Part shown: one piece after another, positions 1-64,000 of the stretch | How the letters are laid out: every line of letters starts with the position of its first letter | How positions within the stretch are numbered: position 1 is the stretch's first letter | IMG/VR virus record: IMGVR_UViG_3300035498_000179 | Span: 4,941-68,940 of that record | Source: a virus | Taxonomy: Duplodnaviria > Caudoviricetes | Strand: one strand, 5' to 3' | DNA: 64,000 bases | Translations under genes and position numbers: made by a program | The notes under the pieces: model-generated | What the model was told of the DNA's origin: nothing | What the model saw: only the letters and a program-made list of their open reading frames with translations | Databases searched by the model: none

Positions 1-552
1 AAGAGCTTGCTGTTTCATGATTCTGTCTTGTTTATTGTCACTATACAACTCGTTTACGAGTTTATAATGGTACTGACTGAAAGGTACTTTTTCGAGATAA
101 TCTTCTCGTAGAGAATCTTCTATCTTTTTCAGTCGAGCGTTCTTATAATTGCTGAGCTGCATTTGCTTTTCAGTCTTACGCTGTTTATCGTGTTCACACA
201 TAGTTGTAAGTATAGCCAATTCTTTTTCAGAGAGGTCTTTATCACAGTTGAACTTGGTGTGAACATGTTCTTTTATAGTTACATCATGCGTATACTGTTT
301 TGCAGATTTTGCAGCAGCGTTCCAATTGAACTTATACTTATAACGAGATACGATTATACCGTGTCGCTTTGTGGTTACGTATTCATACATACCATTCTGT
401 TGGTTTTTTGCTTCTTTTTCAGGAATGCATGAATGTCCACTCCATTCTAACCAAGCGTTTGCTTTTGTTTTGTTATCGCGCTTTGCAAGATTCTGGCGGT
501 ATTTCGACATTTTCTTCTCGTAACGATTATATGCTATGTTTTGATTTCCCAT
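1..552 (-). CDS. Hypothetical phage protein, runs off the window edge
   Basis: ATG at 552 (MGNQNIAYNRYEKKMSKY...) with an open frame to position 1. Not in the ORF track because no stop lies in the window. Confidence 0.75.
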   Translation of the reverse strand, partial: MGNQNIAYNRYEKKMSKYRQNLAKRDNKTKANAWLEWSGHSCIPEKEAKNQQNGMYEYVTTKRHGIIVSRYKYKFNWNAAAKSAKQYTHDVTIKEHVHTKFNCDKDLSEKELAILTTMCEHDKQRKTEKQMQLSNYKNARLKKIEDSLREDYLEKVPFSQYHYKLVNELYSDNKQDRIMKQQAL

Positions 553-635
553 TTTTGATAAATTTAAATTGTTAATACTAAAATGATCTCACTGCAGTTC
601 TTATGGGATGCAGTGAGGTTCTGTTTGCTGTATAA

Positions 636-1130
636 TTAAGCGGTAAGTGTTGTCGGAGCTTCAGAATCATCAAATTCTGTTTCTTCATTAAACTTGGCAA
701 TTTTGTCTTTAAGTGCAATAATTTTCAAGTCTAATTCTCCAATTCGTGCTTTAACCCAATGTGCGGTCAAAACTTGTGTCTTATTAAGGCCTTTTTTACC
801 CTTCTTTGCTACTAAAGCAGGATTAAGGGTCTTAATCTGACCTAAACGTACTTTCATTTCCTGCAACTCACACAGACGGAATACATCTATCTGGTTACAA
901 TCTGTCGGCAAGTCACTAAACTTCTTTAAACCAAGATTGATACAAAGTAGTTTAAGCTTAACCATAATACGTTCCTCTGCTAAGGATTGGATATCTTCAT
1001 ATATCTTCTTTAAATCATATGTACGCTGGTAATTCTTATTAACGACATTCTCTACATGAATAATGTTCCAATACTTAGAAATATCTGATGAAATTTTATC
1101 ACGCTTCTCGATAAATTTGTTTGCTTTCAT
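636..1130 (-). CDS. Hypothetical protein (crAss-like early region)
   Basis: 164-aa ORF, AT-rich leader, TAA stop, co-oriented with neighbours. Confidence 0.75.
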   Translation of the reverse strand: MKANKFIEKRDKISSDISKYWNIIHVENVVNKNYQRTYDLKKIYEDIQSLAEERIMVKLKLLCINLGLKKFSDLPTDCNQIDVFRLCELQEMKVRLGQIKTLNPALVAKKGKKGLNKTQVLTAHWVKARIGELDLKIIALKDKIAKFNEETEFDDSEAPTTLTA

Positions 1131-1284
1131 TTTATATATTTGATGTTTAAATTGTTGATAATTAAGTTAAACATCTACCTGTGTAGCTATTAAGCTTAGC
1201 AACTGCATTAATAGCCTAAAAACCACTACTGCTCTCTCGAGTGGTAGTGGCAATAATCAAATAACGTAAAAGTAAAAACAATGA

Positions 1285-2040
1285 TTAAAAAAGAAATTCA
1301 TCGTGCTTCCGTTCACATCGAAGTGACAACCTATTCTTCTTCTCTAGGTCTACCTGTTTAGTTATCGTAATAACATTATCGGAAGCATAAATAATGCGTA
1401 AACACAGCCAACCAATAAAGTGTTTACGCATTATTGTTAAATTAAAGATTGATGAACTATGAAAACAGAAACTAAAGTGCCTCCAACCAAACGGCACATA
1501 TAGTTTAAGTTCCTATTTTCTTGTATTGAATTCAACAATCGCAGGGAAGCTTTCGGAACCTAAATCGACTCGGCATTGCATCCATCCATGGCCATCGAGA
1601 TTAATTCCTTTTCCGCTTTTTGCAGGCTGCGGAGTGTCCTGTTTGTATCTAAGCCGTAGTATGCTGTTCTCGTTAAAGAACATTGTATAGGCCAAGAGGA
1701 GTTCAATTACTTCATCTTTACGATTCTCTTTAAGTACTTTATCAACCGTTTCTTTGATAATTCCAACCAAGCTATCATCGTCACGATTTGTACCATTGCT
1801 TGTAATAGCCGAAGCTATACGTACTGTTACATCCACGAAAGACATATCCTTATAGTAATCGAAGAGCTTACAAATCCATCCATATTTGCTCTTCTGGAAC
1901 CGTAAGGATCCATCGCTTTGGACAATTACTACATCTGACCGTACTCCATCCAAACGTACTGCAGATGCAATTATTGGGTCCATTAATAACAGTTCAAGCA
2001 TTTTCAGATGCTGGGCATCTATAGGCTTGCTGTCGTACAT
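1285..2040 (-). CDS. Hypothetical protein: 175 aa if TAG at 1513-1515 is a stop, 251 aa if read as Gln
   Basis: ORFs 1513..2040 and 1285..1497 are in the same frame and separated only by this TAG. Confidence 0.55.
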
Positions 2041-2056
2041 AAGTGCGTAAATTTAA

Positions 2057-2632
2057 TTACTCACCAAGAGACTCGTAGTACGCCTGAGTATCATCCTGGG
2101 TAGCCTTATTAATGATCTCCAGAGATGAACCCTGCGCCATCAGCTCATCCACCATGCTGATGATCGCATTACGCGTGTTGTTGTTCTCGGCAGTAACTAC
2201 ATCAGTTACCATCTTAACATTATAGAACGGTGTACGCTCCTTAGTGGCTGCATACTTCCGTAATGCTTCGTAGACATCCTCAGTGGTAGCATTTGTGATG
2301 TTACCGATGTCTGACTTCAGGTCAAACTGCAGCTCGGGGTTACCATTGAACTGAATCATAACCTGATCATTAATATTCTTTACGATATCGACCGACAGAA
2401 TATCTACGGTTTCAACCATACACTTCTTCAACGGCTTGTTAGTGGCCAGGCCAGTAACTTCGCCCTTAACCTTGCGAGTGTAATTCAAATCAAGGTTATC
2501 ACAAATCGGGCAGACAATGCGTCGACCGATAAGAGTCTGTCCAAACATTACGATCTTCTGCCGTAAGTTTGCTATTTCACTTTGTGTAAACTTCTCAGGG
2601 TGTGTAAATACACTTTCAGAAACTGTCTTCAT
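2057..2632 (-). CDS. Hypothetical protein
   Basis: 191-aa ORF, TAA stop, typical codon usage. Confidence 0.75.
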   Translation of the reverse strand: MKTVSESVFTHPEKFTQSEIANLRQKIVMFGQTLIGRRIVCPICDNLDLNYTRKVKGEVTGLATNKPLKKCMVETVDILSVDIVKNINDQVMIQFNGNPELQFDLKSDIGNITNATTEDVYEALRKYAATKERTPFYNVKMVTDVVTAENNNTRNAIISMVDELMAQGSSLEIINKATQDDTQAYYESLGE

Positions 2633-2639
2633 AACTTAT

Positions 2640-4615
2640 TTCCTTTCTTTTGATTAAAATGTTGATAAACTAGGGTTAATTAAGTTGTCGGTATCGAGCC
2701 CATTTACGGTAGTGGTAAGTCGCTTATTGACTTCGTTTAATTTAAACTTCAAATGCCACTAATTGTATTCAAACAATATGAACTCGATAGAACGAATTTA
2801 GTCTGATAATATTTGTTATAGACTGATAAAATTTGTTTTTAGGTCTCGGCAACATAATTACAAGGCTTTTGCATAATTACTAGAGCGTAACGATTTTCGT
2901 TACTCAGCATTCCCCGTAGGACTTTACTTCACTAGACAAGTGAGTCAGCTGTTCTTCATTACTAATTTGTTGCTTAAACGTGAGTTATATAGTTAACTAC
3001 TCAAGACTATCTACTAGTCCACACTTAAAGAAATGCGACGGGACTCCAACGGTAGGAGATGTATACCCATCCTAGATAGTATAACTGTTAACTATTGCGA
3101 CACTGATTATTTAACGAGCCTAACAGGTCTGCAACCGTGCTCGGTTCCTGTTATAGTAAGGAGTACTGTGCTATCTTACAGCTTACAACTGCTGGTTGAT
3201 TATCGGTTACACATTACCGGTTTTATTGAGCTGTTTATGTTTCAAAACACCCACTCGTATAGTTTACTCTATAGCGTGTACTTACGACTTTGTTCTTATT
3301 CTGCACGACCATTTGCGGATTTCCACCGCTCAGCTAGTAAGCAAGTATAAATGAATACTTACGGTTTGCGTCAACGTCTTTTAGGCACATATTTGCGTAT
3401 GTGCTTTACTGAGTGTCTATGTCAGTATGGCAATGCACAGAGAAGAGATCATCCTGTGCATTCACGCATCTCACTGCGCTCTGTACAGTCGAGGGTGGCT
3501 CGGAGAAGGCTTTCAATCGAGTTACTTGCCAAAACCTACCATTGAACTTCCTCATTGGTTAGTTAATAATGTTAATTGTCACTTGTTTGGTATAGCTGTT
3601 GTCAGCAGCGTGGTATAGAATGGGCTTACATATAAATCCGTCGCTTCCCGCTAAGGCTGCCACTCTTGCAATACGCCGTCATATAACGGTTTCGTGCTAC
3701 CCTAAATAATTGTTTCATGTAGACGTTCTGGGTGAACGGCATCAACAATTAAGTGCACCTTTATAGCAAAAGGTACGAACTCTGATGATGAGGGGTCAAC
3801 CAGCCATCACTGGTCTTCAAATAAACTAAACATTTATGCTATCCTGTTTAGGTCGAAATAGCGTTATCGTGCGCTTCATCCACTAGTCATTTTATCTCCG
3901 GGGCAAAGCCACAACTAGAGTTAATCAGATAAATGACAACTGATTTTGTTTTATCGTTACTTAGTACACACATTCCTTATAGTTAAAGAACGCGTTCTTG
4001 CAAACGCCTTTATGTTGCGCAGTCTAGAGACATCCAATTTACTACTCACTTTGTCACTCTATCCCTCCGTTTACACGGTAATACAAGCTTAGGATTAGCC
4101 TTTCGGCATTGGATTATAGGTTATACCTACTCAAACATAAATAGTGCTATAATGATAAAGTTACTGCCTTCATATATACCGCTTATGTACGCATTAAGTC
4201 ACAACTTGACTGTACATAATATAGTATAGAACACTACAGAGCATTTTTGTACCTTATAGATACAGGGGAGTTTGGAGCTACCCTAAAGTATGTGCAACAG
4301 CTGAGCTTTGGTGACTCGGCTGTACCGTTTAATACTCCTTTCTGATTCAAATGCTGATGCATCTGCGAGTATCTTAAGAGGTTCGGTGAGCCCCTTGCAT
4401 AGTTTAGCTCTGTAATCAGCTGATTACTCGCTGCGTCTCTGAAATCACCAGTCGGTTCTCATTTCGTCGGGTAATGCACGCTGACCCGCTTTCGTGCTGC
4501 TTTTTCAGTCTATTAGCAGCGTATAGACACAACACGTTATTATACCTTCGTTCACTTAGCATAGTAGTAGCTATGACTCAAGCCTCCAGTATTATGTGCT
4601 GCCCAACTAATCTCC
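2640..4615 (-). ncRNA. Candidate large structured non-coding RNA region
   Basis: About 2 kb with no convincing ORF. On the minus strand it has many hairpins, several with GNRA loops, and two H-type pseudoknots (3085-3143, 4468-4497). Confidence 0.35.
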
Positions 4616-4619
4616 TACA

Positions 4620-4988
4620 TTAGTTGGCAAGAGACAGTGATTTAGGCATCTCTGTCTTTAAGACACTCGTACAACTGACTGTCTTCTGTCTCATAGGTCT
4701 CGTTTCTCGAACTTTAACATAAACAGGTCTGTCTACAGTTTTAGTTCGATAGATGATGCTATCCCTTTTCTGGATAGTTACTACGACATTCTGTTCTATA
4801 CCTTCTGCTGAGACGGTATTATTGTTCAAGTTAATGTCGAAAGTTGCCTGTGATTGTCGAGGTACGTCCGTAAATCTTGGGACGATTACTTCGTGAGCGG
4901 TGGAGGTTGTCGATAAATCAGACATAAAACCAATATAACCACCGATAGTTAGCATTGCTAACGTCAATAAAGTATTTACCTTTTTCAT
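4620..4988 (-). CDS. Secreted or membrane-anchored hypothetical protein
   Basis: 122 aa with an N-terminal hydrophobic signal-like segment. Confidence 0.7.
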   Translation of the reverse strand: MKKVNTLLTLAMLTIGGYIGFMSDLSTTSTAHEVIVPRFTDVPRQSQATFDINLNNNTVSAEGIEQNVVVTIQKRDSIIYRTKTVDRPVYVKVRETRPMRQKTVSCTSVLKTEMPKSLSLAN

Positions 4989-5008
4989 TTGATATGTTTT
5001 GAAGTTAA

Positions 5009-6682
5009 TTACTTCGACGCATACGCAGACTTCTCAATGTAGAATAACGGAGCACCAATCTTATTACCATGATAGAGAGCAATAATTTGCTTCATCTGGG
5101 TCTTCAGTGACTTGTTATCCATATCAGTACCATACGCTAACTTCACATAGTTAATTACCTTTGCAGGATTAATGTGTGAGTCAGTAATGCCGATGTTCTT
5201 ATAATCCTTAGTAAGACAGATCTTCTTAAGGTTCTTCTCGTAGTTCTTATCGTCTTCCTTCAGGTCTACTATACGATTGATCAGGTCGTCATTAGCATCA
5301 CTGATGAGATTACTATAAGTACCAACAAGCTTATCGAACGCGACATTTTCATGCTGAGCTTTGTCAGCGATACCTCGTGATACAAATACTTGTACCATCT
5401 GAGAAATCTGTTTGTCGTCATACTGCGGGAACTTTGTCTTTAACCATGCGTGAGCAGGGATAATAGAGTGGTTTTCCTGCAGATTCTTAAATACTGCGTT
5501 AGTGAATCCAAGCATTAATGTGCTAGGAGTACTATTCAGCTTATCGAAGATGATTGCCAATATCTGTGCAGTAGGTGCATCTTTCAAGTCGAATGCGGCA
5601 CGTGCGAAATCAACTGCATTCTGCAAGTTAGTTGACATACCGTTCTTCATCTTTAAGATGGAGCGTAAAGCATTTACTTTCTCTTCCTCTGTTGTACAGG
5701 TAGATGCTTCAGGGACAGCAGTAATTGTCTTTACTTTTGCATCTGCGGCAAGGGCATCTTTAGTTTCCTGGGGTGCATTTTCAATAGACTTCTTGAAGTC
5801 TAATTCGAGCTGACCATCAGGAGTCTTAGTACCAAGTAATTTAGTACCAAGCAGTTCATTACCAGCGGCGCGGATTTCTTCAAATATTTGCTGATTCAGC
5901 TTAATGCCGGCTGTTTCTGCGTTGCGGGTAATTTGGTTATTCCACTGGTCGATCAGTACGAACAGCATTACATCTACTTGCTTACCAGTGGACTTATGCA
6001 ATTCATTGAGACCTTCCTTAGTATACTCCTCGCGACGCTTCTGCAAAGCGCTCAGCAAGTCAATACTATGGTTAGCATCAATTGCATCAGTATTTGATGC
6101 ACTAGGGATTGAAAGTACCGGTGCAGGCTTCTTTTCAGGCTCTTCAACTACCTCAGGTGTAATAACCTCATCCTTCTTAGAAGGCTTTTTAGGCTGTTTC
6201 TCTGCCTTTTTAGTAGCAGGCTTAGCAGGCTTCTCTTCCTTCTTAGGCTCTTCTGCGGGCTCTTCAGAGGCCTTTGCAGCTGCTTCTTCAAGCATCTGTT
6301 CTTTTGTCTTAGTGGGAGCAATGTTAACAGGGTTTACAACACCTGTGCGGATGCGTTCTACATCAATTCCATCACCTTCTTTAACACAAGTTACAGGATA
6401 CTTGAGACTGAAAGGCTCACCAGTTTCGGTATTCTTCCAGTTCTCGATAATGTTCTCGATCTTCTTAGCATCCTTCTCAATCTTCCAATTGATACACATC
6501 ATGTGAGGATGCTTACGAAATGCGACAGCCTTCTGATAAACTGTTGCGTTATCAGGAATCTTCGGAGTTTCTTCCTTCTTAGGTTCCTCTGTTGCTTTGG
6601 CAGGAGTAGCTACTGCTTTTGTTTTAACTGTTGCCAAAGTCTTTGCTGATGCGGTCTTCCCGCCTTTGTTTTTCTTACTCAT
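5009..6682 (-). CDS. Large hypothetical protein with a Lys/Glu/Pro-rich N-terminal region
   Basis: 557-aa ORF, no internal TAG, TAA stop. Confidence 0.8.
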   Translation of the reverse strand: MSKKNKGGKTASAKTLATVKTKAVATPAKATEEPKKEETPKIPDNATVYQKAVAFRKHPHMMCINWKIEKDAKKIENIIENWKNTETGEPFSLKYPVTCVKEGDGIDVERIRTGVVNPVNIAPTKTKEQMLEEAAAKASEEPAEEPKKEEKPAKPATKKAEKQPKKPSKKDEVITPEVVEEPEKKPAPVLSIPSASNTDAIDANHSIDLLSALQKRREEYTKEGLNELHKSTGKQVDVMLFVLIDQWNNQITRNAETAGIKLNQQIFEEIRAAGNELLGTKLLGTKTPDGQLELDFKKSIENAPQETKDALAADAKVKTITAVPEASTCTTEEEKVNALRSILKMKNGMSTNLQNAVDFARAAFDLKDAPTAQILAIIFDKLNSTPSTLMLGFTNAVFKNLQENHSIIPAHAWLKTKFPQYDDKQISQMVQVFVSRGIADKAQHENVAFDKLVGTYSNLISDANDDLINRIVDLKEDDKNYEKNLKKICLTKDYKNIGITDSHINPAKVINYVKLAYGTDMDNKSLKTQMKQIIALYHGNKIGAPLFYIEKSAYASK

Positions 6683-6756
6683 AATTTTGATAATTTTAAA
6701 GAGTTATAAACTTGATGAATTCTGTTATTACTTAATATTGCTTCCGATTTGGAAGC

Positions 6757-7104
6757 TCAGGAATCATCGATAATTTCGCTTGTTATTGGCTGTGTAGGAA
6801 AGTGATTAGTGTTAGTTACTACAGTGTCACCAGTAGCTGTATCCTGACCTGTCACCGATGTGTCTTCAACTGTCTCTACAATAGCAGAGGAAGGCTGTGA
6901 CATGGGAGTTACTGCTGTAGTGACTACCACATTACTGGGAAGTTCCTTCTTTGCGTTTGCAACCGCATGTTGGAACCCCATACCTACAACAAAGCCAAAC
7001 AAGATGCAACTGACTAAGTTAGTATACATCTTAGGATTCTTATGCATTCTTGCGAATACAAAAGAAATCAATGCTGCAATGAGCAAATAAATAAAGCTTG
7101 ACAT
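6757..7104 (-). CDS. Membrane protein (two TM helices, Thr-rich tail)
   Basis: 115 aa with two hydrophobic stretches at the N-terminus. Confidence 0.7.
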   Translation of the reverse strand: MSSFIYLLIAALISFVFARMHKNPKMYTNLVSCILFGFVVGMGFQHAVANAKKELPSNVVVTTAVTPMSQPSSAIVETVEDTSVTGQDTATGDTVVTNTNHFPTQPITSEIIDDS

Positions 7105-7122
7105 TGTTATTGATATTATCTG

Positions 7123-7668
7123 TTAATAATTTATTTTTTGCTTTAGCTTTTGTCTGGCTTTATTGAGGATACATTTTACTGTATTCTCTTTCAGACCAAA
7201 CTTGATAGCAATATCTTTGTAGGACATATTATCAATACGTGCATTTAGCAAGTCTCGATATTCCTTTTTAAGTGTTGGTATAGTCTTTAATGCTCTATCT
7301 AACATTTCACTGATTGCGTATTCATCTTCTGGGTCGATTACGTTGTCAGGTAGTTGAATAGGATTATCTTCATCATCGATGTAAGCATCATACTTTTCAC
7401 GCTTGGTATGTCTGATGAAATCTATAGCATTATTGACAGCTATTGTCTTTAACCACATCTCAAATGAGATATGATCTGTATAAGTGTTTAATTTACTGTA
7501 CGCTTTTGCAAATGTATCTGCAACTAAATCATCGGTAAGATCTATATTTCGTACAATCCCATATATAATATATCTGATTAAACCCTTATATTGCTTGTAT
7601 AGCTTTGAAAAGGCTAAGTCATTGCCACTCTTTGCTTGATCTACAAGAGTTATTAATTCTTGTGTCAT
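7123..7668 (-). CDS. ECF (RpoE-like) RNA polymerase sigma factor
   Basis: Region 2 (AKSGNDLAFSKLY...DDLVADTFAKAY...FEMWLKTIAVNNAIDFIR) and region 4 HTH (MSYKDIAIKFGLKENTVKCILNKARQKLK). 181 aa, no TAG. Confidence 0.9.
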   Translation of the reverse strand: MTQELITLVDQAKSGNDLAFSKLYKQYKGLIRYIIYGIVRNIDLTDDLVADTFAKAYSKLNTYTDHISFEMWLKTIAVNNAIDFIRHTKREKYDAYIDDEDNPIQLPDNVIDPEDEYAISEMLDRALKTIPTLKKEYRDLLNARIDNMSYKDIAIKFGLKENTVKCILNKARQKLKQKINY

Positions 7669-7725
7669 AGGCTAAAAGTATTAATGTAGTGGCTAGTAAC
7701 CAACCCAATGATTACTAGCCTTGTG

Positions 7726-8199
7726 TTAAAATGGGAGTTTTTCAATCTCTGTGCAATAGTAAGTACTAATTGCAAAGCAACGTCTATAGAACAAATCTGT
7801 TAGATGTTGTCTCCATTCTTCTTTTTCTTCATTTGTTAGACCAACTACTGCATCATGTGTGCACATATTTGCAGCTATTCTAAGTCGAACAAAACGAGTA
7901 TTTATGCTTGTTAAGCGGTTATTCATTAGATCTTCTAGGAGCGGAGCCCATAATCTTCTGTTTATCCATTTAACGGTTTGCATATTTGTTTTATTCCAGA
8001 TAATCTTACTTGATAAAGAATCTGGTATTACAGCAGTATCTTCTATTATACTATCTGCTTTACCTAAGTATTCTACATTAGGTAAGTTATTGATAGTTTT
8101 AGGATTACTGTCATAAACTAAATCTAAGTGAAACTGATATTTTGGAGTATCAGCAAGTCTGTCATTTAAGTTTTTTATAAGCTCTTTGAAAGTACACAT
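7726..8199 (-). CDS. Hypothetical protein
   Basis: 157-aa ORF coupled to the upstream gene (TAATG overlap at 8199). Confidence 0.7.
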   Translation of the reverse strand: MCTFKELIKNLNDRLADTPKYQFHLDLVYDSNPKTINNLPNVEYLGKADSIIEDTAVIPDSLSSKIIWNKTNMQTVKWINRRLWAPLLEDLMNNRLTSINTRFVRLRIAANMCTHDAVVGLTNEEKEEWRQHLTDLFYRRCFAISTYYCTEIEKLPF

Positions 8200-8648
8200 T
8201 ATGCCATATGTTTGAGTCTGTTAATGATGTTAGTTATGACAAAATTTGCTTGATTCAATTTGAGCTTATAGTTGGTCATTGCATATATAACTGTTTTACG
8301 CCATGCAAGATCTTTACCAGCAGGTAATATGTCTTGATAGAACTTAGTTATGTTTTCTCTAGCTTCATCTGTAATGTCAGCTTTTTCAAATGCATAAGAT
8401 ACATCAGTATCTTCAAGTATTGCATCTGATGTAGATGGTTTAGAGAAGATATAATTTTCAGGATACTGCATAATAGTCATAACTTCAATAGAATCCTTAC
8501 TAAGTTCTCTAGCAACACCAGTTTTATAGAAATGGTTTAAATCGATTGCGCCCATTACTACCAGCATTGGGGATGTACCACTTAATCTAAGAAGTACATT
8601 GATGTTTGCGCCTTTTGCAATCCAAAGACCTTCTTTTAACTCAGTCAT
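8199..8648 (-). CDS. Hypothetical protein
   Basis: 149-aa ORF in an operon-like run. Confidence 0.7.
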   Translation of the reverse strand: MTELKEGLWIAKGANINVLLRLSGTSPMLVVMGAIDLNHFYKTGVARELSKDSIEVMTIMQYPENYIFSKPSTSDAILEDTDVSYAFEKADITDEARENITKFYQDILPAGKDLAWRKTVIYAMTNYKLKLNQANFVITNIINRLKHMA

Positions 8649-8654
8649 AATTTA

Positions 8655-8843
8655 TTATTTTTGATTTTCTTCAATTAAATTTTTGAATCTTGAATATACT
8701 ATCGCAGCTTCAGCATTATTTATGTTGAATGCCTTAGATACTTCTTTGCAGAACTCAAATCTAGGTAAACCTTTTTCAATTATAGAATTGAGTAATTCAC
8801 GTTCACCAGGTTTGGTCCATTTAACATACTGAATTATTTCCAT
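8655..8843 (-). CDS. Small hypothetical protein
   Basis: 62 aa, tightly packed with neighbours. Confidence 0.6.
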   Translation of the reverse strand: MEIIQYVKWTKPGERELLNSIIEKGLPRFEFCKEVSKAFNINNAEAAIVYSRFKNLIEENQK

Positions 8844-9115
8844 GATTCTTCTAATTTGTAGATTTTGAAAGCTATTTGTCGCCAGTATTGAGGACCTTCT
8901 TTGGTTTTATCTGGATTAATCACTCTATCTATAGGGTGTACTCTAAAACCAAGTTTAATATTCTCCAATCCGCGTTTCCAATTACGACTCCCTTTCATTG
9001 TATAAGGAGTTTGATCATACAGATAGTTAACAAAAGCAGTTAACTTTTTTTCTTCTCTGAGGACTTGGTCCCAAGAGGGTGGCAAATTTGCAATAATTGC
9101 TTTTTTAAGTGACAT
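8834..9115 (-). CDS. Hypothetical protein
   Basis: 93 aa, overlaps its neighbours by a few nt. Confidence 0.6.
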   Translation of the reverse strand: MSLKKAIIANLPPSWDQVLREEKKLTAFVNYLYDQTPYTMKGSRNWKRGLENIKLGFRVHPIDRVINPDKTKEGPQYWRQIAFKIYKLEESWK

Positions 9116-9425
9116 ATCTTTTAAATTGATGTTCTATATTACCAATACGTATTATTACTTCAGACCAATTGCTATCATGGGTTATGAAATCTCGGATTTC
9201 CCGGATATGTTCCATACTTTTGCTGCTATTTTCATTTCCACGATCATCAATCATGTTGAACCAACCTATCCATGATTTTCCGTTTGTGTTTCGCACAATG
9301 ACTTGTACATGAATATACCAGAAAGCAACGTGCACTCGGTATAGCATACTTCGGAATTTTAGTATATTCTTAGTTATGCCTGTGTTCGTTAGTGCATGTT
9401 TTGTATGTCTACCGCGATTACTCAT
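9105..9425 (-). CDS. Hypothetical protein (likely start MSNRGRH at 9425)
   Basis: In-frame ATG at 9425 overlaps the end of the upstream ORF. Confidence 0.55.
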   Translation of the reverse strand: MSNRGRHTKHALTNTGITKNILKFRSMLYRVHVAFWYIHVQVIVRNTNGKSWIGWFNMIDDRGNENSSKSMEHIREIRDFITHDSNWSEVIIRIGNIEHQFKRYVT

Positions 9426-9630
9426 AACTTTTCCACGCGCTGTAATTGCTTTCACGAATAGAATGTTCAAGTGACCAAAGCGTTGCTAATGCTCTGTCAA
9501 TACGTAATGTAATTTCAATGTCAGTGGTTTGTCTTCTCAATTGTTTTAATCGACCAGACATCTGTGCTACTACACCTAATGAAAGGTTGCGTACACAGGT
9601 TCTTTTTTGATTTTCTGTTTTTGTTGCCAT
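9418..9630 (-). CDS. Small hypothetical protein
   Basis: 70 aa; first ORF downstream of the tmRNA locus. Confidence 0.55.
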   Translation of the reverse strand: MATKTENQKRTCVRNLSLGVVAQMSGRLKQLRRQTTDIEITLRIDRALATLWSLEHSIRESNYSAWKSYE

Positions 9631-9669
9631 TTTAATTCGAATTAAAAGTTTGATACTAGTAAATAATTG

Positions 9670-9715
9670 TGTGAGGGAGGGATTTGAACCCTCCTTTCAG
9701 TAAGCCAACCTCACC
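9670..9715 (-). ncRNA. tRNA-like mini-element (acceptor-type stem plus T-arm, no D or anticodon arm)
   Basis: Minus strand reads GGUGAGG-15 nt-GAGGG UUCAAAU CCCUC-CCUCACA: a 6-bp acceptor-like stem and a canonical T-arm. Confidence 0.55.
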
Positions 9716-9960
9716 CAGCTTTATACGACATTAGCTTAGCCGTGCTATACTTGTATCACGCAGCGATACGAGTATAGTCTGTTACAAAAGTGTTGCCAAT
9801 TATGGCGTTATGACCTATTCATTATGTCGATGTCACCCGTCAAAACCACAATGCCCCTTTGTAGGATATCGTGGAGCATGAGGGATTCGAACCCTCGTCC
9901 GAACGATTGCATAATGACCTAACAGTCATAGTAGCCTAGGGGGCGATCAAACCCCCTAGA
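9716..9960 (-). ncRNA. ssrA: Circularly permuted (two-piece) tmRNA, predicted tag (A)GNTFVTDYTRIAA
   Basis: The acceptor piece GGAC-GAGGG UUCGAAU CCCUC-AUGCUCC-A (ends 9872) precedes a 14-nt spacer and the 5' end GGGGCAU-UGUGGUUUUGAC (starts 9857). It has the G3.U70 Ala determinant. P2 pairs 9819-9826 with 9910-9917 and 9809-9814 with 9925-9930. The tag frame 9797-9756 follows AUAAUU and ends in Ala-Ala-TGA. Confidence 0.85.
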
Positions 9961-10446
9961 CTTTGAAAAACAACCTTAAAAACAATATAACAAAGTGATA
10001 CAAAGCATTAGAGCATTGCTGTATCGTATGTAACACATTAAGCTTATGTATTTAAAGTTAATAGATCTTTGACAGAATACATATCATACCAAGTGCTCAT
10101 TCTATTGCTAGAAGACTCGATTGAAGTATAGGCATAAAAGCATTATACGTATATGTATTTTGATATACTTACTGTTTATTCGTCTATGAGACTACACCTC
10201 ATCTTAACCGCGATTCGCCACTGCATTAAGAAATCACATTTTTAGCATAAAGCATTTCATGCTTAGAGGTATGATCTATTTATAGCGCATGATCAGTAGG
10301 CATATATTATCCACCACTTACCATAAAGTTATCATGGTGCTGTCAATTCAGCCATATCATCTGCCGTAGCCTCGAATTGAACAATTCCCTGTACGTGTCT
10401 AGATGATTTTCGGATTTAGCATAAAAGCGTTATCCGGGATAGTCGG

Positions 10447-10818
10447 TTAATAACGCCAAGCGTCTTTACCGTAGACGTCCTTCTTAGCCTTAGCCAGAGC
10501 TTCGTCCTTCTCAGAGGCAATCTTCTGACGAGCTTCGTCATAAGCCTTGTAATCGCCAGTGGCTTTAAAGGCTTCAACAGCGTTGTTCATGTCATCTGAG
10601 TACTTCTTCAGGATGTTTTTATTCTTTGATGCAAAGCGACCATCACGTGCTGCTTCTTCGATGATTTGGTTCGCACTCTCAAGGCGACGCTGTACCTCAT
10701 AAGATTCGCGTTCTGCCTTATCCTTTTCCATACGTTCCAGCGCAGCAGTTACTGCAGCAACCTGTACCTTACCATCATTCTCTTCCTGTTTCTTTACTGT
10801 GTCGTCAAAATTTCCCAT
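10447..10818 (-). CDS. Hypothetical coiled-coil protein
   Basis: 123 aa, strong codon bias. Confidence 0.75.
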   Translation of the reverse strand: MGNFDDTVKKQEENDGKVQVAAVTAALERMEKDKAERESYEVQRRLESANQIIEEAARDGRFASKNKNILKKYSDDMNNAVEAFKATGDYKAYDEARQKIASEKDEALAKAKKDVYGKDAWRY

Positions 10819-11052
10819 AATTGTAAAATTTTAATTGTTAATAATTGATTTAATTGAGTGATTGCTTTTTGATAAAGAAAGATTATCTCATTTATTTGTA
10901 TGTCTTATTCGTGAGTATCCCTTTTCCTTCTTCTGACCACTAATGTGGTTGACCGTTGTATAGTCCGTAGTACTCTTGCTTTTAAGCTTCCTTTAGGGGT
11001 TTGGATTTATAATCTTCCTAAATTGTAATGTTCCTTTTTCATGTTGTACACT

Positions 11053-11178
11053 TTAAAAGTTCTTATTACGGTTATAAGGCTCCATTTTGCAATGGCGTAC
11101 CTTTTTCTTACTGCGATATTCGCTAGCTTGCTGTGCTTGTTTGGAACCTCTATAAGATTCCTTATAAGTCTTACTCAT
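11053..11178 (-). CDS. Small basic peptide (MSKTYKESYRGSKQ..., 41 aa)
   Basis: ATG 4 nt after the upstream stop, TAA stop; below the ORF-track cutoff. Confidence 0.5.
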   Translation of the reverse strand: MSKTYKESYRGSKQAQQASEYRSKKKVRHCKMEPYNRNKNF

Positions 11179-11182
11179 AATA

Positions 11183-11575
11183 TTACTTAGCTAAACATGT
11201 ATTTGCTGTTACAATCAGCTGATATACGCCTGCTGCGTTACGTCTGAGTAAAGCATCCTGTGTAATCTTGCGATTATCAATCAGGAATTTCAGCACATTT
11301 TTACTGATAGCACCATTAGCTACAGCTGTCATAAAGTTAGCTGAGAACTTATAGGTGTTAGAATGATTACCACCAATAGCGAGCAAGTCTTCAACTGTTC
11401 TATCTATTGTGGCAACAAGATTGTCAGGTTTTACCTCTTCAGGGATAAAATCTGTAGCGTTAAGTACATTGATTTTAACTTGTTGGCAATTAGTAATCTT
11501 AGCGATTTCAGTGCCAATTAACTCAATGTGTTCGTCACGTGTGCTGCTAGGTACAGCGATGATTAATAATTTCAT
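11183..11575 (-). CDS. Hypothetical protein
   Basis: 130 aa; the leader TTCATATCAAATG is shared with the gene at 11869. Confidence 0.7.
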   Translation of the reverse strand: MKLLIIAVPSSTRDEHIELIGTEIAKITNCQQVKINVLNATDFIPEEVKPDNLVATIDRTVEDLLAIGGNHSNTYKFSANFMTAVANGAISKNVLKFLIDNRKITQDALLRRNAAGVYQLIVTANTCLAK

Positions 11576-11593
11576 TTGATATGAATTTAATGG

Positions 11594-11869
11594 TTAATTA
11601 ATTTTAGTAATTATCAATTTAGACATGTCAGCAGATCCATTGAAGTCACGAATAACTTCTTTGAGCTGTTCGAATGTAAAGCGTTCGGTTCTTACTTTTT
11701 TACTTTCTGTAATTGTTACGCTATAAGGCGCTTTAGATTCTTGAAAAGTACAACCGCATCGTTTACATGTTACACGACGTTCTGTTTTTCGGTCAATACC
11801 GTTACCAAGAACGGCTGAGATATCCCAATCATGACCGATACATTTACAAATAAGTTTTTTGTAGTTCAT
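11594..11869 (-). CDS. Small putative Zn-binding protein (C..GH.W...CxxC)
   Basis: CKCIGHDWD...CKRCG motif. Confidence 0.6.
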   Translation of the reverse strand: MNYKKLICKCIGHDWDISAVLGNGIDRKTERRVTCKRCGCTFQESKAPYSVTITESKKVRTERFTFEQLKEVIRDFNGSADMSKLIITKIN

Positions 11870-12079
11870 TTGATATGAATTTTAAGGGCGCCTAATAATA
11901 TGCAGATTATTAGGATATTACACATAGTTACTGCATTAACTTCGAGAGTTATTATACCGCTGTATAACATATTAACTTTTGTTACGACGGTTTGAGTTAA
12001 CTTCTACTCATTCTATGACATTTCTTACGTAGTTTACCTCGTGAGTAGTATATCTTTGTCATCAGATATACTCATTGGA

Positions 12080-12168
12080 GTGCATGATTTTAACGCCTGC
12101 ACGATCACACCCGCTTGACTAGTATGGGCTAGTGCTTACGCCCCACATGCTTGTCATTTTCTGAAGGA
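12080..12168 (-). ncRNA. Hatchet-like self-cleaving ribozyme, variant copy
   Basis: CAAGCAUGUGGGGC...GUGCAGGCGUUAAAAUCAUGCA. Same core blocks as the 13979-14062 copy, with a different central hairpin region and a short P1. Confidence 0.6.
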
Positions 12169-12217
12169 CCTCAATCCTGTTTCACAACTGTATTGAGGCA
12201 CAATAAGTATAACATAA

Positions 12218-12658
12218 CTAGATAGAAGCTTTTAATGAGTCTGATGATGCGATTGGTGTATTCGCAATCGGTATCTTTGGCAATGAGTCTGGAATAATAC
12301 TCTTCTGCGTTTCCATTGCCTTTAATACTGTTTCATCATAAAATCTTTTATGTGCGAGATATTCTGTAACAATCTCTTCTACATCTAATTGAGTACCACA
12401 TTGTACCAAGATGAATGTTAAGATAGGCTCAGGCATAGCCAAGAACACACTATCATTATACTTCTCGATACGGAGGTCATTCTGCCATTTCACCCATTCG
12501 GTGATTGACATACTATCGTCCACTAAACTGGAATCAACCACTTCAGTGATTTCATCACTCTTTGTGCTGCGAGTAAATTGTTCACAAGCACAGAAAGCCA
12601 ACATTGTTACGAACAATGCCAGCATTGAAACTGTTCTAATGTTTTCTAAATGTTTCAT
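12218..12658 (-). CDS. Putative lipoprotein
   Basis: Basic N-terminus, hydrophobic stretch and lipobox-like LAFCAC. Ends at TAG (12 more codons to TGA if read through). Confidence 0.65.
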   Translation of the reverse strand: MKHLENIRTVSMLALFVTMLAFCACEQFTRSTKSDEITEVVDSSLVDDSMSITEWVKWQNDLRIEKYNDSVFLAMPEPILTFILVQCGTQLDVEEIVTEYLAHKRFYDETVLKAMETQKSIIPDSLPKIPIANTPIASSDSLKASI

Positions 12659-12688
12659 TTGTTTAAATTATTATTGATTAATAAAGTG

Positions 12689-12877
12689 TTATGCCAAATA
12701 GATTAATTCTAATAAAGCAATAATTGCCAACATTACGAGCATTAACATATTACATACGTATATTTGTTTGTAAAATGGACATTGTTTTCTGTAAATATTA
12801 TTGTTTGTCGGACAATATTGTGTGTTTTGATAATCACACTGTTTACAGATCAGACTTCTGTTTTCTTTTCTTTCCAT
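12689..12877 (-). CDS. Small Cys-rich membrane protein
   Basis: CxxC...C...C followed by a C-terminal TM segment. Confidence 0.5.
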   Translation of the reverse strand: MERKENRSLICKQCDYQNTQYCPTNNNIYRKQCPFYKQIYVCNMLMLVMLAIIALLELIYLA

Positions 12878-12987
12878 GATTGTCTGGTTGTTTATGGGAT
12901 TCGATAAAAAGACATATGATCATTCCGAATATAGCTATGTTCATTCCTGCTAAGGAATAGAGCATATAGAGTACAGGATTTTCCATA

Positions 12988-13359
12988 TTATAAGTTCTTT
13001 TCTAATCCATCATTTAATTTCTTAACAAGGTCCTCTGCCAAATCAATCATATGGTTTGTTTGTTCAACATTACCATAGTCTTTAACAAGTACATTTAAGT
13101 CTGGGTTTATTGCGCCCCATACTTGACCAAGTGATCTAAAGAATTTCTTAGGTGCATGAGTATAATCGTGTTCATAACGATTTACTTTGACAGTTAGAGT
13201 GTCACATTTTTTACACAATGTGTTAACTTTTTCTTGCGAGCTACCTAATTCTTGTTTCAGTTTGAATATATCGTTGCGCAATTCATGAGCATCGATATAC
13301 GTGTAAATCAGTAGTAATAATAACATTATGTTACTTGCTACTGCTAATGGTACTAACAT
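12988..13359 (-). CDS. Membrane-anchored coiled-coil protein
   Basis: N-terminal TM segment followed by a coiled coil. Confidence 0.65.
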   Translation of the reverse strand: MLVPLAVASNIMLLLLLIYTYIDAHELRNDIFKLKQELGSSQEKVNTLCKKCDTLTVKVNRYEHDYTHAPKKFFRSLGQVWGAINPDLNVLVKDYGNVEQTNHMIDLAEDLVKKLNDGLEKNL

Positions 13360-13402
13360 GTTTTCCTCCTTTTTTTAATTGTTTTTAAATTGTTAATTAC
13401 TG

Positions 13403-13476
13403 TGGACCAGCTTGGGTTTGAACCAAGGACCTCTAGATTATGAGTCTATTGCTCTAACCAACTGAGCTACAAGTCC
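13403..13476 (-). tRNA. tRNA with CAU anticodon, most likely tRNA-Ile2 (lysidine type); elongator Met is the alternative
   Basis: GGACUUG UA GCUC AGUUGGUUA GAGC A AUAGA CUCAUAA UCUAG AGGUC CUUGG UUCAAAC CCAAG CUGGUCC A. The G1-C72 pair argues against fMet. The anticodon arm GACUCAUAAUC resembles bacterial Ile2. CCA is not encoded. Confidence 0.85.
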
Positions 13477-13978
13477 GTTAATATTCACTTAGTTCTCCAT
13501 GCATATATACAGCAGAACATTAATACTACAATAAAGTAAATTTCTAGCATCATGATTTTAGATTTTAAACCTCACCTATTTTCACAAACAAGTGAGGGGT
13601 GTAGAATAATAATTAAAACACACAAGATTAATACTATTCAACTAAGTATCGTAAATATGAAAGAAATGTGTACAAATAAACACCCTAGCAATCCCGCTAA
13701 CACTTTTGTGCCTGTTCATACTAGGGTGTACTGGTTATTACTTAGCTGCCAGTGCAGCAAGACCGACGGTCATAAAGGCCACGGTAGCAATCAAGTGTAC
13801 CATAAAAGTAGTTTTTAACATTTAGAGTGTTAAACAGCATAGATTTAGGTAACTCGGTTGCGCGTCACTTTATCTCAAACTAAAAAGGGGACTATCCTCT
13901 CTAGGACAATTAGTTATACAACTCAGTGACAATTGAGTAGTGTAAACGAACGAAGAGTTCCATATGTTTTTGTATAAC

Positions 13979-14062
13979 TGCATGATTTTAAAGTCTGCAC
14001 TAATACTAGTTTAAAACTAGATATAAGCCCCACATGCTTGCCACGGATTCTCACCGTTGAGA
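13979..14062 (-). ncRNA. Hatchet self-cleaving ribozyme
   Basis: CAACGG UGAGAAU CCGUGG CAAGCAUGUGGGGCUUAUAU CUAGUU UU AAACUAG UAUUAGUGCAGACUUUAAAAUCAUGC. Near-identical in P1 loop and core to the published env10 hatchet as recalled. Confidence 0.85.
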
Positions 14063-14150
14063 CAGTTTAGTTAAGTAAATGTCACTATCTTCACAGACAA
14101 TGACATTTTAATGACAAATCCAAATGTTGAATTGTAGAGCTATTCAGATT

Positions 14151-14798
14151 TCAGTCGCACTGTGTATTGTACACTCGCTTGTGAATGTGGTAACATTCGT
14201 TAACAAGTGTTATCTTATTTGTAGCTATTTCAAATACTACATATCCGCCTGTAATTGATTCATAGTCAATGAATATTGCAGCGGCATAGTTTTGTGCGTA
14301 AGTATCAGCTGTAGTTGTTTTTGCCCATACTAAATCACCATACATAAACGATTTAGGTGGTGTGTTTGATGATTCATTACGCTGTTTGCGTTTGAGTCCT
14401 GATTTTTGATCAGACTGTGCTTCATATTCAGCTTGACCCACCAACACACCAGAGTATTTCTGTTCTAAATCTGAAGCATATTTACGAAGTTCTTCGCATT
14501 TAGCTTCTTTTTTATTGTATTTGACTCTAAGTGATTCATATTCACTTTTGAGTGCTTCGTGGTCTTCTTGTAAGACCGCATATTCTTGCTGTTGATGAAT
14601 AAGTCTGTTATTCAAGTCATCAACATCACCTGTGAGTTTAGCATTTTTAGTATCTAAATTATCACAGATATCTTTTGCTGCATTATATCGTGCTTCAAAA
14701 TCATGACAACGCTTACGTAAATCGTTAAGTGTTTTCTTTATAGCTATGATATTTTGACATAATTTAGCAAAATCAATTTGAGTTTCATTTGTTTCCAT
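14151..14798 (-). CDS. Coiled-coil hypothetical protein
   Basis: 215 aa with a long heptad region. Confidence 0.7.
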   Translation of the reverse strand: METNETQIDFAKLCQNIIAIKKTLNDLRKRCHDFEARYNAAKDICDNLDTKNAKLTGDVDDLNNRLIHQQQEYAVLQEDHEALKSEYESLRVKYNKKEAKCEELRKYASDLEQKYSGVLVGQAEYEAQSDQKSGLKRKQRNESSNTPPKSFMYGDLVWAKTTTADTYAQNYAAAIFIDYESITGGYVVFEIATNKITLVNECYHIHKRVYNTQCD

Positions 14799-14936
14799 TT
14801 TGATATGGTTTAAATGTTAATAAAAACCAGAGAGGACATATTCTGATCAACTTATTTTGTCCTGATCCCGTCTTTTGAAGATCGTAAAGGATTGTTACTC
14901 TGGAGGTACCAATTGGTTTAGTAAAATAACCTGAAC

Positions 14937-15122
14937 TCAATCAGATTGTTTCTGCTGAATCATTGCGACGAAATAGATTTGTTCTGTTGAATTTGTTTCG
15001 TTGTAATATTCTTTGTTTAATGCACTACAGAATTCATGCGCTGCCATAATGTTGTTGAACGATTTGATTACTGTAGGTTCAAAGATTGCATAAGTCTTGA
15101 TAACTAAATACTGCTTTTTCAT
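14937..15122 (-). CDS. Small hypothetical protein
   Basis: 61 aa in a packed operon. Confidence 0.55.
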   Translation of the reverse strand: MKKQYLVIKTYAIFEPTVIKSFNNIMAAHEFCSALNKEYYNETNSTEQIYFVAMIQQKQSD

Positions 15123-15127
15123 TGTTT

Positions 15128-15418
15128 TTAATCTTTTAAATCGTAATTTTGAATATTATTAACCCAGAATTTACCTTCGCTGAGTTCATCGAAGACACCA
15201 TTATCTGAAGCTAATACCATTACATTGTTATGAAACAGTTGTTTCAGGTATTCCCAGTCAGGTGTTGTTAGTTCGGTTTTTAAAGCAAAACCGATACAAG
15301 GGTCGTCATCACTGAAAGGAGTGAGTTCAACATTGCGTGTACCAAAGTAACTTGTTACTTGTTCACGAAGCGGTGCTGAGAATTCAATACCGCAGATAAT
15401 TACAAATTGTGTGATCAT
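15128..15418 (-). CDS. Hypothetical protein
   Basis: 96 aa in a packed operon. Confidence 0.6.
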   Translation of the reverse strand: MITQFVIICGIEFSAPLREQVTSYFGTRNVELTPFSDDDPCIGFALKTELTTPDWEYLKQLFHNNVMVLASDNGVFDELSEGKFWVNNIQNYDLKD

Positions 15419-15423
15419 AATTA

Positions 15424-15636
15424 TTATATTAATTTGATTCTTTTGATATGTACACGTTGTGGACTATTTTCAACTGTTACGTCAGGGAATAGGTGGCTTC
15501 TTAATTCCATCACATACGTGTCCTCGCAATCAGGTGCGTAGAATACGCCTCGGAAGTCTACTTCTGGCATTCGGTCGTATAAGTACAGCTTACCTCCGCT
15601 GTCTCTTGCAATCCAGAATTCTTGTTTTACTTTCAT
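15424..15636 (-). CDS. Small conserved-type phage protein (WIARDSGGKLYLY...LFPDVT.ENSP)
   Basis: Motif commonly seen in Bacteroidota phages (recalled). Confidence 0.65.
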   Translation of the reverse strand: MKVKQEFWIARDSGGKLYLYDRMPEVDFRGVFYAPDCEDTYVMELRSHLFPDVTVENSPQRVHIKRIKLI

Positions 15637-15638
15637 AA

Positions 15639-16118
15639 TTATAACAATATTGACGCTGTTTTAAACAATTCAAAAAATGTATCATAAAAGTGTTGTGCTA
15701 CTGGTTCGTAAGGGAATGCGAATGTGTATTTAATATGATAGGACTGAATTATACTAATTTCTGTTTCCGTTCTTACGATACAGTATTTCGGTAGCGTATG
15801 GTTGTACCAATCCAGATGTGTACCACTCATCCATGCTGTATAACAGCAAAGTAATCGTGTAAGTGCTAACAATGCGCCCGAGTATTTTTCAGGGTGTACA
15901 TTTAATACTTTACGATAGTCGTCTATTTCATTTTGTTGCAGACGCTGTATCATAGAGTTATTATCAATGTAGCTCATTGCGTAATCTTTATAGTACAAGT
16001 ACTTCACACAGTCTTCCCATGTTTCAGGGAATTTGTTTTCTTTCAAGAATATTGTATTACCGTCAAGGCGATCAAAGACCATATTATCAGGTATTACAAT
16101 TTTTTGTGTTGTTTCCAT
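15639..16118 (-). CDS. Hypothetical protein
   Basis: 159-aa ORF. Confidence 0.7.
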   Translation of the reverse strand: METTQKIVIPDNMVFDRLDGNTIFLKENKFPETWEDCVKYLYYKDYAMSYIDNNSMIQRLQQNEIDDYRKVLNVHPEKYSGALLALTRLLCCYTAWMSGTHLDWYNHTLPKYCIVRTETEISIIQSYHIKYTFAFPYEPVAQHFYDTFFELFKTASILL

Positions 16119-16129
16119 TGTGTACGGAA

Positions 16130-16240
16130 TTAGTTAGACGCTTTTAAAAGCTTTTTAAGCTTTCGGTAACTTGTCACCTTCTTTGCTGGTTGTGTAGCCT
16201 TATAGGCTGCAAACAACTGTTGTTTCTTTTCTGTTTTCAT
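16130..16240 (-). CDS. Small basic peptide (MKTEKKQQLF..., 36 aa)
   Basis: ATG with an A-rich leader, TAA stop 12 nt before the next start. Confidence 0.4.
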   Translation of the reverse strand: MKTEKKQQLFAAYKATQPAKKVTSYRKLKKLLKASN

Positions 16241-16780
16241 TGTGTTGAATTTATTAGTTTGATACTGATTTAACTATAAAATGCCTGTCTTTCCAGGCTG
16301 CCAACTATCATCATCACCTTGCGAATAGATTTCTCGCATTCGAAGCCATTTTCACCTGTACTCTCGGTGGTCTACCCAACTTACTAATTTAAAATATATA
16401 CTCACCTTATGGTAAGTAATTTAAAATACACACCATCCTATTAATCCCTTATGTAGACGTCAGGCAGAAATAAGTGTATATTAAGCAGTTTAGACTCATG
16501 CTTGGGAGTTGCTGTTCTGTTACAACCATTACATAATGCAGCTCTTCATGTAATAGCTCTCTTGTCTTTTCCAAGGCCAGCAGAAGTTTTTTACCTTATG
16601 TGGTTTATCTGCATTCTCCACTGCCTAGGACTTATTGAGCACGCCTAGGATTTCCAACGCTCGTAGTTGAAAGTTTAAAACATAATTAAATTGCCTAAAT
16701 TAATAGGACTTTAGTGGTTAGTTAAATAGCCCACGTTGAGGTTGAGCTATATATTAAATACAAAAAGGCCGAAGCCTTGG

Positions 16781-17299
16781 TTATTCACCAAGGTTTCTGG
16801 CCCCCAGGAGCATCTTCTCCAACTCTTCGGGCTCCAGCTCGAAGAGTACGTATTTTCGATAATCATCGAAATACTCCTCGTTACGATAGTAACCTTTGGC
16901 TTGTTCAAAGCCTCTAGCAATGGCTGTTGAAGCGTCAGCTTCCAGACTTTTTGCATCAGTACTTACCACGTAAGTCTTTCTAACTACGCGAGGTGTACCA
17001 TCCTTGCGTATCACCTTGTAGGGCGCATGCTCTACTTGAAACAGTGCATACTTCTCAGGAAGTTGTACTGGTTTGTCGAAGCGGAAAGTCTTACGCTCTT
17101 CTCCCCATGTGAGTTCTGGGTTACCCAGCAACGCCATCATGGCCTTATCCTCGGTATCGAGGTAAATAGAATAAGAACTGCGAATAGCGTTCTTATTGTA
17201 GGAGAGCATTACCGTCTGGTAAGGTCTGCCTCCTTGACTTGTGCCAGTGGTTATACCAATGGCATAAGTAGTTTCAAGAGTAATCTTGTCAAAATCCAT
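16781..17299 (-). CDS. Hypothetical protein, first gene of the leftward arm
   Basis: Likely start MDFDKITLE at 17299; TAA stop. Confidence 0.7.
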   Translation of the reverse strand: MDFDKITLETTYAIGITTGTSQGGRPYQTVMLSYNKNAIRSSYSIYLDTEDKAMMALLGNPELTWGEERKTFRFDKPVQLPEKYALFQVEHAPYKVIRKDGTPRVVRKTYVVSTDAKSLEADASTAIARGFEQAKGYYRNEEYFDDYRKYVLFELEPEELEKMLLGARNLGE

Positions 17300-17520
17300 A
17301 AATCTTTGATTTTTGATTGATAATACGGTTCGATTTTCGACCGGCAACTCATCACCGGTACCCGGGCTTGCCAGGGTAACGGGGATGGAGGGGACCTGAT
17401 GGGTGATAATTCCACGCTCTCACACCCATCCTCAAAAATTTTTTACCAAAAAATTTTTTCGTAACTATCTGTAAATCAAGTATAAACTTTCATAAATATT
17501 GTTAACAATACTACAATAAC

Positions 17521-17549
17521 AGCAACATTTTACGATTTCATACGTTATA
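17521..17549 (+). promoter_or_regulatory. ECF-type promoter AGCAAC-N16-CGTTATA
   Basis: AGCAACATTTT...CGTTATA. The motif recurs six times on the plus strand in intergenic or gene-end positions. Confidence 0.65.
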
Positions 17550-17557
17550 CTGAATAT

Positions 17558-17597
17558 CAGTATTAATCAGTATAATTCAGTAAGACAGTATATACAG
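17558..17597 (+). repeat. Five near helically phased CAGT(A) repeats
   Basis: CAGT at 17558, 17568, 17578, 17586 and 17595. Confidence 0.55.
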
Positions 17598-17837
17598 TGT
17601 TATCCATAGTAAGTGACTATACTACCCTACTTTGGATAATGGCTTACTTAACTAATTAGTATATATACTGTATTAATACTATATAAGAGATTAGCCAAAG
17701 GAACCAGGGATCGAAGACCAAAGCCACTTAACAAGTCTGTATAGGAAGTGTAAACCGCTTTGCTAAATCGTAGGTTAGCACTGTTTACCGGTCAGGGGGT
17801 ATTATAAAACCGGTTTTTACCGTTATCTAGCTACTAC

Positions 17838-18023
17838 ATGGAAAATGACTCTATTCAGAGTATTGTCTTCAGAGGCAAGCTCTACTACGTATTACCCGAA
17901 TTGGCTGAAAAGCAATGTCGCGGTTGTGATTTAATTGATAAAGGCTGCTATAACCACAAAGAACTACTTAGTATATGCCGTAGAGGTTGTATATTTAAGC
18001 GCGTTCAATTTAACCGAAAGTAA
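17838..18023 (+). CDS. Small Cys-rich protein
   Basis: CRGCDL...C...CRRGCIF; first rightward ORF. Confidence 0.55.
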   Translation: MENDSIQSIVFRGKLYYVLPELAEKQCRGCDLIDKGCYNHKELLSICRRGCIFKRVQFNRK

Positions 18024-18060
18024 CCTACTACGTTTAACAGATAAACTAACATGATTAATT

Positions 18061-18411
18061 ATGGAAGATAAAGTATTAGAAACCGTTGTAAATGGACTGG
18101 GTTACCGCTTTGAGAAGGATGTACTGGTTAAGCCTTTAGACCCGATTATGATCACAGTAGAGGAAGAGGAGCAGATCCCTACTGGGGAAGTTGATGAGGA
18201 GGGTTATAACAAGTACGATGTAAAAAAGACCACTAAGGAAGTAGAGTCTGACTTCCGTAAAGGTGTCGTACTGGCTTTACCTGCTAGCTATGAAGGCAAT
18301 ATCCGTGTAGGCGATACTGTGGTATACCCAAAGAAATTTACTAAAGACTTTGACCTGTTTAAAGACTCACAGTTGGTCAAAGCGTACGATATTGTAGCTG
18401 TAGCAATCTAA
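18061..18411 (+). CDS. groES: GroES/Cpn10-like co-chaperonin
   Basis: KDVLVKPL...GVVLALP...VGDTVVY...LVKAYDIVAV pattern. Confidence 0.7.
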   Translation: MEDKVLETVVNGLGYRFEKDVLVKPLDPIMITVEEEEQIPTGEVDEEGYNKYDVKKTTKEVESDFRKGVVLALPASYEGNIRVGDTVVYPKKFTKDFDLFKDSQLVKAYDIVAVAI

Positions 18412-18443
18412 ACTCAAGTACAGCAAGAAATCTTTTACCAATT

Positions 18444-18471
18444 AAGCCCTGTTTCAAGCAGGGCTTTTTTT
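18444..18471 (+). terminator. Rho-independent terminator
   Basis: AAGCCCTG-TTTCAAG-CAGGGCTT followed by a T run. Confidence 0.8.
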
Positions 18472-18508
18472 ATTGTCTAAAAATAAGTGTTAAATAGTGT
18501 TAACAAAT

Positions 18509-18537
18509 AGCAACATTTTTTGTATTATTGCGTTTAT
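18509..18537 (+). promoter_or_regulatory. ECF-type promoter AGCAAC-N16-CGTTTAT
   Basis: Located just after the terminator, 29 nt before the ATG at 18566. Confidence 0.65.
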
Positions 18538-18565
18538 GTGTATGTAAGTTAAAAATACTAGGATT

Positions 18566-18979
18566 ATGAAATACAAAGTAATTAAAGAATTTGGTTATGC
18601 CAAGAAAGGTGATGTGTTTACACAGAATGAAAATGGTTTGTTTGAGTTCACCTCTGAAAATTGCTGCGAAGATTTCCACAGTACTTCTCGTACTGTTATC
18701 TCTGCCGATATTGCTAATGATCTTGTTGCTAGTGGCCATCTTATGGTTATCACTGAAGATAATGGCAGCGATACATTGGTAAATGAAGCAGATGAAAAGC
18801 TGAATAAGCTCAATGATTTCATTGATGAGAAGTTACAGCAGTATGCCAAGGATCACGATGCTTTACTTGGTCAGTACCAAGAAGGTGGACTGCCCCTGTG
18901 TGCCAAGGTTGAGGCTGACACTGTGTACTATAATTTGAACAAGTTGCTTACTAAGGTTAAAGAGTTGATTAATGAATAA
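18566..18979 (+). CDS. Hypothetical protein
   Basis: 137 aa, TAA stop. Confidence 0.75.
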   Translation: MKYKVIKEFGYAKKGDVFTQNENGLFEFTSENCCEDFHSTSRTVISADIANDLVASGHLMVITEDNGSDTLVNEADEKLNKLNDFIDEKLQQYAKDHDALLGQYQEGGLPLCAKVEADTVYYNLNKLLTKVKELINE

Positions 18980-19409
18980 GCTAGTTAAAGCTTGCTAGAA
19001 ATCGGATGTATTCCTTGAATTTCTCAAGTCTTTAAATGGCATACTCGGGATCTCGGATCGAGAGATGGAAGTATTTGCAGAGTTGACTAAGTTATAGGCT
19101 GCTAGAAATAAAGACCCGAAAGCTGAAAAGAACATAGTTGATACGGAAGCTAGAAAGCATATTGAGCAAAACCTCGGTGTTACTCAAGATAACCTCTGCA
19201 GATACTTAAAGAAATTCAAAGATAAACATTTACTGATTCCAGCGTTGGCTGATGAAGAGTGGGTGGTCAATCCGATATTGATCCCCGAATTAATAAAGAA
19301 CACCGTACAAATAACGATAATACTTCATACATATGATACAGTATCTGAAGAAAAAATTAACAAAGTTGCTTCGATTAAAGAGACAGGAGGAGTGGCTGAT
19401 CAATCTTAA
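18972..19409 (+). CDS. Putative DNA-binding (HTH-like) protein, code 15 with 2 in-frame TAG
   Basis: MNKLVKAC[Q]KSDVFLEFLKSLNGILGISDREMEVFAELTKL[Q]AARN... is open to TAA at 19407-19409. It fills a gap in the ORF track. Confidence 0.7.
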
Positions 19410-19674
19410 TGGCGATATACTACACACGACTACACCAAATTGGTTCGAGCGCTACATCTTACGTAAGCATGTTGTAATAAATATTTATACGCCCAAGAAG
19501 CCGTATAACGAAAAAGAGCAAGCTAAGCTCGGTAAGTTAGTAGCACTTACTATGGGTGATACCGCATATACGGCTAGCACTGCATTAACTATTGTTAATG
19601 CTATTAGACCTAACACTTTTGAAAAGTCTATTGCTGACGCAGAAGCGTCACCTTACTATCAGACGTTGTTATGA
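19333..19674 (+). CDS. Hypothetical protein
   Basis: 113 aa; TGA overlaps the next ATG. Confidence 0.55.
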   Translation: MIQYLKKKLTKLLRLKRQEEWLINLNGDILHTTTPNWFERYILRKHVVINIYTPKKPYNEKEQAKLGKLVALTMGDTAYTASTALTIVNAIRPNTFEKSIADAEASPYYQTLL

Positions 19675-19877
19675 AACCGGTAATAAAACCGACAATATAT
19701 ACAGAGTTAGCTAATAAATATCAGTTGCCTTACCAAGTTATCGAAGTAATCTGCAATAGTCCTTTTAAATTTGCTAAGCAAGTAATGCAAGATGACGATG
19801 ATATTAAAGATGTGATGTTTGCTTACTTGTTTAAAGTTAAACTTAAAAATCGTATAAAGAATGAGATTAATAAATAG
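19671..19877 (+). CDS. HU/IHF-like small DNA-binding protein (TAG stop; 28 aa longer if read through)
   Basis: IYTELANKYQLPYQVIEVICNSPF...VMFAYLFKVKLK pattern. Confidence 0.55.
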   Translation: MKPVIKPTIYTELANKYQLPYQVIEVICNSPFKFAKQVMQDDDDIKDVMFAYLFKVKLKNRIKNEINK

Positions 19878-20562
19878 CTCGGTAGAGATCCTCGACCAGA
19901 TAAACGGCGAAGAGGTTCTAAAGAAGTTAGAGAGGATAGCAAGAACATGCTACAAGAGTGAAAAGCGCATTACTGAGGATGGTTCGTCTGCTAGGAAATT
20001 GCTGACTAATATCATTAAATCAGGTCATGAAGCAATGATTGAGCATTACTCATTCAGTGTTAAGTTTATCTGCAGTAGAGCAATATCACATGAATTGGTA
20101 AGACATAGAATGGCTAGTTTTGCGCAGGAGAGTCAGCGTTATGTTAATTACGGCAAGCGTGGAGGGATCGAATTTATTATACCAGTTAATCTGGAAAATC
20201 AAATAAGCCCTGGAGACGACGCGTTATCAGTATCGATAAAAGATCTGATTAATGGTTGTAATGACTATAGCTTTGCTGAAAGATTTGCAGCAAATGCGTG
20301 GCGCAGTGAAAATGTATATCTTACGGCGATAGAAAGCGGAGTAAAGCCACAAGAAGCCAGAGATTTACTAATAAATGCAACTAAGACTGAAGTAGTAATG
20401 ACAGCTAATCTTCGTGAATGGAGGCACTTCTTTGAATTACGTTGCGATCAAGCCACTCACCCAGATATGCGCAAGTTGGCGTTAGACTTACTCAAACAAG
20501 CGCATGAAAAGATACCTGTGATATTCGATGATTTGTACGACAAGTTTATAAAAACAGAATGA
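19861..20562 (+). CDS. thyX: FAD-dependent thymidylate synthase
   Basis: GHEAMIEH, SRAISHELVRHR.ASFAQESQRY and NLREWRHFFELR motifs. Confidence 0.95.
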   Translation: MRLINSSVEILDQINGEEVLKKLERIARTCYKSEKRITEDGSSARKLLTNIIKSGHEAMIEHYSFSVKFICSRAISHELVRHRMASFAQESQRYVNYGKRGGIEFIIPVNLENQISPGDDALSVSIKDLINGCNDYSFAERFAANAWRSENVYLTAIESGVKPQEARDLLINATKTEVVMTANLREWRHFFELRCDQATHPDMRKLALDLLKQAHEKIPVIFDDLYDKFIKTE

Positions 20563-20697
20563 TATGTGGGAATTTTTACGAGAGTGTTTGAAGAAACAAT
20601 ATACATTTCATTGCCTTGACGGCATCGATTTCCCTGCCGATATACTGAATGATATGCTGATGTGGATTGCAATGAGTGATAATAGAATAATGCAATT

Positions 20698-21210
20698 ATG
20701 GTCTTAAAAGAATACAATAATATCTATACAAGAACATTATTTGTTGCGGTCACTGACAACAGGAAAGACTTGCAGAAATTAGTTAAGGACTTTACTTTCT
20801 GTACACGGGAGTATCCATTCACAACCCAATATACGGGTGATCTTGTAGAATTTTTAGCAAATGTGTGTAATCGCACTACTGCGTTTTGTTCACCAGTAAT
20901 TCGAAACAGTGATAATAAATGCGGCATCATGTGCATTATCCCAGAAGTGAAGGGTGCAGATATAAACACTGTTGCACACGAAGCAACTCACATTACGGAC
21001 TATTTTTATCAATCATTACAAATGGACGCCCAGGATTATTCAGAGGGTAATGAGCCTTACGCTTACCTTGTTGGCTGGGCCGCTGAGAATATACACAAAA
21101 CGTGTTGCGAATATGAGACAAAGCTTAGAAGAGTCAAAAATTCTATGGGCTCTAGAAAAAATGGGCCAAGGAGAAGTAAAAAACGAAGCGTTCAACAAAC
21201 TGATGAATAG
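20698..21210 (+). CDS. Hypothetical protein with an HExxH (zincin-like) motif
   Basis: VAHEATHIT...EPYAYLVGW. Confidence 0.6.
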   Translation: MVLKEYNNIYTRTLFVAVTDNRKDLQKLVKDFTFCTREYPFTTQYTGDLVEFLANVCNRTTAFCSPVIRNSDNKCGIMCIIPEVKGADINTVAHEATHITDYFYQSLQMDAQDYSEGNEPYAYLVGWAAENIHKTCCEYETKLRRVKNSMGSRKNGPRRSKKRSVQQTDE

Positions 21211-21373
21211 GGTTGATAAGTTGATCGACTATTATGATGTAACTTACGAAGAGTTTAGATATGATCTTTCTAGTGAGTTTGAAAAGGTTGGTCAGACATT
21301 GAGCGATTCGCATGAAATAATAACTACTGTTTCTACTAATTTAATAAACAAGTATAAGAAATATGGAGAGTAA
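21113..21373 (+). CDS. Hypothetical protein (likely start MRQSLEES)
   Basis: ATG at 21113 within ORF 20972..21373. Confidence 0.55.
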   Translation: MRQSLEESKILWALEKMGQGEVKNEAFNKLMNRVDKLIDYYDVTYEEFRYDLSSEFEKVGQTLSDSHEIITTVSTNLINKYKKYGE

Positions 21374-21692
21374 AAAGTACGATCAGGGTAAGGCTAGAAT
21401 GGATTTGATCCCTCTAAGTGTTATGGAAAATGTAGCTAAGATACTTGGGATGGGCGCTGAGAAGTATGGTGAAAACAACTGGCAAGAGTTACCAGACTTC
21501 TGGAAGAGATACAAAGCTGCTTTGTTAAGACATCTGACCGCCATAGACAAAGGTGAATTGATAGACCCAGAGAGTGGCTTACCTCATATAGATCACGTAC
21601 TTTGCAATGCTGTATTTCTTAGTTATGGTTACCACCACGGTAAAGCAGTTAGTATAAACGAAAAAGATATTGATGATGACACTGAAATTTAA
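21363..21692 (+). CDS. dATP/dGTP diphosphohydrolase-domain (DUF5664-like) protein
   Basis: KKYDQGKARMDLIP...GAEKYGENNW...ALLRHL...DPESGLPHIDH motifs. Confidence 0.8.
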   Translation: MESKKYDQGKARMDLIPLSVMENVAKILGMGAEKYGENNWQELPDFWKRYKAALLRHLTAIDKGELIDPESGLPHIDHVLCNAVFLSYGYHHGKAVSINEKDIDDDTEI

Positions 21693-22182
21693 AAAGTTAG
21701 ATTACACCGTAACAAGTGGAGACGGTGTTGAAGAGATTAAGAAGTCTGAAGGAAAGTTACCTACTAGAGCTAAAACAGGTGATGCCGGTTTAGACCTGTA
21801 TTCTACACGTGTTACACAGGAGGTTGATAATAGTGGTAAAGTAGTGCTTACTTACCATACTGATATCGCTGTAGAAATCCCTGAAGGCTACTGCGGGTTA
21901 TTGATGATGAAATCTTCAGTTTGGCGTAGGTCACTTACTTTAGTTAATGGTACAGGAATGATAGACGCTGGTTACAGAGGTGAAATCCAGGGTAAGTTCA
22001 AAGTAATCACTGATGCTATACCCACCATTTACCAGGTAGGCGAGCCGTTCGCACAGTTGGTAATTGTACCGTGTTACATTGCTACGCCGGAATTCGTTGA
22101 AGAATTGAGTGAAACCGATCGTGGTGAAAAGGGTTTCGGTGAAGCTACAGAAGAGATGTTGAATAATAAAAATGCAGAGTAA
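21670..22182 (+). CDS. dut: dUTPase (trimeric)
   Basis: AGLDL, G.IDAGYRGEI, FAQLV and RGEKGFG motifs. Confidence 0.92.
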   Translation: MMMTLKFKKLDYTVTSGDGVEEIKKSEGKLPTRAKTGDAGLDLYSTRVTQEVDNSGKVVLTYHTDIAVEIPEGYCGLLMMKSSVWRRSLTLVNGTGMIDAGYRGEIQGKFKVITDAIPTIYQVGEPFAQLVIVPCYIATPEFVEELSETDRGEKGFGEATEEMLNNKNAE

Positions 22183-22184
22183 TT

Positions 22185-22514
22185 ATGAAGATGAATATAC
22201 AAGTTGCAGGTGAATCTGGTGTTGGTACTTACATGATAGTAAGCACTGAAGTGTGGACAGCTAAGTCTACCCCGGTAACAGGTGAGTGGACTGATGATAC
22301 AGAAAAGGAAGCTGTAGATGAGATCGCAATGGCGCTTTCCGATAATGAAGCTAACCTTTTGTATGCAGAATATGACAGCTTTGTAGAAGCTCGCAAGAAT
22401 GCAGAGGCTGAAGCAGCATATCGTGCTGAACACCCTGAGGAGTTTGAAACACATAGTATGGATGAGAGTGACGGCATCATGAGCGCGTCTATACCTGAAC
22501 CACAGGCTGAGTGA
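22185..22514 (+). CDS. Acidic hypothetical protein
   Basis: 109 aa, packed with neighbours. Confidence 0.65.
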   Translation: MKMNIQVAGESGVGTYMIVSTEVWTAKSTPVTGEWTDDTEKEAVDEIAMALSDNEANLLYAEYDSFVEARKNAEAEAAYRAEHPEEFETHSMDESDGIMSASIPEPQAE

Positions 22515-22759
22515 TGAGTAGTGCACCGAAATTAGTAGAACTGCAAACTGTAGGCGATGGCCTGCAGTTCGTGGTTACCGTCAACGACGAGACATTCACA
22601 TCACCGGTAATAATGAAAGAACCGTATACGCAGGAACAGATTGACGATGCATTAGGCTTAATACTTGTTTCAATTGACCCAATGTGGCGACCGATGGTAA
22701 AGTCTCAGGCAGCTGACGCAATAAAGAACCTGAACATAACAGAAGATGAAACTGTTTGA
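22511..22759 (+). CDS. Hypothetical protein
   Basis: 82 aa, overlapping start and stop. Confidence 0.6.
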   Translation: MMSSAPKLVELQTVGDGLQFVVTVNDETFTSPVIMKEPYTQEQIDDALGLILVSIDPMWRPMVKSQAADAIKNLNITEDETV

Positions 22760-23282
22760 TATAACCGGTGGTCAGATAACAATCCACGCCGATATGTTAG
22801 GTTTGCCACCGTTTAAGAAGGTTTGGGAAGCAGACAAGGACAAGGAACACGCTATCAACCTAATCAGTTATATCGTACTGATGTGGTATTACAAATCACC
22901 ATATGTACAGCAATTAGATCCAGAAACTAGAGAAAAGAAGCTCAAGGACATCTACTTTGGTGATGAAAACTATTCGCTTACTGTAGATGAAAAGATCTGT
23001 GAATCTGACTATAAAGACCTTATTTATACCCGTAATTTAAAGATGCTTGATAGTATGCGTAATAAGATTGATACTATCAGTCAATATTATGAAGACTCGC
23101 TTAGTGAGGAGTTAGATGAGCGTAAGATCAAAGATCTGTTAGCTGGTATGGAAAAGGTTAAAGCTACATTCCAGACATTGGATTTCCTTGAAAAAGCTGT
23201 TAAAGCTGAGGAATATGATAGTGTTAAAGTACGTGGTGATTCGAAGATTAATCCGTATGAACTTGTAAATTCCAAACGATAA
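22746..23282 (+). CDS. Conserved crAss-like protein upstream of terminase (possible small terminase subunit)
   Basis: 178 aa. The position before TerL is suggestive; the function is inferred only. Confidence 0.55.
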   Translation: MKLFDITGGQITIHADMLGLPPFKKVWEADKDKEHAINLISYIVLMWYYKSPYVQQLDPETREKKLKDIYFGDENYSLTVDEKICESDYKDLIYTRNLKMLDSMRNKIDTISQYYEDSLSEELDERKIKDLLAGMEKVKATFQTLDFLEKAVKAEEYDSVKVRGDSKINPYELVNSKR

Positions 23283-23284
23283 AA

Positions 23285-23313
23285 TACAACTTTTTTGATA
23301 ACATGCGTTATAG
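23285..23313 (+). promoter_or_regulatory. ECF-type promoter TACAAC-N15-CGTTATAG upstream of the suppressor tRNA
   Basis: Matches the repeated motif; lies 21 nt before the ATG at 23334 and ~320 nt before the tRNA. Confidence 0.6.
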
Positions 23314-23333
23314 TATTTAAATAAAGAAATCGT

Positions 23334-23564
23334 ATGAAGAAAGTATTAGATTGCACAGATTGCAACAGTGTTGCAGAAGTTGCAGAGAAGATCGAGAAGG
23401 ATCTGTTGGCAAATATGCCGAGATTTAACACAAAGAAGAACTCTAAGAAGAAACACAATCAGAAACAGACGACGTCTACTGATGAGGCTAAATCCGAGAA
23501 AGAAGAAAAGCCGGTAAAGCTCAGTGTCTGGAAGAGAATCAAGAACTGGTTCAAGAGATTGTAA
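23334..23564 (+). CDS. Small basic protein
   Basis: 76 aa, Lys-rich, C-terminal WKRIKNWFKRL amphipathic helix. Confidence 0.65.
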   Translation: MKKVLDCTDCNSVAEVAEKIEKDLLANMPRFNTKKNSKKKHNQKQTTSTDEAKSEKEEKPVKLSVWKRIKNWFKRL

Positions 23565-23664
23565 TTTTAGATCGAAAGATCACGCTTCATTCTAGTCATT
23601 TGCGGTTGGACATTAACTAACCGCCATATTGCCCATTGGCGTACCGGCTAGCGCACCTGGCTCT

Positions 23665-24659
23665 TAAAACTTTTCAATGTATAATTGATTATAAACTATG
23701 GCAAATAAGATATACGAATTGACGGACGAACAGTTCATCGAATTGATAAAGAACAGCGGGAATATCGCTGAAGTGTTATTCAAATTAGGATGTTCAGTAA
23801 AAGGAAACTCCTGGGGTTATTCACAAGTAAAGCAAAGAATGACTGATTTAAATATCGGTTATGACTTGTTTAAAGGTAAAAAAGCTGCAATTGAAATTAC
23901 CCAATTCTGTAAGAGACTAGACGGGGATTTGATACTACGAGAAAATTGCAGACACTCTAGACAAGCATTACGTAGACATATAATTAGCAACAAGTTGCTA
24001 CCTTATAAATGTGCTATTTGTGGAGTAACCGAATGGAATGGTAAAACTTTAAGTTTGGAAATAGATCATATAAACGGCATAAATAATGACAACCGTTTAG
24101 AAAATCTAAGATTCTTATGCCCTAATTGCCATAGTCAAACTTCAACTTACGGTAGTAGAAACAGACAGATAAATGAACCGAGATACGAAATATCTGACGA
24201 TCTTAGGAAACTCATACGTGAAACTTATGAGAAATATAAGAATGTGAAAGTGGTATCTAGTATCCTTGGTATACGACGAAAGGTTGTTACTATTGTAGTA
24301 AATGAAGAAGGTTTGAAACACAGTAATCAAAAGTACGTTATACGTTACGATGCAAATTATAACGAGTTAAAACGATACGGTAGCTTAGTAGAAGCTGCAA
24401 AAGATCTTATAGCAAACAACGAAGTTATAACAAAGCAAGTAAAGACCTGTACTAGAACAATATCTATGAACAATGGAAAGTTCTGGTTAAACAGTTATTG
24501 GAAAGTGTTGGATGGCTGCGGGATAATAGATAATCCGCAGTTAGAATCTTCTCTAATTGACTCGGAAGATAGAAATATTGACGAGGCGCAAGCGAAAGCA
24601 GCGTGACAGACTAAACGAGAAGACTGATCTTAGGATTGGATTTAATAGTCGTGATAATG
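23665..24659 (+). mobile_element. Group I intron (995 nt) inserted between anticodon positions U35 and A36
   Basis: The 5' exon ends in U and the intron ends in G. P1 pairs 23665-23678 with 24497-24512, with IGS GUU-G-GA. Other helices: P2 CUGCGG/CCGCAG, P3 CUUCUC/GAGAAG, P4-P6 with GAAA loops, P7 GACUA/UAGUC. Confidence 0.88.
23698..24606 (+). CDS. Intron-encoded HNH homing endonuclease
   Basis: CAICG...LEIDHINGINNDNRLENLRFLCPNCHSQT. 302 aa, no TAG. Starts in the P1 loop and runs into the intron core. Confidence 0.9.
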   Translation: MANKIYELTDEQFIELIKNSGNIAEVLFKLGCSVKGNSWGYSQVKQRMTDLNIGYDLFKGKKAAIEITQFCKRLDGDLILRENCRHSRQALRRHIISNKLLPYKCAICGVTEWNGKTLSLEIDHINGINNDNRLENLRFLCPNCHSQTSTYGSRNRQINEPRYEISDDLRKLIRETYEKYKNVKVVSSILGIRRKVVTIVVNEEGLKHSNQKYVIRYDANYNELKRYGSLVEAAKDLIANNEVITKQVKTCTRTISMNNGKFWLNSYWKVLDGCGIIDNPQLESSLIDSEDRNIDEAQAKAA

Positions 24660-24731
24660 AACCCAGGGGGAGTGGGATCGACACCTACATGGGCTACCTG
24701 AATCATAATAATTTAATTTAAGAAACAGTAA

Positions 24732-26795
24732 ATGGTTGATTTCTAGAAAAAAATAAGAAATTCGGACAAGTTCCGTGAACCAGCCCTGTAGTTTATTGCT
24801 ACAGGGCATTACTGTTTATACCCTGCTGGTACGTCCGAATACTATCAGTATTGGGATGAACAGTTGAAGCGATGTATTGATGGTTATACTGCTGCAGATG
24901 GTGACTACATCTCTGGGTATAACTATTTTTATATTAATTTCTGCCCTATTCAGCGTATTGTAAACACAGTTACTAAATTAGATAATGGCGATACTAGAGT
25001 AAAGCGTACTAGTGAGGTTACATTCCCGGACTTCTATGATTACGATTATTACTATTTTCAAGCAGTACAATAGGCGGAAGATGAAGGTAAGCATATCTGC
25101 TTACTTAAGTCCCGTCGTAAAGGTTTTAGTTATAAAGGCGGTTCTATGGCTTGCCGTAATTACTACCTAATACCAAATAGTAAGACTTATATCTATGCGT
25201 CAAATAAGCAGTACCTTACTGAAGACGGCATTCTTACTAAAGCGTGGGACTATATGGACTTCATAGATAAGAATACAGCCTGGGGTAAGAAGCGATCTGT
25301 AAATACGAACATGCGTAAACGATCTGGCTTCATTACTAAGGATGAATTTGGTAACGAGGTTGAGCAGGGTTATAAATCAGAAATTATTGGTGTAACGCTG
25401 AAGGATAACCCAGACGTAGTACGTGGTAAGCGTGCTAAGCTTATTCTATTTGAAGAAGGTGGTTCATTCTCCGAATTAGGTGCTGCGTGGCAGATTGCTA
25501 GACCGTCTGTAGAACAAGACGGTATCGCATTTGGTACTATGATTGTGTGGGGTACCGGTGGTGATGAAGGTAGTGCGTTTGCAACTATGAAGGACATGTT
25601 CTATAACCCAGAAGGTTATAACTGTCTCGGATTCTAGAATATCTGGGATGAGGGTTTAAGTAGTAAGGAATGCGGATTCTTTGTACCATAGTATACTAAT
25701 CTGGATACACGTGATGAGAATGGTAACCGCATCTACATGGATGACGATGGTAATACATATACTAAGAAATCCATGGAATTCATCCTTGAGCAGCGCAGGA
25801 AAGTAATAGAGAATGCAACTAACTCTACAGCGGTAGATAGATATGTAGCGGAACGTCCTATAACTCCAGCTGAAGCTATGCTGGAATTCAACGGTAATAT
25901 CTTCCCAAAGAAAGAATTACAGGAGCAATTAGCCTTACTACGAACTAATAAGAATTTGTCTAACTACAAACAGGTTGGCGATCTTGTGTTTGACGAGTCT
26001 AATCAATTACGCTGGATACCTAAGAAAACTGGTGATATTACACATTACCCATTAAATAAAGATGATGACCCTACCGGATCTATAGTAATCTGGGAACATC
26101 CAAATAAAGAAGCAAGCGCCGGATTGTATTGCGCAGGCTGTGACCCTTATGATCATGATCAATCTACGACTACTTCATTAGGGTCTTGCTTTGTGTATAA
26201 ACGCGTACAAAACTTAGAACAATATTCTGATATCATCGTTGCGGAGTATACTGGAAGACCAGAGTCTTCTGATGACTTCTACGAAAACGTACGTAAGCTG
26301 TTACTTTATTATGGTGCAACACTGATGTACGAGAACCAGAATAAAGGGTTATTCGTGTACTTTACACAAAAGCACTGCGATTACTTATTAGCCGATACAC
26401 CCGATATCATTAATGATGTAGTTGCTAATTCTAAAGTAAATCGTAAGAAAGGTTGCCACATGAATAAGCAGATTAAATAGTGGGGCGAAGGGTTAATTAA
26501 AGAATGGCTCAATGAGGTTAATGCTAATGGCAAAAAGAACCTATACAACATACTTTCAGAACCGCTATTAGAAGAATTGATAAGCTATAATGATGTGGGT
26601 AACTTCGACCGTGTGATGGCGTATATGCAGGTAATGATCTATCGCGAACAGTTGTTCAACGTAGTGGTCAAGAAGAAAGAAAAAGAAAACAAGTCTAGGA
26701 TGCTATTTGATGGACCGATATTTGCGCAAAATTGGTTTGAGGATAAGCCTCAGAGTAGTGTGTTAGACGATAATGTATATACATTCGGAACATGA
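24732..26795 (+). CDS. terL: Terminase large subunit, code 15 (6 TAG), 687 aa
   Basis: KSRRKGFSYKGG Walker A region, LILFEEGG Walker B, and CAGCDPYD nuclease motif. TAG at 24744, 24789, 25071, 25635, 25689 and 26478 join four track ORFs in one frame. Confidence 0.93.
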
Positions 26796-29287
26796 AAAAT
26801 AGTAGTAAATTCCCAGCACAGAAGCTCCCTATGCGACTCAAAACCAAGACATGGCGAGAACAGTGCGTAGACTATATTGTCGGTGAAGGTGACACAGGTT
26901 ACTCCGGCATAAATGGGGAAGAATATGAAGAAATGCAAACGTACTATGATCTGTATAACAGTATCTATAATGAGAAGGATCTGAAGTATGTTACTAACCC
27001 GTTTAAGCAAGACGATGGATTCCCTGCAACAGCACAGGACTACAACATCATAAAGCCTTACATAGACCAGCTGCTTGGTGAAGAGACTAAGCGTCCATTT
27101 AATTTCCAAGTATGCCACACTAGTAATGATGCTAAATCAGACCTACAGGATAAAGCTAAGGAGATGCTTATAAACTATTTATAGGCAACTATTATGAGTA
27201 AGCTTGGACCTGAGGAACAGTAGCGCTATCAGGAAGGGTTACAGTCTGGTGAGATTATGACCCCTGAACAGATTCAGAAGTACATTAACAAGGAATATAA
27301 GGACATTGCTGAGATTGAAAGCTACCATGCACTGGAGTACCTCAAACGTAAATTAAACGTGTACCACGAGTTCTATAAGGGCTGGAAAGACGGTTTAATT
27401 GCTGGTAGAGAGATCTATTACTGTGGTATAGTGAATGGTCAGCCTTACATGGAAAGAGTCAACCCTGAGTACTTTAAATTCGAGAAATGCGCTGATTTGG
27501 AGTTCATTCATGACGCAGCTTGGTGCTGTCGCAAGATGGTAATGTCTGCTACAGATATCTACGATCGTTTCTACGATAAGATGACTGAGAAGCAGTTGAA
27601 TGACTTACTGGAGTTGATTGAAGATAAACCAGGAGCTGGTTATACATCTGAGATACGTAAGACCAACATGGACTACGAATCAATGAAGATGCATAGAGTA
27701 AGTCCCTTTACTGATAATCCATTTGATAGCGATCACATCAATGTATGGCATTGCTGTTGGAAGTCGTTTAAGAAGATTGGATTCGTATCAGTAATTGATC
27801 CTGAAAGCGGTGAAGTAGAAGAGTACCAAGTAGATGAAGATTACAAAGTAACTGGTATGGAACAATCTGTTGAGTGGAAATGGATTGTTGAAGTGTGGGA
27901 AGGCTATAGAATTGGCGATAGTTTATACTTAGGTATAGAACCTTTAGCTTACCAGCACGTATCTGCAGATAACCCCAATTCACAGAGATTACCTTACACT
28001 GGTGTAATCTATAACAACACCAACAGTAAGCCCAGATCATTAGTAAGTATGCTGAAACCGTTACAGTACATGTATATCGTAGTATGGTATCGTTTGGAAT
28101 TAGCTATGTCTCGTGATAAAGGTAAGGTAGCGTTGATCGATGTTACACAGATCCCTAAGAGTATGGGTATTGACGTTGGTAAGTGGATGCATTACTTAAG
28201 TGCGCTTGGTGTAGCATTCATTAATCCCGCCGAAGAAGGTTGGGATGTACCTGGTCGTGAAGGTGGTCGTACAGCACAGTTTAATCAGTTCCAGTCGTGG
28301 GATTTGAGTATGGCTAATGTAATAGACCAGTACGTTAATTTGATGGCTAAGATCGAAGATATGGTAGCCAAATTAACTGGTATTACACCACAACGTCAGG
28401 GTCAGATTGCAGCAAGTGAATTGGTTACTAACGCTAATACAGCTGTTACGATGTCCTACCATATCACTGAACCGTGGTTCTGGACTCACAATCAGGCTAA
28501 ACGTGAAGCGCTGAATATGCTGCTCAATACTAGTCGTGTAGCATGGAAAGACAGTAAGATATGTCTTAACTATATACTTGATGATGGTACTAGAGCATTT
28601 ATTCAATTATCTGATCAATTCCAGTATTCTGATATAGATATCTTTATTGAAGATAGCACGAAGAATAGTCAGAACATTGAACAGTTACGTCAGTTGATGC
28701 AACCGGCTATGCAGAATGGTGCTAGCTTACTCGATATAGCTGAGATCATTACTATGGATAATGTCACTATGATCAAGGACAAATTAGCTGAGATTGAGCA
28801 GAAACGTATGGAGCAGATGCAACAGCAGCAACAGGCTGAACAGCAAGCACAGCAGCAACAGATTGAAATGCAGAATCAGGTTAAGGAAGAGGAGCTGATG
28901 ATCAAGGAAGCAGAGATGGATCTTAAGAAATATGAGATTGATCAGAATAATGCTACTAAGATTACAGTTGCTGAGCTTAATGCTTATCGTGGTACTGAGA
29001 ATATGGATCAAAACGGAGATGGCGAAATAGACGTTGTTGAGATTGCAAATCAAGCGTTGCAAAAACAAAAAGTAGATTCTGAAACTGCAGCTAAACAATT
29101 AGAATTAAACAACAAGCGCAGAGAAATTGAGAATAAAAAAGAAATCGAGAATAAGAAATTAGAATTAGAAAAACAAAAAATGAAACATGAAACGGAACTT
29201 TAGAAATAGAAAGATGCGGAAGCTTATAAGCGTGAAAAATTAAAAGCATCCACAGCTCTAAAGAATCATGTTGTTGGAGAAAAATAA
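26792..29287 (+). CDS. Portal protein, code 15 (4 TAG), 831 aa
   Basis: crAss-like portal signature directly after TerL. TAG at 27182, 27221, 29201 and 29207; ends at TAA. Confidence 0.88.
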
Positions 29288-29294
29288 AAATCTT

Positions 29295-30008
29295 ATGGAA
29301 GAAGAATGGCGAGTAATACAAAACACTAATGGTAAATATTCAGTGTCAAATCTAGGAAATGTTAAGAGAAACGAACATTACACTACTGCTATACCATCTT
29401 CACAGCATCCTAACGGAATGGTTATACACTATGTAGATCGTATATTACAACCATATATAAATGCTGAAGGGTATGCAATTGTTAAATTAACGATAGCCCG
29501 TGGTGATTCGCGCACTATAAAAGTTCACAATTTGGTTGCTAGAGAATTCATTCCAAACCCTAATAACTTTACACAAATTAATCACAAAAATGAAGTACGT
29601 GATGACAATCGTGTTGAAAATCTGGAGTGGTGCACACAGCAATATAATAGTAACTATGGTACACGTAATCAAAAGATATCGAAGACTTCGGGAATAAAGG
29701 TTGCACAGTACACTCAAGATGGAAAACTTATAAAAGTGTGGGATAGCATATTACAGGCATCAAAATCATTCGGTGTAAAGACAACAAGTAATATAAGCCG
29801 TGTATGTAAGGGAGTGCCTGGTAGAAAAACATATCGTGGTTTTGTGTGGAAATATGTTGACTCGAAAGTAATTGGTGATTCCGATCTGAAAACATAGATG
29901 CTAAAAAATAAAGCGATGCTGCTCGATTTAATAATAAATACGTTCTCGAGAGAAGAAAAATTAGAATTATATAATTGTTTAGAGGTGGATTTAAACAAAT
30001 GGAACTAA
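29295..30008 (+). CDS. Free-standing NUMOD4-HNH endonuclease (1 TAG at 29895)
   Basis: EEWRVI...YSVSNLGNVK (NUMOD4), VHNLVAREFIPNP...INHKNEVRDDNRVENLEWC (HNH) and a C-terminal NUMOD1-like segment. Confidence 0.88.
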
Positions 30009-30160
30009 GTCAATTAACAGATAGAGAACTGTTAGAAAGTATATATCTGATGTTAATACAGGTATATAACAAGATCAATAATGATGGTGAATCTCTAGCT
30101 ATCAATCTATTTGCAGACTTATTAGGTACACAACTAACAAAAATTACAGGATATGAATAG
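29999..30160 (+). CDS. Small protein (MELSQLTDRELLESIY...); TAG stop or 17-codon extension
   Basis: ATG at 29999; the TAG overlaps the start of the next gene. Confidence 0.6.
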   Translation: MELSQLTDRELLESIYLMLIQVYNKINNDGESLAINLFADLLGTQLTKITGYE

Positions 30161-33100
30161 GTAGAGTTTCCGAGAAAGAATGAAACAATACAAGTAGGCT
30201 AGGGAGAGTAATCCCTAGCTGAAGTATTGGGAATGGAAAGAGATTCCTAGATACGGTGATGGTACAGCCGCTGCAAATGCTAGAATAACTAAGGCTATTG
30301 CAGAAAAGCGTGCACAAGCGTTGTAGGAATCGAAGGATAGGGAATTGCCTACACCTGCATACAAAGGTGGCAAACGAAACCCGCAAACTGCATTTGAATT
30401 CCAAGCGCAAAAAACAGCATTGCTAGCTGATGTAGACAAGGAGATAAAAACAGTAGAACCGTATACAACAACTGTTGTAAATGGTAGGACTATTCCTGGA
30501 CAAATGGGATTTAATCAAAAATATATAAGGCAATACGGATTAAAATCTGCAGACGATGTAATGTCTGAATTGCAGGAAAAACGACGCAGGATTATAAATC
30601 TGCAGTATTCTCCTACAATAGGTGGTGCACTTGGTTCAACCTGTCTTGCCACATCTACTTCGTTCTATGGTCCCGAATATATAATGTATGCAAATAGCGA
30701 ATTCGTGAATACTCCTGCATCGAAAAGCGGTTTTAAAGAAATACCCATAAAAGACGTGGAACCATCAGATATTGTGATACGTACAGCAGATAATGGCAAC
30801 ATGCACGCGATGATGTTCAACCGCTATGACGAAAATGGTGAACGTAGATATAACCATAGTAATGGTGGTTACGAAGCAGAAAACATGCGTAAGGATGCTA
30901 AATACCCAGCCAGAGAAGATCAATTGCGGGCATTCAGATATACTGGTACACATCAAGATAGTATACAATGGGCTAAACCTAAACAGTACAGGGATGGTAC
31001 GGACGGAATTACTGACGATAGCGTCGAACCAAATAATTCATTATATCTCGGTAAGTCTGGCACAATGGATATTAGTGGTAAACCAGCATATCAAGACGCG
31101 TTAGGTAACTGGTCTATATATTATAACCCCAATCAAAACTTAGAAGACCAAAATATCTGGTTGCCAGAAGTGTCCGTTAAACCTAGTGGCGAAAACTACT
31201 GGCATTAGGCTGGTAAACAATTCGGTAACTTTGTGAAAGACGCAGCTTATTTTGCACCAGGGTTAGGTGTTGGTATGAATATAGTCGATGCGTATAACGC
31301 AGAAATGGAGGGTGACCATGCCAAGGCCGCAATACTTGGTGGTATGTCTGTGTTACCAATGCTTGGCAAAGCTTCACAATTCGGTTTATAGACTGCCGGT
31401 AGATTTGGTAATTCTTGGGCAAGGGCCAAGTTAATATCAGATGCTATTGTGCCTAAGACAGGTATTGGTGAACGATTAATCGCTCCTGCTGCACGTAAGA
31501 TAAACAAGGCATGGGATGAGAAAGTGAGATTCCCGTATATGCAGTATAAAAGACATGTGGCGTCTATTGGTGAACCGGGTCCTTTCGGTGAAATACAGTT
31601 TAGACCTAAAGAAGTTTTACACGATTTGGTGTAGAATAAATACGGAATTCCAAAAGAGATTTTACCAGATGCTAAGGAGACACTAGAAAAATTCCAAGAT
31701 AAATATAGAGGCTTTTAGCAATATTACCAAGATAGTCCTCTTTACGATCCTATAAAATTTCAAACCGCACTGAAAGGTTGGAGCACTAACGCGGACGGAT
31801 ATTATGATCCTCTAAGAGCTTACGAAATTAAAAGAATATTTAATGAGGATCCAAGATATTTCGATTACGTTGCAAAATTTGGTGGTAATCCTCTGGATTA
31901 GAAAACTGTTGACGCATTTATAAAAAAATAGTTTAGAAGTGTTCGTGGAGCAAGATCCTATACCGATGAATACTTTGAACTATTTCCTGAGCACCGTGGA
32001 GATGAAATGAATTATCCATCTGATCGCAGTATAGGCAAGATTTTAACTGAAAACTCTGAAGGACATACAGGTGGTGATAGACTTGGCACGAATGCTACAG
32101 GTATATATACATCAAATAGCTCCGGAATTATGGACACGTTTCAAAGACCTTTTGATGCGGGACGTGGTGATGTTGTGTCTACAGCAGCTATTCTAGAATT
32201 TCCGTATGAAAACGACACAAACTTACCAATAATATAGCAACTTCGTAATGCACGAGGCGCGATTTATGATTATGACTTAATGCCGCATAATGATGACCTG
32301 CAGGAACTTGCTAAATTAGGATATGTTGCAAAACAAGCGGTATATTCAAATAGATTTGGCCAGACGATTCCTGCTTTCGAGCGTGCATATTTTGGCAGCG
32401 TACCTAATAAAAAATTACTCAACATCGTAAACAGTATAGACAGCCGGGGGTTACAAAATAAAGGTGGCCGATGGGGATTTAAAGGATTCGAATCAGACGA
32501 GGTATTAGAATCGCAATTATTTGCAGGTGCTAACATCGGATACTCGTCCTGGGATTACGAACGTGCTGCAAACACAGTATTAAAGCTTCGCAAGCCTGTA
32601 GATAATCCAGAATTTAACAAAAAAGTTCAAGAAATTTGGACCAATCATGTGCCAATATGGTAGGGCCAAGATTTTGATAGAGGTTTAAAAAAAGTTAGGT
32701 TTACAAAAAACCGCCAAAATCTAAAAGACTTCTCTGAAAATTTTGCTATGGCTGGAATGGGAATAGGTACATTTGGTGGGATATTCGGACCAATAATTTA
32801 CGGTTTAGCCGCATAGAATGATCCAGAGTATAACGAGTTTATTCAAAAATATAACATTGACGACACAAAAATCAAGCACGGTCGTAAAGATAAATTATAG
32901 GAAATATTACACGATCAAGGGGTAAATGCCGCATTAAATTACGTGGAGAGTGTGCTTGGCAGCTCTTACGAAAATGTAACGGTTTAGCCTGAGCGTAAAT
33001 CAAAAGGTGGTATAATCGGCTACGACGGTGGTTCTGATGGTATTCCCTATCAGCCTCATTCTGAAATCCAATGGTATAGAGATAAAGATGGTAAACTAAG

Positions 33101-34112
33101 ATAGCGTGTTACACCAGGTAATGGGTTCTTATCCGCAGCTGACCCAGTTAGTCAAGCTTACCTCGAAGGAGTTGCTCTAGGCCCTATAGCTAATAAACTG
33201 TTTAGAGCTGGTAAAGATATACTAAAGAAGGGTGTTTAGAAGTTGCTACCTAAGACAGCTAATAAAGCGTTAGCCAATACAGCGGCCACTACAGTTACAG
33301 ATGTGCCATTATATGATATCGCTAGCGATGAAAGTAAAGCGTTAATAGATAACACCTTTGCGACAGGTATTAATAATTACACCGATTATCTGAATTCACA
33401 ATGGGCGCGGAAATAGCTGAATCACATATATAACAGCGGTGAAGGAGTTGTTGGTAGAAAAGCAGCAGATGACTACGCTTTACCTATTAGCACCTTTAAA
33501 ATGAAAGCCAGTGTAAAAACACCGGAGAAACCGTATGGCCAGTTTAATCTGAATTACGAAGCTGGCGACGGTAGTGCTATTGCTGCAACACCGTGGACAC
33601 CCGGTAAGGACTTCACGCTTTATGATGGTTACATGATGGATGCTGTTGATCAAACTGGCTTACCTAGACTTTACCAAATAGCTGGACATGAAGCATCACA
33701 CTGGTTAGATAAGGAAGTTGGATATAATGCTGATAGATTCCTTGAGCATCTTGCAGATAAAAGTAATATGCTCAACCTTAAAGACTGGACGGCTAAAATG
33801 AAAGCTGCTGGTCGATTTATAGATAAAACCGATGACCAAATCGCAAATTATTATAATTACCTTACTAGGCCAACTGAGGTTAAGGCGTACCTTAGCGAGA
33901 TACCTAGAACCAACTTCGTAAACGGTATGGAAGACTTAATGCCTTATAAGAATTTTGAAGAAATGCAGGAAGCTGCTAAAGGCATGTCATTACAAGTAGG
34001 TGATATACTCAACTTATACGCTGATAAACAAAAAGCATTTAACAACTTGAAACGATTACTATGGAGCTCCCCAAGTTTAATGATGCTAAACAAGAAGAAT
34101 AAATCTAATTAA
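30153..34112 (+). CDS. Large multidomain virion/ejection-type protein, code 15 (~18 TAG), 1319 aa
   Basis: Track ORFs 30345, 31449, 32007, 32280 and 33501 share one frame and are separated only by TAG. It has a Cys/His region (GSTCLA...DIVIR...HAMMF) and a C-terminal HEASH motif. Confidence 0.8.
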
Positions 34113-34122
34113 TATATTAATT

Positions 34123-35274
34123 ATGGATAACAAACAAGATACTACATTGGGTGGATTTGAAGCGATCTTAGGATCAATGATCCCCAATTACACAGACCCC
34201 AACATCAATAATACAGATAATGAACCGTTGGACGACGACGATCTGGAAGACATCAAGAAGAATCAGGTAGATCCTGTGGCAGACAAGGTAAAGCCTAAGA
34301 AGGAAGAAGAAATCGAAGACGAACTTGAAGAAGACCCCGAAGAAGATCCTACAGAAATTGAAGAACCTGAAGATAAGAAAAGCAAGAAAGATACCAAGGT
34401 TGACGACAAACAGGACGATACTACTAATACGTTCGACGCCAACGAGATGGTAACTGGTTTCTTTGATGCATTGTCAGAGCAGTTGGGTTGGGACGATGAA
34501 GAAGAGGATAAGAAGCCTAAGACTGTTGAAGAGTTGATCACTTACTTCCATAATGTAATCGATGAGAACAGTAAACCGGAATATGCTAGCGACGAAATTG
34601 AACAGTTGAATGAGTTTGTCAAGAATGGTGGTGATCTCCGCAAGTACTTAACTATTGATGCCGAAGTAGACCTTGAAGACATCGATATCGAAGATGAAAA
34701 TAATCAGAAGTTGTTAGTAAAGCAGTTGCTTAAGGAAAAGGGCTTCAGTGATAAACAGATTGCCAAGAAGATCAGTAAGTATGAAGACGCTGGTTTACTT
34801 GAGGAAGAAGCTGAGGATGCACTTGAAGACCTTAAGGAAATTAATGAGAAGAAGAAGCAAGAGCTATTAGAAAATTAGAAATTGCTCCAGGCACAACGAG
34901 TAAAGCAGCAACGAATGTTTTACACCAGCGTTGTGGATGGGATAAAAGAATTAAAAGATATACGTGGTATCGCAGTACCTGAGAAGGACAAAAGAACCTT
35001 GATGGATTATATACTCAAGCCAGATGCTGACGGTAGAACTAAGTATCAAAAAGATTACGAAAAGGGTGGTATTAAGAACCTGATTGAATCAGCGTACTTC
35101 ACTATGAATGCTGACAAGTTATTAGCTTCTGCTACGCGTAAAGGTAACAATGCTGCCATTGATCGCTTTAAGCAGAGCTTGTCCAATAGCAAGGTCTCAA
35201 AGACACAGCTCAATCGTAGAGATAAAGATACTGACTCAATCTGGACTAGTGCAATCAGACAGCTACGATCTTAA
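34123..35274 (+). CDS. Acidic protein upstream of MCP, probable scaffolding protein (1 TAG at 34876)
   Basis: Asp/Glu-rich, 383 aa after joining, positioned directly before the capsid gene. Confidence 0.7.
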
Positions 35275-35317
35275 TGCCTACGTATATTATACAGATAATT
35301 AAATTATAATTTATTTT

Positions 35318-36784
35318 ATGGATAACGGTATTTTAAATAACCTTACACTTTATAAAGGAAAGTGGTTTTCCGATCTGATCGATACTAACAAGATCAGCAT
35401 GGCTAGCCAGCAGAGACCTTATGAAGTGTCTACAGTTCTTTCTTACGTATTTGGTACTAAGGATGCTGGTTATAGCACGTCTTTGGATATGCTGACTGGT
35501 GGTCTTGGTAACGTACTGACTATCGACCAGCCCTCTTGGGAATGGGGTGTAATGATTGATCAGGACCGTGCAGTTACGATTCGTGACGCTAAGTGGATGG
35601 GTGAGTCTATCGCTGATAACTCTACTCCGGGTCTGAACAATACGCCTATTACTCTGTGGTTGGAAGATGCTTGGTTCGGTCCTGGTGCAACTATCGAGCT
35701 GGATGACAAGAGCCAGCTGCGTATTCAGGATGCACCTTACCAGGATGGTAATCTGTCAGTTTATACTGCATTTATCTCTAACGGTAACCCTGCATCGTAT
35801 ATCGATCCTGAAATGTTGAAAGCTGGTCATCAGGTTTCTCGTTTGGCATCTTCTTACGAAGAGTACAGTGAAGAGGCTGATATCCTGAACTACAATACTC
35901 ATTTCAAGATGCGTAATTACTTGACTACTATGCGTCTTTCTTATGATATTACTGGTTCAGCTTACTCTACTGTAATGACCATCGCTTTGAAGGATCCCAA
36001 GACTGGTAAGACTTCTTACTTGTGGGCACCGTATCAGGAATGGGTCGCAATGCGTGAGTGGTACAAGCGTATGGAACGTGGTTTGGTTTACAACGTGAAC
36101 AATGTTAACAAGGATGGTTCTTGCAACGTAAAGGGTAAGAATGGCCGTCCCGCATTCCAGGGTGCTGGTTTGTTGGAACAGATTGCTCCGTCTAACCGTC
36201 GTTACTACACTCGTCTGACTGCAGAATTGCTGGAAGACTTCCTGTTCGACCTGTCTTACAATGTACTTGGTACTAACGAGCGTAAGTTCGTTGCATTGAC
36301 TGGTGAAATGGGTATGCGCGAATTTGACCGTATTTTGAAGGAGAAGGTTGCTAATCTGCAGCTGACTGATACTGTATTCGTTACTGGTTCTGGTGATAGC
36401 TTGACCTTCGGTGGTCAGTTCAAGACCTATAAGATGACTAACGGTATCGAGTTGACGCTGAAGTACTTCCCGTTGTATGACAATCTGGTTTACAACCGTC
36501 AGTTGCATCCTGTAACGCTGAAGCCGCTGGAATCTTATCGTATGACGTTCCTTGACCTGGGCCGCCGTGATGGTGAAGCTAACGTGGTTAAGGTTGTACG
36601 CAAGGACCGCGAGTTCATCAACTGGTGTACTGCTGGTGCTGTAACTCCTGCTGGTTATGCACACTCTAACACGGAAGTTCGTAGTAATGCGAAGGACGGC
36701 TATAGCGTACATTTCCTTGGCGAATGTGGTATCATGCTTCGTGATCCTCGCGCCTGCGGAGAGTTGATCATGTTGAGTGAGTAA
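35318..36784 (+). CDS. Major capsid protein (crAss-like)
   Basis: 488 aa with strong codon bias and no TAG. N-terminus MDNGILNNLTLYKGKWFSDLID and C-terminus IMLRDPRACGELIM resemble crAss MCPs (recalled). Confidence 0.9.
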   Translation: MDNGILNNLTLYKGKWFSDLIDTNKISMASQQRPYEVSTVLSYVFGTKDAGYSTSLDMLTGGLGNVLTIDQPSWEWGVMIDQDRAVTIRDAKWMGESIADNSTPGLNNTPITLWLEDAWFGPGATIELDDKSQLRIQDAPYQDGNLSVYTAFISNGNPASYIDPEMLKAGHQVSRLASSYEEYSEEADILNYNTHFKMRNYLTTMRLSYDITGSAYSTVMTIALKDPKTGKTSYLWAPYQEWVAMREWYKRMERGLVYNVNNVNKDGSCNVKGKNGRPAFQGAGLLEQIAPSNRRYYTRLTAELLEDFLFDLSYNVLGTNERKFVALTGEMGMREFDRILKEKVANLQLTDTVFVTGSGDSLTFGGQFKTYKMTNGIELTLKYFPLYDNLVYNRQLHPVTLKPLESYRMTFLDLGRRDGEANVVKVVRKDREFINWCTAGAVTPAGYAHSNTEVRSNAKDGYSVHFLGECGIMLRDPRACGELIMLSE

Positions 36785-36813
36785 CCCGGCATCAAAAATA
36801 ATTTCAAATTATT

Positions 36814-36843
36814 AGCAACTTTTTATGCTTGCTTACGTTATAG
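36814..36843 (+). promoter_or_regulatory. ECF-type promoter AGCAAC-N16-CGTTATAG
   Basis: Between the MCP stop and the GIY-YIG start. Confidence 0.65.
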
Positions 36844-36869
36844 TATGTGAATACTAAAAATTCACATCT

Positions 36870-37529
36870 ATGGAAAGTTTAGAAGTATACAAAATCACAA
36901 ATAAAGTTACTAATAAGATTTATATAGGGATAACAAATCAAGGCTCCGGTATAAGATATCGACACCATTGGTATGAATCTCGTATCGGAGATCCTTGCCC
37001 TATACACAAATCTATGGCCAAGTATGGCGAAGAGAACTTCACACTAGAAGTGATTGACTTCGCAGATACATATGACGAGCTAAAAGAAAAAGAGAAATAC
37101 TGGATTAAGTTTTACAATTCCATGGATCGTTCGATCGGATATAACCTCACTGAAGGAGGCGATGGTACTTTCGGTAGAATGCATTCTGAAGAAACTAAAG
37201 AGAAGATCAGACAAAAGGCAATCGGTCGCAGGGCATCTGATGAAACTAAACGAAAGATGTCAGAGAGTCGCAAAGGTAGATGTTCCGAAAAACAGAGAGT
37301 CCACTTGAAAGATATGATAATGACTTATTCTGCGAAACCAGTTGAACAATACACGAAGACCGGTGAATATATTGTAACTTACGAATCGATTATAGCAGCA
37401 AGTCGTGCAACAGGCATCAATCGTGATACCATTAGTAAACAACTAAAACGTACTGATTTAAATCCTGCTGACTGGAGAGTAAAATTTATCTGGAAATACG
37501 CTAATACTGATACAGCATTAGCAGCATAA
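36870..37529 (+). CDS. Free-standing GIY-YIG homing endonuclease with NUMOD3-like repeats
   Basis: VYKITNKVTNKIYIG...EKYWIK...GYNLTEGGDG...HSEETKEKIR...ASDETKRKMSES. Confidence 0.9.
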   Translation: MESLEVYKITNKVTNKIYIGITNQGSGIRYRHHWYESRIGDPCPIHKSMAKYGEENFTLEVIDFADTYDELKEKEKYWIKFYNSMDRSIGYNLTEGGDGTFGRMHSEETKEKIRQKAIGRRASDETKRKMSESRKGRCSEKQRVHLKDMIMTYSAKPVEQYTKTGEYIVTYESIIAASRATGINRDTISKQLKRTDLNPADWRVKFIWKYANTDTALAA

Positions 37530-37556
37530 CTGAACAATCTAATATTGAATAATATT

Positions 37557-38309
37557 ATGGAAGTAATCGTTAGAATGACAAAAGTAAACCCTTGGACCGG
37601 GTTGATTAAATGGTCTAATTGTTTTGATTATCTTGGTTCTTACTGGACTAGATCTGGTAGCAGATACACTGGTTTAACTAAGGAACAGCAGGCTGATATG
37701 GAATCAAAGTTACGCTTTGAACCTGGTACACTCAGCCCTGATTCTACTTACTGGGATACATTCGCTATCAAGATTGGTAAGAATGATTTGATAATCAACA
37801 CTGATACTCCCGAAGGTGAGTTACAGTACTTATTCCTTAAAGGTCACAAGCGCGTAGCTGTGGGCTTGAATAAAGTATCACCTTCAACAGACTACGTTCT
37901 GATTAATAAAGAAGCTGAAGCAGAACAAACCAATCGAGTTAATAAGGTTAAGCGTGATGCATTTAGATCTCTGGATAAGATGAATCTTGAGGAAATGCGT
38001 AAGTGCCTTAGACTGTTTGGTGTTAAAGCAGATACCCTTTCTAATGAAATGGTTGAGGCTAAACTTACAGAGCTGATTGAAAAAGATCCCGCTAAGTACA
38101 TCCGTATTTGGGTAGAGAATCCTAATAAGGAATTCAACTATATGGTTGAAGAAGCTCTGAGCAAAAATATTATACGTAAAAATAGATCCGCATATTACTT
38201 TGGTACTGACCTTATTGGTAATGGTATTGATGACGTGATTGCATACTTAAAGGATAAGAAAAACCAGGATATTTTCTTGGCCATCCAATCTGAGATCAAA
38301 TCTAAATAA
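37557..38309 (+). CDS. Conserved crAss-like structural-region protein
   Basis: Likely start MEVIVRMTKVNPW; no TAG. Confidence 0.75.
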   Translation: MEVIVRMTKVNPWTGLIKWSNCFDYLGSYWTRSGSRYTGLTKEQQADMESKLRFEPGTLSPDSTYWDTFAIKIGKNDLIINTDTPEGELQYLFLKGHKRVAVGLNKVSPSTDYVLINKEAEAEQTNRVNKVKRDAFRSLDKMNLEEMRKCLRLFGVKADTLSNEMVEAKLTELIEKDPAKYIRIWVENPNKEFNYMVEEALSKNIIRKNRSAYYFGTDLIGNGIDDVIAYLKDKKNQDIFLAIQSEIKSK

Positions 38310-38311
38310 TT

Positions 38312-39010
38312 ATGACTAGAGAAGAATTACACACCGCATTTAAAGTAGAAATCGATAAGAATTCAAAGAGTATTGCCTTTGGCGGTTGCCCTGCATTCTT
38401 AGATGAAGAAATAGACTACTGGTTGAATCAAGCTACTATTACTGTGGTTAATACTAAATTTACTGGTAATAACACATTGCAGCAAGCTTTTGAAGGTAGT
38501 GTAAAGCGTATCTAGGATTTAGAGAAATTGGTCAAGACTGATAAAAACACAAGTTGCAGTACAGAAGACAATACTAATCGTATCGTATTTAACAACCTGT
38601 GTACTACTGAAAAAAATAGAATGTTCTTCGTAAACGCAGTGGTCCATTGGACAGAACCTACAAGCGATCGTAAACCGCAGACTACAGCAAGGTTGATAGA
38701 TCATGAGGTGGCTAATCGGTTCCTTGAGACTTATAACAACAAACCGTGGATTGACATTCCTGTTGCAACTGTTGAAAACAATACACTATATATATATATT
38801 GACACAGATACGATGAAGTCGCCGTATACAGTAGATATCACTTACATCAAATACCCTACTAAAGTTGAAAATCTTGGTACAGGTGGCATGACTGAAATAC
38901 CAGAGTATATGCAATATGAAATAGTTAATAAGGCTGCGTTACTCGCATTAGAAGATATAGAATCGAAGCGTACGCAAACCAAACAATCACTTAATACAAT
39001 TAGCGAATAA
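38312..39010 (+). CDS. Tail/neck ring-type protein (1 TAG at 38513)
   Basis: Two track ORFs join at KRI[Q]DLEKLVK. Shares the Y.K.P...E.PE..H.EIV motif with the next two genes. Confidence 0.7.
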
Positions 39011-39927
39011 TGAAGACCGCAAAAGAATTTCAAGTAGAATTTGAAAGACGTATTACGTTGATGAATCCTGACTTCGAGTTGAAGGAGAAGCTTACGTCTG
39101 ATACTATATTTTCATTTCTTAACGCATATACCGAACGATTCGTACGCGACAATTACTTACGTGAAGACCAGGTAGCTGACGGCACTCGTTCACAGAAGAA
39201 GAATCAGGATGCTTTAAAGGGTTTGATTGTACGTACTACTTTATCACCTGTTACAAAGTATAGTACGGCAAGTACGGAGTCTGTGACAGTGTCTGTTACC
39301 ACAAAGGATGATGCTGGTAAGGAAACAACTACATCGAGTAATGTCGCTTCAGTAGCTGTAACTACTAAGTATACTGATGGTACTACCACTACTGAGAATA
39401 CTTCTACCACTACTAACACTACTGCAGAATTTTCAGATACAGATTGTTCTTCTACTAAGTTTATATTACCGAGTGATTACTTTTTATATATCCGTAGTAA
39501 CAGTAAACTGAGTCAAACTTACAAAGGTGCTGTTAGTGCTGATGGTGATGCACATTTAGCAATTACTAGTAATAAGACTATTCGTGAAGATGACGTATGG
39601 CATGTTCTGAGCACTTTTGATAATAAGGCAATCTTACGTAATCCTTATGTAGTACTGAACTCTGGCCAGAACAATGACATATCTGAAGACATCTATCTGA
39701 ACGTAATCCATGATACTTACACTAAAATCGCAGCAGTAGACTTGGTTTACTATCGTAAGCCTAAAAAGTTCAATGTGATTGGTGTAGACAATGTAGAAGT
39801 GTTGGATCACTGCGAGCTGCCTGAGAACGTACATATGGAAATCGTTGAAGGTGCCGTAGAGATGTTTATCGTAGAAAATAGATATAGACTGTCTGGTAAT
39901 AGTAATAAGAATTCTAACAATCAGTAA
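39010..39927 (+). CDS. Tail/neck ring-type protein with a Thr-rich insert
   Basis: YYRKPKKF...CELPENVHMEIVEGAV motif. Confidence 0.7.
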   Translation: MKTAKEFQVEFERRITLMNPDFELKEKLTSDTIFSFLNAYTERFVRDNYLREDQVADGTRSQKKNQDALKGLIVRTTLSPVTKYSTASTESVTVSVTTKDDAGKETTTSSNVASVAVTTKYTDGTTTTENTSTTTNTTAEFSDTDCSSTKFILPSDYFLYIRSNSKLSQTYKGAVSADGDAHLAITSNKTIREDDVWHVLSTFDNKAILRNPYVVLNSGQNNDISEDIYLNVIHDTYTKIAAVDLVYYRKPKKFNVIGVDNVEVLDHCELPENVHMEIVEGAVEMFIVENRYRLSGNSNKNSNNQ

Positions 39928-39929
39928 TC

Positions 39930-40655
39930 ATGACATTCATAGAACTTCAAGAAGCATTTGAGTTAGAAATAAACGTATTAGATGATGCGTTTAAGAAACC
40001 CAAATCGTCCGATATTGAGTGGTGGTTGAACCGTGGACTGGAGAAGTTCTGGAAAACTAGATACTCTGGCATCAACTATAAGCAGAAAGGGTTTGAACAA
40101 AATCAGAAGCGTATCGACGATCTTAGAACTCTTGTTACTAAGAAATCATACGCAGATGCTGATATAACAACTACCAGTAAGTCCGAATATGATGTAACAC
40201 TCCCAAACGATTACGTTGTGTTACTTGGTGATACTGCTGGTATATCCCCTGCTGATGGTGAAATAAACGACTGTTGGGAAACAGACGAAGACGGTGAATA
40301 TGTAGTAAAGACTACTGATACTATAGAAACTACGATAGAGACTATAGACCGTCAGTTGGAAAATTCATTATCAGAACACCACTTAAAATATTGTAAAGCT
40401 AAACCGCTCAAATTGCTGTATGGCAATCAGATAAGGCTTTACACAGACGGTAATTACAAAGTTGCTAAATACGATATATTGTATTTAAAGCAACCGAAAT
40501 ACATCGATATTCATTCTGAACCGTTTGATGATTATACAGATATGCCTGAGCATACACATTCAGAGATAGTAAAGATTGCTGCTCAGATGTATCTAGAGAA
40601 TCAAGCTAATCCGCGTATTCAAACTCATGACGCTGAGGTTAGCACAATGGAATAA
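39930..40655 (+). CDS. Tail/neck ring-type protein
   Basis: YLKQPKYI...DMPEHTHSEIVKIAAQMYLE motif. Confidence 0.7.
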   Translation: MTFIELQEAFELEINVLDDAFKKPKSSDIEWWLNRGLEKFWKTRYSGINYKQKGFEQNQKRIDDLRTLVTKKSYADADITTTSKSEYDVTLPNDYVVLLGDTAGISPADGEINDCWETDEDGEYVVKTTDTIETTIETIDRQLENSLSEHHLKYCKAKPLKLLYGNQIRLYTDGNYKVAKYDILYLKQPKYIDIHSEPFDDYTDMPEHTHSEIVKIAAQMYLENQANPRIQTHDAEVSTME

Positions 40656-40745
40656 ATTAATGCGCTTGATCGACGTGGAAATTCGAATAGAAAAGTAGAA
40701 GACAAGCAGACTGGCGCTAAGTCTAACAACAATTAATTATAATCT

Positions 40746-41747
40746 ATGTTTACAAGAGTTGATACCGTGTTAATCGGTGAAAAGTGTCCTACTAGCTACT
40801 CTACTGTAGATGCTCTGTCTAAGGGTGATGTAGCTTTGTTCGACGAAAATAAGAGTTTGATTAAGACCGCTGCAGCAGCAGTTGACGCTACCACTATTTA
40901 TATTGGTGTAGCTCAGGATAACGCAACTATTACGTTGCCGGATGGTACTACTGCTACGAAGCGCGTAATCGAATTCTCTAACGCAATTCAGAAGGGTTCC
41001 AAGCCGTCTTATGTACAGGGTGATTATGTTGCCCCTGTTCAGGATAAGATCGAAATTGACCTGACTTCTGTTAAGCCGGTTATCGGTAATAGATACGTTT
41101 TGCGTATTGTTTATAAGGATATCTATGAAGCTCCGGGTCAGTTCACTCATACCTACGAGGTATATGCTACTAGCGAAACTGCTGATGATCTGGGTAACGC
41201 TTTGTTGAAGAAGATTAATGCTCACAAGAACCGTCGTATCACCGCTACTTTTGCATCTCACAAGCTGACGCTGACTGCAATGGAAAAGGATGATAACGAG
41301 GATATCGATTCTTTGGTTGAGTATAGTGTAGTAGCTATGGAAGCATCTTTCTATGTAACTACTCCTTCAGCTCTGCTGAACAACTTCCCCGAATCAGTTG
41401 CTGGTGCAGTTATCACTCGTACTCAGGGTGAAGCTGGTAAGGGCTACTGGAAGCAGGTACGTGATGCTGAGTTGCGTGCTATGGGTTATAAGGGTCATGT
41501 ATTCACCGGTGCTTATCCTACTATCGAGCAGGATCGTAAGGTTACCAAGGGTGCTACTTATGACTACTTCACTATCCACAACGATAACCTGTATCTGAGT
41601 CCTGACAATCAGTATGTTAAGGCTACTCCGTTGACTACTGAATTGTACATCAAGCACGCTACTACAAATGCTACTTCAGTATTTGCTAAGGCTCTGGATG
41701 CATTCGTTACAGGTGCAGCAGCAACTGCTTCTAGCACTGCAGCATAA
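40746..41747 (+). CDS. Abundant virion protein, probable auxiliary capsid protein
   Basis: 333 aa, MCP-like codon bias, no TAG, followed by a terminator. Confidence 0.65.
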   Translation: MFTRVDTVLIGEKCPTSYSTVDALSKGDVALFDENKSLIKTAAAAVDATTIYIGVAQDNATITLPDGTTATKRVIEFSNAIQKGSKPSYVQGDYVAPVQDKIEIDLTSVKPVIGNRYVLRIVYKDIYEAPGQFTHTYEVYATSETADDLGNALLKKINAHKNRRITATFASHKLTLTAMEKDDNEDIDSLVEYSVVAMEASFYVTTPSALLNNFPESVAGAVITRTQGEAGKGYWKQVRDAELRAMGYKGHVFTGAYPTIEQDRKVTKGATYDYFTIHNDNLYLSPDNQYVKATPLTTELYIKHATTNATSVFAKALDAFVTGAAATASSTAA

Positions 41748-41770
41748 TTAACGGTTTCTTTATTAAACCC

Positions 41771-41808
41771 AAGCGAGGTTTGAGGTTGATCCTCGGCCTC
41801 GCTTTTTT
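41771..41808 (+). terminator. Rho-independent terminator
   Basis: GCGAGG...GAGG-TTGAT-CCTC...CCTCGC followed by TTTTTT. Confidence 0.75.
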
Positions 41809-41821
41809 AGTTTATACTCAC

Positions 41822-42337
41822 ATGGAAATTAAAAGCGTCAAATTAGAAAATGATATTCTGACGTTATCTGTTGACGGTACTGTTAGTAAGGTATACATAG
41901 ACAGCATTGATAACAGATCTAACGTCTATAGCGATGACGATTCCGTTCACACTTATACTGCAGAGTTTGAAGATGTTGAACCGGATGGTATGATTATCGA
42001 TTTATCCAAGTACAATCTTACCGCTGTAATAGTACGTATCGAAGACCAAGTAGTACTAGCTGTGGATTTGGTCAACTTATACCAGCGTAAGATCAATATG
42101 CTTGAAACATTCTGTGAAACCTGCTTGGATGGTGTGCAGAAACAAAAGATTGTGCTCTGTGCATTTAAATCACAGTTATTTGAATATGCATATGAGAACA
42201 ATTTGATGGATGATGCAATTCAGTTCTACGTAGATTTATGTCGTTTACTCGAGATCCCTACTGCGCATGTATGCGGTACCTACAGTAAACGCACTACTAG
42301 ATGCAGTACTTGCACAGGTAATTACTGTAGACTATGA
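41822..42337 (+). CDS. Structural-region protein with Cys-rich C-terminus
   Basis: Likely start MEIKSVKLEND; contains CETC and RCSTCTGNYCRL. Confidence 0.7.
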   Translation: MEIKSVKLENDILTLSVDGTVSKVYIDSIDNRSNVYSDDDSVHTYTAEFEDVEPDGMIIDLSKYNLTAVIVRIEDQVVLAVDLVNLYQRKINMLETFCETCLDGVQKQKIVLCAFKSQLFEYAYENNLMDDAIQFYVDLCRLLEIPTAHVCGTYSKRTTRCSTCTGNYCRL

Positions 42338-42531
42338 TTGTACAGAATTATGAAATATGTAAGTCTGTGAATGATTATCTACGTTACAGTAGTGTTATCA
42401 ATTTAGACCAGATTTACAATCTTACATGCGCAAACTACATCAAAACATTAAAGAACCACAAATACAGCGGTTGGTTGAGTATCGCTCAACGCGCGAAATT
42501 AAACAGTCTGATCAACCAATTAATTAAGTAA
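42334..42531 (+). CDS. Small structural-region protein
   Basis: 65 aa, coupled start and stop. Confidence 0.6.
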   Translation: MIVQNYEICKSVNDYLRYSSVINLDQIYNLTCANYIKTLKNHKYSGWLSIAQRAKLNSLINQLIK

Positions 42532-42532
42532 T

Positions 42533-45500
42533 ATGGCAGCTTATAAGAATAATTAGTATACTTCCATACCAGATTGGTTTGCTACGCCTGGTAATAAGGG
42601 GACCACCACTAGTTCTACTACTTCCAGTAGTAGTTCTGGCGGTGGTACATCTGTATATTACAGCAGCAGTGGTAGTGGTAGCAGCATAGATATACTAACT
42701 ACTAGTAGTACAACATCACCATCTGATACGAATGTATTTTCAGCACTCAGGACACGTAAAGACTTCTTGCGCAAGGACGCGCAGGATGAAACCAAATACT
42801 TACTGCGATTACTTGGAGGCTTGATAACTAATGAGATAAAGTCTACCAACTTGACAGAAGGTACTTTTGGTACAGGTTATCTGTTGTCATCTAATCGTAA
42901 CAACGGTAAGTCATACTTGGAAGTAGACGAATTATTCGTTAGAGTAAAAGCTTTATTTAATGAACTGGAAATTCGTAAGCTTTCGTATACTGGTGGCACA
43001 ATTATACTCGGTCCTGCAGGTGCTACATGTAAAGCAGTAGAAGAACTCCGTGATGATTCTGGTACACTGACAGGCTGGCGTTGTTATATCAATACCGTAT
43101 AGGAAAGCGACCACGATGGTACTACAGAAAAGGTAGACAACGAATTCCGTGTTAATGACCAAGTACAGTGTCGTACATTCAATGTAAAAGAAGGTACTAC
43201 CACTAATGCATCTAATAAATACTATTGGCGTTTGTGTACTGCCGTTGGTGAAGACTATATAGACTTGGATGCTTTCGACTGTGATTCCGCTTATAGCAAC
43301 GATGTACCTGAAGTAGGCGACGCAATGGTTACAGTAGGTAACCGTACTGAAGCAGATAGACAAGCAGTAATAATACAGTCTACTGTCGAAACTATGTCTC
43401 CTACTATTACATTGTATGCTGGTATTGACGACTATTCTTATGCAGATAAGAACTACATAAGTATGGGTGTCGATCATCAGACATGGAAAGGTTACTTAAA
43501 CGTATACGGTGATACTTACATTGGTGATAGAGAACACACCAGCTATATGAAGTATACGCCAGAAGAAGGTTTATCTGTCAAGGGTAATATCTCTGCAGCT
43601 TCTACACTGGAAAATAGTGACGGTTCACAACAGACTATTTCTGATGCATTAAATGAGCTGTCCAACCAATTCAATGAGAACCTGTCTGCATACGATACAG
43701 CATTGCGTAAAGATATTGACATACTGCAGAATCAGGTAGATGGGGCCATTGAGACTTGGTTCTACGACGATGAACCTACACTGGAAAACCTACCGGCTGC
43801 TAACTGGGTTGACGACGACGCAAAGAACATACACCTTGGTGACTTATACTACTCTGCGCAAGGGTATGCGTACAGATTTCAATTAACTGACGGGGTATAC
43901 AATTGGGTACAGATATAGGACAACGATATAGTAAAAGCATTAACTGCCGCTAAACAAGCCCAAGATACAGCTGATGGTAAACGTAAAAGCTTTTATTACC
44001 CCACTAAAGACTCAGACGCACACCCTAAAGATTCAGATTCATACGATGTAGGTGATACTTGGTTGTGTGCATACTGGGTTGAAGGTGATCAGGTTGTCTA
44101 TAACGATGATCTGCTTGTCTGTGTTACAGGTAAAGAAGCTGGTCAATTATTTAGTATAAAGCATTGGACACTTGCATCAAAGTATACCGACAATAGTGCG
44201 CTTGAAGCCTTTAAAGAAGTATACGCGGAGAATATCAAAGAGATTCAATCCCAAGTGGACGGTAAAGCTGAAACTTGGTATCAATCTACAGACCCGTCGA
44301 AGTCTTGGACTACCGATGAAGACAAAGCCTTACACAAAGGTGATTTGTGGTATAACAGTGATTCCAATAGTAAGGACTACGGCAAGACATTCTACTGGAC
44401 TGGTACTGAATGGGATTATCAAAGCGTGCCTAAAGAAGTATTTGATACAATTGACGGTAAGGCAGCTATATATGTAAATCAGCCGTCAAGCTATAATGCA
44501 AATGATCTGTGGATACTTAATGAAGGTGAAACCTGTGGTAATTACAGTACTGGCGACTTATTAGTAGCTCTAATAAGTAACACTACTTTCAACGAAAAAG
44601 ACTGGACCAAGAAAGTTAAATATACGGATGATACTCTTGCTAGTCGAGCTAGAGAGTTAGCCCAGTCAGCCCAGAGTAAACTAAACAATCTTGCTTCTGG
44701 CTTAGTCAATGTGTATCAGATAACAGACGCCGCTATAGCTGACGGTGAAGTAGATGCTGACGAAATTGAAGCTATTACTGCAGCTATGACCTATTTAGCA
44801 CAATTGAAGACTGATGCTGATGACGCCGTAGATGATGTTAAAACACAGACTATTGTTGCCAATCAAGAGACAACCACTAGCACAGATTTAGCTGTAGCTA
44901 AAGCTACACTCATTAAAGCATAGGCTGCATTAGACGATGCATATACAGCTTTGTATGGTTTATTAGATAAGATAAGTACTGATAAAAGTGTTGATAGCTC
45001 TACAGCAGCTACACTTCGTTCTTATTATAAGACATTTAATACTAAGTATAGCGACTTATCCAAAGCTATTACATACATCAATAATGTAATAATGGATATA
45101 CTCAATACTAAGATAACTAGCTATGCTGAGAGTATATCCTATCTGACCAAGGCGATTACCAATGAAACTACTGAAATCAGCGGTGGTTTAATTCAAACTG
45201 CAGCATTAATACTCGGTTATCACGATACTGGTAACAACTTCGTGCCAATGGCTGGTAGCAACGGTATGTATGAAAATGATACCACTATTGCATCTTGGTG
45301 GGGTGGTAACTGTAAGGACAAAAAGACTAGTAAAGACTCCGACGCAGCTAAGGCATTGATTCGTATGGATGGATCTGGTTACTTAGCTAACAACAACATT
45401 CAGTGGAATGCCGACGGTGACCTCACCGCAACATTCAATGGTATTGTACTCGGTGATGTAGACATGGGTCCGTTATTCAGTGCATTTAAGGTTATAACAA

Positions 45501-48500
45501 ACGGGAACAGTAAGTACGTTGAGCCTACTATCCCGTTTACCAACATCGAATCAACTGACTATATCATAATAGGTAATGCTAAGATACAATGGCAAACAGA
45601 CGATACATCTGAGGATGGTTCTGGTTACCTGCGCATATATCACAAAGATGAAACACCCAGCGAAGCATCAGCTGCGATACATCTCCTTACTACAGGTGAT
45701 GTTGTGGCAAGCGCGACTACTTCTACTACTGTAGGTAGTGGCAGCGGTGGTGCAAAAGCTTTATACGACTTAGTAGATACTGCAATTACATCTGCTACAG
45801 ATGGTAACGTCCTTATATATAACGGCACTCATTGGGTAAATAAGCCACAATCTGACATAGTACCAGACCTAAGTGATTATGCAACAAAAGACTATGTCGC
45901 TGGGCAAGGCTACATTACAGATATTAGCAGTAAAGCTGACAAGGCTACAACATTGCAAGGGTATGGTATCACAGATGGTGTTAATATCGTAACTGTTACC
46001 GGCGATGGCAACGCTGTTACTACCGCCACGATTAGTAACCATACGCTGACGTTAACAAAAGGTACTAAATTTTTAACAAGCCATCAAGACATTAGTGGCA
46101 AAGCAGATAAAGCAACTACACTTTCCGGCTACGGTATCACCGACGCATACACATCGTTAACCGTAGATTCGTTACTTGCGAAGTATTTACCACTTACAGG
46201 TGGTACGTTAACAGGTACGCTTACAAGCAAAGCGATTGCACCGTCGTCCGATAACACATACACACTCGGTACCACTAGTGCAAAATGGAGTAACGTCTAT
46301 GCTACCACGTTTACCGGCAACTTATCAGGTAACGCTACAACAGCAACAACTGCTACTACAGCAAGTCAAGTGTATAAAAGTCTTACAGGTACTAATTCGG
46401 CTGACCTCATTTTAGCAACAATGGCTGATAATGATGGATTTCGCCTACGTATAGGCGGTACGGCTAGCGACGCCGGTTTTGTTGAGCTTGCTACATCTGA
46501 TAATGCATCCGAACCGATATATGTTAGACAATATAGCGGTACATTCACAACAGGTACTGTAAAACGAACATTAGCACTATTAGACAGCAGCGGCAATACA
46601 TCGGTACCAGGTAATCTGACAGTTGGTGGTACATTCGTATCTACGGGATTAGCAACTCTTTCATCTGGTGTCAAAGTACCGTCTAGTAAATCTATAGTGA
46701 TCGGTGATGCGACGATCAGTTGGGATTCTGACGCCGGAGCATTAAAATTTGACACACCTATTTATTCTACAGGTGATGTGACAGCTGGAGGTACTAGTGA
46801 TAGTTCAACTTCGTCTGATGTTGGATCCAATACATTGGCAGATTTACTTGACACGACGATAACATCAGCTGTTTCAGGTGATGTACTGGTGTATGATGGA
46901 ACGCACTGGATAAATAAAGAACAAACTGATATTGTTCCAGATTTAACTGGATATGCTACAGAAACATGGGTAACAAATAAAAAGTATCTTACAGCAAGTG
47001 ATGTAACAGGTAAAGTGGATACTGTAGCTACAAGTGGGAGTGGCAATGCTGTCACATCTGCTTCTATTAGTGGCAGCACATTAACATTAAAGAAAGAATC
47101 TACATTCTCTTTAAGTGGACATACACATGGGTATGTGTCTACTGTTAAAGTAGGGGATACTTCATATACTGCATCAAACAATATAGTAACCTTGCCTGCA
47201 TATCCTACAAGTATGGCTTGGTCGGCTATTACTGATAAACCGAGTACTTATACGCCAAGTAGCCATACGCACACCAAGAGTCAGATTACGGATTTCCCTA
47301 CCACTTGGGCATGGGATAGTATAACAGGAAAGCCGAGTACTTACAGCCCTAGTAGCCATACTCATAGTTACGCCTCTTCTGTAACTGTAGGCACTACTAA
47401 ATATAGTGTGTCTGATAATAATATTACTATTCCTGCTTATCCAAGTAGTATGGCATGGAGTGCTATTACAGGGAAACCTTCTACATATACTCCAAGCTCA
47501 CATACTCACGCAATTACTGATATTGCAAGTTTGAAGAGCTTAAAAGTAGCAACGGCTGCCACAAATACAGGGTGGACAGGTAATACTACAGATGACTACA
47601 TACTGCCAACCATGTCATTTATGGCATTTTGGAATGGCGCATATAATTCATCTGGCACATCTAATTTAGCTTATTGTAACAAGGGCGCATTTGGTACGAT
47701 TGTAACCAAATCGACATCTGATTATCTAGCAAGTACTACTACTTACGCTGGATCATCCAGCGTTGGTGGATCCGCCACAAGTGCGGTAAAACTGGATTCC
47801 TCTGCAGGTTCAACTACATTGCCGGTGTATTTCAGCGGTGGTAAACCTGTTGCAATAAATACTACAGGTGTTGGCATATCGATTACCGGTTCATCTGCAT
47901 CTTGTACAGGCAATGCGGATACTGCAACAACTTTGAAAAATTCTCGTACTATATGGGGTTAGTCATTTAATGGCAGCGCGAATGTCAGTGGTGCATTATC
48001 TGGGGCAACTACAGGTTCTTTTAGTAGCGATGTAACTGTAGGTGGTTCACTAACTGTATCAGGATCAGCCACTATAAAAAATTCAGCTTATCAAGTATTG
48101 ACGTTGCTTCGAAGTACGACTGGCAATTATGGTTCTGCGATTAGATTTAAGAACGCAGATGGTAAAATTGCGGACTTAGGTTTTGCGTTTGGTGATGATA
48201 CAGATTCTTATTTTGCAATGGACATTACAGGCAACGATGATGTATTTAAAGTCACTGCTACAGGTAATGTTATAGCTGCAGGCGATGTTACAGCTACATC
48301 AGATATGCGTTATAAGGAAGTAATATCAGATGTAATAATTGATCCAGCAAAAATATCAAACGCGCCATTATTTGTGTTTAAGTGGAAAGATAAGACTGAT
48401 ACTGCCACACACATCGGTACATCTGCGCAATATTGGAAAGAGGTGTTACCTGAATTAGTAGTGGGTGACGACAAATTATCACTCAATTATGCCACGCTTG

Positions 48501-48622
48501 GTACAACAATCGGCATCGTAAATTCTAAACGAATTGATGAGTTGGAGAAGGAGAATAGAGAGTTAAAGGCTACACTCAATAAGGTTATTAACATATTGAA
48601 TACATTAGGTTATGAGTTATAA
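42533..48622 (+). CDS. Giant tail fibre/spike, code 15 (5 TAG), 2029 aa, with a C-terminal S74-type intramolecular chaperone
   Basis: Five track ORFs in one frame joined at TAG 42554, 43100, 43916, 44921 and 47960 (RTIWG[Q]SFNGSANVSG). Contains HTH metal-binding fibre repeats and a C-terminal TSDMRYK...G..AQ...LPELV...LNY motif. Confidence 0.85.
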
Positions 48623-49841
48623 TAAAGACACCGCATTAATAACAGCACCTGTTGCTATGTCGGATGTACAAAATGCATTGGGTATTAGTACAAAGACGCT
48701 TAGCGGTCTATGTACTAGTGCGAATATAAACAAGTGGTCTAAGTGTAAACCGATAAGATCTGACGAAAAATCACAGCTTAGTTCTTTTGCTGGTTCAGAC
48801 ACACAGTGGGGACTTACGATACCAACTATAAATCCACCATACGGTTTAGTATCGGGTTATAGCGATTCCAATTGGGAATATAATAAACCGAGAGGTGTAA
48901 AAGATGACGTCGTTGAGTATTACCGATTATTAGATTTTGATGGTTATTATCATGCTGCTGTACCGCCTGTTAAAAGTGGTCACGCCAAAGGTACTATCAT
49001 AAGTGTTAATGCATATGATACACCTTCTGTGAGATATTAGATAAACACTGATGTGACAGATGATGAACACAATTTGCAACTTTCAGACTTTACAGAAGAT
49101 CTCAGTAAAACAAAATTGGCGGTTGCTGTATTTTATTCTGGTACAAAAGATGAAGGTGATTCTGCAGTTGGTAGTTATGTTGAAACTGTATATGACGAAG
49201 ATGGTTATGTAGGTGACGGCTACTATTCAGTATGGATAAATCTACCAGCTGTACCTGATGCTGATTTTGCCATATGCGATGATTTGGCATATTACACGCA
49301 AGTGATACCTTACTTGGTAAATACCAATAAAGCGATATGTTATCCTTTGCCATATGATGATGATAATTACTGGTTAACCACATATAAAGCTGAATACCAA
49401 TCCAAAATAAGTGGTGGTGTTTATGAAATTTCTTACGATGGTATTACATGGATGCCAAAAAACGCAGTAAATACTAAACCGACTAATTGGGATGGCACTG
49501 TATATCTGTGGTTAACTTTTGGTAATAAAGATGGTGGTAACTTTACATTATATCCTTATAAAGGTGGAGGTACTTTCCAAGTGCTAGTAGGCACAAATGA
49601 TGGTGGCATTACAAGTACTAAATATGTAACACCAACAATTATTGACGGACTTGATAAAAAAAACGAGTTAAGCTGTGTAAGTGTTCCAAATGGTGCAACG
49701 ACTAGTGTATATCTTAAAGTACCTAAACTATTCAGTACTTATGGGGCTACAGCAAATGGCAGAGGTGGTACTGGATGGTTATATTTATCATGGAACTCCG
49801 GAAAGAATTTTATCACACAATCTGAAGATACATATATTTGA
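48612..49841 (+). CDS. Tail-associated protein (1 TAG at 49038)
   Basis: Two ORFs in frame; ANINKWSKCKP...YYRLLDFDGY motif typical of Bacteroidota phage fibre-associated proteins (recalled). Confidence 0.7.
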
Positions 49842-49842
49842 T

Positions 49843-50151
49843 ATGGAAAACAATACACTAATAATTACTACTACAAGCACTGTAAAGAATTTTGAGTATA
49901 CTGGTACTAATTACACGTTCAAAGGCAGTGCTACTATAGATGACGAGGACTCCGACAACGCAAGTTATACTATAACAGCATATGTATACGATATAGATAG
50001 CGGTATCTATATAGGTACTATAACAAAATCAACAGTAAGTACATCGGTATCGGTTGACTTAGAATCATATATGGATAAACTGAGTGATATAAGTAATGAG
50101 TATAATGCTTTATTAATAGCACTTGGTGTAAAATCTGACACAGATGAATAA
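49843..50151 (+). CDS. Small hypothetical protein (likely start MENNTLII)
   Basis: ATG 2 nt after the upstream TGA. Confidence 0.6.
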   Translation: MENNTLIITTTSTVKNFEYTGTNYTFKGSATIDDEDSDNASYTITAYVYDIDSGIYIGTITKSTVSTSVSVDLESYMDKLSDISNEYNALLIALGVKSDTDE

Positions 50152-50608
50152 GACTAGACAAGAATTAATAGATGCACTGAAACAGAGTTTCCATGTACAG
50201 GAATTGGTCTGTTCACATTGTTATAATAAATTTGGTGAAGCCTCTTGGCAGTTCCTTAGTACGGAACTATTGAGTACACTTTACACTTTACGATTTGAAG
50301 TACTCAAAGTACCTATGACAATAAACACTTGGCACAATAACGGTCAGTTCTCACAACGTGGACTCCGTTGTAACATGTGTTCATTGGTAAAACAAAAGAG
50401 TTCAATCTATATGTCAGCTCACTGTCTTGGTAAGGCTATAGACTTTAACGCTAAAGATCAATCAGCTGAAGAGACACGCAAGATCATCAAAGCAAATATT
50501 GATAAGTTTGAATACCCGATCAGATTAGAAAAGGATGTTACTTGGGTTCACATAGACGTTATGCAACCTAATGGCTCTACAGCTAATCTAGTTGAATTTA
50601 ACGGTTAA
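50144..50608 (+). CDS. Endolysin, peptidase M15 family
   Basis: QRGLRCN...SAHCLGKAIDF...WVHID Zn-binding motifs; no TAG. Confidence 0.85.
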   Translation: MNKTRQELIDALKQSFHVQELVCSHCYNKFGEASWQFLSTELLSTLYTLRFEVLKVPMTINTWHNNGQFSQRGLRCNMCSLVKQKSSIYMSAHCLGKAIDFNAKDQSAEETRKIIKANIDKFEYPIRLEKDVTWVHIDVMQPNGSTANLVEFNG

Positions 50609-50711
50609 TTAGCTCTCAAAGCTACAACTTATCACTAAAAAGGAGAAAGTCGCTCAGAACGGCTTAAAATGCGTCTGAGAGGCATTTATTCATAACATAT
50701 ACGTATATATA

Positions 50712-51794
50712 ATGATAACAAATAAAATACTTTTCTTAGCCACTAAAGAGCAGCCCAATCCAATTGAAGTCGACTACTGGATTGACCTGGTTGCCAACCC
50801 TTATGGGGGTATTATAAAGTACTTTAATGGTGAGGAATGGGTCACGTTGAATGTTGGTACTAAAGCGGAGTTATTTGACTATTACACCAAAGCTCAAGTA
50901 AATGAGCTCTTAAACAGTAAAGTGGATGACGATGCCGACAATAGACTAATTAGAACTGAAGACTTGGCTAAAACAGTCAGCAGTGTATCTACAGATAGTG
51001 CCAATACCGATACAGTAACACTCATAATACAGTCTTATACTGGAGATCAGACAACTGTACAACTACCTACGGCATCTACAGGTCAAGCTGGTATAATAAC
51101 AGCAACTGATTTTGCTGATTTTGTTAAGCAGCATCAGCTCAGCGAGCTACGTACTGAAGTAATCACAGGCTTAGCTAATGTACGTAGTGACATGCAGGGT
51201 AAACTTAAAGCTGGTAAGCACATCACTATAGCAGATGACAACACAATTAGTGCTACATTAGATGATGAACAGATCAGTTGGAGTTAGCTTAAAGACGCAC
51301 CTGATGTAGATAGCCTCACTAAAACTATAAACAGTAAAGTAGTGAAGGGTACGGAAACATCTAACACACCAACCGATTTACTAGTTGATTACAATGATGA
51401 TAATGCAATAAGTGTATATACTGCTGATCAAGTTGAAACTGCGATAGCTTACGAAAAAAGTCGGGCTATTAAAGCGGAAAAGTAGCTGCAAGATAACATA
51501 GATAATGAAGTAGCTCGAGCAACTATAAAGGAAAATCAGTTACAGGAAGATTTAAATACTGAAGTGGACGCTAGAACTGCATCTATATCTGAAGAGACTG
51601 CACGTGCTACAAAGATTGAAAACAACCTGCAACTACATATTTCACGTAACTTAAATGACCTCACTAAAAAAATAAACACAGTTGATGAAAAATTAATAGT
51701 AGATACTACTGCTGATGCTAATATAGAAGTGTACACTAAAGCACAGATAGATGCTATGTTCACACAACTGAAACAAAAAAATAATCTAATTTGA
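50712..51794 (+). CDS. Fibre/coiled-coil structural protein (2 TAG)
   Basis: ORFs 50712 and 51564 are in frame; contains E..RA...E repeats. Confidence 0.7.
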
Positions 51795-51801
51795 TTTTAA
51801 A

Positions 51802-53310
51802 ATGGCCATATTAAAATATAAAAATGATAGTGGTAACTACGTCGCGCTAACTAACTATGCTGTGCAACCAATTACTCCTGTATAGGCTACCGGATCGTCC
51901 ACAGTCAATATTATGTCACAAGCCGCAGTTACAGACGCTTTATCCACTAAGGTCGATAAAGTAAGCGGTAAGTCCTTGGTTGACGATTCGGCTATTACCA
52001 AATTAAACGCACTGCCTACTAACAATGAATTGTAGAATACAACTAATACTTTGCAAAACAACATAGATACATTGCAGGCGTATGTGGATGAACTGGTGAA
52101 TAGCAACGTCGATTATTATGGTGTAGCTTGGTATGATAGCGCCACTAGTCCAGATTTGACGCGTATTGGTAATATGACTATGCATAAAGAGTTACCGATA
52201 CAAAATATGATGCGTGGTTATATAGTTCGAAAGGTAAACGGCGAAGATAAGTTCTTCTTACTTAACGACGATTGGTCTGCATTAGCTTACGGTATTACTA
52301 GTAGCACAGATACTGAATTACTCGAAGATGACCAATTCTTTGTAAGTATACCGGAATTCTGGTACTTTTACTCTCATGACATTACTACAGGATATAACAA
52401 ATTGTTAATATGTGAACATGCTAAAGCTGGATGGAGGCATCGTGAATTAGACTATGTGTCTGCGTATGAAGGTTATATCCGTGACGGTGTATATGTGTCT
52501 ATCAGAGACGTAGTTCCTACAGTTTCGGTTACTAGAACTACTATCAGATCTGCAGTTAGATCTAATGGTAATGACGAGGAATATAATTGGAATATGTACT
52601 TATACAGACAACATAGAGCACTGTGTCATTTATTTATGGTAGAATATGCAACTAGAAATAGCTAGAAGGCTGTAAATAGTACGCTTACCGCAGAAGGTTT
52701 TAAACAGGGTGGTCTTGGTGCTGGTGCCACAACTGGTACCGTAACAATAAACGGGTCGACTAAATATTCTTATATTCCGACAGGTACAAGTGATGCTCTA
52801 GGAAATGGTAGTGGTATGGTTACTTACACAGTGACGTAGTCAGATTCTAGTGGAAATGAAACTACAGCAGTCACACGATATTGTAGTAGGTATAGAGGCG
52901 TCGAAAATCCTTTCGGGCATGTTTGGAAATATTGCGATGATGTAATCAGTAAATATTCTGACGGGTCTAGAAAATGGTATATGTGCACAGATCCTTCAAA
53001 ATTTTCCACAAGTCTAAATAGTTCATATAAACAATTCTGTGCATCAACGTGTGTTAGTGGTGGTTATAAGAAAACTTGTCGAGCTACAGAAGATTGTGAT
53101 TTCTTTGCAGAATCTGTTGGTGGCGGTGGAACTACATACTGGTGTGATTATAACTGGGATAACACAGCTACGGATGAACACTGTTTACTAGTCGGCGGTA
53201 GCGCCAATATTGGCGGCCAGGCGGGGCTCTTCTATTTGGATTCGTATGATGGGGTCTCGTATTCCAGTGCGGCTATCGGGTCTCGTATAACGTATTTACC
53301 GAATGCTTAA
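51802..53310 (+). CDS. DGR target protein with C-terminal CLec-fold variable domain, code 15 (4 TAG), 502 aa
   Basis: EYATRNS[Q]KAVN...YRGVENPFGHVWKY...LLVGG.AN.G..AGLF...IGSR. The variable repeat lies at the 3' end. Confidence 0.88.
53191..53282 (+). repeat. DGR variable repeat (VR)
   Basis: 92-nt match to 53491-53582 with 21 mismatches, all opposite template A. Confidence 0.95.
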
Positions 53311-53342
53311 TGCGCAAAATATTGTTAAACACAAACAATTTT

Positions 53343-53371
53343 AGCAACATTTTTAATCTTCTACGTTATAG
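53343..53371 (+). promoter_or_regulatory. ECF-type promoter AGCAAC-N15-CGTTATAG for the TR-RT unit
   Basis: Lies between the target-gene stop and the TR. Confidence 0.6.
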
Positions 53372-53490
53372 TATTTGTCTGGACGATTAATCTGTAACAA
53401 TACTCAGATAGGTGGTCTTTCCGAAAAGATATTCCGCGTTGCTCGTTTCATGTAACAAGTTGACCCGCAATAACAAATGATACCAAAAAA

Positions 53491-53582
53491 ATCAGCAGTA
53501 ACACCAATAATGGCAGCAAAGCAGGACTCTTCAATTTGAATTCGAATAATGAGGTCTCGAATTCCAATGCGAATATCAGGTC
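53491..53582 (+). repeat. DGR template repeat (TR)
   Basis: A-rich AAT/AAC codon copy of the VR. Flanked by complementary GGTCTTTCC (53414-53422) and GGAAAGAGACC (53678-53688). Confidence 0.95.
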
Positions 53583-53793
53583 AATGAAATTGAACATATA
53601 CAAAGTATTTCAACTATATCATATATTATCACAATTTTAATTTAGTCCGTAGCAGCTCTGATCAAACATCTATACGGGGAAAGAGACCTTACCACTTGGT
53701 AGAAGATTTCTCACCATACTTGAGCGGGGCTAGTAGGGAAACCGAACGTCCTGCTCAATTTCAGAACAAGATTATTAACTTAAATTTGATAGA

Positions 53794-54825
53794 ATGAAGC
53801 GATATAACGGTCTCTTTGAAAAGATTGTTTCTCTCGACAATATTATTCTAGCGCACAGTAATGCTAGAAAAGGAAAAACTAATAGATCAGATGTTAAAAA
53901 GGTCGATAATGATGTCATCGGTTACTGTACAAAAATACAGGAGATGCTAGTTAATGAGACTTATAGAACATCTGATTATTTTTTATTCAAGATATATGAA
54001 CCTAAAGAAAGAGTAATTTATAGACTGCCTTATTACCCTGATCGTATTATTCATCACGCAATTATGAATATACTTGAACCGATATGGGTTGGTTTGATGA
54101 TACCAAATACATACAGTTGCATAAAAAATCGAGGTATACACAAAGTGCTCCAAGATGTACAAAGAGATTTACATCGTGATCCAAAAGGTACCAAATACTG
54201 TTTAAAATTAGACATTAAGAAGTTCTACCCAACTATAGACCACGATATTTTGAAGCAAATCATACGTAGAAAAATTAAAGACGTACGATTGCTCAGATTA
54301 TTAGACCATATTATCGATTCTGCTGACGGTGTACCCATCGGTAATTATCTATCACAATTCTTTGCAAATCTGTACCTAAATTACTTTGACCACTATATAC
54401 AGGAACAATTAGGGTTTAAATATTATTATCGGTATGCGGACGACATTGTAATATTATTTGACGATAAATAGAAATTGCACGAATTGTATGAAACAATCGA
54501 AATATACTTGAAAACAAATTTAAAATTGACAGTCAAAAGTAACTACCAAGTCTTTCCAGTGGAGTCAAGAAGTATAAATTTCGTAGGTTATAAAATATAT
54601 CACGAATATACGTTAGTGCGTAATAATATAAAAAGACATTTCTGTAGAATAAATAATAAACTCTGTAAATGGACCGTTAGCTTCAAAAAATATCGTAGAA
54701 AACTAGCTAGCTTCATCGGTTGGTTTGGTTTTGCTGATTCAAAACACTTATTAAAAGGTAAAATACTGTACAAACAGCTATTAGTTTACCTCACTAAGCA
54801 ATTTAAGAAAGCAACTAAACAATAA
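53794..54825 (+). CDS. DGR reverse transcriptase (1 in-frame TAG at 54469), 343 aa
   Basis: DRIIHHA, YCLKLDIKKFYP, GVPIGNYLSQFFANLYL, YYRYADD and FVGY motifs. Two track ORFs join at DDK[Q]KLHE. Confidence 0.93.
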
Positions 54826-54838
54826 TAACCACGTTAAG
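54810..54838 (+). promoter_or_regulatory. ECF-type promoter AGCAAC-N16-CGTTAAG upstream of the holin
   Basis: Same spacing as the other copies but lacks the T-tract; overlaps the RT stop. Confidence 0.45.
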
Positions 54839-54899
54839 CTAGTCAGTTTCATATTTTATGCAGCTTGTAAAATATTAATTTATGGTTAGAAGTGAATAG

Positions 54900-55406
54900 A
54901 TGATGAGTTTTGCTAAACGTATATTTGGAGACGGCTATCTTTCACTCTGTGGATGGATAGCTGGATTAGCGGCTATACTAGCACCATCAGTACCATTGAT
55001 AGGTACCACGTTCCTCTTTATACTACTGGATTTATACTATGGTTATAAGGTATACTGTAAGTTTAGCAAAGATAAACATTTCCAATCTGTAAAGCTTTGG
55101 GATACACTTGAAAAGATGTGCTTTGCGGCTTTGATGATATCAGGATTTACGTTACTAGATAAATTCGTGTTTATGACGTACGATGATTTGGTGTTAGCGA
55201 AGACTATAGCTGGTGCTACATGTTTCGCCGAAATTGTTTCCTTACTGGAAAGTAGGAAAGCGCTTAAGCCAAATTCAATTATTACGAAGATCTTTACGAA
55301 AGTAATTAAATCAAAAGCAGAGAAATATCTAGATGTTGATATAACAGATATTGTAGATGAGGATGTAAAAAATATTACTAATGGTACCAAAGATAATACT
55401 AAATAA
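54900..55406 (+). CDS. Putative holin
   Basis: Several TM segments; FILLDLYYGY...AGATCFAEIVSLLE pattern of Bacteroidota phage holins; no TAG. Confidence 0.7.
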   Translation: MMSFAKRIFGDGYLSLCGWIAGLAAILAPSVPLIGTTFLFILLDLYYGYKVYCKFSKDKHFQSVKLWDTLEKMCFAALMISGFTLLDKFVFMTYDDLVLAKTIAGATCFAEIVSLLESRKALKPNSIITKIFTKVIKSKAEKYLDVDITDIVDEDVKNITNGTKDNTK

Positions 55407-56016
55407 TATTATCGGTCTATTTAAGAAATATAACAGGTTCGTAGCAGTGTTTATCATAGTGATACTCACTGCTATTTCTGTTTTATAGTATAAGTCTATA
55501 TAGACTAAGAATGCTGAAATAGATCGCATTACTAATAACTATGAATATTATAGTGATTAGTATAATAATACAGCTGAACACGCAAAAGTGTTATAGCTTA
55601 CGTTAGATGAATTTAAATAGTCTAATGATAGTCTGATACAGGAAATATAGACTGTACAGAAGAAGTTAAAGATCAAAGATAAAGAAGTTAATACAGCTTA
55701 GATAACTAATACAGTTGTTAAACATGATACTACTGTAGTAGTTAAGGATAAGGACTTCGATGTGGTAATCAAACCTAATGAGTTAACATCAATATAGATT
55801 ACTAAACAAGACACATTACTGACTCATAAGATTGAGATAGAAAATGCGCAGACAGTATTCTTAATCAATAAGAAAGAATATAAGCGGAAGTACTCTAATT
55901 GGTTTAAGAGATTACTCCACTTGGACTTCAAGAAGAAGACCGTATATGAATATCAAATTGATAACAGTAATGATTTAATAACAGTTAAAGATTCCAGATT
56001 AATTGAATTAAACTGA
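55381..56016 (+). CDS. Putative inner-membrane spanin-like protein, code 15 (8 TAG), 211 aa
   Basis: Open frame from ATG 55381 to TGA 56014-56016 when TAG = Gln. N-terminal TM anchor plus coiled coil; overlaps the holin; absent from the ORF track. Confidence 0.7.
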
Positions 56017-56041
56017 ATATTAATTTAAATAGATAATCAAT

Positions 56042-56545
56042 ATGTTATATGAAAGACTGAAGAGGCACGAATCAATGTACGGGCCTCATTTTACTGAGTC
56101 TTGTGCTTTGAAAGCGGTATCACGAATGGATAATGAAGATGGCACACACGGTGCTCACTGGAGCATTGATGACGCTGTTAAATTAGCTACGCAATATGGA
56201 GTCAAACTGGATACCAATAGATTCAATGAATACGACTGGTTTGTTGCATTGAATATGGTATACTCGGATTTCTATAAGGCGGTAGTTAATATGACTAGCA
56301 CTGACCACACTAAATACTTTGTTGAATTGACCAAAGCTTGGTTAGGTGACAAAGATGTTGAAGCTGGTAAGATGTGGCATTACTTTAAATATGTCATGTG
56401 TGATACAGAAGACGAAGAGGAAGAGTATTATACTACTCGAGAATACGCAGAATATGATGATGACGATGATGATTATGATGGCAGATACCACATTACTCAC
56501 AGACATCATTACCCGGAAATGCGAAGAATAAGATCAAGATATTAA
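56042..56545 (+). CDS. Hypothetical protein with an acidic tail
   Basis: 167 aa; contains FNEYDWFVALNMVYSD. Confidence 0.7.
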   Translation: MLYERLKRHESMYGPHFTESCALKAVSRMDNEDGTHGAHWSIDDAVKLATQYGVKLDTNRFNEYDWFVALNMVYSDFYKAVVNMTSTDHTKYFVELTKAWLGDKDVEAGKMWHYFKYVMCDTEDEEEEYYTTREYAEYDDDDDDYDGRYHITHRHHYPEMRRIRSRY

Positions 56546-56563
56546 TAATCAAAAATAAATACT

Positions 56564-57445
56564 ATGTACGAACCTGAAAAAATTTACGTACAGAATCAGG
56601 GTATTGATCCTGGCGTACTTGCTTTAATGCAAAACAAAGGAAATATGGATCCTGCAGCCTTGATGGCTATGATGAATAACGGTGGATTTGGTGGCAACGG
56701 CGGTTGGTATTGGATCTGGATTATACTGATATGGTTCTGCTGGGGTGGTTTCGGTGGTAACGGTTTTGGCGGTGCTAACGGAGCTAGTCAGTTGGCTAAT
56801 CAGTTGAATAATGATGCAGATACTAACTTGTTAATGAATGCTATCAATGGCAACAAAGAGTCTATCGCACAGTTGTCTACTACGCTGAATTGTGATATCA
56901 ACTCTGTTACTTCTGCACTGAATACTATCAATATGGGTATTACTAAATTAGCTGGTGATACTCAGTTGTCTGGTGCACAAGTTATCAATGCTATTACTTC
57001 TGGTGATGCTAATTTAGCTTCACAGATGGCTAGCTGTTGCTGCAACGTCCGTGAATCAATAAGCGGGGTTACAAATGCAATCACAAAGATGGGCTATGAA
57101 AACCAGTTATCAAACTGTAACTAGACTAACACACTACAGAATACTTTAACAGCAGGGTTTAACTCATTACTCTCTGACAACTGCAATAAGTTCAATCAGT
57201 TGAATAAGGTTATTGCAGCTCAAACACAGGTTATCCAGAATGGCTTCTGTGACTTAGAAAAGCGTCAACTCCAGCAGGAGATTAATGCTTTACGTGACGA
57301 ACGCTTCGGTTATCAGTTGGCTGCTTCACAGCAGAATCAGACTGCAAACCTTATCACTACTCTCAGACCTAACCCGATACCTGCTTATATTACTAGCAAC
57401 CCGTATTGTTCTTGCTCTACTACGACAACCACAACGGCTGCTTAA
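56564..57445 (+). CDS. Gly/Asn-rich membrane-associated protein (1 TAG at 57122)
   Basis: GGNGGWYWIWIILIWFCWGG...QMASCCCNV...CN[Q]TNTLQN; two ORFs in frame. Confidence 0.75.
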
Positions 57446-57454
57446 TACACAATT

Positions 57455-57478
57455 AAGGGGGCTTCGTGCCCCCTTTAA
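57455..57478 (+). terminator. Hairpin, possible terminator
   Basis: AAGGGGGC-TTCGT-GCCCCCTT-T. Confidence 0.55.
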
Positions 57479-57489
57479 TAACAATCAAT

Positions 57490-57975
57490 ATGCTGTTCAA
57501 TCAATTAAAAGCTAATGATACTGTGCATGTGTTAGAGATTACAGGCACATTTAAAAAGAATACGAGCTACAGTTTAGGTACTGTTACTTAGGTTTCACCG
57601 CAATATGATGAACCGTTACCTTAGGGTTAGTTCCCTATACCCGGATAGGTTCGGAAGAAACTGATAGACGTTACAGTTAACTGTGATGGGGAATCGAAGA
57701 AATTAACTGTTCAAGCTGATAAATCTATCATCAATGATACTGCTATAGGTCTTACGCTATCTACTGATAAGGGTGAGATAGTCAATATGATTAAGAACAG
57801 ATACAACGAGTGCAAGGCGAAGAAAGAAGCTATAGCAAGATATGATGAGGAGATGTCTCACTGTGAATAGATACTGGAATACTTGGGTTAGCCCGATGAG
57901 CAACCCAATGAAATGGACACATTAAAGAAGGAGTTAGCTGAATTAAAAGAGCTAATGAAGCAAAAGGTAGACTAA
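57490..57975 (+). CDS. Hypothetical protein, code 15 (6 TAG), 161 aa
   Basis: MLFNQLKANDTVHVLEITG... is open to TAA 57973-57975 when TAG = Gln; absent from the ORF track. Confidence 0.75.
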
Positions 57976-57992
57976 AAAGTCTACCTTTTTTG
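57962..57992 (+). terminator. Rho-independent terminator
   Basis: AAAAGGTAGAC-TAAAAA-GTCTACCTTTT followed by TT. Confidence 0.8.
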
Positions 57993-58224
57993 TTATACTG
58001 TGTTGCGCAGATCGCGGGAACCCGCTTTGTGCTCCCTAACGGTCGCAGTCGCGGGTTAGCTGACTGGCTGGATGGCGTATATAAATAGCTCGCTCAGCGA
58101 GAATTACTCGCTTCGCTCGCAATTTATATGAAAGAAAAGCTATTAGTTTGTAGAATAGTGGACTACATTCGGTACAACTTATTTGATTTTGCGTTTTTAA
58201 CTGAATAATTTAAATGCATTTAAA

Positions 58225-58893
58225 ATGAAATTATCCGAATTAGTTGATGATGTTTTACTCGATGTGCGCAACAATAACATCGGTGAATCCGAAAAGTTGA
58301 GTAGACATCAGATAGAATTGTGGATTAAGACGTATAGGGCGATGTTAATCAAACAGGATCTGGACAAAGATCGAACGGTTAATCCCCTGTATACGACTAC
58401 GATATCCACTCATGTAAGTAAGGTTGAGGAGGAACCTGGACACTACGAATATGTAGGTGATACAGAATTACCAACACTGATAGACTTCGCGAATAGACCT
58501 GGTGTGATATCAGTAAAAGATCAATATGGTAATCTTATCCAGTTGGGTTCTGAGACCAAAATGAAATTCTAGAAGTATCGTAGATATACCTGCAAAGACT
58601 ACATTGCCTATGTAAAGGGCAATAAGATATACGTAGAAGGTGCAAATAATATGCTTGAGTATATTGATGTAGAAGTAATAGCTGAGGATCCTACTGAACT
58701 AAAGAACTGCTTTGATCCAGATAAGGATGAATACCCGTTGCCTGGAGCTATGTGGAATACTATAAAGAAACTGATATTTGATACTGACATACGTATCATG
58801 TTCAGTGTACGTTCTGATACTACGAATGACTCGGCTGATGATACTCAGAATAATTTAACCCAGAGTAATAGAAGACAAAGATACTCAGCATGA
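58225..58893 (+). CDS. Tail/neck ring-type protein (1 TAG at 58570)
   Basis: MKF[Q]KYRRYTCKDY joins two ORFs. Confidence 0.7.
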
Positions 58894-59360
58894 CAGATCC
58901 AATAGTAAGACAAGCAGACCATACAGTATCGTATACTATCCCATCTTTCTATCTCGATTATAAACAGGGTATCGAAGCAGACAGTGTATACGATATAGAT
59001 TATCCTAAGTATAGAGCGATAGTAACCGATTACTTCAAGTATTTGCGTGATAGACTTATAGAAGAGTCCAGAAGAGTTAGATTACCATATAGAATGGGCA
59101 TAGTACAAATTGTTAAGCACAGACCTAAGCATTGGGACAACAGAAGTCTTAGAATTGATTACAAGGCTTCTAAAGACCTTGGTAAGGTCGTTTACTTGGA
59201 CAATATGCATTCAGACTTCTATAAGATGAGATTGTACTGGTCTAAGCTTGATATGATAGCGAGAAATTAGAGTAAGTACTAGATTGTACTTACGAGAGCT
59301 AATAAACGTAGATTAGCTCAGTGTATTAAACAAAAGCTTCACGATTACGAAGAGCTTTAA
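58890..59360 (+). CDS. IHF/HU-like crAss protein (2 TAG)
   Basis: YRAIVTDYFKYLRDRLIEE...VRLPYRMG.VQIVK; extends past TAG 59268 to TAA 59358-59360. Confidence 0.6.
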
Positions 59361-59371
59361 CACAAATTAAA

Positions 59372-60283
59372 ATGATACATAAATTAGTTACAAGTAAAGC
59401 CGTAATCGCAAAAGTAATTGCAGATTTAGGGCTTGAAGAGGATGATATAAAGATCTCTGATATAAAGGAGTGGATTAGTGAAGCGATCAATAAGATAGGT
59501 TCAGTTAATCAGCTCGAACACAGAGTTGTTACTCTTCCTCTGAACTCGTTTCAAGTAAAGTTACCTTGTGACTTATACAGACTGGATAGCGTAGCTTACT
59601 CCACTTGTGAGCATGGTGGTTGGGTACCGATGCGTAAAGCTACAGGTAGTTTCAGTGTATACGGTAATAAGCATAAGGAACATGATGAACCTGAAATGAT
59701 TGTGCAGGATAAAGACTTATACTAGATTGTTAAGAACATGTACAATCTGGTTAAGGATGAAGATGCTGCAAAGAAGCTAGAAGATATTAATTTAAGACAG
59801 ACTCTGAGCTGTCTGATCAATCACCACACAATTCCTTCAGTAAATGGTAATCCCCAGCATATGCACATGCAGACTAACATGAGCATGTATCCTTAGTATG
59901 ATACTAAGCCTGGCTACATTTTTACTAATGTATCTGATGGATTTCTTAAGATATCTTATTTTGCTCAGTATAGTGACGAGGACGGTATGTTACTTATACC
60001 AGACATGCCTTCATATTTTGAAGCTGCTTATTGGTATGTAGCAATGAAGTTACTATATATAGAGTATATTAAAGGTAACAAGCCGCAGAATATCTATTAC
60101 GATGCCAAACGTAGTTGGAACTTCTACTGTAGACAAGCATATGCAGATTCGTTGATGCCCAATACTGATGAGGTTACATCTATCGGTAATGCTTGGCATA
60201 CACTGGTACCTGAAGTAAGCGAACACGAGACATTCTACAGTACAACTGGTGATAGACATGCAATTTATAATTTCGACAGATAA
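59372..60283 (+). CDS. Tail/neck ring-type protein (2 TAG)
   Basis: ORFs 59372 and 59987 are in frame; contains VKLPCDLY.L and LLIPD..SYFEA. Confidence 0.7.
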
Positions 60284-63200
60284 TGGAACTTTTAAGTCAA
60301 GTAAATACTTTTACAGCTGGTATGGATATGGATACCGACGTAATCTATCTGAAAGATAATCAGTATAGATACGCCGAGAATATTCGTATTGTTACCAATG
60401 ATAATGGTACACATGGCGTATTACAGAACATTGAACCTGTTTCAGAGTACGAAGAAGGAATACCTGAAAACGAAACAGTATTAGGTGTTGCTACGACCTA
60501 GTGGTACAGAGATGGACAAGTAGAAGAGATTGGCGTAGTTCTGGTAAAGTATGATTTGAACGGCGTTAACTGTAATAAGTTATATGCGATATATAGCTTA
60601 GATAAGATTAACAACTTACGCAAAGTGATCATTAATGGTTTCTTGGAAATAGATTCTGAAGTACAAATGGTTTGTAATTATGAGTCTAACCTGACCAGCA
60701 ATGTTTACATTACTGATGGTAAATCTACTTTGAAAGTGATAAACTTACAAGAACCTGATGAAACCATTTTTACTGATCCCACAAAGTATGACATAACTCC
60801 AGGGTGTGTATTACTGCCCCCTAGATTTGTTTCTACTATTGCTGGCACTTTACCAGCAGGCTCCATACAATACTGTTACCAGCTGTTCGATCTGCGTGGT
60901 AGGGAAACTACTACCGCAGCTCTATCAGAAATGATTCCTGTATCGTCTACATCCAGTTATGGTAGTTCTTACAAGATCAAAGGTGACCTGAGAGGTACCA
61001 TCACTAATCAGGGTTGTAAGATATCTATTACATTCATGAATGACGGTAGATTTAATAAAGCCCGTCTGTATAGTATTATATATCATAGTGCTACGGAAGT
61101 GCCCAGTATCTATATACTGAATGAAGTAGATATACCGAATACAAACGAATACGAGTTCAATACATTTGAATACAGTGATACCGGTGGTGCATATATGTCG
61201 CAGATTACCGTAGAGTAGTTCAATGACATGGTACCAAATGAGTTTATTCCTCAAGCACTTGCTAAACTGGACAACAGATTATTCGCAGCAAACTTGCAAG
61301 AATCTACTTGGGATGTGGATTATGATGCCCGTGCATACAGATGTAATGCTTCTGGTACAGTTGTACTCGACAGTAGTAGTTCTGGTTAGATAACTGGTAC
61401 ATTGGGTTCAGATGGTAAGATTAGAAGTAACGGTAGTATAATCACAGTGCCATCTTCTCACGATTGTATAAACCCGTATAATATGGATTTATTCGATGAG
61501 AATGGTAAATATTATATATACGGGTACAATACTGCAGGAGAACTCACTTTAGGTGGTGTAGGGCCGAATATATCATATCAGTTTATATTCAAAGAGATTG
61601 GGCTATCTAATACTATAGCTACCAGTGCTAACACGGATGAATTGAATTATTCTGGTTCTGTTGGCGTAGGTAATGGTTCTGGATTGCGCGTATATACTTA
61701 TTATATGTATGGTACAGCAGCATCAACTGATGATTACTCTACTATGCCTGAGAACGCTATCGGTAATTACAGTAGTCCTTTTACCTGTGCTAAGTATCTT
61801 GGATATATGCGTGATGAGATATACAGATTTGGTATTATATTCTATAACCGTAAGAATATCCCTAGTCCTGTGCACTGGATTGGTGATATACGTATGCCGG
61901 GTATACAATTAGCTACCAGTGTAAGCAGTAAGATCTATCCGTTCCAAGCTAGTCTCAATAACAAAGAAATTGGTGGTTGGGCATTAGGTATTCAGTTTAC
62001 TGTGAATAATATACCTGAGGATGCTGTATCTTATGAGATCGTTAGATGCAATAGAACTTCCAGCGATAAAACCATCATTACGCAGGGTATACTTAGTTCA
62101 TTGGTAAAGTACGACCAGTGGGGTAAGAATGAAAACAATTACGGTACGTTGGATATAAGACCGCAGGCGTTCTTCAACTTATGGCCTAAGATGTATGTTA
62201 CACGAGATCATGGTGATAATGGACCTGACTATAATTTGTTGGAAATGGATTCTAGTTACTATGAATTTGTGTCACCTGAAATTTGTATCAGTAAAGACAA
62301 TATGCTCGATGCGATAAGCACTGGTAAACTAGTGTACCTTACATCAGTTCAATCAAAATATTATGTTTCCGGCGTTGATTGGTTGCGGTCTTGTTATATG
62401 CCGTCATACATTTATAACGTAGCCGTGGAAGACTCTCAGGTGGAGAATGACAATTTCTATGGGAAAGTCATGACTAAAAACAACCATACTTACTTAAGTT
62501 TTGGTGTAGGACCTAATAGCAGGCATAAAGACTGGAAAGATTACGGTACTTATTATACCAAGTATTACGGTGCTTGTGCGGTATACAAGTATTATTCCTT
62601 CATGGGCAGAATTTCTAAGTTTGATACAGCCGAAATAAAAGACGCTATAATGTCCCAGGATATACCTTATCAGACTAATCTGGAAGATGCTAAACAGTAC
62701 GCACAGTTCATTGGTAATAAAGCGTATATTAACCAAAGTACTGGTGGCTACAACTTCTATAGTAACCATGGTTATTGTGCAGTACTGCAGCTCGATGATA
62801 GTATATGCTTATCTGATAATGACCCGTCTTATTCGTGGGACTTTACAAAGACTGCAATTGCGAATGTAAAGCGTAATGTTGCACCATACGGTGGTAGTAC
62901 ATACGTCAACAGACAGACTTCCGTATACATTAGCTGTGGGGCTGCTGCAGATTCAAGCGTCAATGTAGTTAACTGTTGGGGTGGTGACACATATCTGAAC
63001 ATACTGGACTATCAGAATACATCTGTAACCCAGTATTCTAACGATAATAACAAGAACCGCGAAGACAGATATTGTACTGTATGTTATGTTCCATTGGAAT
63101 CATCGTTTAACTTAAATTATCGTTTAGATGATAGTTATCATAGAATAAGACAGACTTATGGTTATAATCTTATTCAGAACAAGCCTACTGTTGTGAGCAG

Positions 63201-64000
63201 TATGTATACACAGAAAGATGCGCTGTACTCGTATAACTCAGCTTACACTAGTAGAAGTGGTAGTAAGAATTACGTACCGAAGGCTTTATATTCGATTGAT
63301 AACAGTTTGAACAATACACGCATCACTTGTTCCGAGGCTAAATCCAATAATGAAACATTAGACTCTTGGACTAAATTTAAGTTTGCCAACTATATTGATG
63401 TAGATAGTCAATATGGACCTGTTACCAATCTCAAATCATTTGGTGGTAAGTTGTATTATTGGCAGAAGGATGCTGTTGGTGTAGCGTCTGTGAATGACAG
63501 ATCGTTGATTACTGATGAGAATAGTGCAGCATTGGTATTAGGTACGGGAGATGTGCTTACTAGGTATGACTACGTAGTTAATATGAATGGTTCTAGTAAG
63601 ATTTTCGACAAGAGCATAGTTGCTTCGCCAACTACACTATACTGGTATGATTCTAATAAGAATGAAATCTGCTCATTAGGTAACGGTTTTCAATCATTAT
63701 CAAAGCGTAGAAATGTACAGACATTCTTCAATAACAAGAGTATCAGTGATGGTACTGAAGTAAAGAGTGCGATGTACGATAAGAAGTACAATGAAGTGTG
63801 GTTTAGTACTAATACTAAGTCATTGGTGTTCAATGAACAGCTGGACTGCTTTACTTCATTTTACTCTCACAATCCTACTTGGGCATTTAAGTTTACCGAC
63901 AAAACTGTCACACTCGATAATAACACATTCTATATTACGAATAATATGAATGATATAGATGGCATAGAAAATGCTGGTAAATTAGATCTGATAAGTAAGC
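60283..64000 (+). CDS. Large tail tip/stabilisation (muzzle-type) protein, at least 3 TAG, runs off the window
   Basis: QVNTFTAGMDMDTD...YRYAENIRI N-terminus; the frame is still open at 64000. Confidence 0.75.

Follow-up and report, generated by a model that had tools for sequence, protein, structure and literature searches.

The locus lies on the minus strand of a 64,000-nt stretch of viral DNA, referred to here as the window (Caudoviricetes; IMG/VR record IMGVR_UViG_3300035498_000179, positions 4,941 to 68,940). The record spans 68.9 kb, is estimated to be 69% complete and has its nearest records in Crassvirales, family Suoliviridae. ARAGORN called a permuted transfer-messenger RNA (tmRNA) at 9665-9963 (-) with the tag GNTFVTDYTRIAA, and the Rfam model RF04321 matched 9756-9927 with 48.5 bits, for a gathering score of 47, over model positions 1-213. 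Both results agree with a sequence-only reading of the same DNA, which had proposed a phage-encoded, circularly permuted and very compact tmRNA with this same tag. The hairpin, P2 strands, GGAC, T-arm, AUGCUCC-A, spacer, GGGGCAU and tag frame listed in that reading were all found on the minus strand where it had placed them (Table 1).

Table 1. Features of the permuted tmRNA gene in the window (positions refer to the window; empty cells, no entry).
Feature	Positions	Strand	Basis
Upstream 8-bp hairpin, G+C-rich, CTAGGGGG / CCCCCTAG	9936..9959	-	sequence and minimum-free-energy fold
Acceptor piece	9872..9930	-	ARAGORN, RF04321 alignment, covariation of T stem, acceptor stem and P2
P2 strands, acceptor piece	9927-9901	-	sequence
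P2c strand, acceptor piece, (UAU)GACU	9927-9924	-	
P2b strand, acceptor piece, UCAUUAU	9917-9911	-	
P2a strand, acceptor piece, UCGUUC	9906-9901	-	
GGAC	9900-9897	-	sequence
T arm, GAGGG-UUCGAAU-CCCUC	9896-9880	-	sequence
Acceptor 3' strand, AUGCUCC	9879-9873	-	
Discriminator A73	9872	-	
Spacer between A73 and G1, 14 nt, CGAUAUCCUACAAA	9858..9871	-	sequence
Coding piece, 5' part	9798..9857	-	sequence, RF04321 alignment, covariation
Acceptor 5' strand, GGGGCAU, G3 paired with U70	9857-9851	-	
D-loop analogue, UUGUGGUUUUGAC, directly after GGGGCAU		-	
P2 strands, coding piece	9838-9812	-	sequence
P2a strand, coding piece, GGGUGA	9838-9833	-	
P2b strand, coding piece, AUAAUGA	9825-9819	-	
P2c strand, coding piece, GGUC	9815-9812	-	
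Single-stranded leader, 14 nt, 3' end AUAAUU, between P2c and resume codon		-	
Resume codon GGC, AUAAUU just before	9797-9795	-	
Tag frame, GGC AAC ACU UUU GUA ACA GAC UAU ACU CGU AUC GCU GCG UGA (GNTFVTDYTRIAA, stop)	9756..9797	-	ARAGORN
Tag stop TGA	9758-9756	-	
Helix-5-like hairpin around last tag codons and stop, CUAUAC..GUAUC / GAUAC..GUAUAG	9745..9777	-	minimum-free-energy fold
Post-tag block, ACGGCUAAGCUAAUGUCGU	9725..9743	-	identical in 65/65 aligned copies
Armless tRNA-like minihelix, stem GUGAGG/CCUCAC on T arm GAGGG-UUCAAAU-CCCUC	9665..9717	-	within ARAGORN call

The gene has the parts by which a tmRNA is recognised. The D-loop analogue ends in GAC (UGGUUUUGAC), the T arm is preceded by GGAC, and a P2 helix links the tRNA-like domain to an mRNA-like domain whose internal frame of 13 codons has no start codon, ends in Ala-Ala and stops at UGA. 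The acceptor stem GGGGCAU/AUGCUCC carries G3.U70 and A73, the AlaRS identity elements already pointed out from the letters, and these are fixed among the relatives. The acceptor 3' strand stands upstream of its 5' strand and the score lies above the gathering threshold, as RF04321 membership implies. The earlier statement that CCA is not encoded holds for the full CCA but not for its first C, which is encoded after A73 in the window and in 78/78 parsed relatives. The 304-nt precursor is predicted to fold at -110.5 kcal/mol (z = -5.76 against shuffles), and the minimum-free-energy fold recovers the acceptor stem, P2b, P2c, the stop-codon hairpin and the upstream 8-bp hairpin. The latter may serve to protect the 5' end; it lacks conservation among relatives, its region being variable in the 65-copy alignment. 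The pseudoknots PK1-PK4 are absent, as 14 nt lead from P2c to the resume codon, and helix 5 is followed by a single short conserved hairpin, after which comes the tRNA-like end.

Considering these features together with the comparative data below, we propose that the locus encodes a functional two-piece tmRNA and belongs to a Suoliviridae-type crAss-like phage, with a probability of about four in five. Some observations weigh against this proposal: the margin over the RF04321 threshold is just 1.5 bits and several relatives score under it, all four pseudoknots of the standard tmRNA are gone, and some relatives have non-canonical T loops (GGCAGUA, UAUCGUAU).

We searched for relatives of the gene. 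BLASTN found the locus in ten phage records, and in four RefSeq Suoliviridae the homologous gene is already annotated as "tmRNA, SsrA": cr114_1 (NC_055897.1 19180-19622), cr125_1 (NC_055900.1 87913-88362), cr60_1 (NC_055891.1 12121-12567) and cr52_1 (NC_055888.1 81171-81551). Their identity to the window is about 76-80% over 43-60% of the 451-nt query, ARAGORN calls all four permuted, and their tags are related to that of the window (GNFYVTDYTRIAA, GNTSYVMDYTRLAA, GNTSYVTDYTRLVA). The permuted order, the helices, the post-tag block and a sigma factor downstream (7123-7668 in the window, Pfam) are common to all five phages. They differ in the spacer, which is 14 nt and without tRNA-His in the window whereas it measures 93-166 nt in the four annotated phages, in the downstream tRNA, which the window has cut down to an armless minihelix, and in P2a, whose sequence GGGUGA/UCGUUC is unlike theirs. 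The gene is thus a new member of a publicly annotated phage tmRNA family, and the existence of tmRNA in crAss-like phages is not new; the window copy stands out by its minimal spacer of 14 nt and by an armless marker of the 3' end. In the literature on tmRNA in crAss-like phages we found no describing paper, the titles being of the tool, methods or catalogue type, and in those read tmRNA comes up as an annotation step only. RefSeq has no tmRNA annotation at the corresponding site of cr6_1, cr53_1, cr109_1 and cr113_1.

The post-tag block used as a search key gave matches on more than 116 IMG/VR contigs, mainly from gut and of about 50-185 kb. We parsed 118 family loci, of which ARAGORN recognises 52 as tmRNA, every one permuted; the tag analysis covered 124 loci (45 distinct ORFs) and the alignment (A2) 65 distinct copies. 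The window copy belongs to this Suoliviridae family by homology, by the blocks TGACTGTTAGGTC and GCTAAGCTAATGTCG and by its ...DYT..A tag. Among 185,579 species-representative genomes, the two-block pattern occurred in only five MAG contigs of inconsistent taxonomy, two of ~100 kb and three under 5 kb. The two long ones, in MAGs labelled Mollicutes and Sphaerochaeta (L153, MSHB01000026.1, 100,908 nt; L154, MSGT01000071.1, 100,100 nt), have the length of a crAss-like genome and are therefore probably mis-binned crAss-like phages. The element is essentially confined to phage-type contigs. Another pattern, GGTTCGAWTCCCTCATGCTCCA, was non-specific as a family probe, also matching phage tRNA-Ala genes and unrelated one-piece phage tmRNAs. 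On two unrelated environmental viral contigs (L006 836-1228 and L008 304-695) we observed one-piece tmRNAs, with the tags ANVELSTWTFEDAMAFAEGELEMAA and ANVELSTWTFEDAMAFCEGELAVAA, that agree exactly with the window copy in the T arm and at the acceptor 3' end.

The 65 distinct copies allowed us to look for compensated changes. The T stem is 100% paired with both sides changed at 4/5 pairs, and in the acceptor stem pairing reaches 90.5% and 4/7 pairs have changed on both sides, the unpaired cells being by eye one-column alignment offsets. Eight acceptor-stem variants were counted among 78 relatives, all with G1-C72, G2-C71, G3.U70 and A73, and in every copy the acceptor 3' strand lies upstream of the 5' strand. 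All of P2c (100%) is paired, one copy (L130) showing a double compensation (GACU/GGUC to AGCU/GGCU), and P2a pairs at 72%, with both sides changed at 3 pairs. In an anchored analysis, pairs 3 and 4 of P2b switch from U-A/A-U to A-U/U-A in 14/65 copies (versus 51) with zero mismatch. None of 500 shuffles attained the observed covariation score (0.151 versus 0.068), and slid controls gave 0.04-0.08. Therefore, the tmRNA structure is under selection. The stop-codon hairpin is also kept in relatives with altered sequence (e.g., GAUUAC/GUAAUC, CGUAUU/AAUACG), although its column-wise covariation counts are weak owing to register shifts in the alignment.

The post-tag block is more conserved than the tRNA-like domain. 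It could possibly form a 5-bp hairpin, ACGGC/GUCGU; being identical in 65/65 copies, it gives covariation nothing to inform. Two further pairings were tried and rejected. For the invariant acceptor-piece block GACUGUUAG, a "closing helix" with the post-tag sequence CUAAUGUC was not supported, since the GAC to AGC change of L130 is uncompensated in the post-tag block and compensated in P2c, and just UUAG/CUAA (4 bp) of this helix is left in Boorivirinae. A pseudoknot between the post-tag loop AGCU and a downstream AGCU was discarded because the downstream copy varies to AGCA, AGCC, AGCG or AGUA without compensation. We also noticed a subfamily (L039, L086, L091, L109, L117, L148, L111, L141) with spacers of 15-18 nt that ARAGORN does not call; its T stem is CGCGG/CCGCG with the non-canonical T loop GGCAGUA or GGCAGUG, and its acceptor stems are GGGUGUG or GGGGAUG.

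These data bear on whether the locus could be a tmRNA-like remnant, decaying or there by chance and without a function today, for instance host DNA picked up by faulty excision. Prophages do hold ssrA fragments, considering that tmRNA genes are integration sites (PMC9004378), and the Rfam score is marginal. However, the gene is a complete one in the permuted order, four Suoliviridae subfamilies conserve it with covariation, and bacterial genome bins yielded only the five taxonomically inconsistent contigs. We consider a remnant very improbable.

Spacer length varies from 14 to about 600 nt in the family, the window copy having the shortest of 78. The spacer of cr114_1 holds a tRNA-His. In cr113_1 (L032, 511-1092) the spacer contains an antisense endonuclease ORF and the halves are ~600 nt apart, and in cr56_1 (W07, 6731-7560) they are about 640 nt apart; neither gene had an ARAGORN call nor an RF04321 match at the E-value limits used. 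From these comparisons the spacer is dispensable and variable, and it is almost certainly cut out, considering that CCA completion and alanylation need a free 3' end. RNase P and the 3' trimming enzymes are the putative processing activities, given that a tRNA can lie within the spacer and that the coding piece is directly followed by a tRNA or a tRNA-like element. Where the window has its armless minihelix, cr60_1 has a tRNA-Leu (UAA among relatives), 9 loci have a tRNA-Ile(GAT), and elsewhere ARAGORN gives odd tRNA-like calls with a two-base anticodon. The minihelix stem shows compensated changes among relatives; we also observed that the acceptor-like stem is extended to 8 bp, its second pair being a conserved G.A mismatch (UGG-GUGAGG ... 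CCUCAC-ACA). Judging from this pattern, RNase P probably takes the minihelix as its mark for where the coding piece has its 3' end.

In two relatives, the T arm itself is split by an insert of ~870 nt: cr6_1 (L029, NC_055894.1, about 83-1011) and cr4_1 (L165, NC_055893.1, about 1150-1560, -). The cr6_1 gene is split after GGGUU, where GGGUU/GACCC gives a P1-like pairing and the junction has a U.G, and that of cr4_1 after GGGUUCGACUC. The inserts have long near-identical stretches by eye, and an endonuclease gene lies antisense in that of cr6_1. Both inserts resemble group I introns, placed at two different T-loop positions, which would make these tmRNA genes both permuted and intron-bearing. 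BLAST gave no match between them and the intron of the window at about 23630-24696, and neither split gene has a tmRNA annotation at its site.

The tag frame, whose translatability had been claimed from the window alone, is open in 124/124 loci with 13-14 codons, and its length changes by whole codons. The first codon is GGC in 93 loci and GAC in 31; the last residue is always Ala (AA in 84 loci, VA in 33, TA in 4, SA in 3), and the stops are TGA (75) and TAA (49), with no TAG. Pairwise differences between tags fall mainly on third positions (1635 versus 904 and 780 at the other two). This substitution pattern indicates that the tag is read. It also bears on another explanation, in which the RNA would be a decoy tying up host SmpB, AlaRS or ribosomes and so blocking host trans-translation. 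A precedent exists in mycobacteriophage DS6A, whose tmRNA-like RNA has no CDS and inhibits E. coli tmRNA (PMC11915505), and the phage RNA studied here has no pseudoknots and comes from a phage without detected SmpB. Unlike the DS6A form, the window gene has a tag frame, and an open frame with mainly third-position change, in-frame indels and an Ala end in 124 loci would be needless for a pure decoy, which makes this explanation quite unlikely.

The sequence-only reading had linked the gene to TAG recoding. In the strict form of this idea the tmRNA would exist specifically for it, rescuing ribosomes at TAG before a suppressor tRNA is active or, after suppression has set in, upon read-through of host TAG stops. 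The plus-strand late genes of the window need TAG as an amino acid, with 6 in-frame TAG in the terminase (24732-26795) and 18 in a 1319-aa ORF. The tmRNA sits in a minus-strand block showing almost no TAG read-through. Eight tmRNA-bearing relatives (cr114_1, cr125_1, cr60_1, cr52_1, cr53_1, cr4_1, cr56_1 and cr115_1) have between 6 and 13 in-frame TAG in each matched late gene. UAG is avoided as tag stop in all 124 loci, which fits use in recoded cells, and ribosome rescue is reported to resolve part of the unassigned UAG codons in recoded E. coli (PMC6207430). On the other hand, cr10_1 and cr50_1 (Boorivirinae) have 0 in-frame TAG in the terminase or in a neighbouring 831-aa protein and carry the same tmRNA family (RF04321 49.6 and 60.3 bits; tags GNNFVTDYTAIGA and GNNFVTDYTQLAVA; both with UAA stops). 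It follows that the gene is older than recoding or does not depend on it, and the link was not supported in the form given. A tmRNA existing specifically for recoding is unlikely; a role of this kind is possible and not required by our proposal.

With the two-piece tmRNA as the preferred reading, its working can be outlined, the inferred steps being the processing, the charging, the recourse to the SmpB of the host and what becomes of tagged proteins. A single minus-strand precursor would come from the block that also has a tRNA-Met, two hatchet ribozymes and a RAGATH-9 RNA. Host tRNA-processing enzymes would cut it, RNase P acting 5' of G1 (9857) and probably a second time at the minihelix downstream; the 14-nt trailer past A73-C would be trimmed and the CCA end completed by the host CCA-adding enzyme. 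The 7-bp acceptor stem and P2a-c would keep an acceptor piece of about 60-90 nt joined to a coding piece of about 140 nt. Host AlaRS would charge the RNA via G3.U70 and A73, and host SmpB and EF-Tu would deliver it to stalled ribosomes. Translation would resume at GGC, adding (A)GNTFVTDYTRIAA, a degron-like tail, and the ribosome would be released at UGA. The benefit is most likely ribosome recycling during infection with a phage-specific tag. No SmpB was found in the 68.9-kb record, as the sequence-only reading had reported for the window, nor in five complete relatives; function would thus depend on the fit of the host protein.

The surroundings of the gene were inspected too. In its block, a RAGATH-9 RNA, two hatchet ribozymes and a tRNA-Met lie at 10876-11030, 12082-12168, 13402-13476 and 13980-14063 (all -), and the block may be an RNA island whose long precursors are cut by ribozymes and tRNA-processing enzymes. 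The ~480 nt upstream of the tmRNA (9964-10446) contain no ORF of at least 40 aa on either strand, and the small flanking ORFs have no Pfam match besides the sigma factor. A sigma-70 promoter and terminator scan around the tmRNA, whose scope excludes Bacteroidota promoters, gave nothing above shuffles.

Regarding origin, tmRNA genes in phages have precedents. Mycobacteriophages and huge phages carry this ribosome-rescue RNA (PMC11915505, PMC7162821), the huge-phage set including SmpB, unlike the record studied here, and a 2025 tmRNA database took in RefSeq viruses (PMC11915505). Two-piece tmRNAs, whose intervening segment is removed by tRNA-processing enzymes and whose pieces are base-paired together (PMC11915505, PMC9004378), occur in Alphaproteobacteria, Betaproteobacteria, Cyanobacteria and certain marine phages. 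The window gene shares their circular permutation and fits the merged model RF04321. Among the permuted-tmRNA models, whose use had been suggested from the letters, RF04321 was the one passed, narrowly; RF01851 gave 37.5 versus 70 bits (positions 52-124, the tRNA-like domain only) and RF01850 6.3 versus 84, and the alphaproteobacterial RF01849 was not listed, the tool suppressing overlapping clan matches. Marine phages such as Melnitz, pelagimyophages and cyanophages carry two-piece genes that group with alpha-, gammaproteobacterial and cyanobacterial two-piece lineages (PMC9004378), and these genes therefore look acquired already permuted.

The comparison with Bacteroidota was made using tags of the form GENNYALAA or GETNYALAA, which we take to be typical of this phylum. 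The degenerate pattern led to 120 metagenome contigs and to 101 ARAGORN tmRNAs, and, unlike the marine phage case, 101/101 were one-piece (standard), with a mean of 396 nt. The 5' consensus of these genes, GGGGcTGACTGGtTTTGACAGCgaG (GG.TTTGACAGCG), is close to that of the phage family, GGGGCATtATGGTTTTGACAGCGAc, with GGGG...GGTTTTGACAGCG in common; likewise, the 3' consensus GTTTGGACGAGGGTTCGAaTCCCTCCAGCTCCAC is close to GTTTGGACGAGGGTTCGAcTCCCTCATGCTCCAC, with GTTTGGACGAGGGTTCGA.TCCCTC..GCTCCAC in common. The resume context TAAYT|GGC (Gly) occurs in 41/101 Bacteroidota one-piece genes and in 54/65 phage copies. A73 is followed by C in the phage copies and in the majority of the Bacteroidota genes, full CCA being rare in the latter and absent from the former. 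The mRNA-like parts have no detectable similarity between the two sets: the Bacteroidota RNA, of about 396 nt, has the normal order and pseudoknots, whereas the phage RNA is permuted, has about 200-230 nt in total and no PK1-PK4.

An independent permutation, as suggested before, is plausible in view of the tRNA-like domain, resume context and A73-C gene end shared with one-piece Bacteroidota tmRNA. Judged by these shared stretches, the gene most likely descends from such a one-piece tmRNA, permuted and stripped of pseudoknots in the phage lineage. The same match and the failure of the cyanobacterial and betaproteobacterial models speak for a putative separate permutation of a Bacteroidota-type gene. 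We slightly favour the broader view that the Suoliviridae tmRNA would represent a separate, phage-borne two-piece origin, beside the alpha-, beta-, cyanobacterial and mitochondrial lineages, taken from a Bacteroidota one-piece gene, pared to a pseudoknot-free ~200-230 nt and released by tRNA punctuation, with a spacer in which a tRNA can lie and a tRNA-like element to mark the 3' end. If this is true, the window copy, with its 14-nt spacer and armless end marker, would be the minimal natural substrate.

In conclusion, the value of the analysis is in the anatomy of the gene and in experimental leads and not in discovery. From a practical point of view, fewer than half of the parsed loci are called by ARAGORN, and several RefSeq relatives are unlabelled at this site. 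The minimal pseudoknot-free two-piece build offers a natural test of what a tmRNA requires, and the family is a likely independent case of gene permutation. For the biology of these viruses, the comparisons suggest that a family of abundant human-gut phages would bring its own ribosome-rescue RNA and tag into the cell, relying on the SmpB of the host.

Follow-up and report, generated by a model that had tools for sequence, protein, structure and literature searches.

The window, as the whole stretch of 64,000 nt analysed here is called, is part of a 68.9-kb IMG/VR virus record that is 69% complete. Its portal protein is 74% identical to that of the crAss-like phage cr6_1 (Crassvirales, Suoliviridae, Afonbuvirus). 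On the plus arm, the region from about 24.7 kb (24700-64000) is open only when TAG is read as an amino acid, and the frames at 42524-48622 (+; 2032 codons) and 30138-34112 (+; 1324 codons) contain 5 and 18 in-frame TAGs, respectively. The minus arm, which bears the hatchet ribozymes, follows the standard code and has no TAG-dependent long frames. The source is a TAG-recoded crAss-like phage of the Crassvirales. No suppressor tRNA was detected in the window by ARAGORN. Two relatives (L011:2884-2958 and L014:1347-1421) carry an amber-suppressor tRNA (anticodon CUA) on the strand opposite to the hatchet island, at a distance of about 9 kb.

An RNA island was identified on the minus arm by Rfam and ARAGORN searches. 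In the order of transcription it comprises hatchet ribozyme 1, tRNA-Met(CAU), hatchet ribozyme 2, RAGATH-9 and a permuted tmRNA (Table 1). This order recurs in many crAss-like contigs that were retrieved by the hatchet core pattern. The islands of these relatives often hold RAGATH-14/6/7 further upstream and a tRNA-Leu instead of tRNA-Met. RAGATH-14, RAGATH-6, RAGATH-7 and RAGATH-7-assoc were located 5' of the hatchets in L010:2601-7626, L018:4464-10846, L017 and L020, in which two tandem hatchets 100-140 nt apart are often present; none of these four RNAs was found in the window at E<=1. Within 6484-9735 of the RefSeq genome of cr6_1 (L130, NC_055894.1), a hatchet that is not annotated there (90.8 bits) occurs together with RAGATH-9, RAGATH-7-assoc and a group I intron that adjoins an annotated endonuclease gene.

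The 20 neighbouring ORFs were compared with Pfam and PHROGs. The sole assignment was an ECF-type sigma factor at 7123-7668 (-), a 181-aa ORF with Sigma70 region 2 and region 4 that is annotated in cr6_1 too. No nuclease, ligase or kinase was found among the 20 ORFs. Searches of the phage record, at its 69% completeness, detected neither RtcB (PF01139) nor RNA ligase (PF09414); RtcB was found in the control genome of Bacteroides thetaiotaomicron.

The first-pass annotation had described hatchet 1 as lying in the early arm, after ORF 14151-14798 and 5' of tRNA-Met(CAU), and had called the hosts of this ribozyme class unclear. The position between the two genes was borne out on the minus arm. A standard-code arm opposite a TAG-recoded arm fits the term early arm, although early expression itself is not thereby demonstrated. 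The statement on hosts is outdated. The contigs of crAss-like phages are rich in hatchets, in agreement with a 2026 preprint in which Rfam hatchets fall largely within Crassvirales.

Table 1 Features of the hatchet island in the window (a slash within a site marks the cleaved bond)
Feature	Position	Strand	Basis
Upstream ORF, 215 aa, coiled-coil-like	14151..14798	-	ORF list; sub-threshold coiled-coil matches only (Pfam, PHROGs)
P0 hairpin, 14 bp, GUGA loop, 5' of the cleavage site	14077..14108	-	RNA fold
Hatchet ribozyme 1 (Rfam RF02678), P1-P4 plus 4 nt 5' of the cleavage site	13980..14063	-	cmscan
Predicted scissile bond U14060/C14059 (-1/+1)	14059..14060	-	First paired P1 nucleotide and 5' end of the joined RNA
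P1 hairpin, CAACGG / CCGUGG, 6 bp including one A.G mismatch, loop UGAGAAU	14041..14059	-	Rfam alignment
Circle 1, 171-nt head-to-tail joined RNA, hatchet plus 91-nt 3' module	13889..14059	-	Contigs, 4 runs
Long stem-loop of the 3' module, closing stem AGUUAUACAA / UUGUAUAACU	13912..13979	-	Fold
P0' hairpin, AUUGUCCU-AGAG-AGGAUAGU, inner part resembling P0	13891..13910	-	Folds
3' processing site ...UAGUCC/CC (C13889/C13888)	13888..13889	-	3' end of circle 1
tRNA-Met (CAU)	13402..13476	-	ARAGORN; Rfam 65.9 bits
Hatchet ribozyme 2 (3-bp P1 form), scissile bond U12165/U12164	12082..12168	-	cmscan 73.8 bits
Circle 2, 279-nt head-to-tail joined RNA, ends ...AUUAUUAGGCGCCC/	11886..12164	-	Contigs, 4 runs
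RAGATH-9 RNA	10876..11030	-	cmscan 122 bits, gathering score 75.2
Permuted (two-piece) tmRNA	9665..9963	-	ARAGORN; Rfam RF04321 48.5 bits

Hatchet ribozyme 1 scored 90.3 bits over model positions 1-133 in cmscan with Rfam 15 (gathering score 51; E = 1.4e-17), and the RF02678 match was reproduced in two more Rfam scans. This match is too strong for chance to be an explanation. The minus strand from 14063 to 13980 reads GUCU-CAACGG-UGAGAAU-CCGUGG-CAA-GCAUG-UGGGGCUUAUAUCUAGUUUUAAACUAGUAUUAGUGCAGACUUUAAAAUCAUGC. The motif strings that the annotation had listed (the P1 loop UGAGAAU, CAAGCAUGUGGGGCUUAUAU, the P4 hairpin and UAUUAGUGCAGACUUUAAAAUCAUGC) are all present on this strand. The full-length match and the intact conserved core verify its claim of a canonical hatchet, and its coordinates of 13979-14062 captured the element with the position one base off. 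The upper-case consensus of RF02678 is matched everywhere except for one G>U change (GACGUU to GACUUU), which is common to the hatchets of the related phages L009 and L006.

Four helices, P1-P4, are present in hatchet 1; P2 is formed by GCAUG/CAUGC, and P3 and P4 are short hairpins. The 6-bp P1, the upstream P0 and the cut at the 5' base of P1 are likenesses to the family, in which P1 typically has 3 or 6 bp and P0 is present in about 90% of the members (Li 2015, PMC4604424). Hatchets self-cleave in an Mg2+-dependent reaction that yields a 2',3'-cyclic phosphate and a 5'-OH (Li 2015, PMC4604424). The conserved nucleotides in hatchet 1 are CAA at 14040-14038, UGGG at 14032-14029, GUGCAG and AAAAUCA. 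The highly conserved nucleotides of hatchets are the C20-A22 linker, U28-G31, G63-G66 and A73-A75 (Zheng 2019, PMC6561176, where the hatchet name env10 is used). The P1-P4 architecture, the CAA linker and the conserved L2 nucleotides are the same as in the published hatchets (Li 2015, PMC4604424; Zheng 2019, PMC6561176). Hatchet 2 represents the other common form of the family. The linker between P0 and the cleavage site of hatchet 1 is 16 nt long and ends with GUCU; the usual linker is a few nt.

The crystal structure has a U1-A19 pair in P1, and cleavage is directly 5' of the first P1 base (Zheng 2019, PMC6561176). With the first paired base of P1 taken as +1, the scissile bond is assigned to U14060/C14059, and the position of about 14060 at the base of P1, as annotated from the sequence, is therefore correct. 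This predicted bond is also the 5' end of a joined RNA that was found in four metatranscriptome assemblies.

The stretch is present in seven public gut metatranscriptome runs, and four of them were compared over 9000-16500. The RNA evidence consists of assembled contigs, and the four runs may stem from one campaign. In all four assemblies, a contig of 201 nt was found that reads 13888-14058, preceded by a second copy of 13888-13917 (30 nt). A second contig of 309 nt, again in four of four assemblies, is composed of 11885-12163/4 and a 30-nt repeat. A length increased by k-1 (30 nt) is the written form of a circular k=31 unitig. Both joints have an ambiguity of one base. When they are set at the hatchet sites, the first RNA extends from C14059 to C13889 (171 nt, circle 1) and the second from U12164 to C11886 (279 nt, circle 2). 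The 3' end of circle 2 is located 16 nt before the ATG at 11869.

Within this one-base ambiguity and at the contig level, the 5' ends of both joined RNAs are the predicted scissile bonds of their hatchets. The location of the 5' ends of two independent joined RNAs on both scissile bonds is taken as evidence that both ribozymes cleave in vivo. Neither the phage DNA record nor IMG/VR contains the circle-1 junction sequence. There are also linear contigs that share the final 30 nt of each circle and extend further downstream, which indicates that unprocessed or DNA-derived sequence is also present. The same head-to-tail k-mers could arise by reverse transcriptase (RT) template switching if a linear 171-nt RNA were abundant; even so, both ends of the 171-nt RNA would be real. 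The junctions predicted for relatives (CGTCC+TTAAGG... and TAGTCC+TTAAGG...) had 0 matches in JGI metagenome contigs, where matching metatranscriptomes are perhaps absent.

Two other readings of the joined RNAs were rejected. The skip joint 14060>13888, which ligation of exons across the excised piece would leave, was found in none of the four assemblies. The circle lengths of 171 and 279 nt are multiples of 3, yet every frame has stops, which rejects an endless ORF.

It had been proposed from the sequence that the early polycistronic RNA would be cut upstream of the tRNA to leave a structured 5'-OH end. A downstream RNA of this kind that simply runs on to the tRNA does not agree with the second end at C13889, which is 171 nt downstream and joined to the first. 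The two defined and joined ends indicate that the ribozyme makes up the 5' portion of a cassette that is excised and probably circularised, and is not just the site of a single intercistronic cut. We infer that the closure is covalent. Under a model with a single intercistronic cut, the upstream mRNA would be parted from a downstream RNA with the ribozyme at its 5' end, the joints would be RT or assembly artefacts, and the AGUCC module would be an unrelated conserved hairpin or terminator. Cleavage by hatchet and HDV-like ribozymes occurs at the ribozyme's own 5' end and lends itself to 3'-end formation of upstream RNAs (Zheng 2019, PMC6561176), a U-run follows the 3' site (CCUUUUUAG), and circles are not provable from contigs, all of which would suit a single cut. 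However, each of the two hatchets has a precise junction exactly at its predicted scissile bond, identical in four of four runs, and an artefact would still need a discrete RNA ending at C13889. A single cut is thus regarded as unlikely.

The tRNA-Met(CAU) is located 412 nt downstream of the 3' site of the cassette and 503 nt from hatchet 1. This distance of 412 nt past the end of the cassette led to the rejection of hatchet 1 as a direct processor of the tRNA. The 412 nt between them (13477-13888, -) contain no ORF of more than 32 aa, and an RNA contig spans 13917-13650. A P0-like GUGA hairpin at 13597-13570 (-) is followed by UUUAAAAUC, and a hydrophobic ORF of 22 codons is present at 13553-13485 (-); membrane-like ORFs of 56-64 aa occupy the equivalent place in relatives. 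No sequence homology between the hatchet-tRNA gap of the window and those of the relatives was detected by blastn, and the architecture alone is common.

Other joints were observed in the same RNA assemblies. The deepest RNA contigs (up to 381x) cover 16279-16500, where a joint 16405>16437 skips 31 nt in three runs. Loose ends at positions 16350 and 16484 point to a small RNA, conserved and abundant, that Rfam does not include. In the region of the permuted tmRNA (9665-10313), the joints 9747>9880 (skipping 132 nt) and 9899>10290 (skipping 390 nt) were found in 2-3 runs, and loose ends were seen at positions 9718 and 10313. The joints may represent processing of the two-piece tmRNA, or relatives that share its conserved parts.

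The 3' part of the cassette was compared among hatchets. In a second pattern scan, 78 unique hatchets with a GAGAAU P1 loop were collected, largely from one metagenome and phylogenetically related. The motif G[UC]CC is strongly enriched 60-100 nt 3' of these 78 hatchets and is present there in most of them. Two 20-nt bins hold 69 matches, compared with 0-3 in each of the other bins up to 240 nt, and no enrichment is seen in the antisense control. A lesser peak at 300-340 nt corresponds to the second hatchets of tandem pairs.

The largest group includes the window, L009, L006, L028, L064, L076, L078, L096 and L118, among others. Its order is hatchet, long stem-loop, U-rich linker, a hairpin of 5-6 bp with the loop AGCG, AGUG or AGAG, and (U)AGUCC. 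Circle 1 ends with ...AUUGUCCU-AGAG-AGGAUAGU-CC, that is, P0' and then CC, directly after the conserved AGUCC. The long stem and P0' covary, with 3-4 Watson-Crick pair types per stem position in 22 relatives. In a second group, which resembles L003, the long stem is followed by CCAAGUU...CGUCC, and the predicted products of 167-173 nt are near the 171 nt seen for circle 1. The unit of hatchet 2 ends with ...hairpin-CGCCC/, and cr6_1 has hairpin-ACGUCC/UCAA at the equivalent place, before the next ORF. A conserved hairpin lies 2-6 nt before the 3' site. The published hatchet model stops at P2, whereas the unit described here adds a 3' module (long stem, P0' and AGUCC) and a second site.

The 3' site mimics the native cleavage site of the hatchet. 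In the window, the native site of hatchet 1 is GUCU/C and its 3' site is GUCC/C; the corresponding sites of hatchet 2 are UCCU/UCA and GCCC/UUA. Similarly, the pairs are UCU/UUA and UCC/UUA in L003, CCU/AUA and CCU/AUA in L037, and UCU/UUAU and UCC/UUAU in L068. Overall, 45 of 73 unique hatchets have their own site (-3..+3) copied 45-135 nt downstream, compared with 5/73 in the antisense control and 0/73 in the sense control at 180-270 nt. None of the 13 first hatchets of tandem pairs has a mimic site. For these, another route must be invoked: the second end could come from the downstream hatchet's own cut, and the P0 of that hatchet would act as P0' for the upstream unit.

Pairing of the 3' site with P1 was analysed with sites picked solely as the last GYCC within 50-140 nt. 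The bases from +1 onward pair with the 3' strand of P1 over at least 3 bp in 46/51 (90%), compared with 8.3% of background positions. The site and P1 covary: a P1 3' strand ending ..GG occurs with CC in the window, ..U with A in L037, and CCAUAA with UUAU in L068. Independent covariation events are few, since P1 varies little in sequence among the hatchets sampled. At positions where the native strand is mismatched, the 3' sites of the window and of L072 do pair. This better match favours pairing over a relic duplication. In the window itself, the alternative P1 comprises two C-G pairs only and competes with the native 6-bp hairpin. The copied site and the pairing with P1 above background also stand against the single-cut model, since a terminator needs neither.

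These data suggest that a conserved cassette of about 170 nt, with the hatchet at its 5' side, is probably cut twice and joined into a circle, and the same ribozyme core is the favoured agent of the second cut. The cassette comprises a P1-P4 hatchet, a long stem-loop, P0' and AGUCC. The minus-strand transcript would be cut by the hatchet at U14060/C14059. A second cut would follow at C13889/C13888, the mimic of the native cleavage site. There, the bases after the 3' site may transiently replace the 5' strand of P1 to form an alternative P1 of 2-4 bp, and the same core could then cleave. Bimolecular hatchets cleave substrates that are held by P1 alone (Li 2015, PMC4604424), and natural hatchets with a 3-bp P1 occur, hatchet 2 being an example. 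The short downstream fragment would then leave. The released 171-nt RNA would carry a 5'-OH and presumably a 2',3'-cyclic phosphate, and P0' may set the cyclic phosphate end in the pocket beside the 5'-OH. Closure head to tail could occur by the reversed ribozyme reaction or by host RtcB. The expected by-products are an upstream mRNA ending in the P0 hairpin and a downstream RNA starting with a 5'-OH; for hatchet 2, this downstream RNA would start 16 nt before the start codon.

The cassette may instead be excised and circularised with the 3' cut made by a protein endoribonuclease or an unrecognised second ribozyme, and with host RtcB sealing the ends. The nuclease would be a hairpin-specific, metal-independent enzyme of the host or the phage that leaves a 2',3'-cyclic phosphate beside P0', and the sole reason for the mimicry would be that the junction, once sealed, has to fit the hatchet pocket again. 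The conserved hairpin 2-6 nt ahead of the site and the weak alternative P1 of 2 bp in the window are in line with such an enzyme. RtcB is common in Bacteroides and was found in the B. thetaiotaomicron control, and the identity at -3/-2 of both sites is also selectable by the junction alone. However, the bases +1..+4 lie outside the circle, and such a model accounts neither for their covariation with the 3' strand of P1 nor for their ability to pair with it in 90% of cases. Neither an RNA ligase nor a candidate nuclease was found nearby, and a permissive Rfam scan of 11800-14130 gave no other ribozyme family at E<=10. A protein nuclease or another ribozyme for the 3' cut, with ligation by RtcB, is quite possible, and we consider it less likely than not. 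The second cut by the hatchet core itself, with P1 exchanged, is the reading that we prefer.

The cassette was compared with other systems in which ribozymes process RNA. Theta (HDV-like) ribozymes were reportedly described by Kienbeck in 2024 beside tRNAs in gut phages. They are alike in their 5' cleavage, in the recoded gut phage and in the nearby tRNA gene. They abut the 3' end of the tRNA and trim its trailer, whereas hatchet 1 is located about 500 nt upstream of the tRNA. In the engineered twister/RtcB system known as Tornado, circular RNA is expressed between flanking ribozymes. Retrozymes and the tandem ribozyme pairs of RNA viruses (PMC13725137) resemble the proposed cassette in that their cuts leave a 5'-OH and a 2',3'-cyclic phosphate, which are then ligated. 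The same holds for Tornado. Retrozymes, tandem pairs and Tornado have a ribozyme at each end. Here, one ribozyme is detectable and the second site resembles a substrate mimic: no second family was found at E<=10, and an ORF starts 16 nt past circle 2.

Circular RNAs bearing hatchets have been seen in metatranscriptomes (Lee et al. 2022, bioRxiv 10.1101/2022.07.19.500677). The 'asymmetric viroid-like' cccRNAs of that study are alike in having one hatchet, one polarity and a low G+C content (about 35%). They measure 357-567 nt, are mostly aquatic and were treated as replicators without a DNA source. In contrast, the circles described here measure 171 and 279 nt, come from gut samples and are each encoded once in a dsDNA phage genome. 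The circular unitigs in four RNA assemblies are contig-level evidence of what may be a covalently closed circular RNA; a replicon without a DNA template does not agree with circle 1, which is encoded once in the 68.9-kb phage DNA record.

The cassettes might still be selfish, viroid-like or retrozyme-like circular RNAs with no function for the phage. They would have entered phage DNA as copies slightly longer than one unit, and the cleavage-site region would thus be present at both ends. Several cassettes per genome, tandem copies included, the likeness of P0 and P0', and the earlier classification of hatchet circles as viroid-like (Lee et al., bioRxiv 10.1101/2022.07.19.500677) would accord with this view. 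Against it, the order hatchet-tRNA-hatchet-RAGATH-9-tmRNA is kept across many phages, and the likeness past the site covers 3-4 nt only and tracks pairing, not identity. No target-site duplications or repeats were seen. Selfish RNAs are thus a quite improbable explanation.

Hatchet 1 itself is an ordinary member of a known family, and the occurrence of hatchets in Crassvirales is already visible in Rfam. A literature search, which was not exhaustive, found no paper on a hatchet circle encoded by a DNA phage, on the conserved 3' module or on the mimic cleavage site. The hatchet class reportedly goes back to Weinberg in 2015. To our knowledge, neither a natural product nor a role had previously been described for the hatchet family, and hatchet, pistol and twister-sister ribozymes have been without either since their discovery in 2015. 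The window offers a natural role that can be tested, in a conserved phage cassette with both ends defined in RNA data and apparently joined.

A broader proposal is put forward tentatively, as something possible rather than probable. Hatchets may be natural self-circularising RNAs, in which one core cuts both sites by a swap of P1 and then reseals the ends. P0, long without an explanation, would be the element that closes the circle beside the active site, and the 'viroid-like' hatchet circles of metatranscriptomes would be transcripts of DNA phages (Crassvirales and others) and not RNA replicons. If the role of the window's cassette is confirmed, the hatchet motif would be extended by a 3' module and a second site, and P0 would be explained. 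A one-ribozyme route to circular RNA would be available, which would be useful for RNA engineering. A class of supposed viroid-like RNAs would be re-assigned to gut DNA phages. The cassette also illustrates the way in which transcripts from the RNA-rich, standard-code arm of crAss-like phages are cut up.

Follow-up and report, generated by a model that had tools for sequence, protein, structure and literature searches.

A mobile group I-type intron probably interrupts the amber-suppressor tRNA gene of a TAG-recoded crAss-like phage

In this study, a 64,000-nt stretch of phage DNA was analysed (hereafter, the window), and we believe that its amber-suppressor tRNA gene very probably carries a tolerated mobile group I-type intron that is removed by splicing, with the dependence of the genetic code on that splicing arising as a side effect. 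That group I introns can interrupt tRNA anticodon loops is known; the host gene, the site and the architecture are new. A full-text literature search found no description of an intron-split phage suppressor tRNA. The features of the locus and of its neighbours are as follows.

23630..23664, + strand: tRNA(CUA) exon 1, with the acceptor 5' strand, D arm, anticodon stem 5' strand and C32 U33 C34 U35 (ARAGORN)
23665..24659, + strand: group I-type intron of 995 nt, inserted after U35 and ending in G (boundaries from the tRNA cloverleaf)
23674..23688, + strand: leader hairpin UCAAU/AUUGA just 5' of the ORF start (by eye)
23698..24606, + strand: HNH homing endonuclease ORF, 302 aa, no TAG, in the P1 loop (ORF list, Pfam)
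24659, + strand: terminal nucleotide of the intron (omega), a G (sequence)
24660..24696, + strand: tRNA(CUA) exon 2, with A36 A37 C38, anticodon stem 3' strand, variable loop, T arm, acceptor 3' strand and A73 (ARAGORN)
24732..26795, + strand: terminase large subunit (TerL), the first TAG-containing late gene, with 6 in-frame TAG and TAG as codon 5
26792-29287, + strand: portal, with 4 in-frame TAG

When exon 1 (35 nt) and exon 2 (37 nt) were joined, ARAGORN called a tRNA(cta) with a cloverleaf and the 7-nt anticodon loop CUCUAAC, in which CUA occupies positions 34-36. This indicates that the exon coordinates and the CUA anticodon proposed in an earlier, sequence-only reading of this DNA were exact, and the cloverleaf boundaries also bear out its proposal of a suppressor tRNA interrupted at the U35/A36 junction by a 995-nt insert with G24659 at its 3' end. 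On the unspliced locus, ARAGORN made no tRNA call, either without its intron mode or with it (-i1500/-i2000), and the intron mode was empty over the region, the window and the genome. Rfam gave no group I or tRNA match on the unspliced locus, either at the gathering threshold or, over 1.2 kb, at E<=10. A split gene of this kind is thus overlooked by standard scanners, as had been predicted, and is called only after the intron has been taken out. The primary transcript has no anticodon arm, so a working suppressor would exist only once the intron is out and the exons are joined. The joined tRNA has a T loop of AUCGACA (A54) and a U1xU72 mismatch, both of which are odd, and in exon 2 the discriminator A73 is directly followed by CC. 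Exon 1 was also present in contig L011. The unsplit tRNA of contig L094 has the same odd T loop and the same U1xU72 mismatch, and its Rfam tRNA score was 46.5 bits.

The window phage was placed among the crAss-like phages (Crassvirales, Suoliviridae-like) by terminase comparison. From 24732 on, the genes of the + strand are open only when TAG is read through, including TerL, portal and a 1319-aa ORF with 18 in-frame TAGs, and the upstream genes (19861-23564) have zero TAGs. The start of TerL and the TAG counts of 6, 4 and 18 agree with the earlier statement that the tRNA ends 36 nt before a TAG-rich region. When the portal of the window was compared with those of relatives, its TAGs were aligned with Gln in 9 of 12 cases. 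We believe that the split gene would encode an amber suppressor tRNA, which is most likely charged with Gln. The promoter motif that had been reported at 23285 was absent in a sigma-70 promoter and terminator scan, whose sites were no more frequent than in shuffles and whose model is not made for promoters of Bacteroidota or phages, for which it is uninformative. The assembly to which the window belongs has 68,940 nt (68.9 kb) of an expected ~97 kb, and the missing ~30 kb could hold another suppressor.

The same intron was found in other phages. A core 26-mer from P6-P7-P3' was used as the query and gave 22 IMG/VR contigs, to which blastn added Bohxovirus PV686213. When 185,579 prokaryote genomes were scanned, the family was present solely on two 40-47-kb MAG contigs with the same split phage tRNA, and no bacterial chromosome among these genomes had it. 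The intron lies at CUCU/AAC of a tRNA(CUA) in at least 25 further phage contigs, and excising the insert of 977-1002 nt at this site restored a tRNA(cta) in at least 13 relatives. The tRNA bodies vary, and their anticodon stems compensate (CCUGG/CCAGG, GUGGG/CCCAC, GGAGG/CCUCC, GAAGG/CCUUU and GGGAG/CUCC); the acceptor stems, too, show compensatory changes across the split alleles. In five complete TAG-recoded relatives, whose portals have 6-20 in-frame TAGs, the split gene was the sole tRNA(CUA) found, and therefore the translation of their late genes needs intron removal. The idea that a split gene could account for seemingly missing suppressors holds in these five genomes, where the gene escapes ARAGORN, its intron mode and Rfam. 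The recurrence of the intron, with tRNA and intron alike showing compensatory changes, is far beyond chance.

Alleles without the intron were found as well. The predicted spliced tRNA of L009/L015 was 100% identical to unsplit genes in eight other contigs, and that of L018 was 100% identical to the unsplit genes of L060 and L065. After the intron of L018 was removed in silico, the 2.8 kb around the site was colinear with L065 (96.8%) and L060 (97.2%). The intron boundaries in the relatives were set by such intron-less alleles, which are identical to the predicted spliced product. For the exact tRNA junction of the window, the search for an intron-less allele gave 0 matches; a shorter anticodon-arm pattern, applied after the exact junction search, found L094. 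This contig is syntenic with the window and has the window-type tRNA unsplit, with 89% identity, 14 nt before TerL. In the phage cr6_1, too, the pre-TerL position is occupied by an unsplit tRNA(CUA) (L002:1969-2042). Crass-like genomes, which the sequence-only reading had suggested comparing with and without the insert, thus hold both types of allele.

The intron of the window encodes an HNH endonuclease (Pfam HNH, 24.8 bits against a cut-off of 21.4), and this ORF was intact and TAG-free in every relative. An encoded HNH protein and the coexistence of intron-plus and intron-minus alleles with a precise junction are the marks of a mobile intron. Because the intron is optional, bears an endonuclease gene and lies in unrelated tRNA bodies, its distribution follows the pattern of endonuclease-driven homing. 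We believe that it is probably an optional mobile element that spreads by homing. Since it moved among very different tRNA(CUA) bodies, the endonuclease may recognise little beyond the DNA of the anticodon loop. The pairs of the leader hairpin, which were inspected by eye, were preserved in L009, L014, L018 and L024 with G.U/G-C changes.

The last 153 nt of the intron fold compactly, with the helices connected as in group I introns; they comprise an internal guide sequence (IGS), P2, a P3/P7 pseudoknot, P4-P6 and P8. The elements are listed below.

24507..24512, + strand: candidate IGS GUUGGA (tentative), in which GGA would pair with exon UCU (G24510.U35) and GUU with AAC of exon 2 (P10)
24516..24540, + strand: P2 by topology, CUGCGG / CCGCAG with a 13-nt loop; 100% paired, 4 of 6 pairs compensatory, in the MFE fold
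24547..24553, + strand: P3 5' strand, UCUUCUC, 7 bp with 24617-24623; 100% paired, in the MFE fold
24561..24585, + strand: P4 (CUCG/CGAG) capped by P5 (GAUA-GAAA-UAUU), from the alignment of 19
24586..24604, + strand: P6 (GCGC-AA-GC GAAA GC-A-GCGU), 100% paired, one compensatory pair (L008)
24607..24613, + strand: P7 5' strand, C-(A bulge)-GACUA, which includes the guanosine-site G-C pair; pairs with 24646-24651, pseudoknot with P3
24617..24623, + strand: P3 3' strand, GAGAAGA (covariation count and MFE fold)
24624..24639, + strand: P8 (CUGAUC uuag GAUUGG), 3 pairs with compensatory changes
24646..24651, + strand: P7 3' strand, UAGUCG (covariation and Rfam consensus)

In the alignment of 19 distinct relatives (alignment A1), 99.3% of the cells of the 39-pair named structure were paired, and 14 of the 39 pairs had compensatory changes. 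When the partners were slid by 1-3 columns, pairing was 34-50%, and no shuffle matched the real structure. The MFE fold independently yielded P2-P6 and P8. Some of the compensatory changes are at synonymous codon positions of the overlapping HNH ORF, and identity within the family was 82-88% in the core versus 67-71% in the ORF part and the rest of the intron. Compensatory changes affected all four P5 pairs, and several members have a GNRA loop there; one compensatory pair was found in P4 (L014, CUCA/UGAG), and in P7 one pair changed from A-U to G-C in 14 of the 19 sequences. P3 was invariant except for one C>U change, which gives U.G. Compared with the Rfam consensus taken from the RF00028 alignment of a bona fide crAss group I intron, the segment from P3 through J3/4 to the P4 5' strand (AAUCUUCUCUAAUUGACUCGGAA) parallels AAauCuGuCgAAUUGCGGgAAA, and the P7 strands AGACUAAAC / AUAGUC match the Intron_gpI consensus aAGACUAAAc / AUAUAGUC. 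The hairpin at the P2 position reads almost like the Rfam consensus of P4 (UGCGGg / uAAuCCGCAG).

The sequence-only reading had given this insert the helices P1-P9. P2-P8 are real and covarying; there is no P9/P9.0 hairpin, as just 8 nt (UGAUAAUG) lie between the P7 3' strand and the splice site. P1 and P10 have 3 bp each, and equally long matches occur elsewhere in the intron. Its IGS stands at the position given, directly before the first core hairpin, with GGA 3 nt before P2 and GGAUGG invariant in 19 of 19 sequences, and the pairing comes down to 3 bp with CUCU, including the U.G, and 3 bp of GUU with AAC. All family members have U at -1, and the exon is invariant, which leaves no room for covariation in P1 and P10. 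A systematic search for a better P1 partner turned up a recurrent G-rich site near 23813, ~150 nt downstream of the intron start, with up to 7 pairs; since most of these are G.U and the site is remote from P2 and within conserved coding sequence, it was rejected. An alternative P3 (CAGUU 24492 / GACUG 24622), prompted by the likeness of P2 to the Rfam P4, was also rejected, because the guide sequence would fall inside J3/4 and one member breaks the pairing. The covariance model RF00028, of the kind that had been put forward for recognising the intron, had no match on the insert, even at E<=10, and it also missed this intron in five relatives in which other group I introns were found. From its structure, we infer that the insert is a compact, divergent group I intron with a presumably catalytic core.

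The terminal nucleotide of the intron differed between members. Omega was G in 12 of the 19 distinct relatives, as in the window, and A in 7, namely one clade of six and, independently, L014, with P7 unchanged. Three complete genomes with omega A have 6-20 in-frame TAGs in the portal gene and lack any other tRNA(CUA). All shifted pairs of splice sites were tried in the members with omega A, and none yielded a 7-nt loop with an omega G. The second step of classical group I splicing should not tolerate an omega A. In a survey of bacterial group I-split tRNAs, U-1/G-omega was present in 98.5% of 5292 cases, and there was no class with a non-G omega (Williams 2020, bioRxiv 10.1101/2020.01.27.920355).

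The following course of events is suggested by these data. A mobile group I-type intron would have invaded the suppressor tRNA gene between U35 and A36, and guanosine-initiated self-splicing presumably removes it and joins the exons. Because removal works, a phage that depends on TAG read-through for its terminase, portal and other late genes would tolerate the insertion. The HNH endonuclease would spread the intron, at the DNA level, to related crAss-like phages whose tRNA(CUA) genes still lack it. That the code depends on splicing would then be a by-product of the invasion, with no evolved timer behind it.

Other explanations have to be weighed against this course. The sequence-only reading held that splicing times the switch of the genetic code; the intron would be kept since it delays or conditions the suppressor, and the folding of the ribozyme may compete with translation of the HNH ORF. 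Several observations fit such a role: the precursor is unable to act as a tRNA, the gene lies 36 nt before TerL with its early TAG at codon 5, and the split gene is the sole tRNA(CUA) of the five complete relatives. The HNH ORF, moreover, passes through the IGS, P2, the P3 5' strand, P4, P5 and P6, with its TGA stop in J6/7, so that it overlaps the ribozyme core by ~100 nt, and because of this overlap, ribosomes and ribozyme folding would exclude each other on one transcript. However, phages with flanks of 97% identity (96.8-97.2%), and many others, have the identical tRNA in intron-less form, L094 has its gene unsplit, and the homing endonuclease and the presence of the same intron in unrelated tRNA bodies point to horizontal spread. 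No regulatory feature of splicing was found at the locus, where the promoter scan was uninformative. A timing device is therefore unsupported, and we regard it as quite unlikely. A bolder proposal goes further, that early ribosomes on the HNH ORF hold the ribozyme unfolded and thereby delay the TAG=Gln switch, and that, separately, the omega-A introns represent the first natural group I ligation without a terminal G. We give this combined proposal a slim chance; if it is true, the decoding of late genes rests on an RNA-catalysed step.

It is about as improbable as the timing device, in our judgement, that the intron is derived from group I and cannot splice on its own, with a protein (the HNH protein as a maturase, or a host or phage factor) being needed and omega-A being handled by a non-canonical second step or by cleavage plus a ligase. 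The core is minimal in agreement with this (153 nt, no P9, tiny P4-P5), a 3-bp P1 would close a loop of 840 nt, the Rfam model is blind to the intron, and genomes among the 7 of 19 with omega A still depend on TAG read-through. On the other hand, all elements of the catalytic core are present with a canonical P7 and under strong purifying selection, and the copy in the window has both U-1 and omega G. The least credible explanation, which we consider very unlikely, is a dead tRNA gene destroyed by an endonuclease element, with read-through supplied by a tRNA in the unassembled ~30 kb or by the host. The incompleteness of the genome and the odd T loop (A54) with the U1xU72 mismatch would fit this. 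The same oddities, however, are found in the unsplit tRNA of L094, which Rfam scores as a tRNA; compensatory changes keep the cloverleaf across many split alleles; the intron core is more constrained than its ORF; and no second tRNA(CUA) was found in the five complete recoded relatives. Removal of a tolerated mobile intron by splicing is thus the explanation that we prefer.

Studies have shown that group I introns split bacterial tRNAs in 21 classes, which were found with an Rfam model; those in the anticodon loop include tRNA-Leu UAA ('Leu.3Ug'), fMet.2Ug, Arg.5Ug and Ile2.5Ug, and there are 17 further classes (Williams 2020, bioRxiv 10.1101/2020.01.27.920355). The phage intron shares with the bacterial and plastid tRNA introns its location in the anticodon loop after a U, the proposed U.G in P1, the P3/P7 core and exons that rebuild the cloverleaf, and in both cases ARAGORN or tRNAscan misses or mis-maps the genes. 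It differs from them in its host, a phage amber suppressor, and in its site after loop position 4 (CUCU/AAC, 'Sup.4Ug'), and also in falling below Rfam detection, lacking P9 and having an omega-A sub-lineage. Most bacterial tRNA introns are 200-300 nt long and ORF-less, whereas the phage intron has an HNH gene in L1. Mobile group I introns with HNH or GIY-YIG endonucleases are known in other phages, for example in td, nrdB and nrdD of T4 and in the DNA polymerase gene of SPO1/SP82 (I-HmuI). Intron-rich crAss-like phages have also been described (Yutin et al. 2021, PMC7886860). The intron in this study resembles those of T4, SPO1/SP82 and crAss phages in being phage-borne, endonuclease-carrying and optional between close relatives, with an ORF that overlaps the ribozyme. 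Those introns interrupt protein genes, whereas here the interrupted gene is a tRNA that changes the code needed by the late genes.

Suppressor tRNAs of TAG-recoded gut phages have been described (Yutin 2021, PMC7886860; Borges et al., bioRxiv 10.1101/2021.08.26.457843). The split gene has in common with them, including that of cr6_1, a CUA in the loop CUCUAAC and TAG-rich late genes, and its pre-TerL position is shared with cr6_1 and L094. The described suppressor tRNAs are continuous genes, in contrast to the split gene here. Recoded crAss genomes without a detectable suppressor have been reported (Yutin 2021, PMC7886860; the Zeta-group paper, PMC12386605), and host tRNAs or divergence were offered there as reasons, with intron-split genes not being considered. 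In the study of Borges et al. (bioRxiv 10.1101/2021.08.26.457843), introns are mentioned in protein genes only. The split gene gives a concrete, checkable answer to the gap noted in PMC7886860 and PMC12386605, and pipelines that annotate alternatively coded phages need to search for the exons. The genetic code of such a phage would be hostage to a ribozyme, and failed splicing should abolish virion production; such a phage would be a clean genetic system in which to study how group I introns splice in phages of Bacteroidota and to test whether recoding acts as a regulator. The unusually small core (153 nt, no P9), which is invisible to the standard model, and the omega-A sub-lineage, which is apparently still functional, should also be of interest to ribozyme specialists.

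Introns in tRNA genes of alternatively coded gut phages are also known from the Lak megaphages, in which short, 'enigmatic' and unclassified introns were found with the eukaryote settings of tRNAscan (Devoto et al. 2019, PMC6784885). The Lak introns lie in tRNAs for Tyr, Thr and others rather than in a suppressor tRNA, and they have no endonuclease gene.

The last intron nucleotide (omega) varied within the intron family. In the alignment of the intron cores of relatives (A1, columns 169-177), the intron ended in A, not G, in 7 of the 19 distinct members, namely L001 (3' intron end 4005-4014), L003, L010, L012, L014, L019 and L022, and these omega-A introns were spread over two independent lineages of the family. 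Every shifted splice-site pair was tried for these members, and none restored a terminal G. P7 was unaltered in the omega-A introns, and the carriers, checked in three complete genomes, were TAG-recoded genomes without a second tRNA(CUA).

The hairpin at the P2 position (window 24516-24540, CUGCGG...AUAAUCCGCAG) was a near-exact match to the Rfam group I P4 consensus (UGCGGg...uAAuCCGCAG), whereas the helix at the true P4 position of the window intron was merely CUCG/CGAG. This P4-like sequence may have been left behind by a rearrangement or may have arisen by chance. A conserved leader hairpin of 5-6 bp (UCAAU/AUUGA; UUCGAU/AUUGAA) followed the 5' splice site and preceded the start codon of the HNH gene in the window (23674-23688) and in the leaders of relatives L009, L014, L018 and L024, with G.U/G-C exchanges among relatives. 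It could mask the HNH start region or lengthen P1.

In several tRNA(CUA) genes of this phage group, split or unsplit, either the usual D-loop GG was missing or the T loop departed from the consensus (as in GGAGGCA). The unusual tRNA and tRNA-like genes were as follows:
L004:4723-5790, L006, L020, L082 and L092, atypical tRNA(CUA) genes of the phage group
PV686213.1 78071-78142 and 73052-73123 (L029, L030), tRNA-like genes whose anticodon loops measured 8-10 nt, UUAG being present in one of them

ARAGORN made no call on the atypical tRNA(CUA) genes, which may be non-canonical or decaying suppressors. The portal match of the Bohxovirus PV686213 (in L055) contained four in-frame TAA codons, plus 12 TAG, and the TAA codons may stem from faulty alignment or point to additional recoding.

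The unsplit tRNA(CUA) of cr6_1 was separated from the terminase gene TerL by a free-standing gene for a GIY-YIG homing endonuclease (L002:2058-2987), which makes the tRNA-TerL junction an apparent hot spot for endonuclease elements. Within the 3' part of TerL, approximately 1.1 kb of extra sequence was present in L011 (314-1454), a close relative 93% identical to the window, and in L094 (9017-10148), and was absent from the window (26608-26625); this insert probably represents a further optional element, either an intron or an intein.

Small self-cleaving ribozymes were grouped around the phage tRNA region of the window. The following RNAs were located:
9665-9963, minus strand, permuted tmRNA gene, here carried by a phage (Rfam tmRNA_permuted at 48.5 bits against a cut-off of 47; tag peptide GNTFVTDYTRIAA* according to ARAGORN)
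10876-11030, minus strand, RAGATH-9 RNA (122 bits)
12082-12168, minus strand, hatchet ribozyme (73.8 bits)
13402-13476, tRNA-Met, flanked by the RAGATH-9 RNA and the two hatchet ribozymes
13980-14063, minus strand, hatchet ribozyme (90.3 bits)
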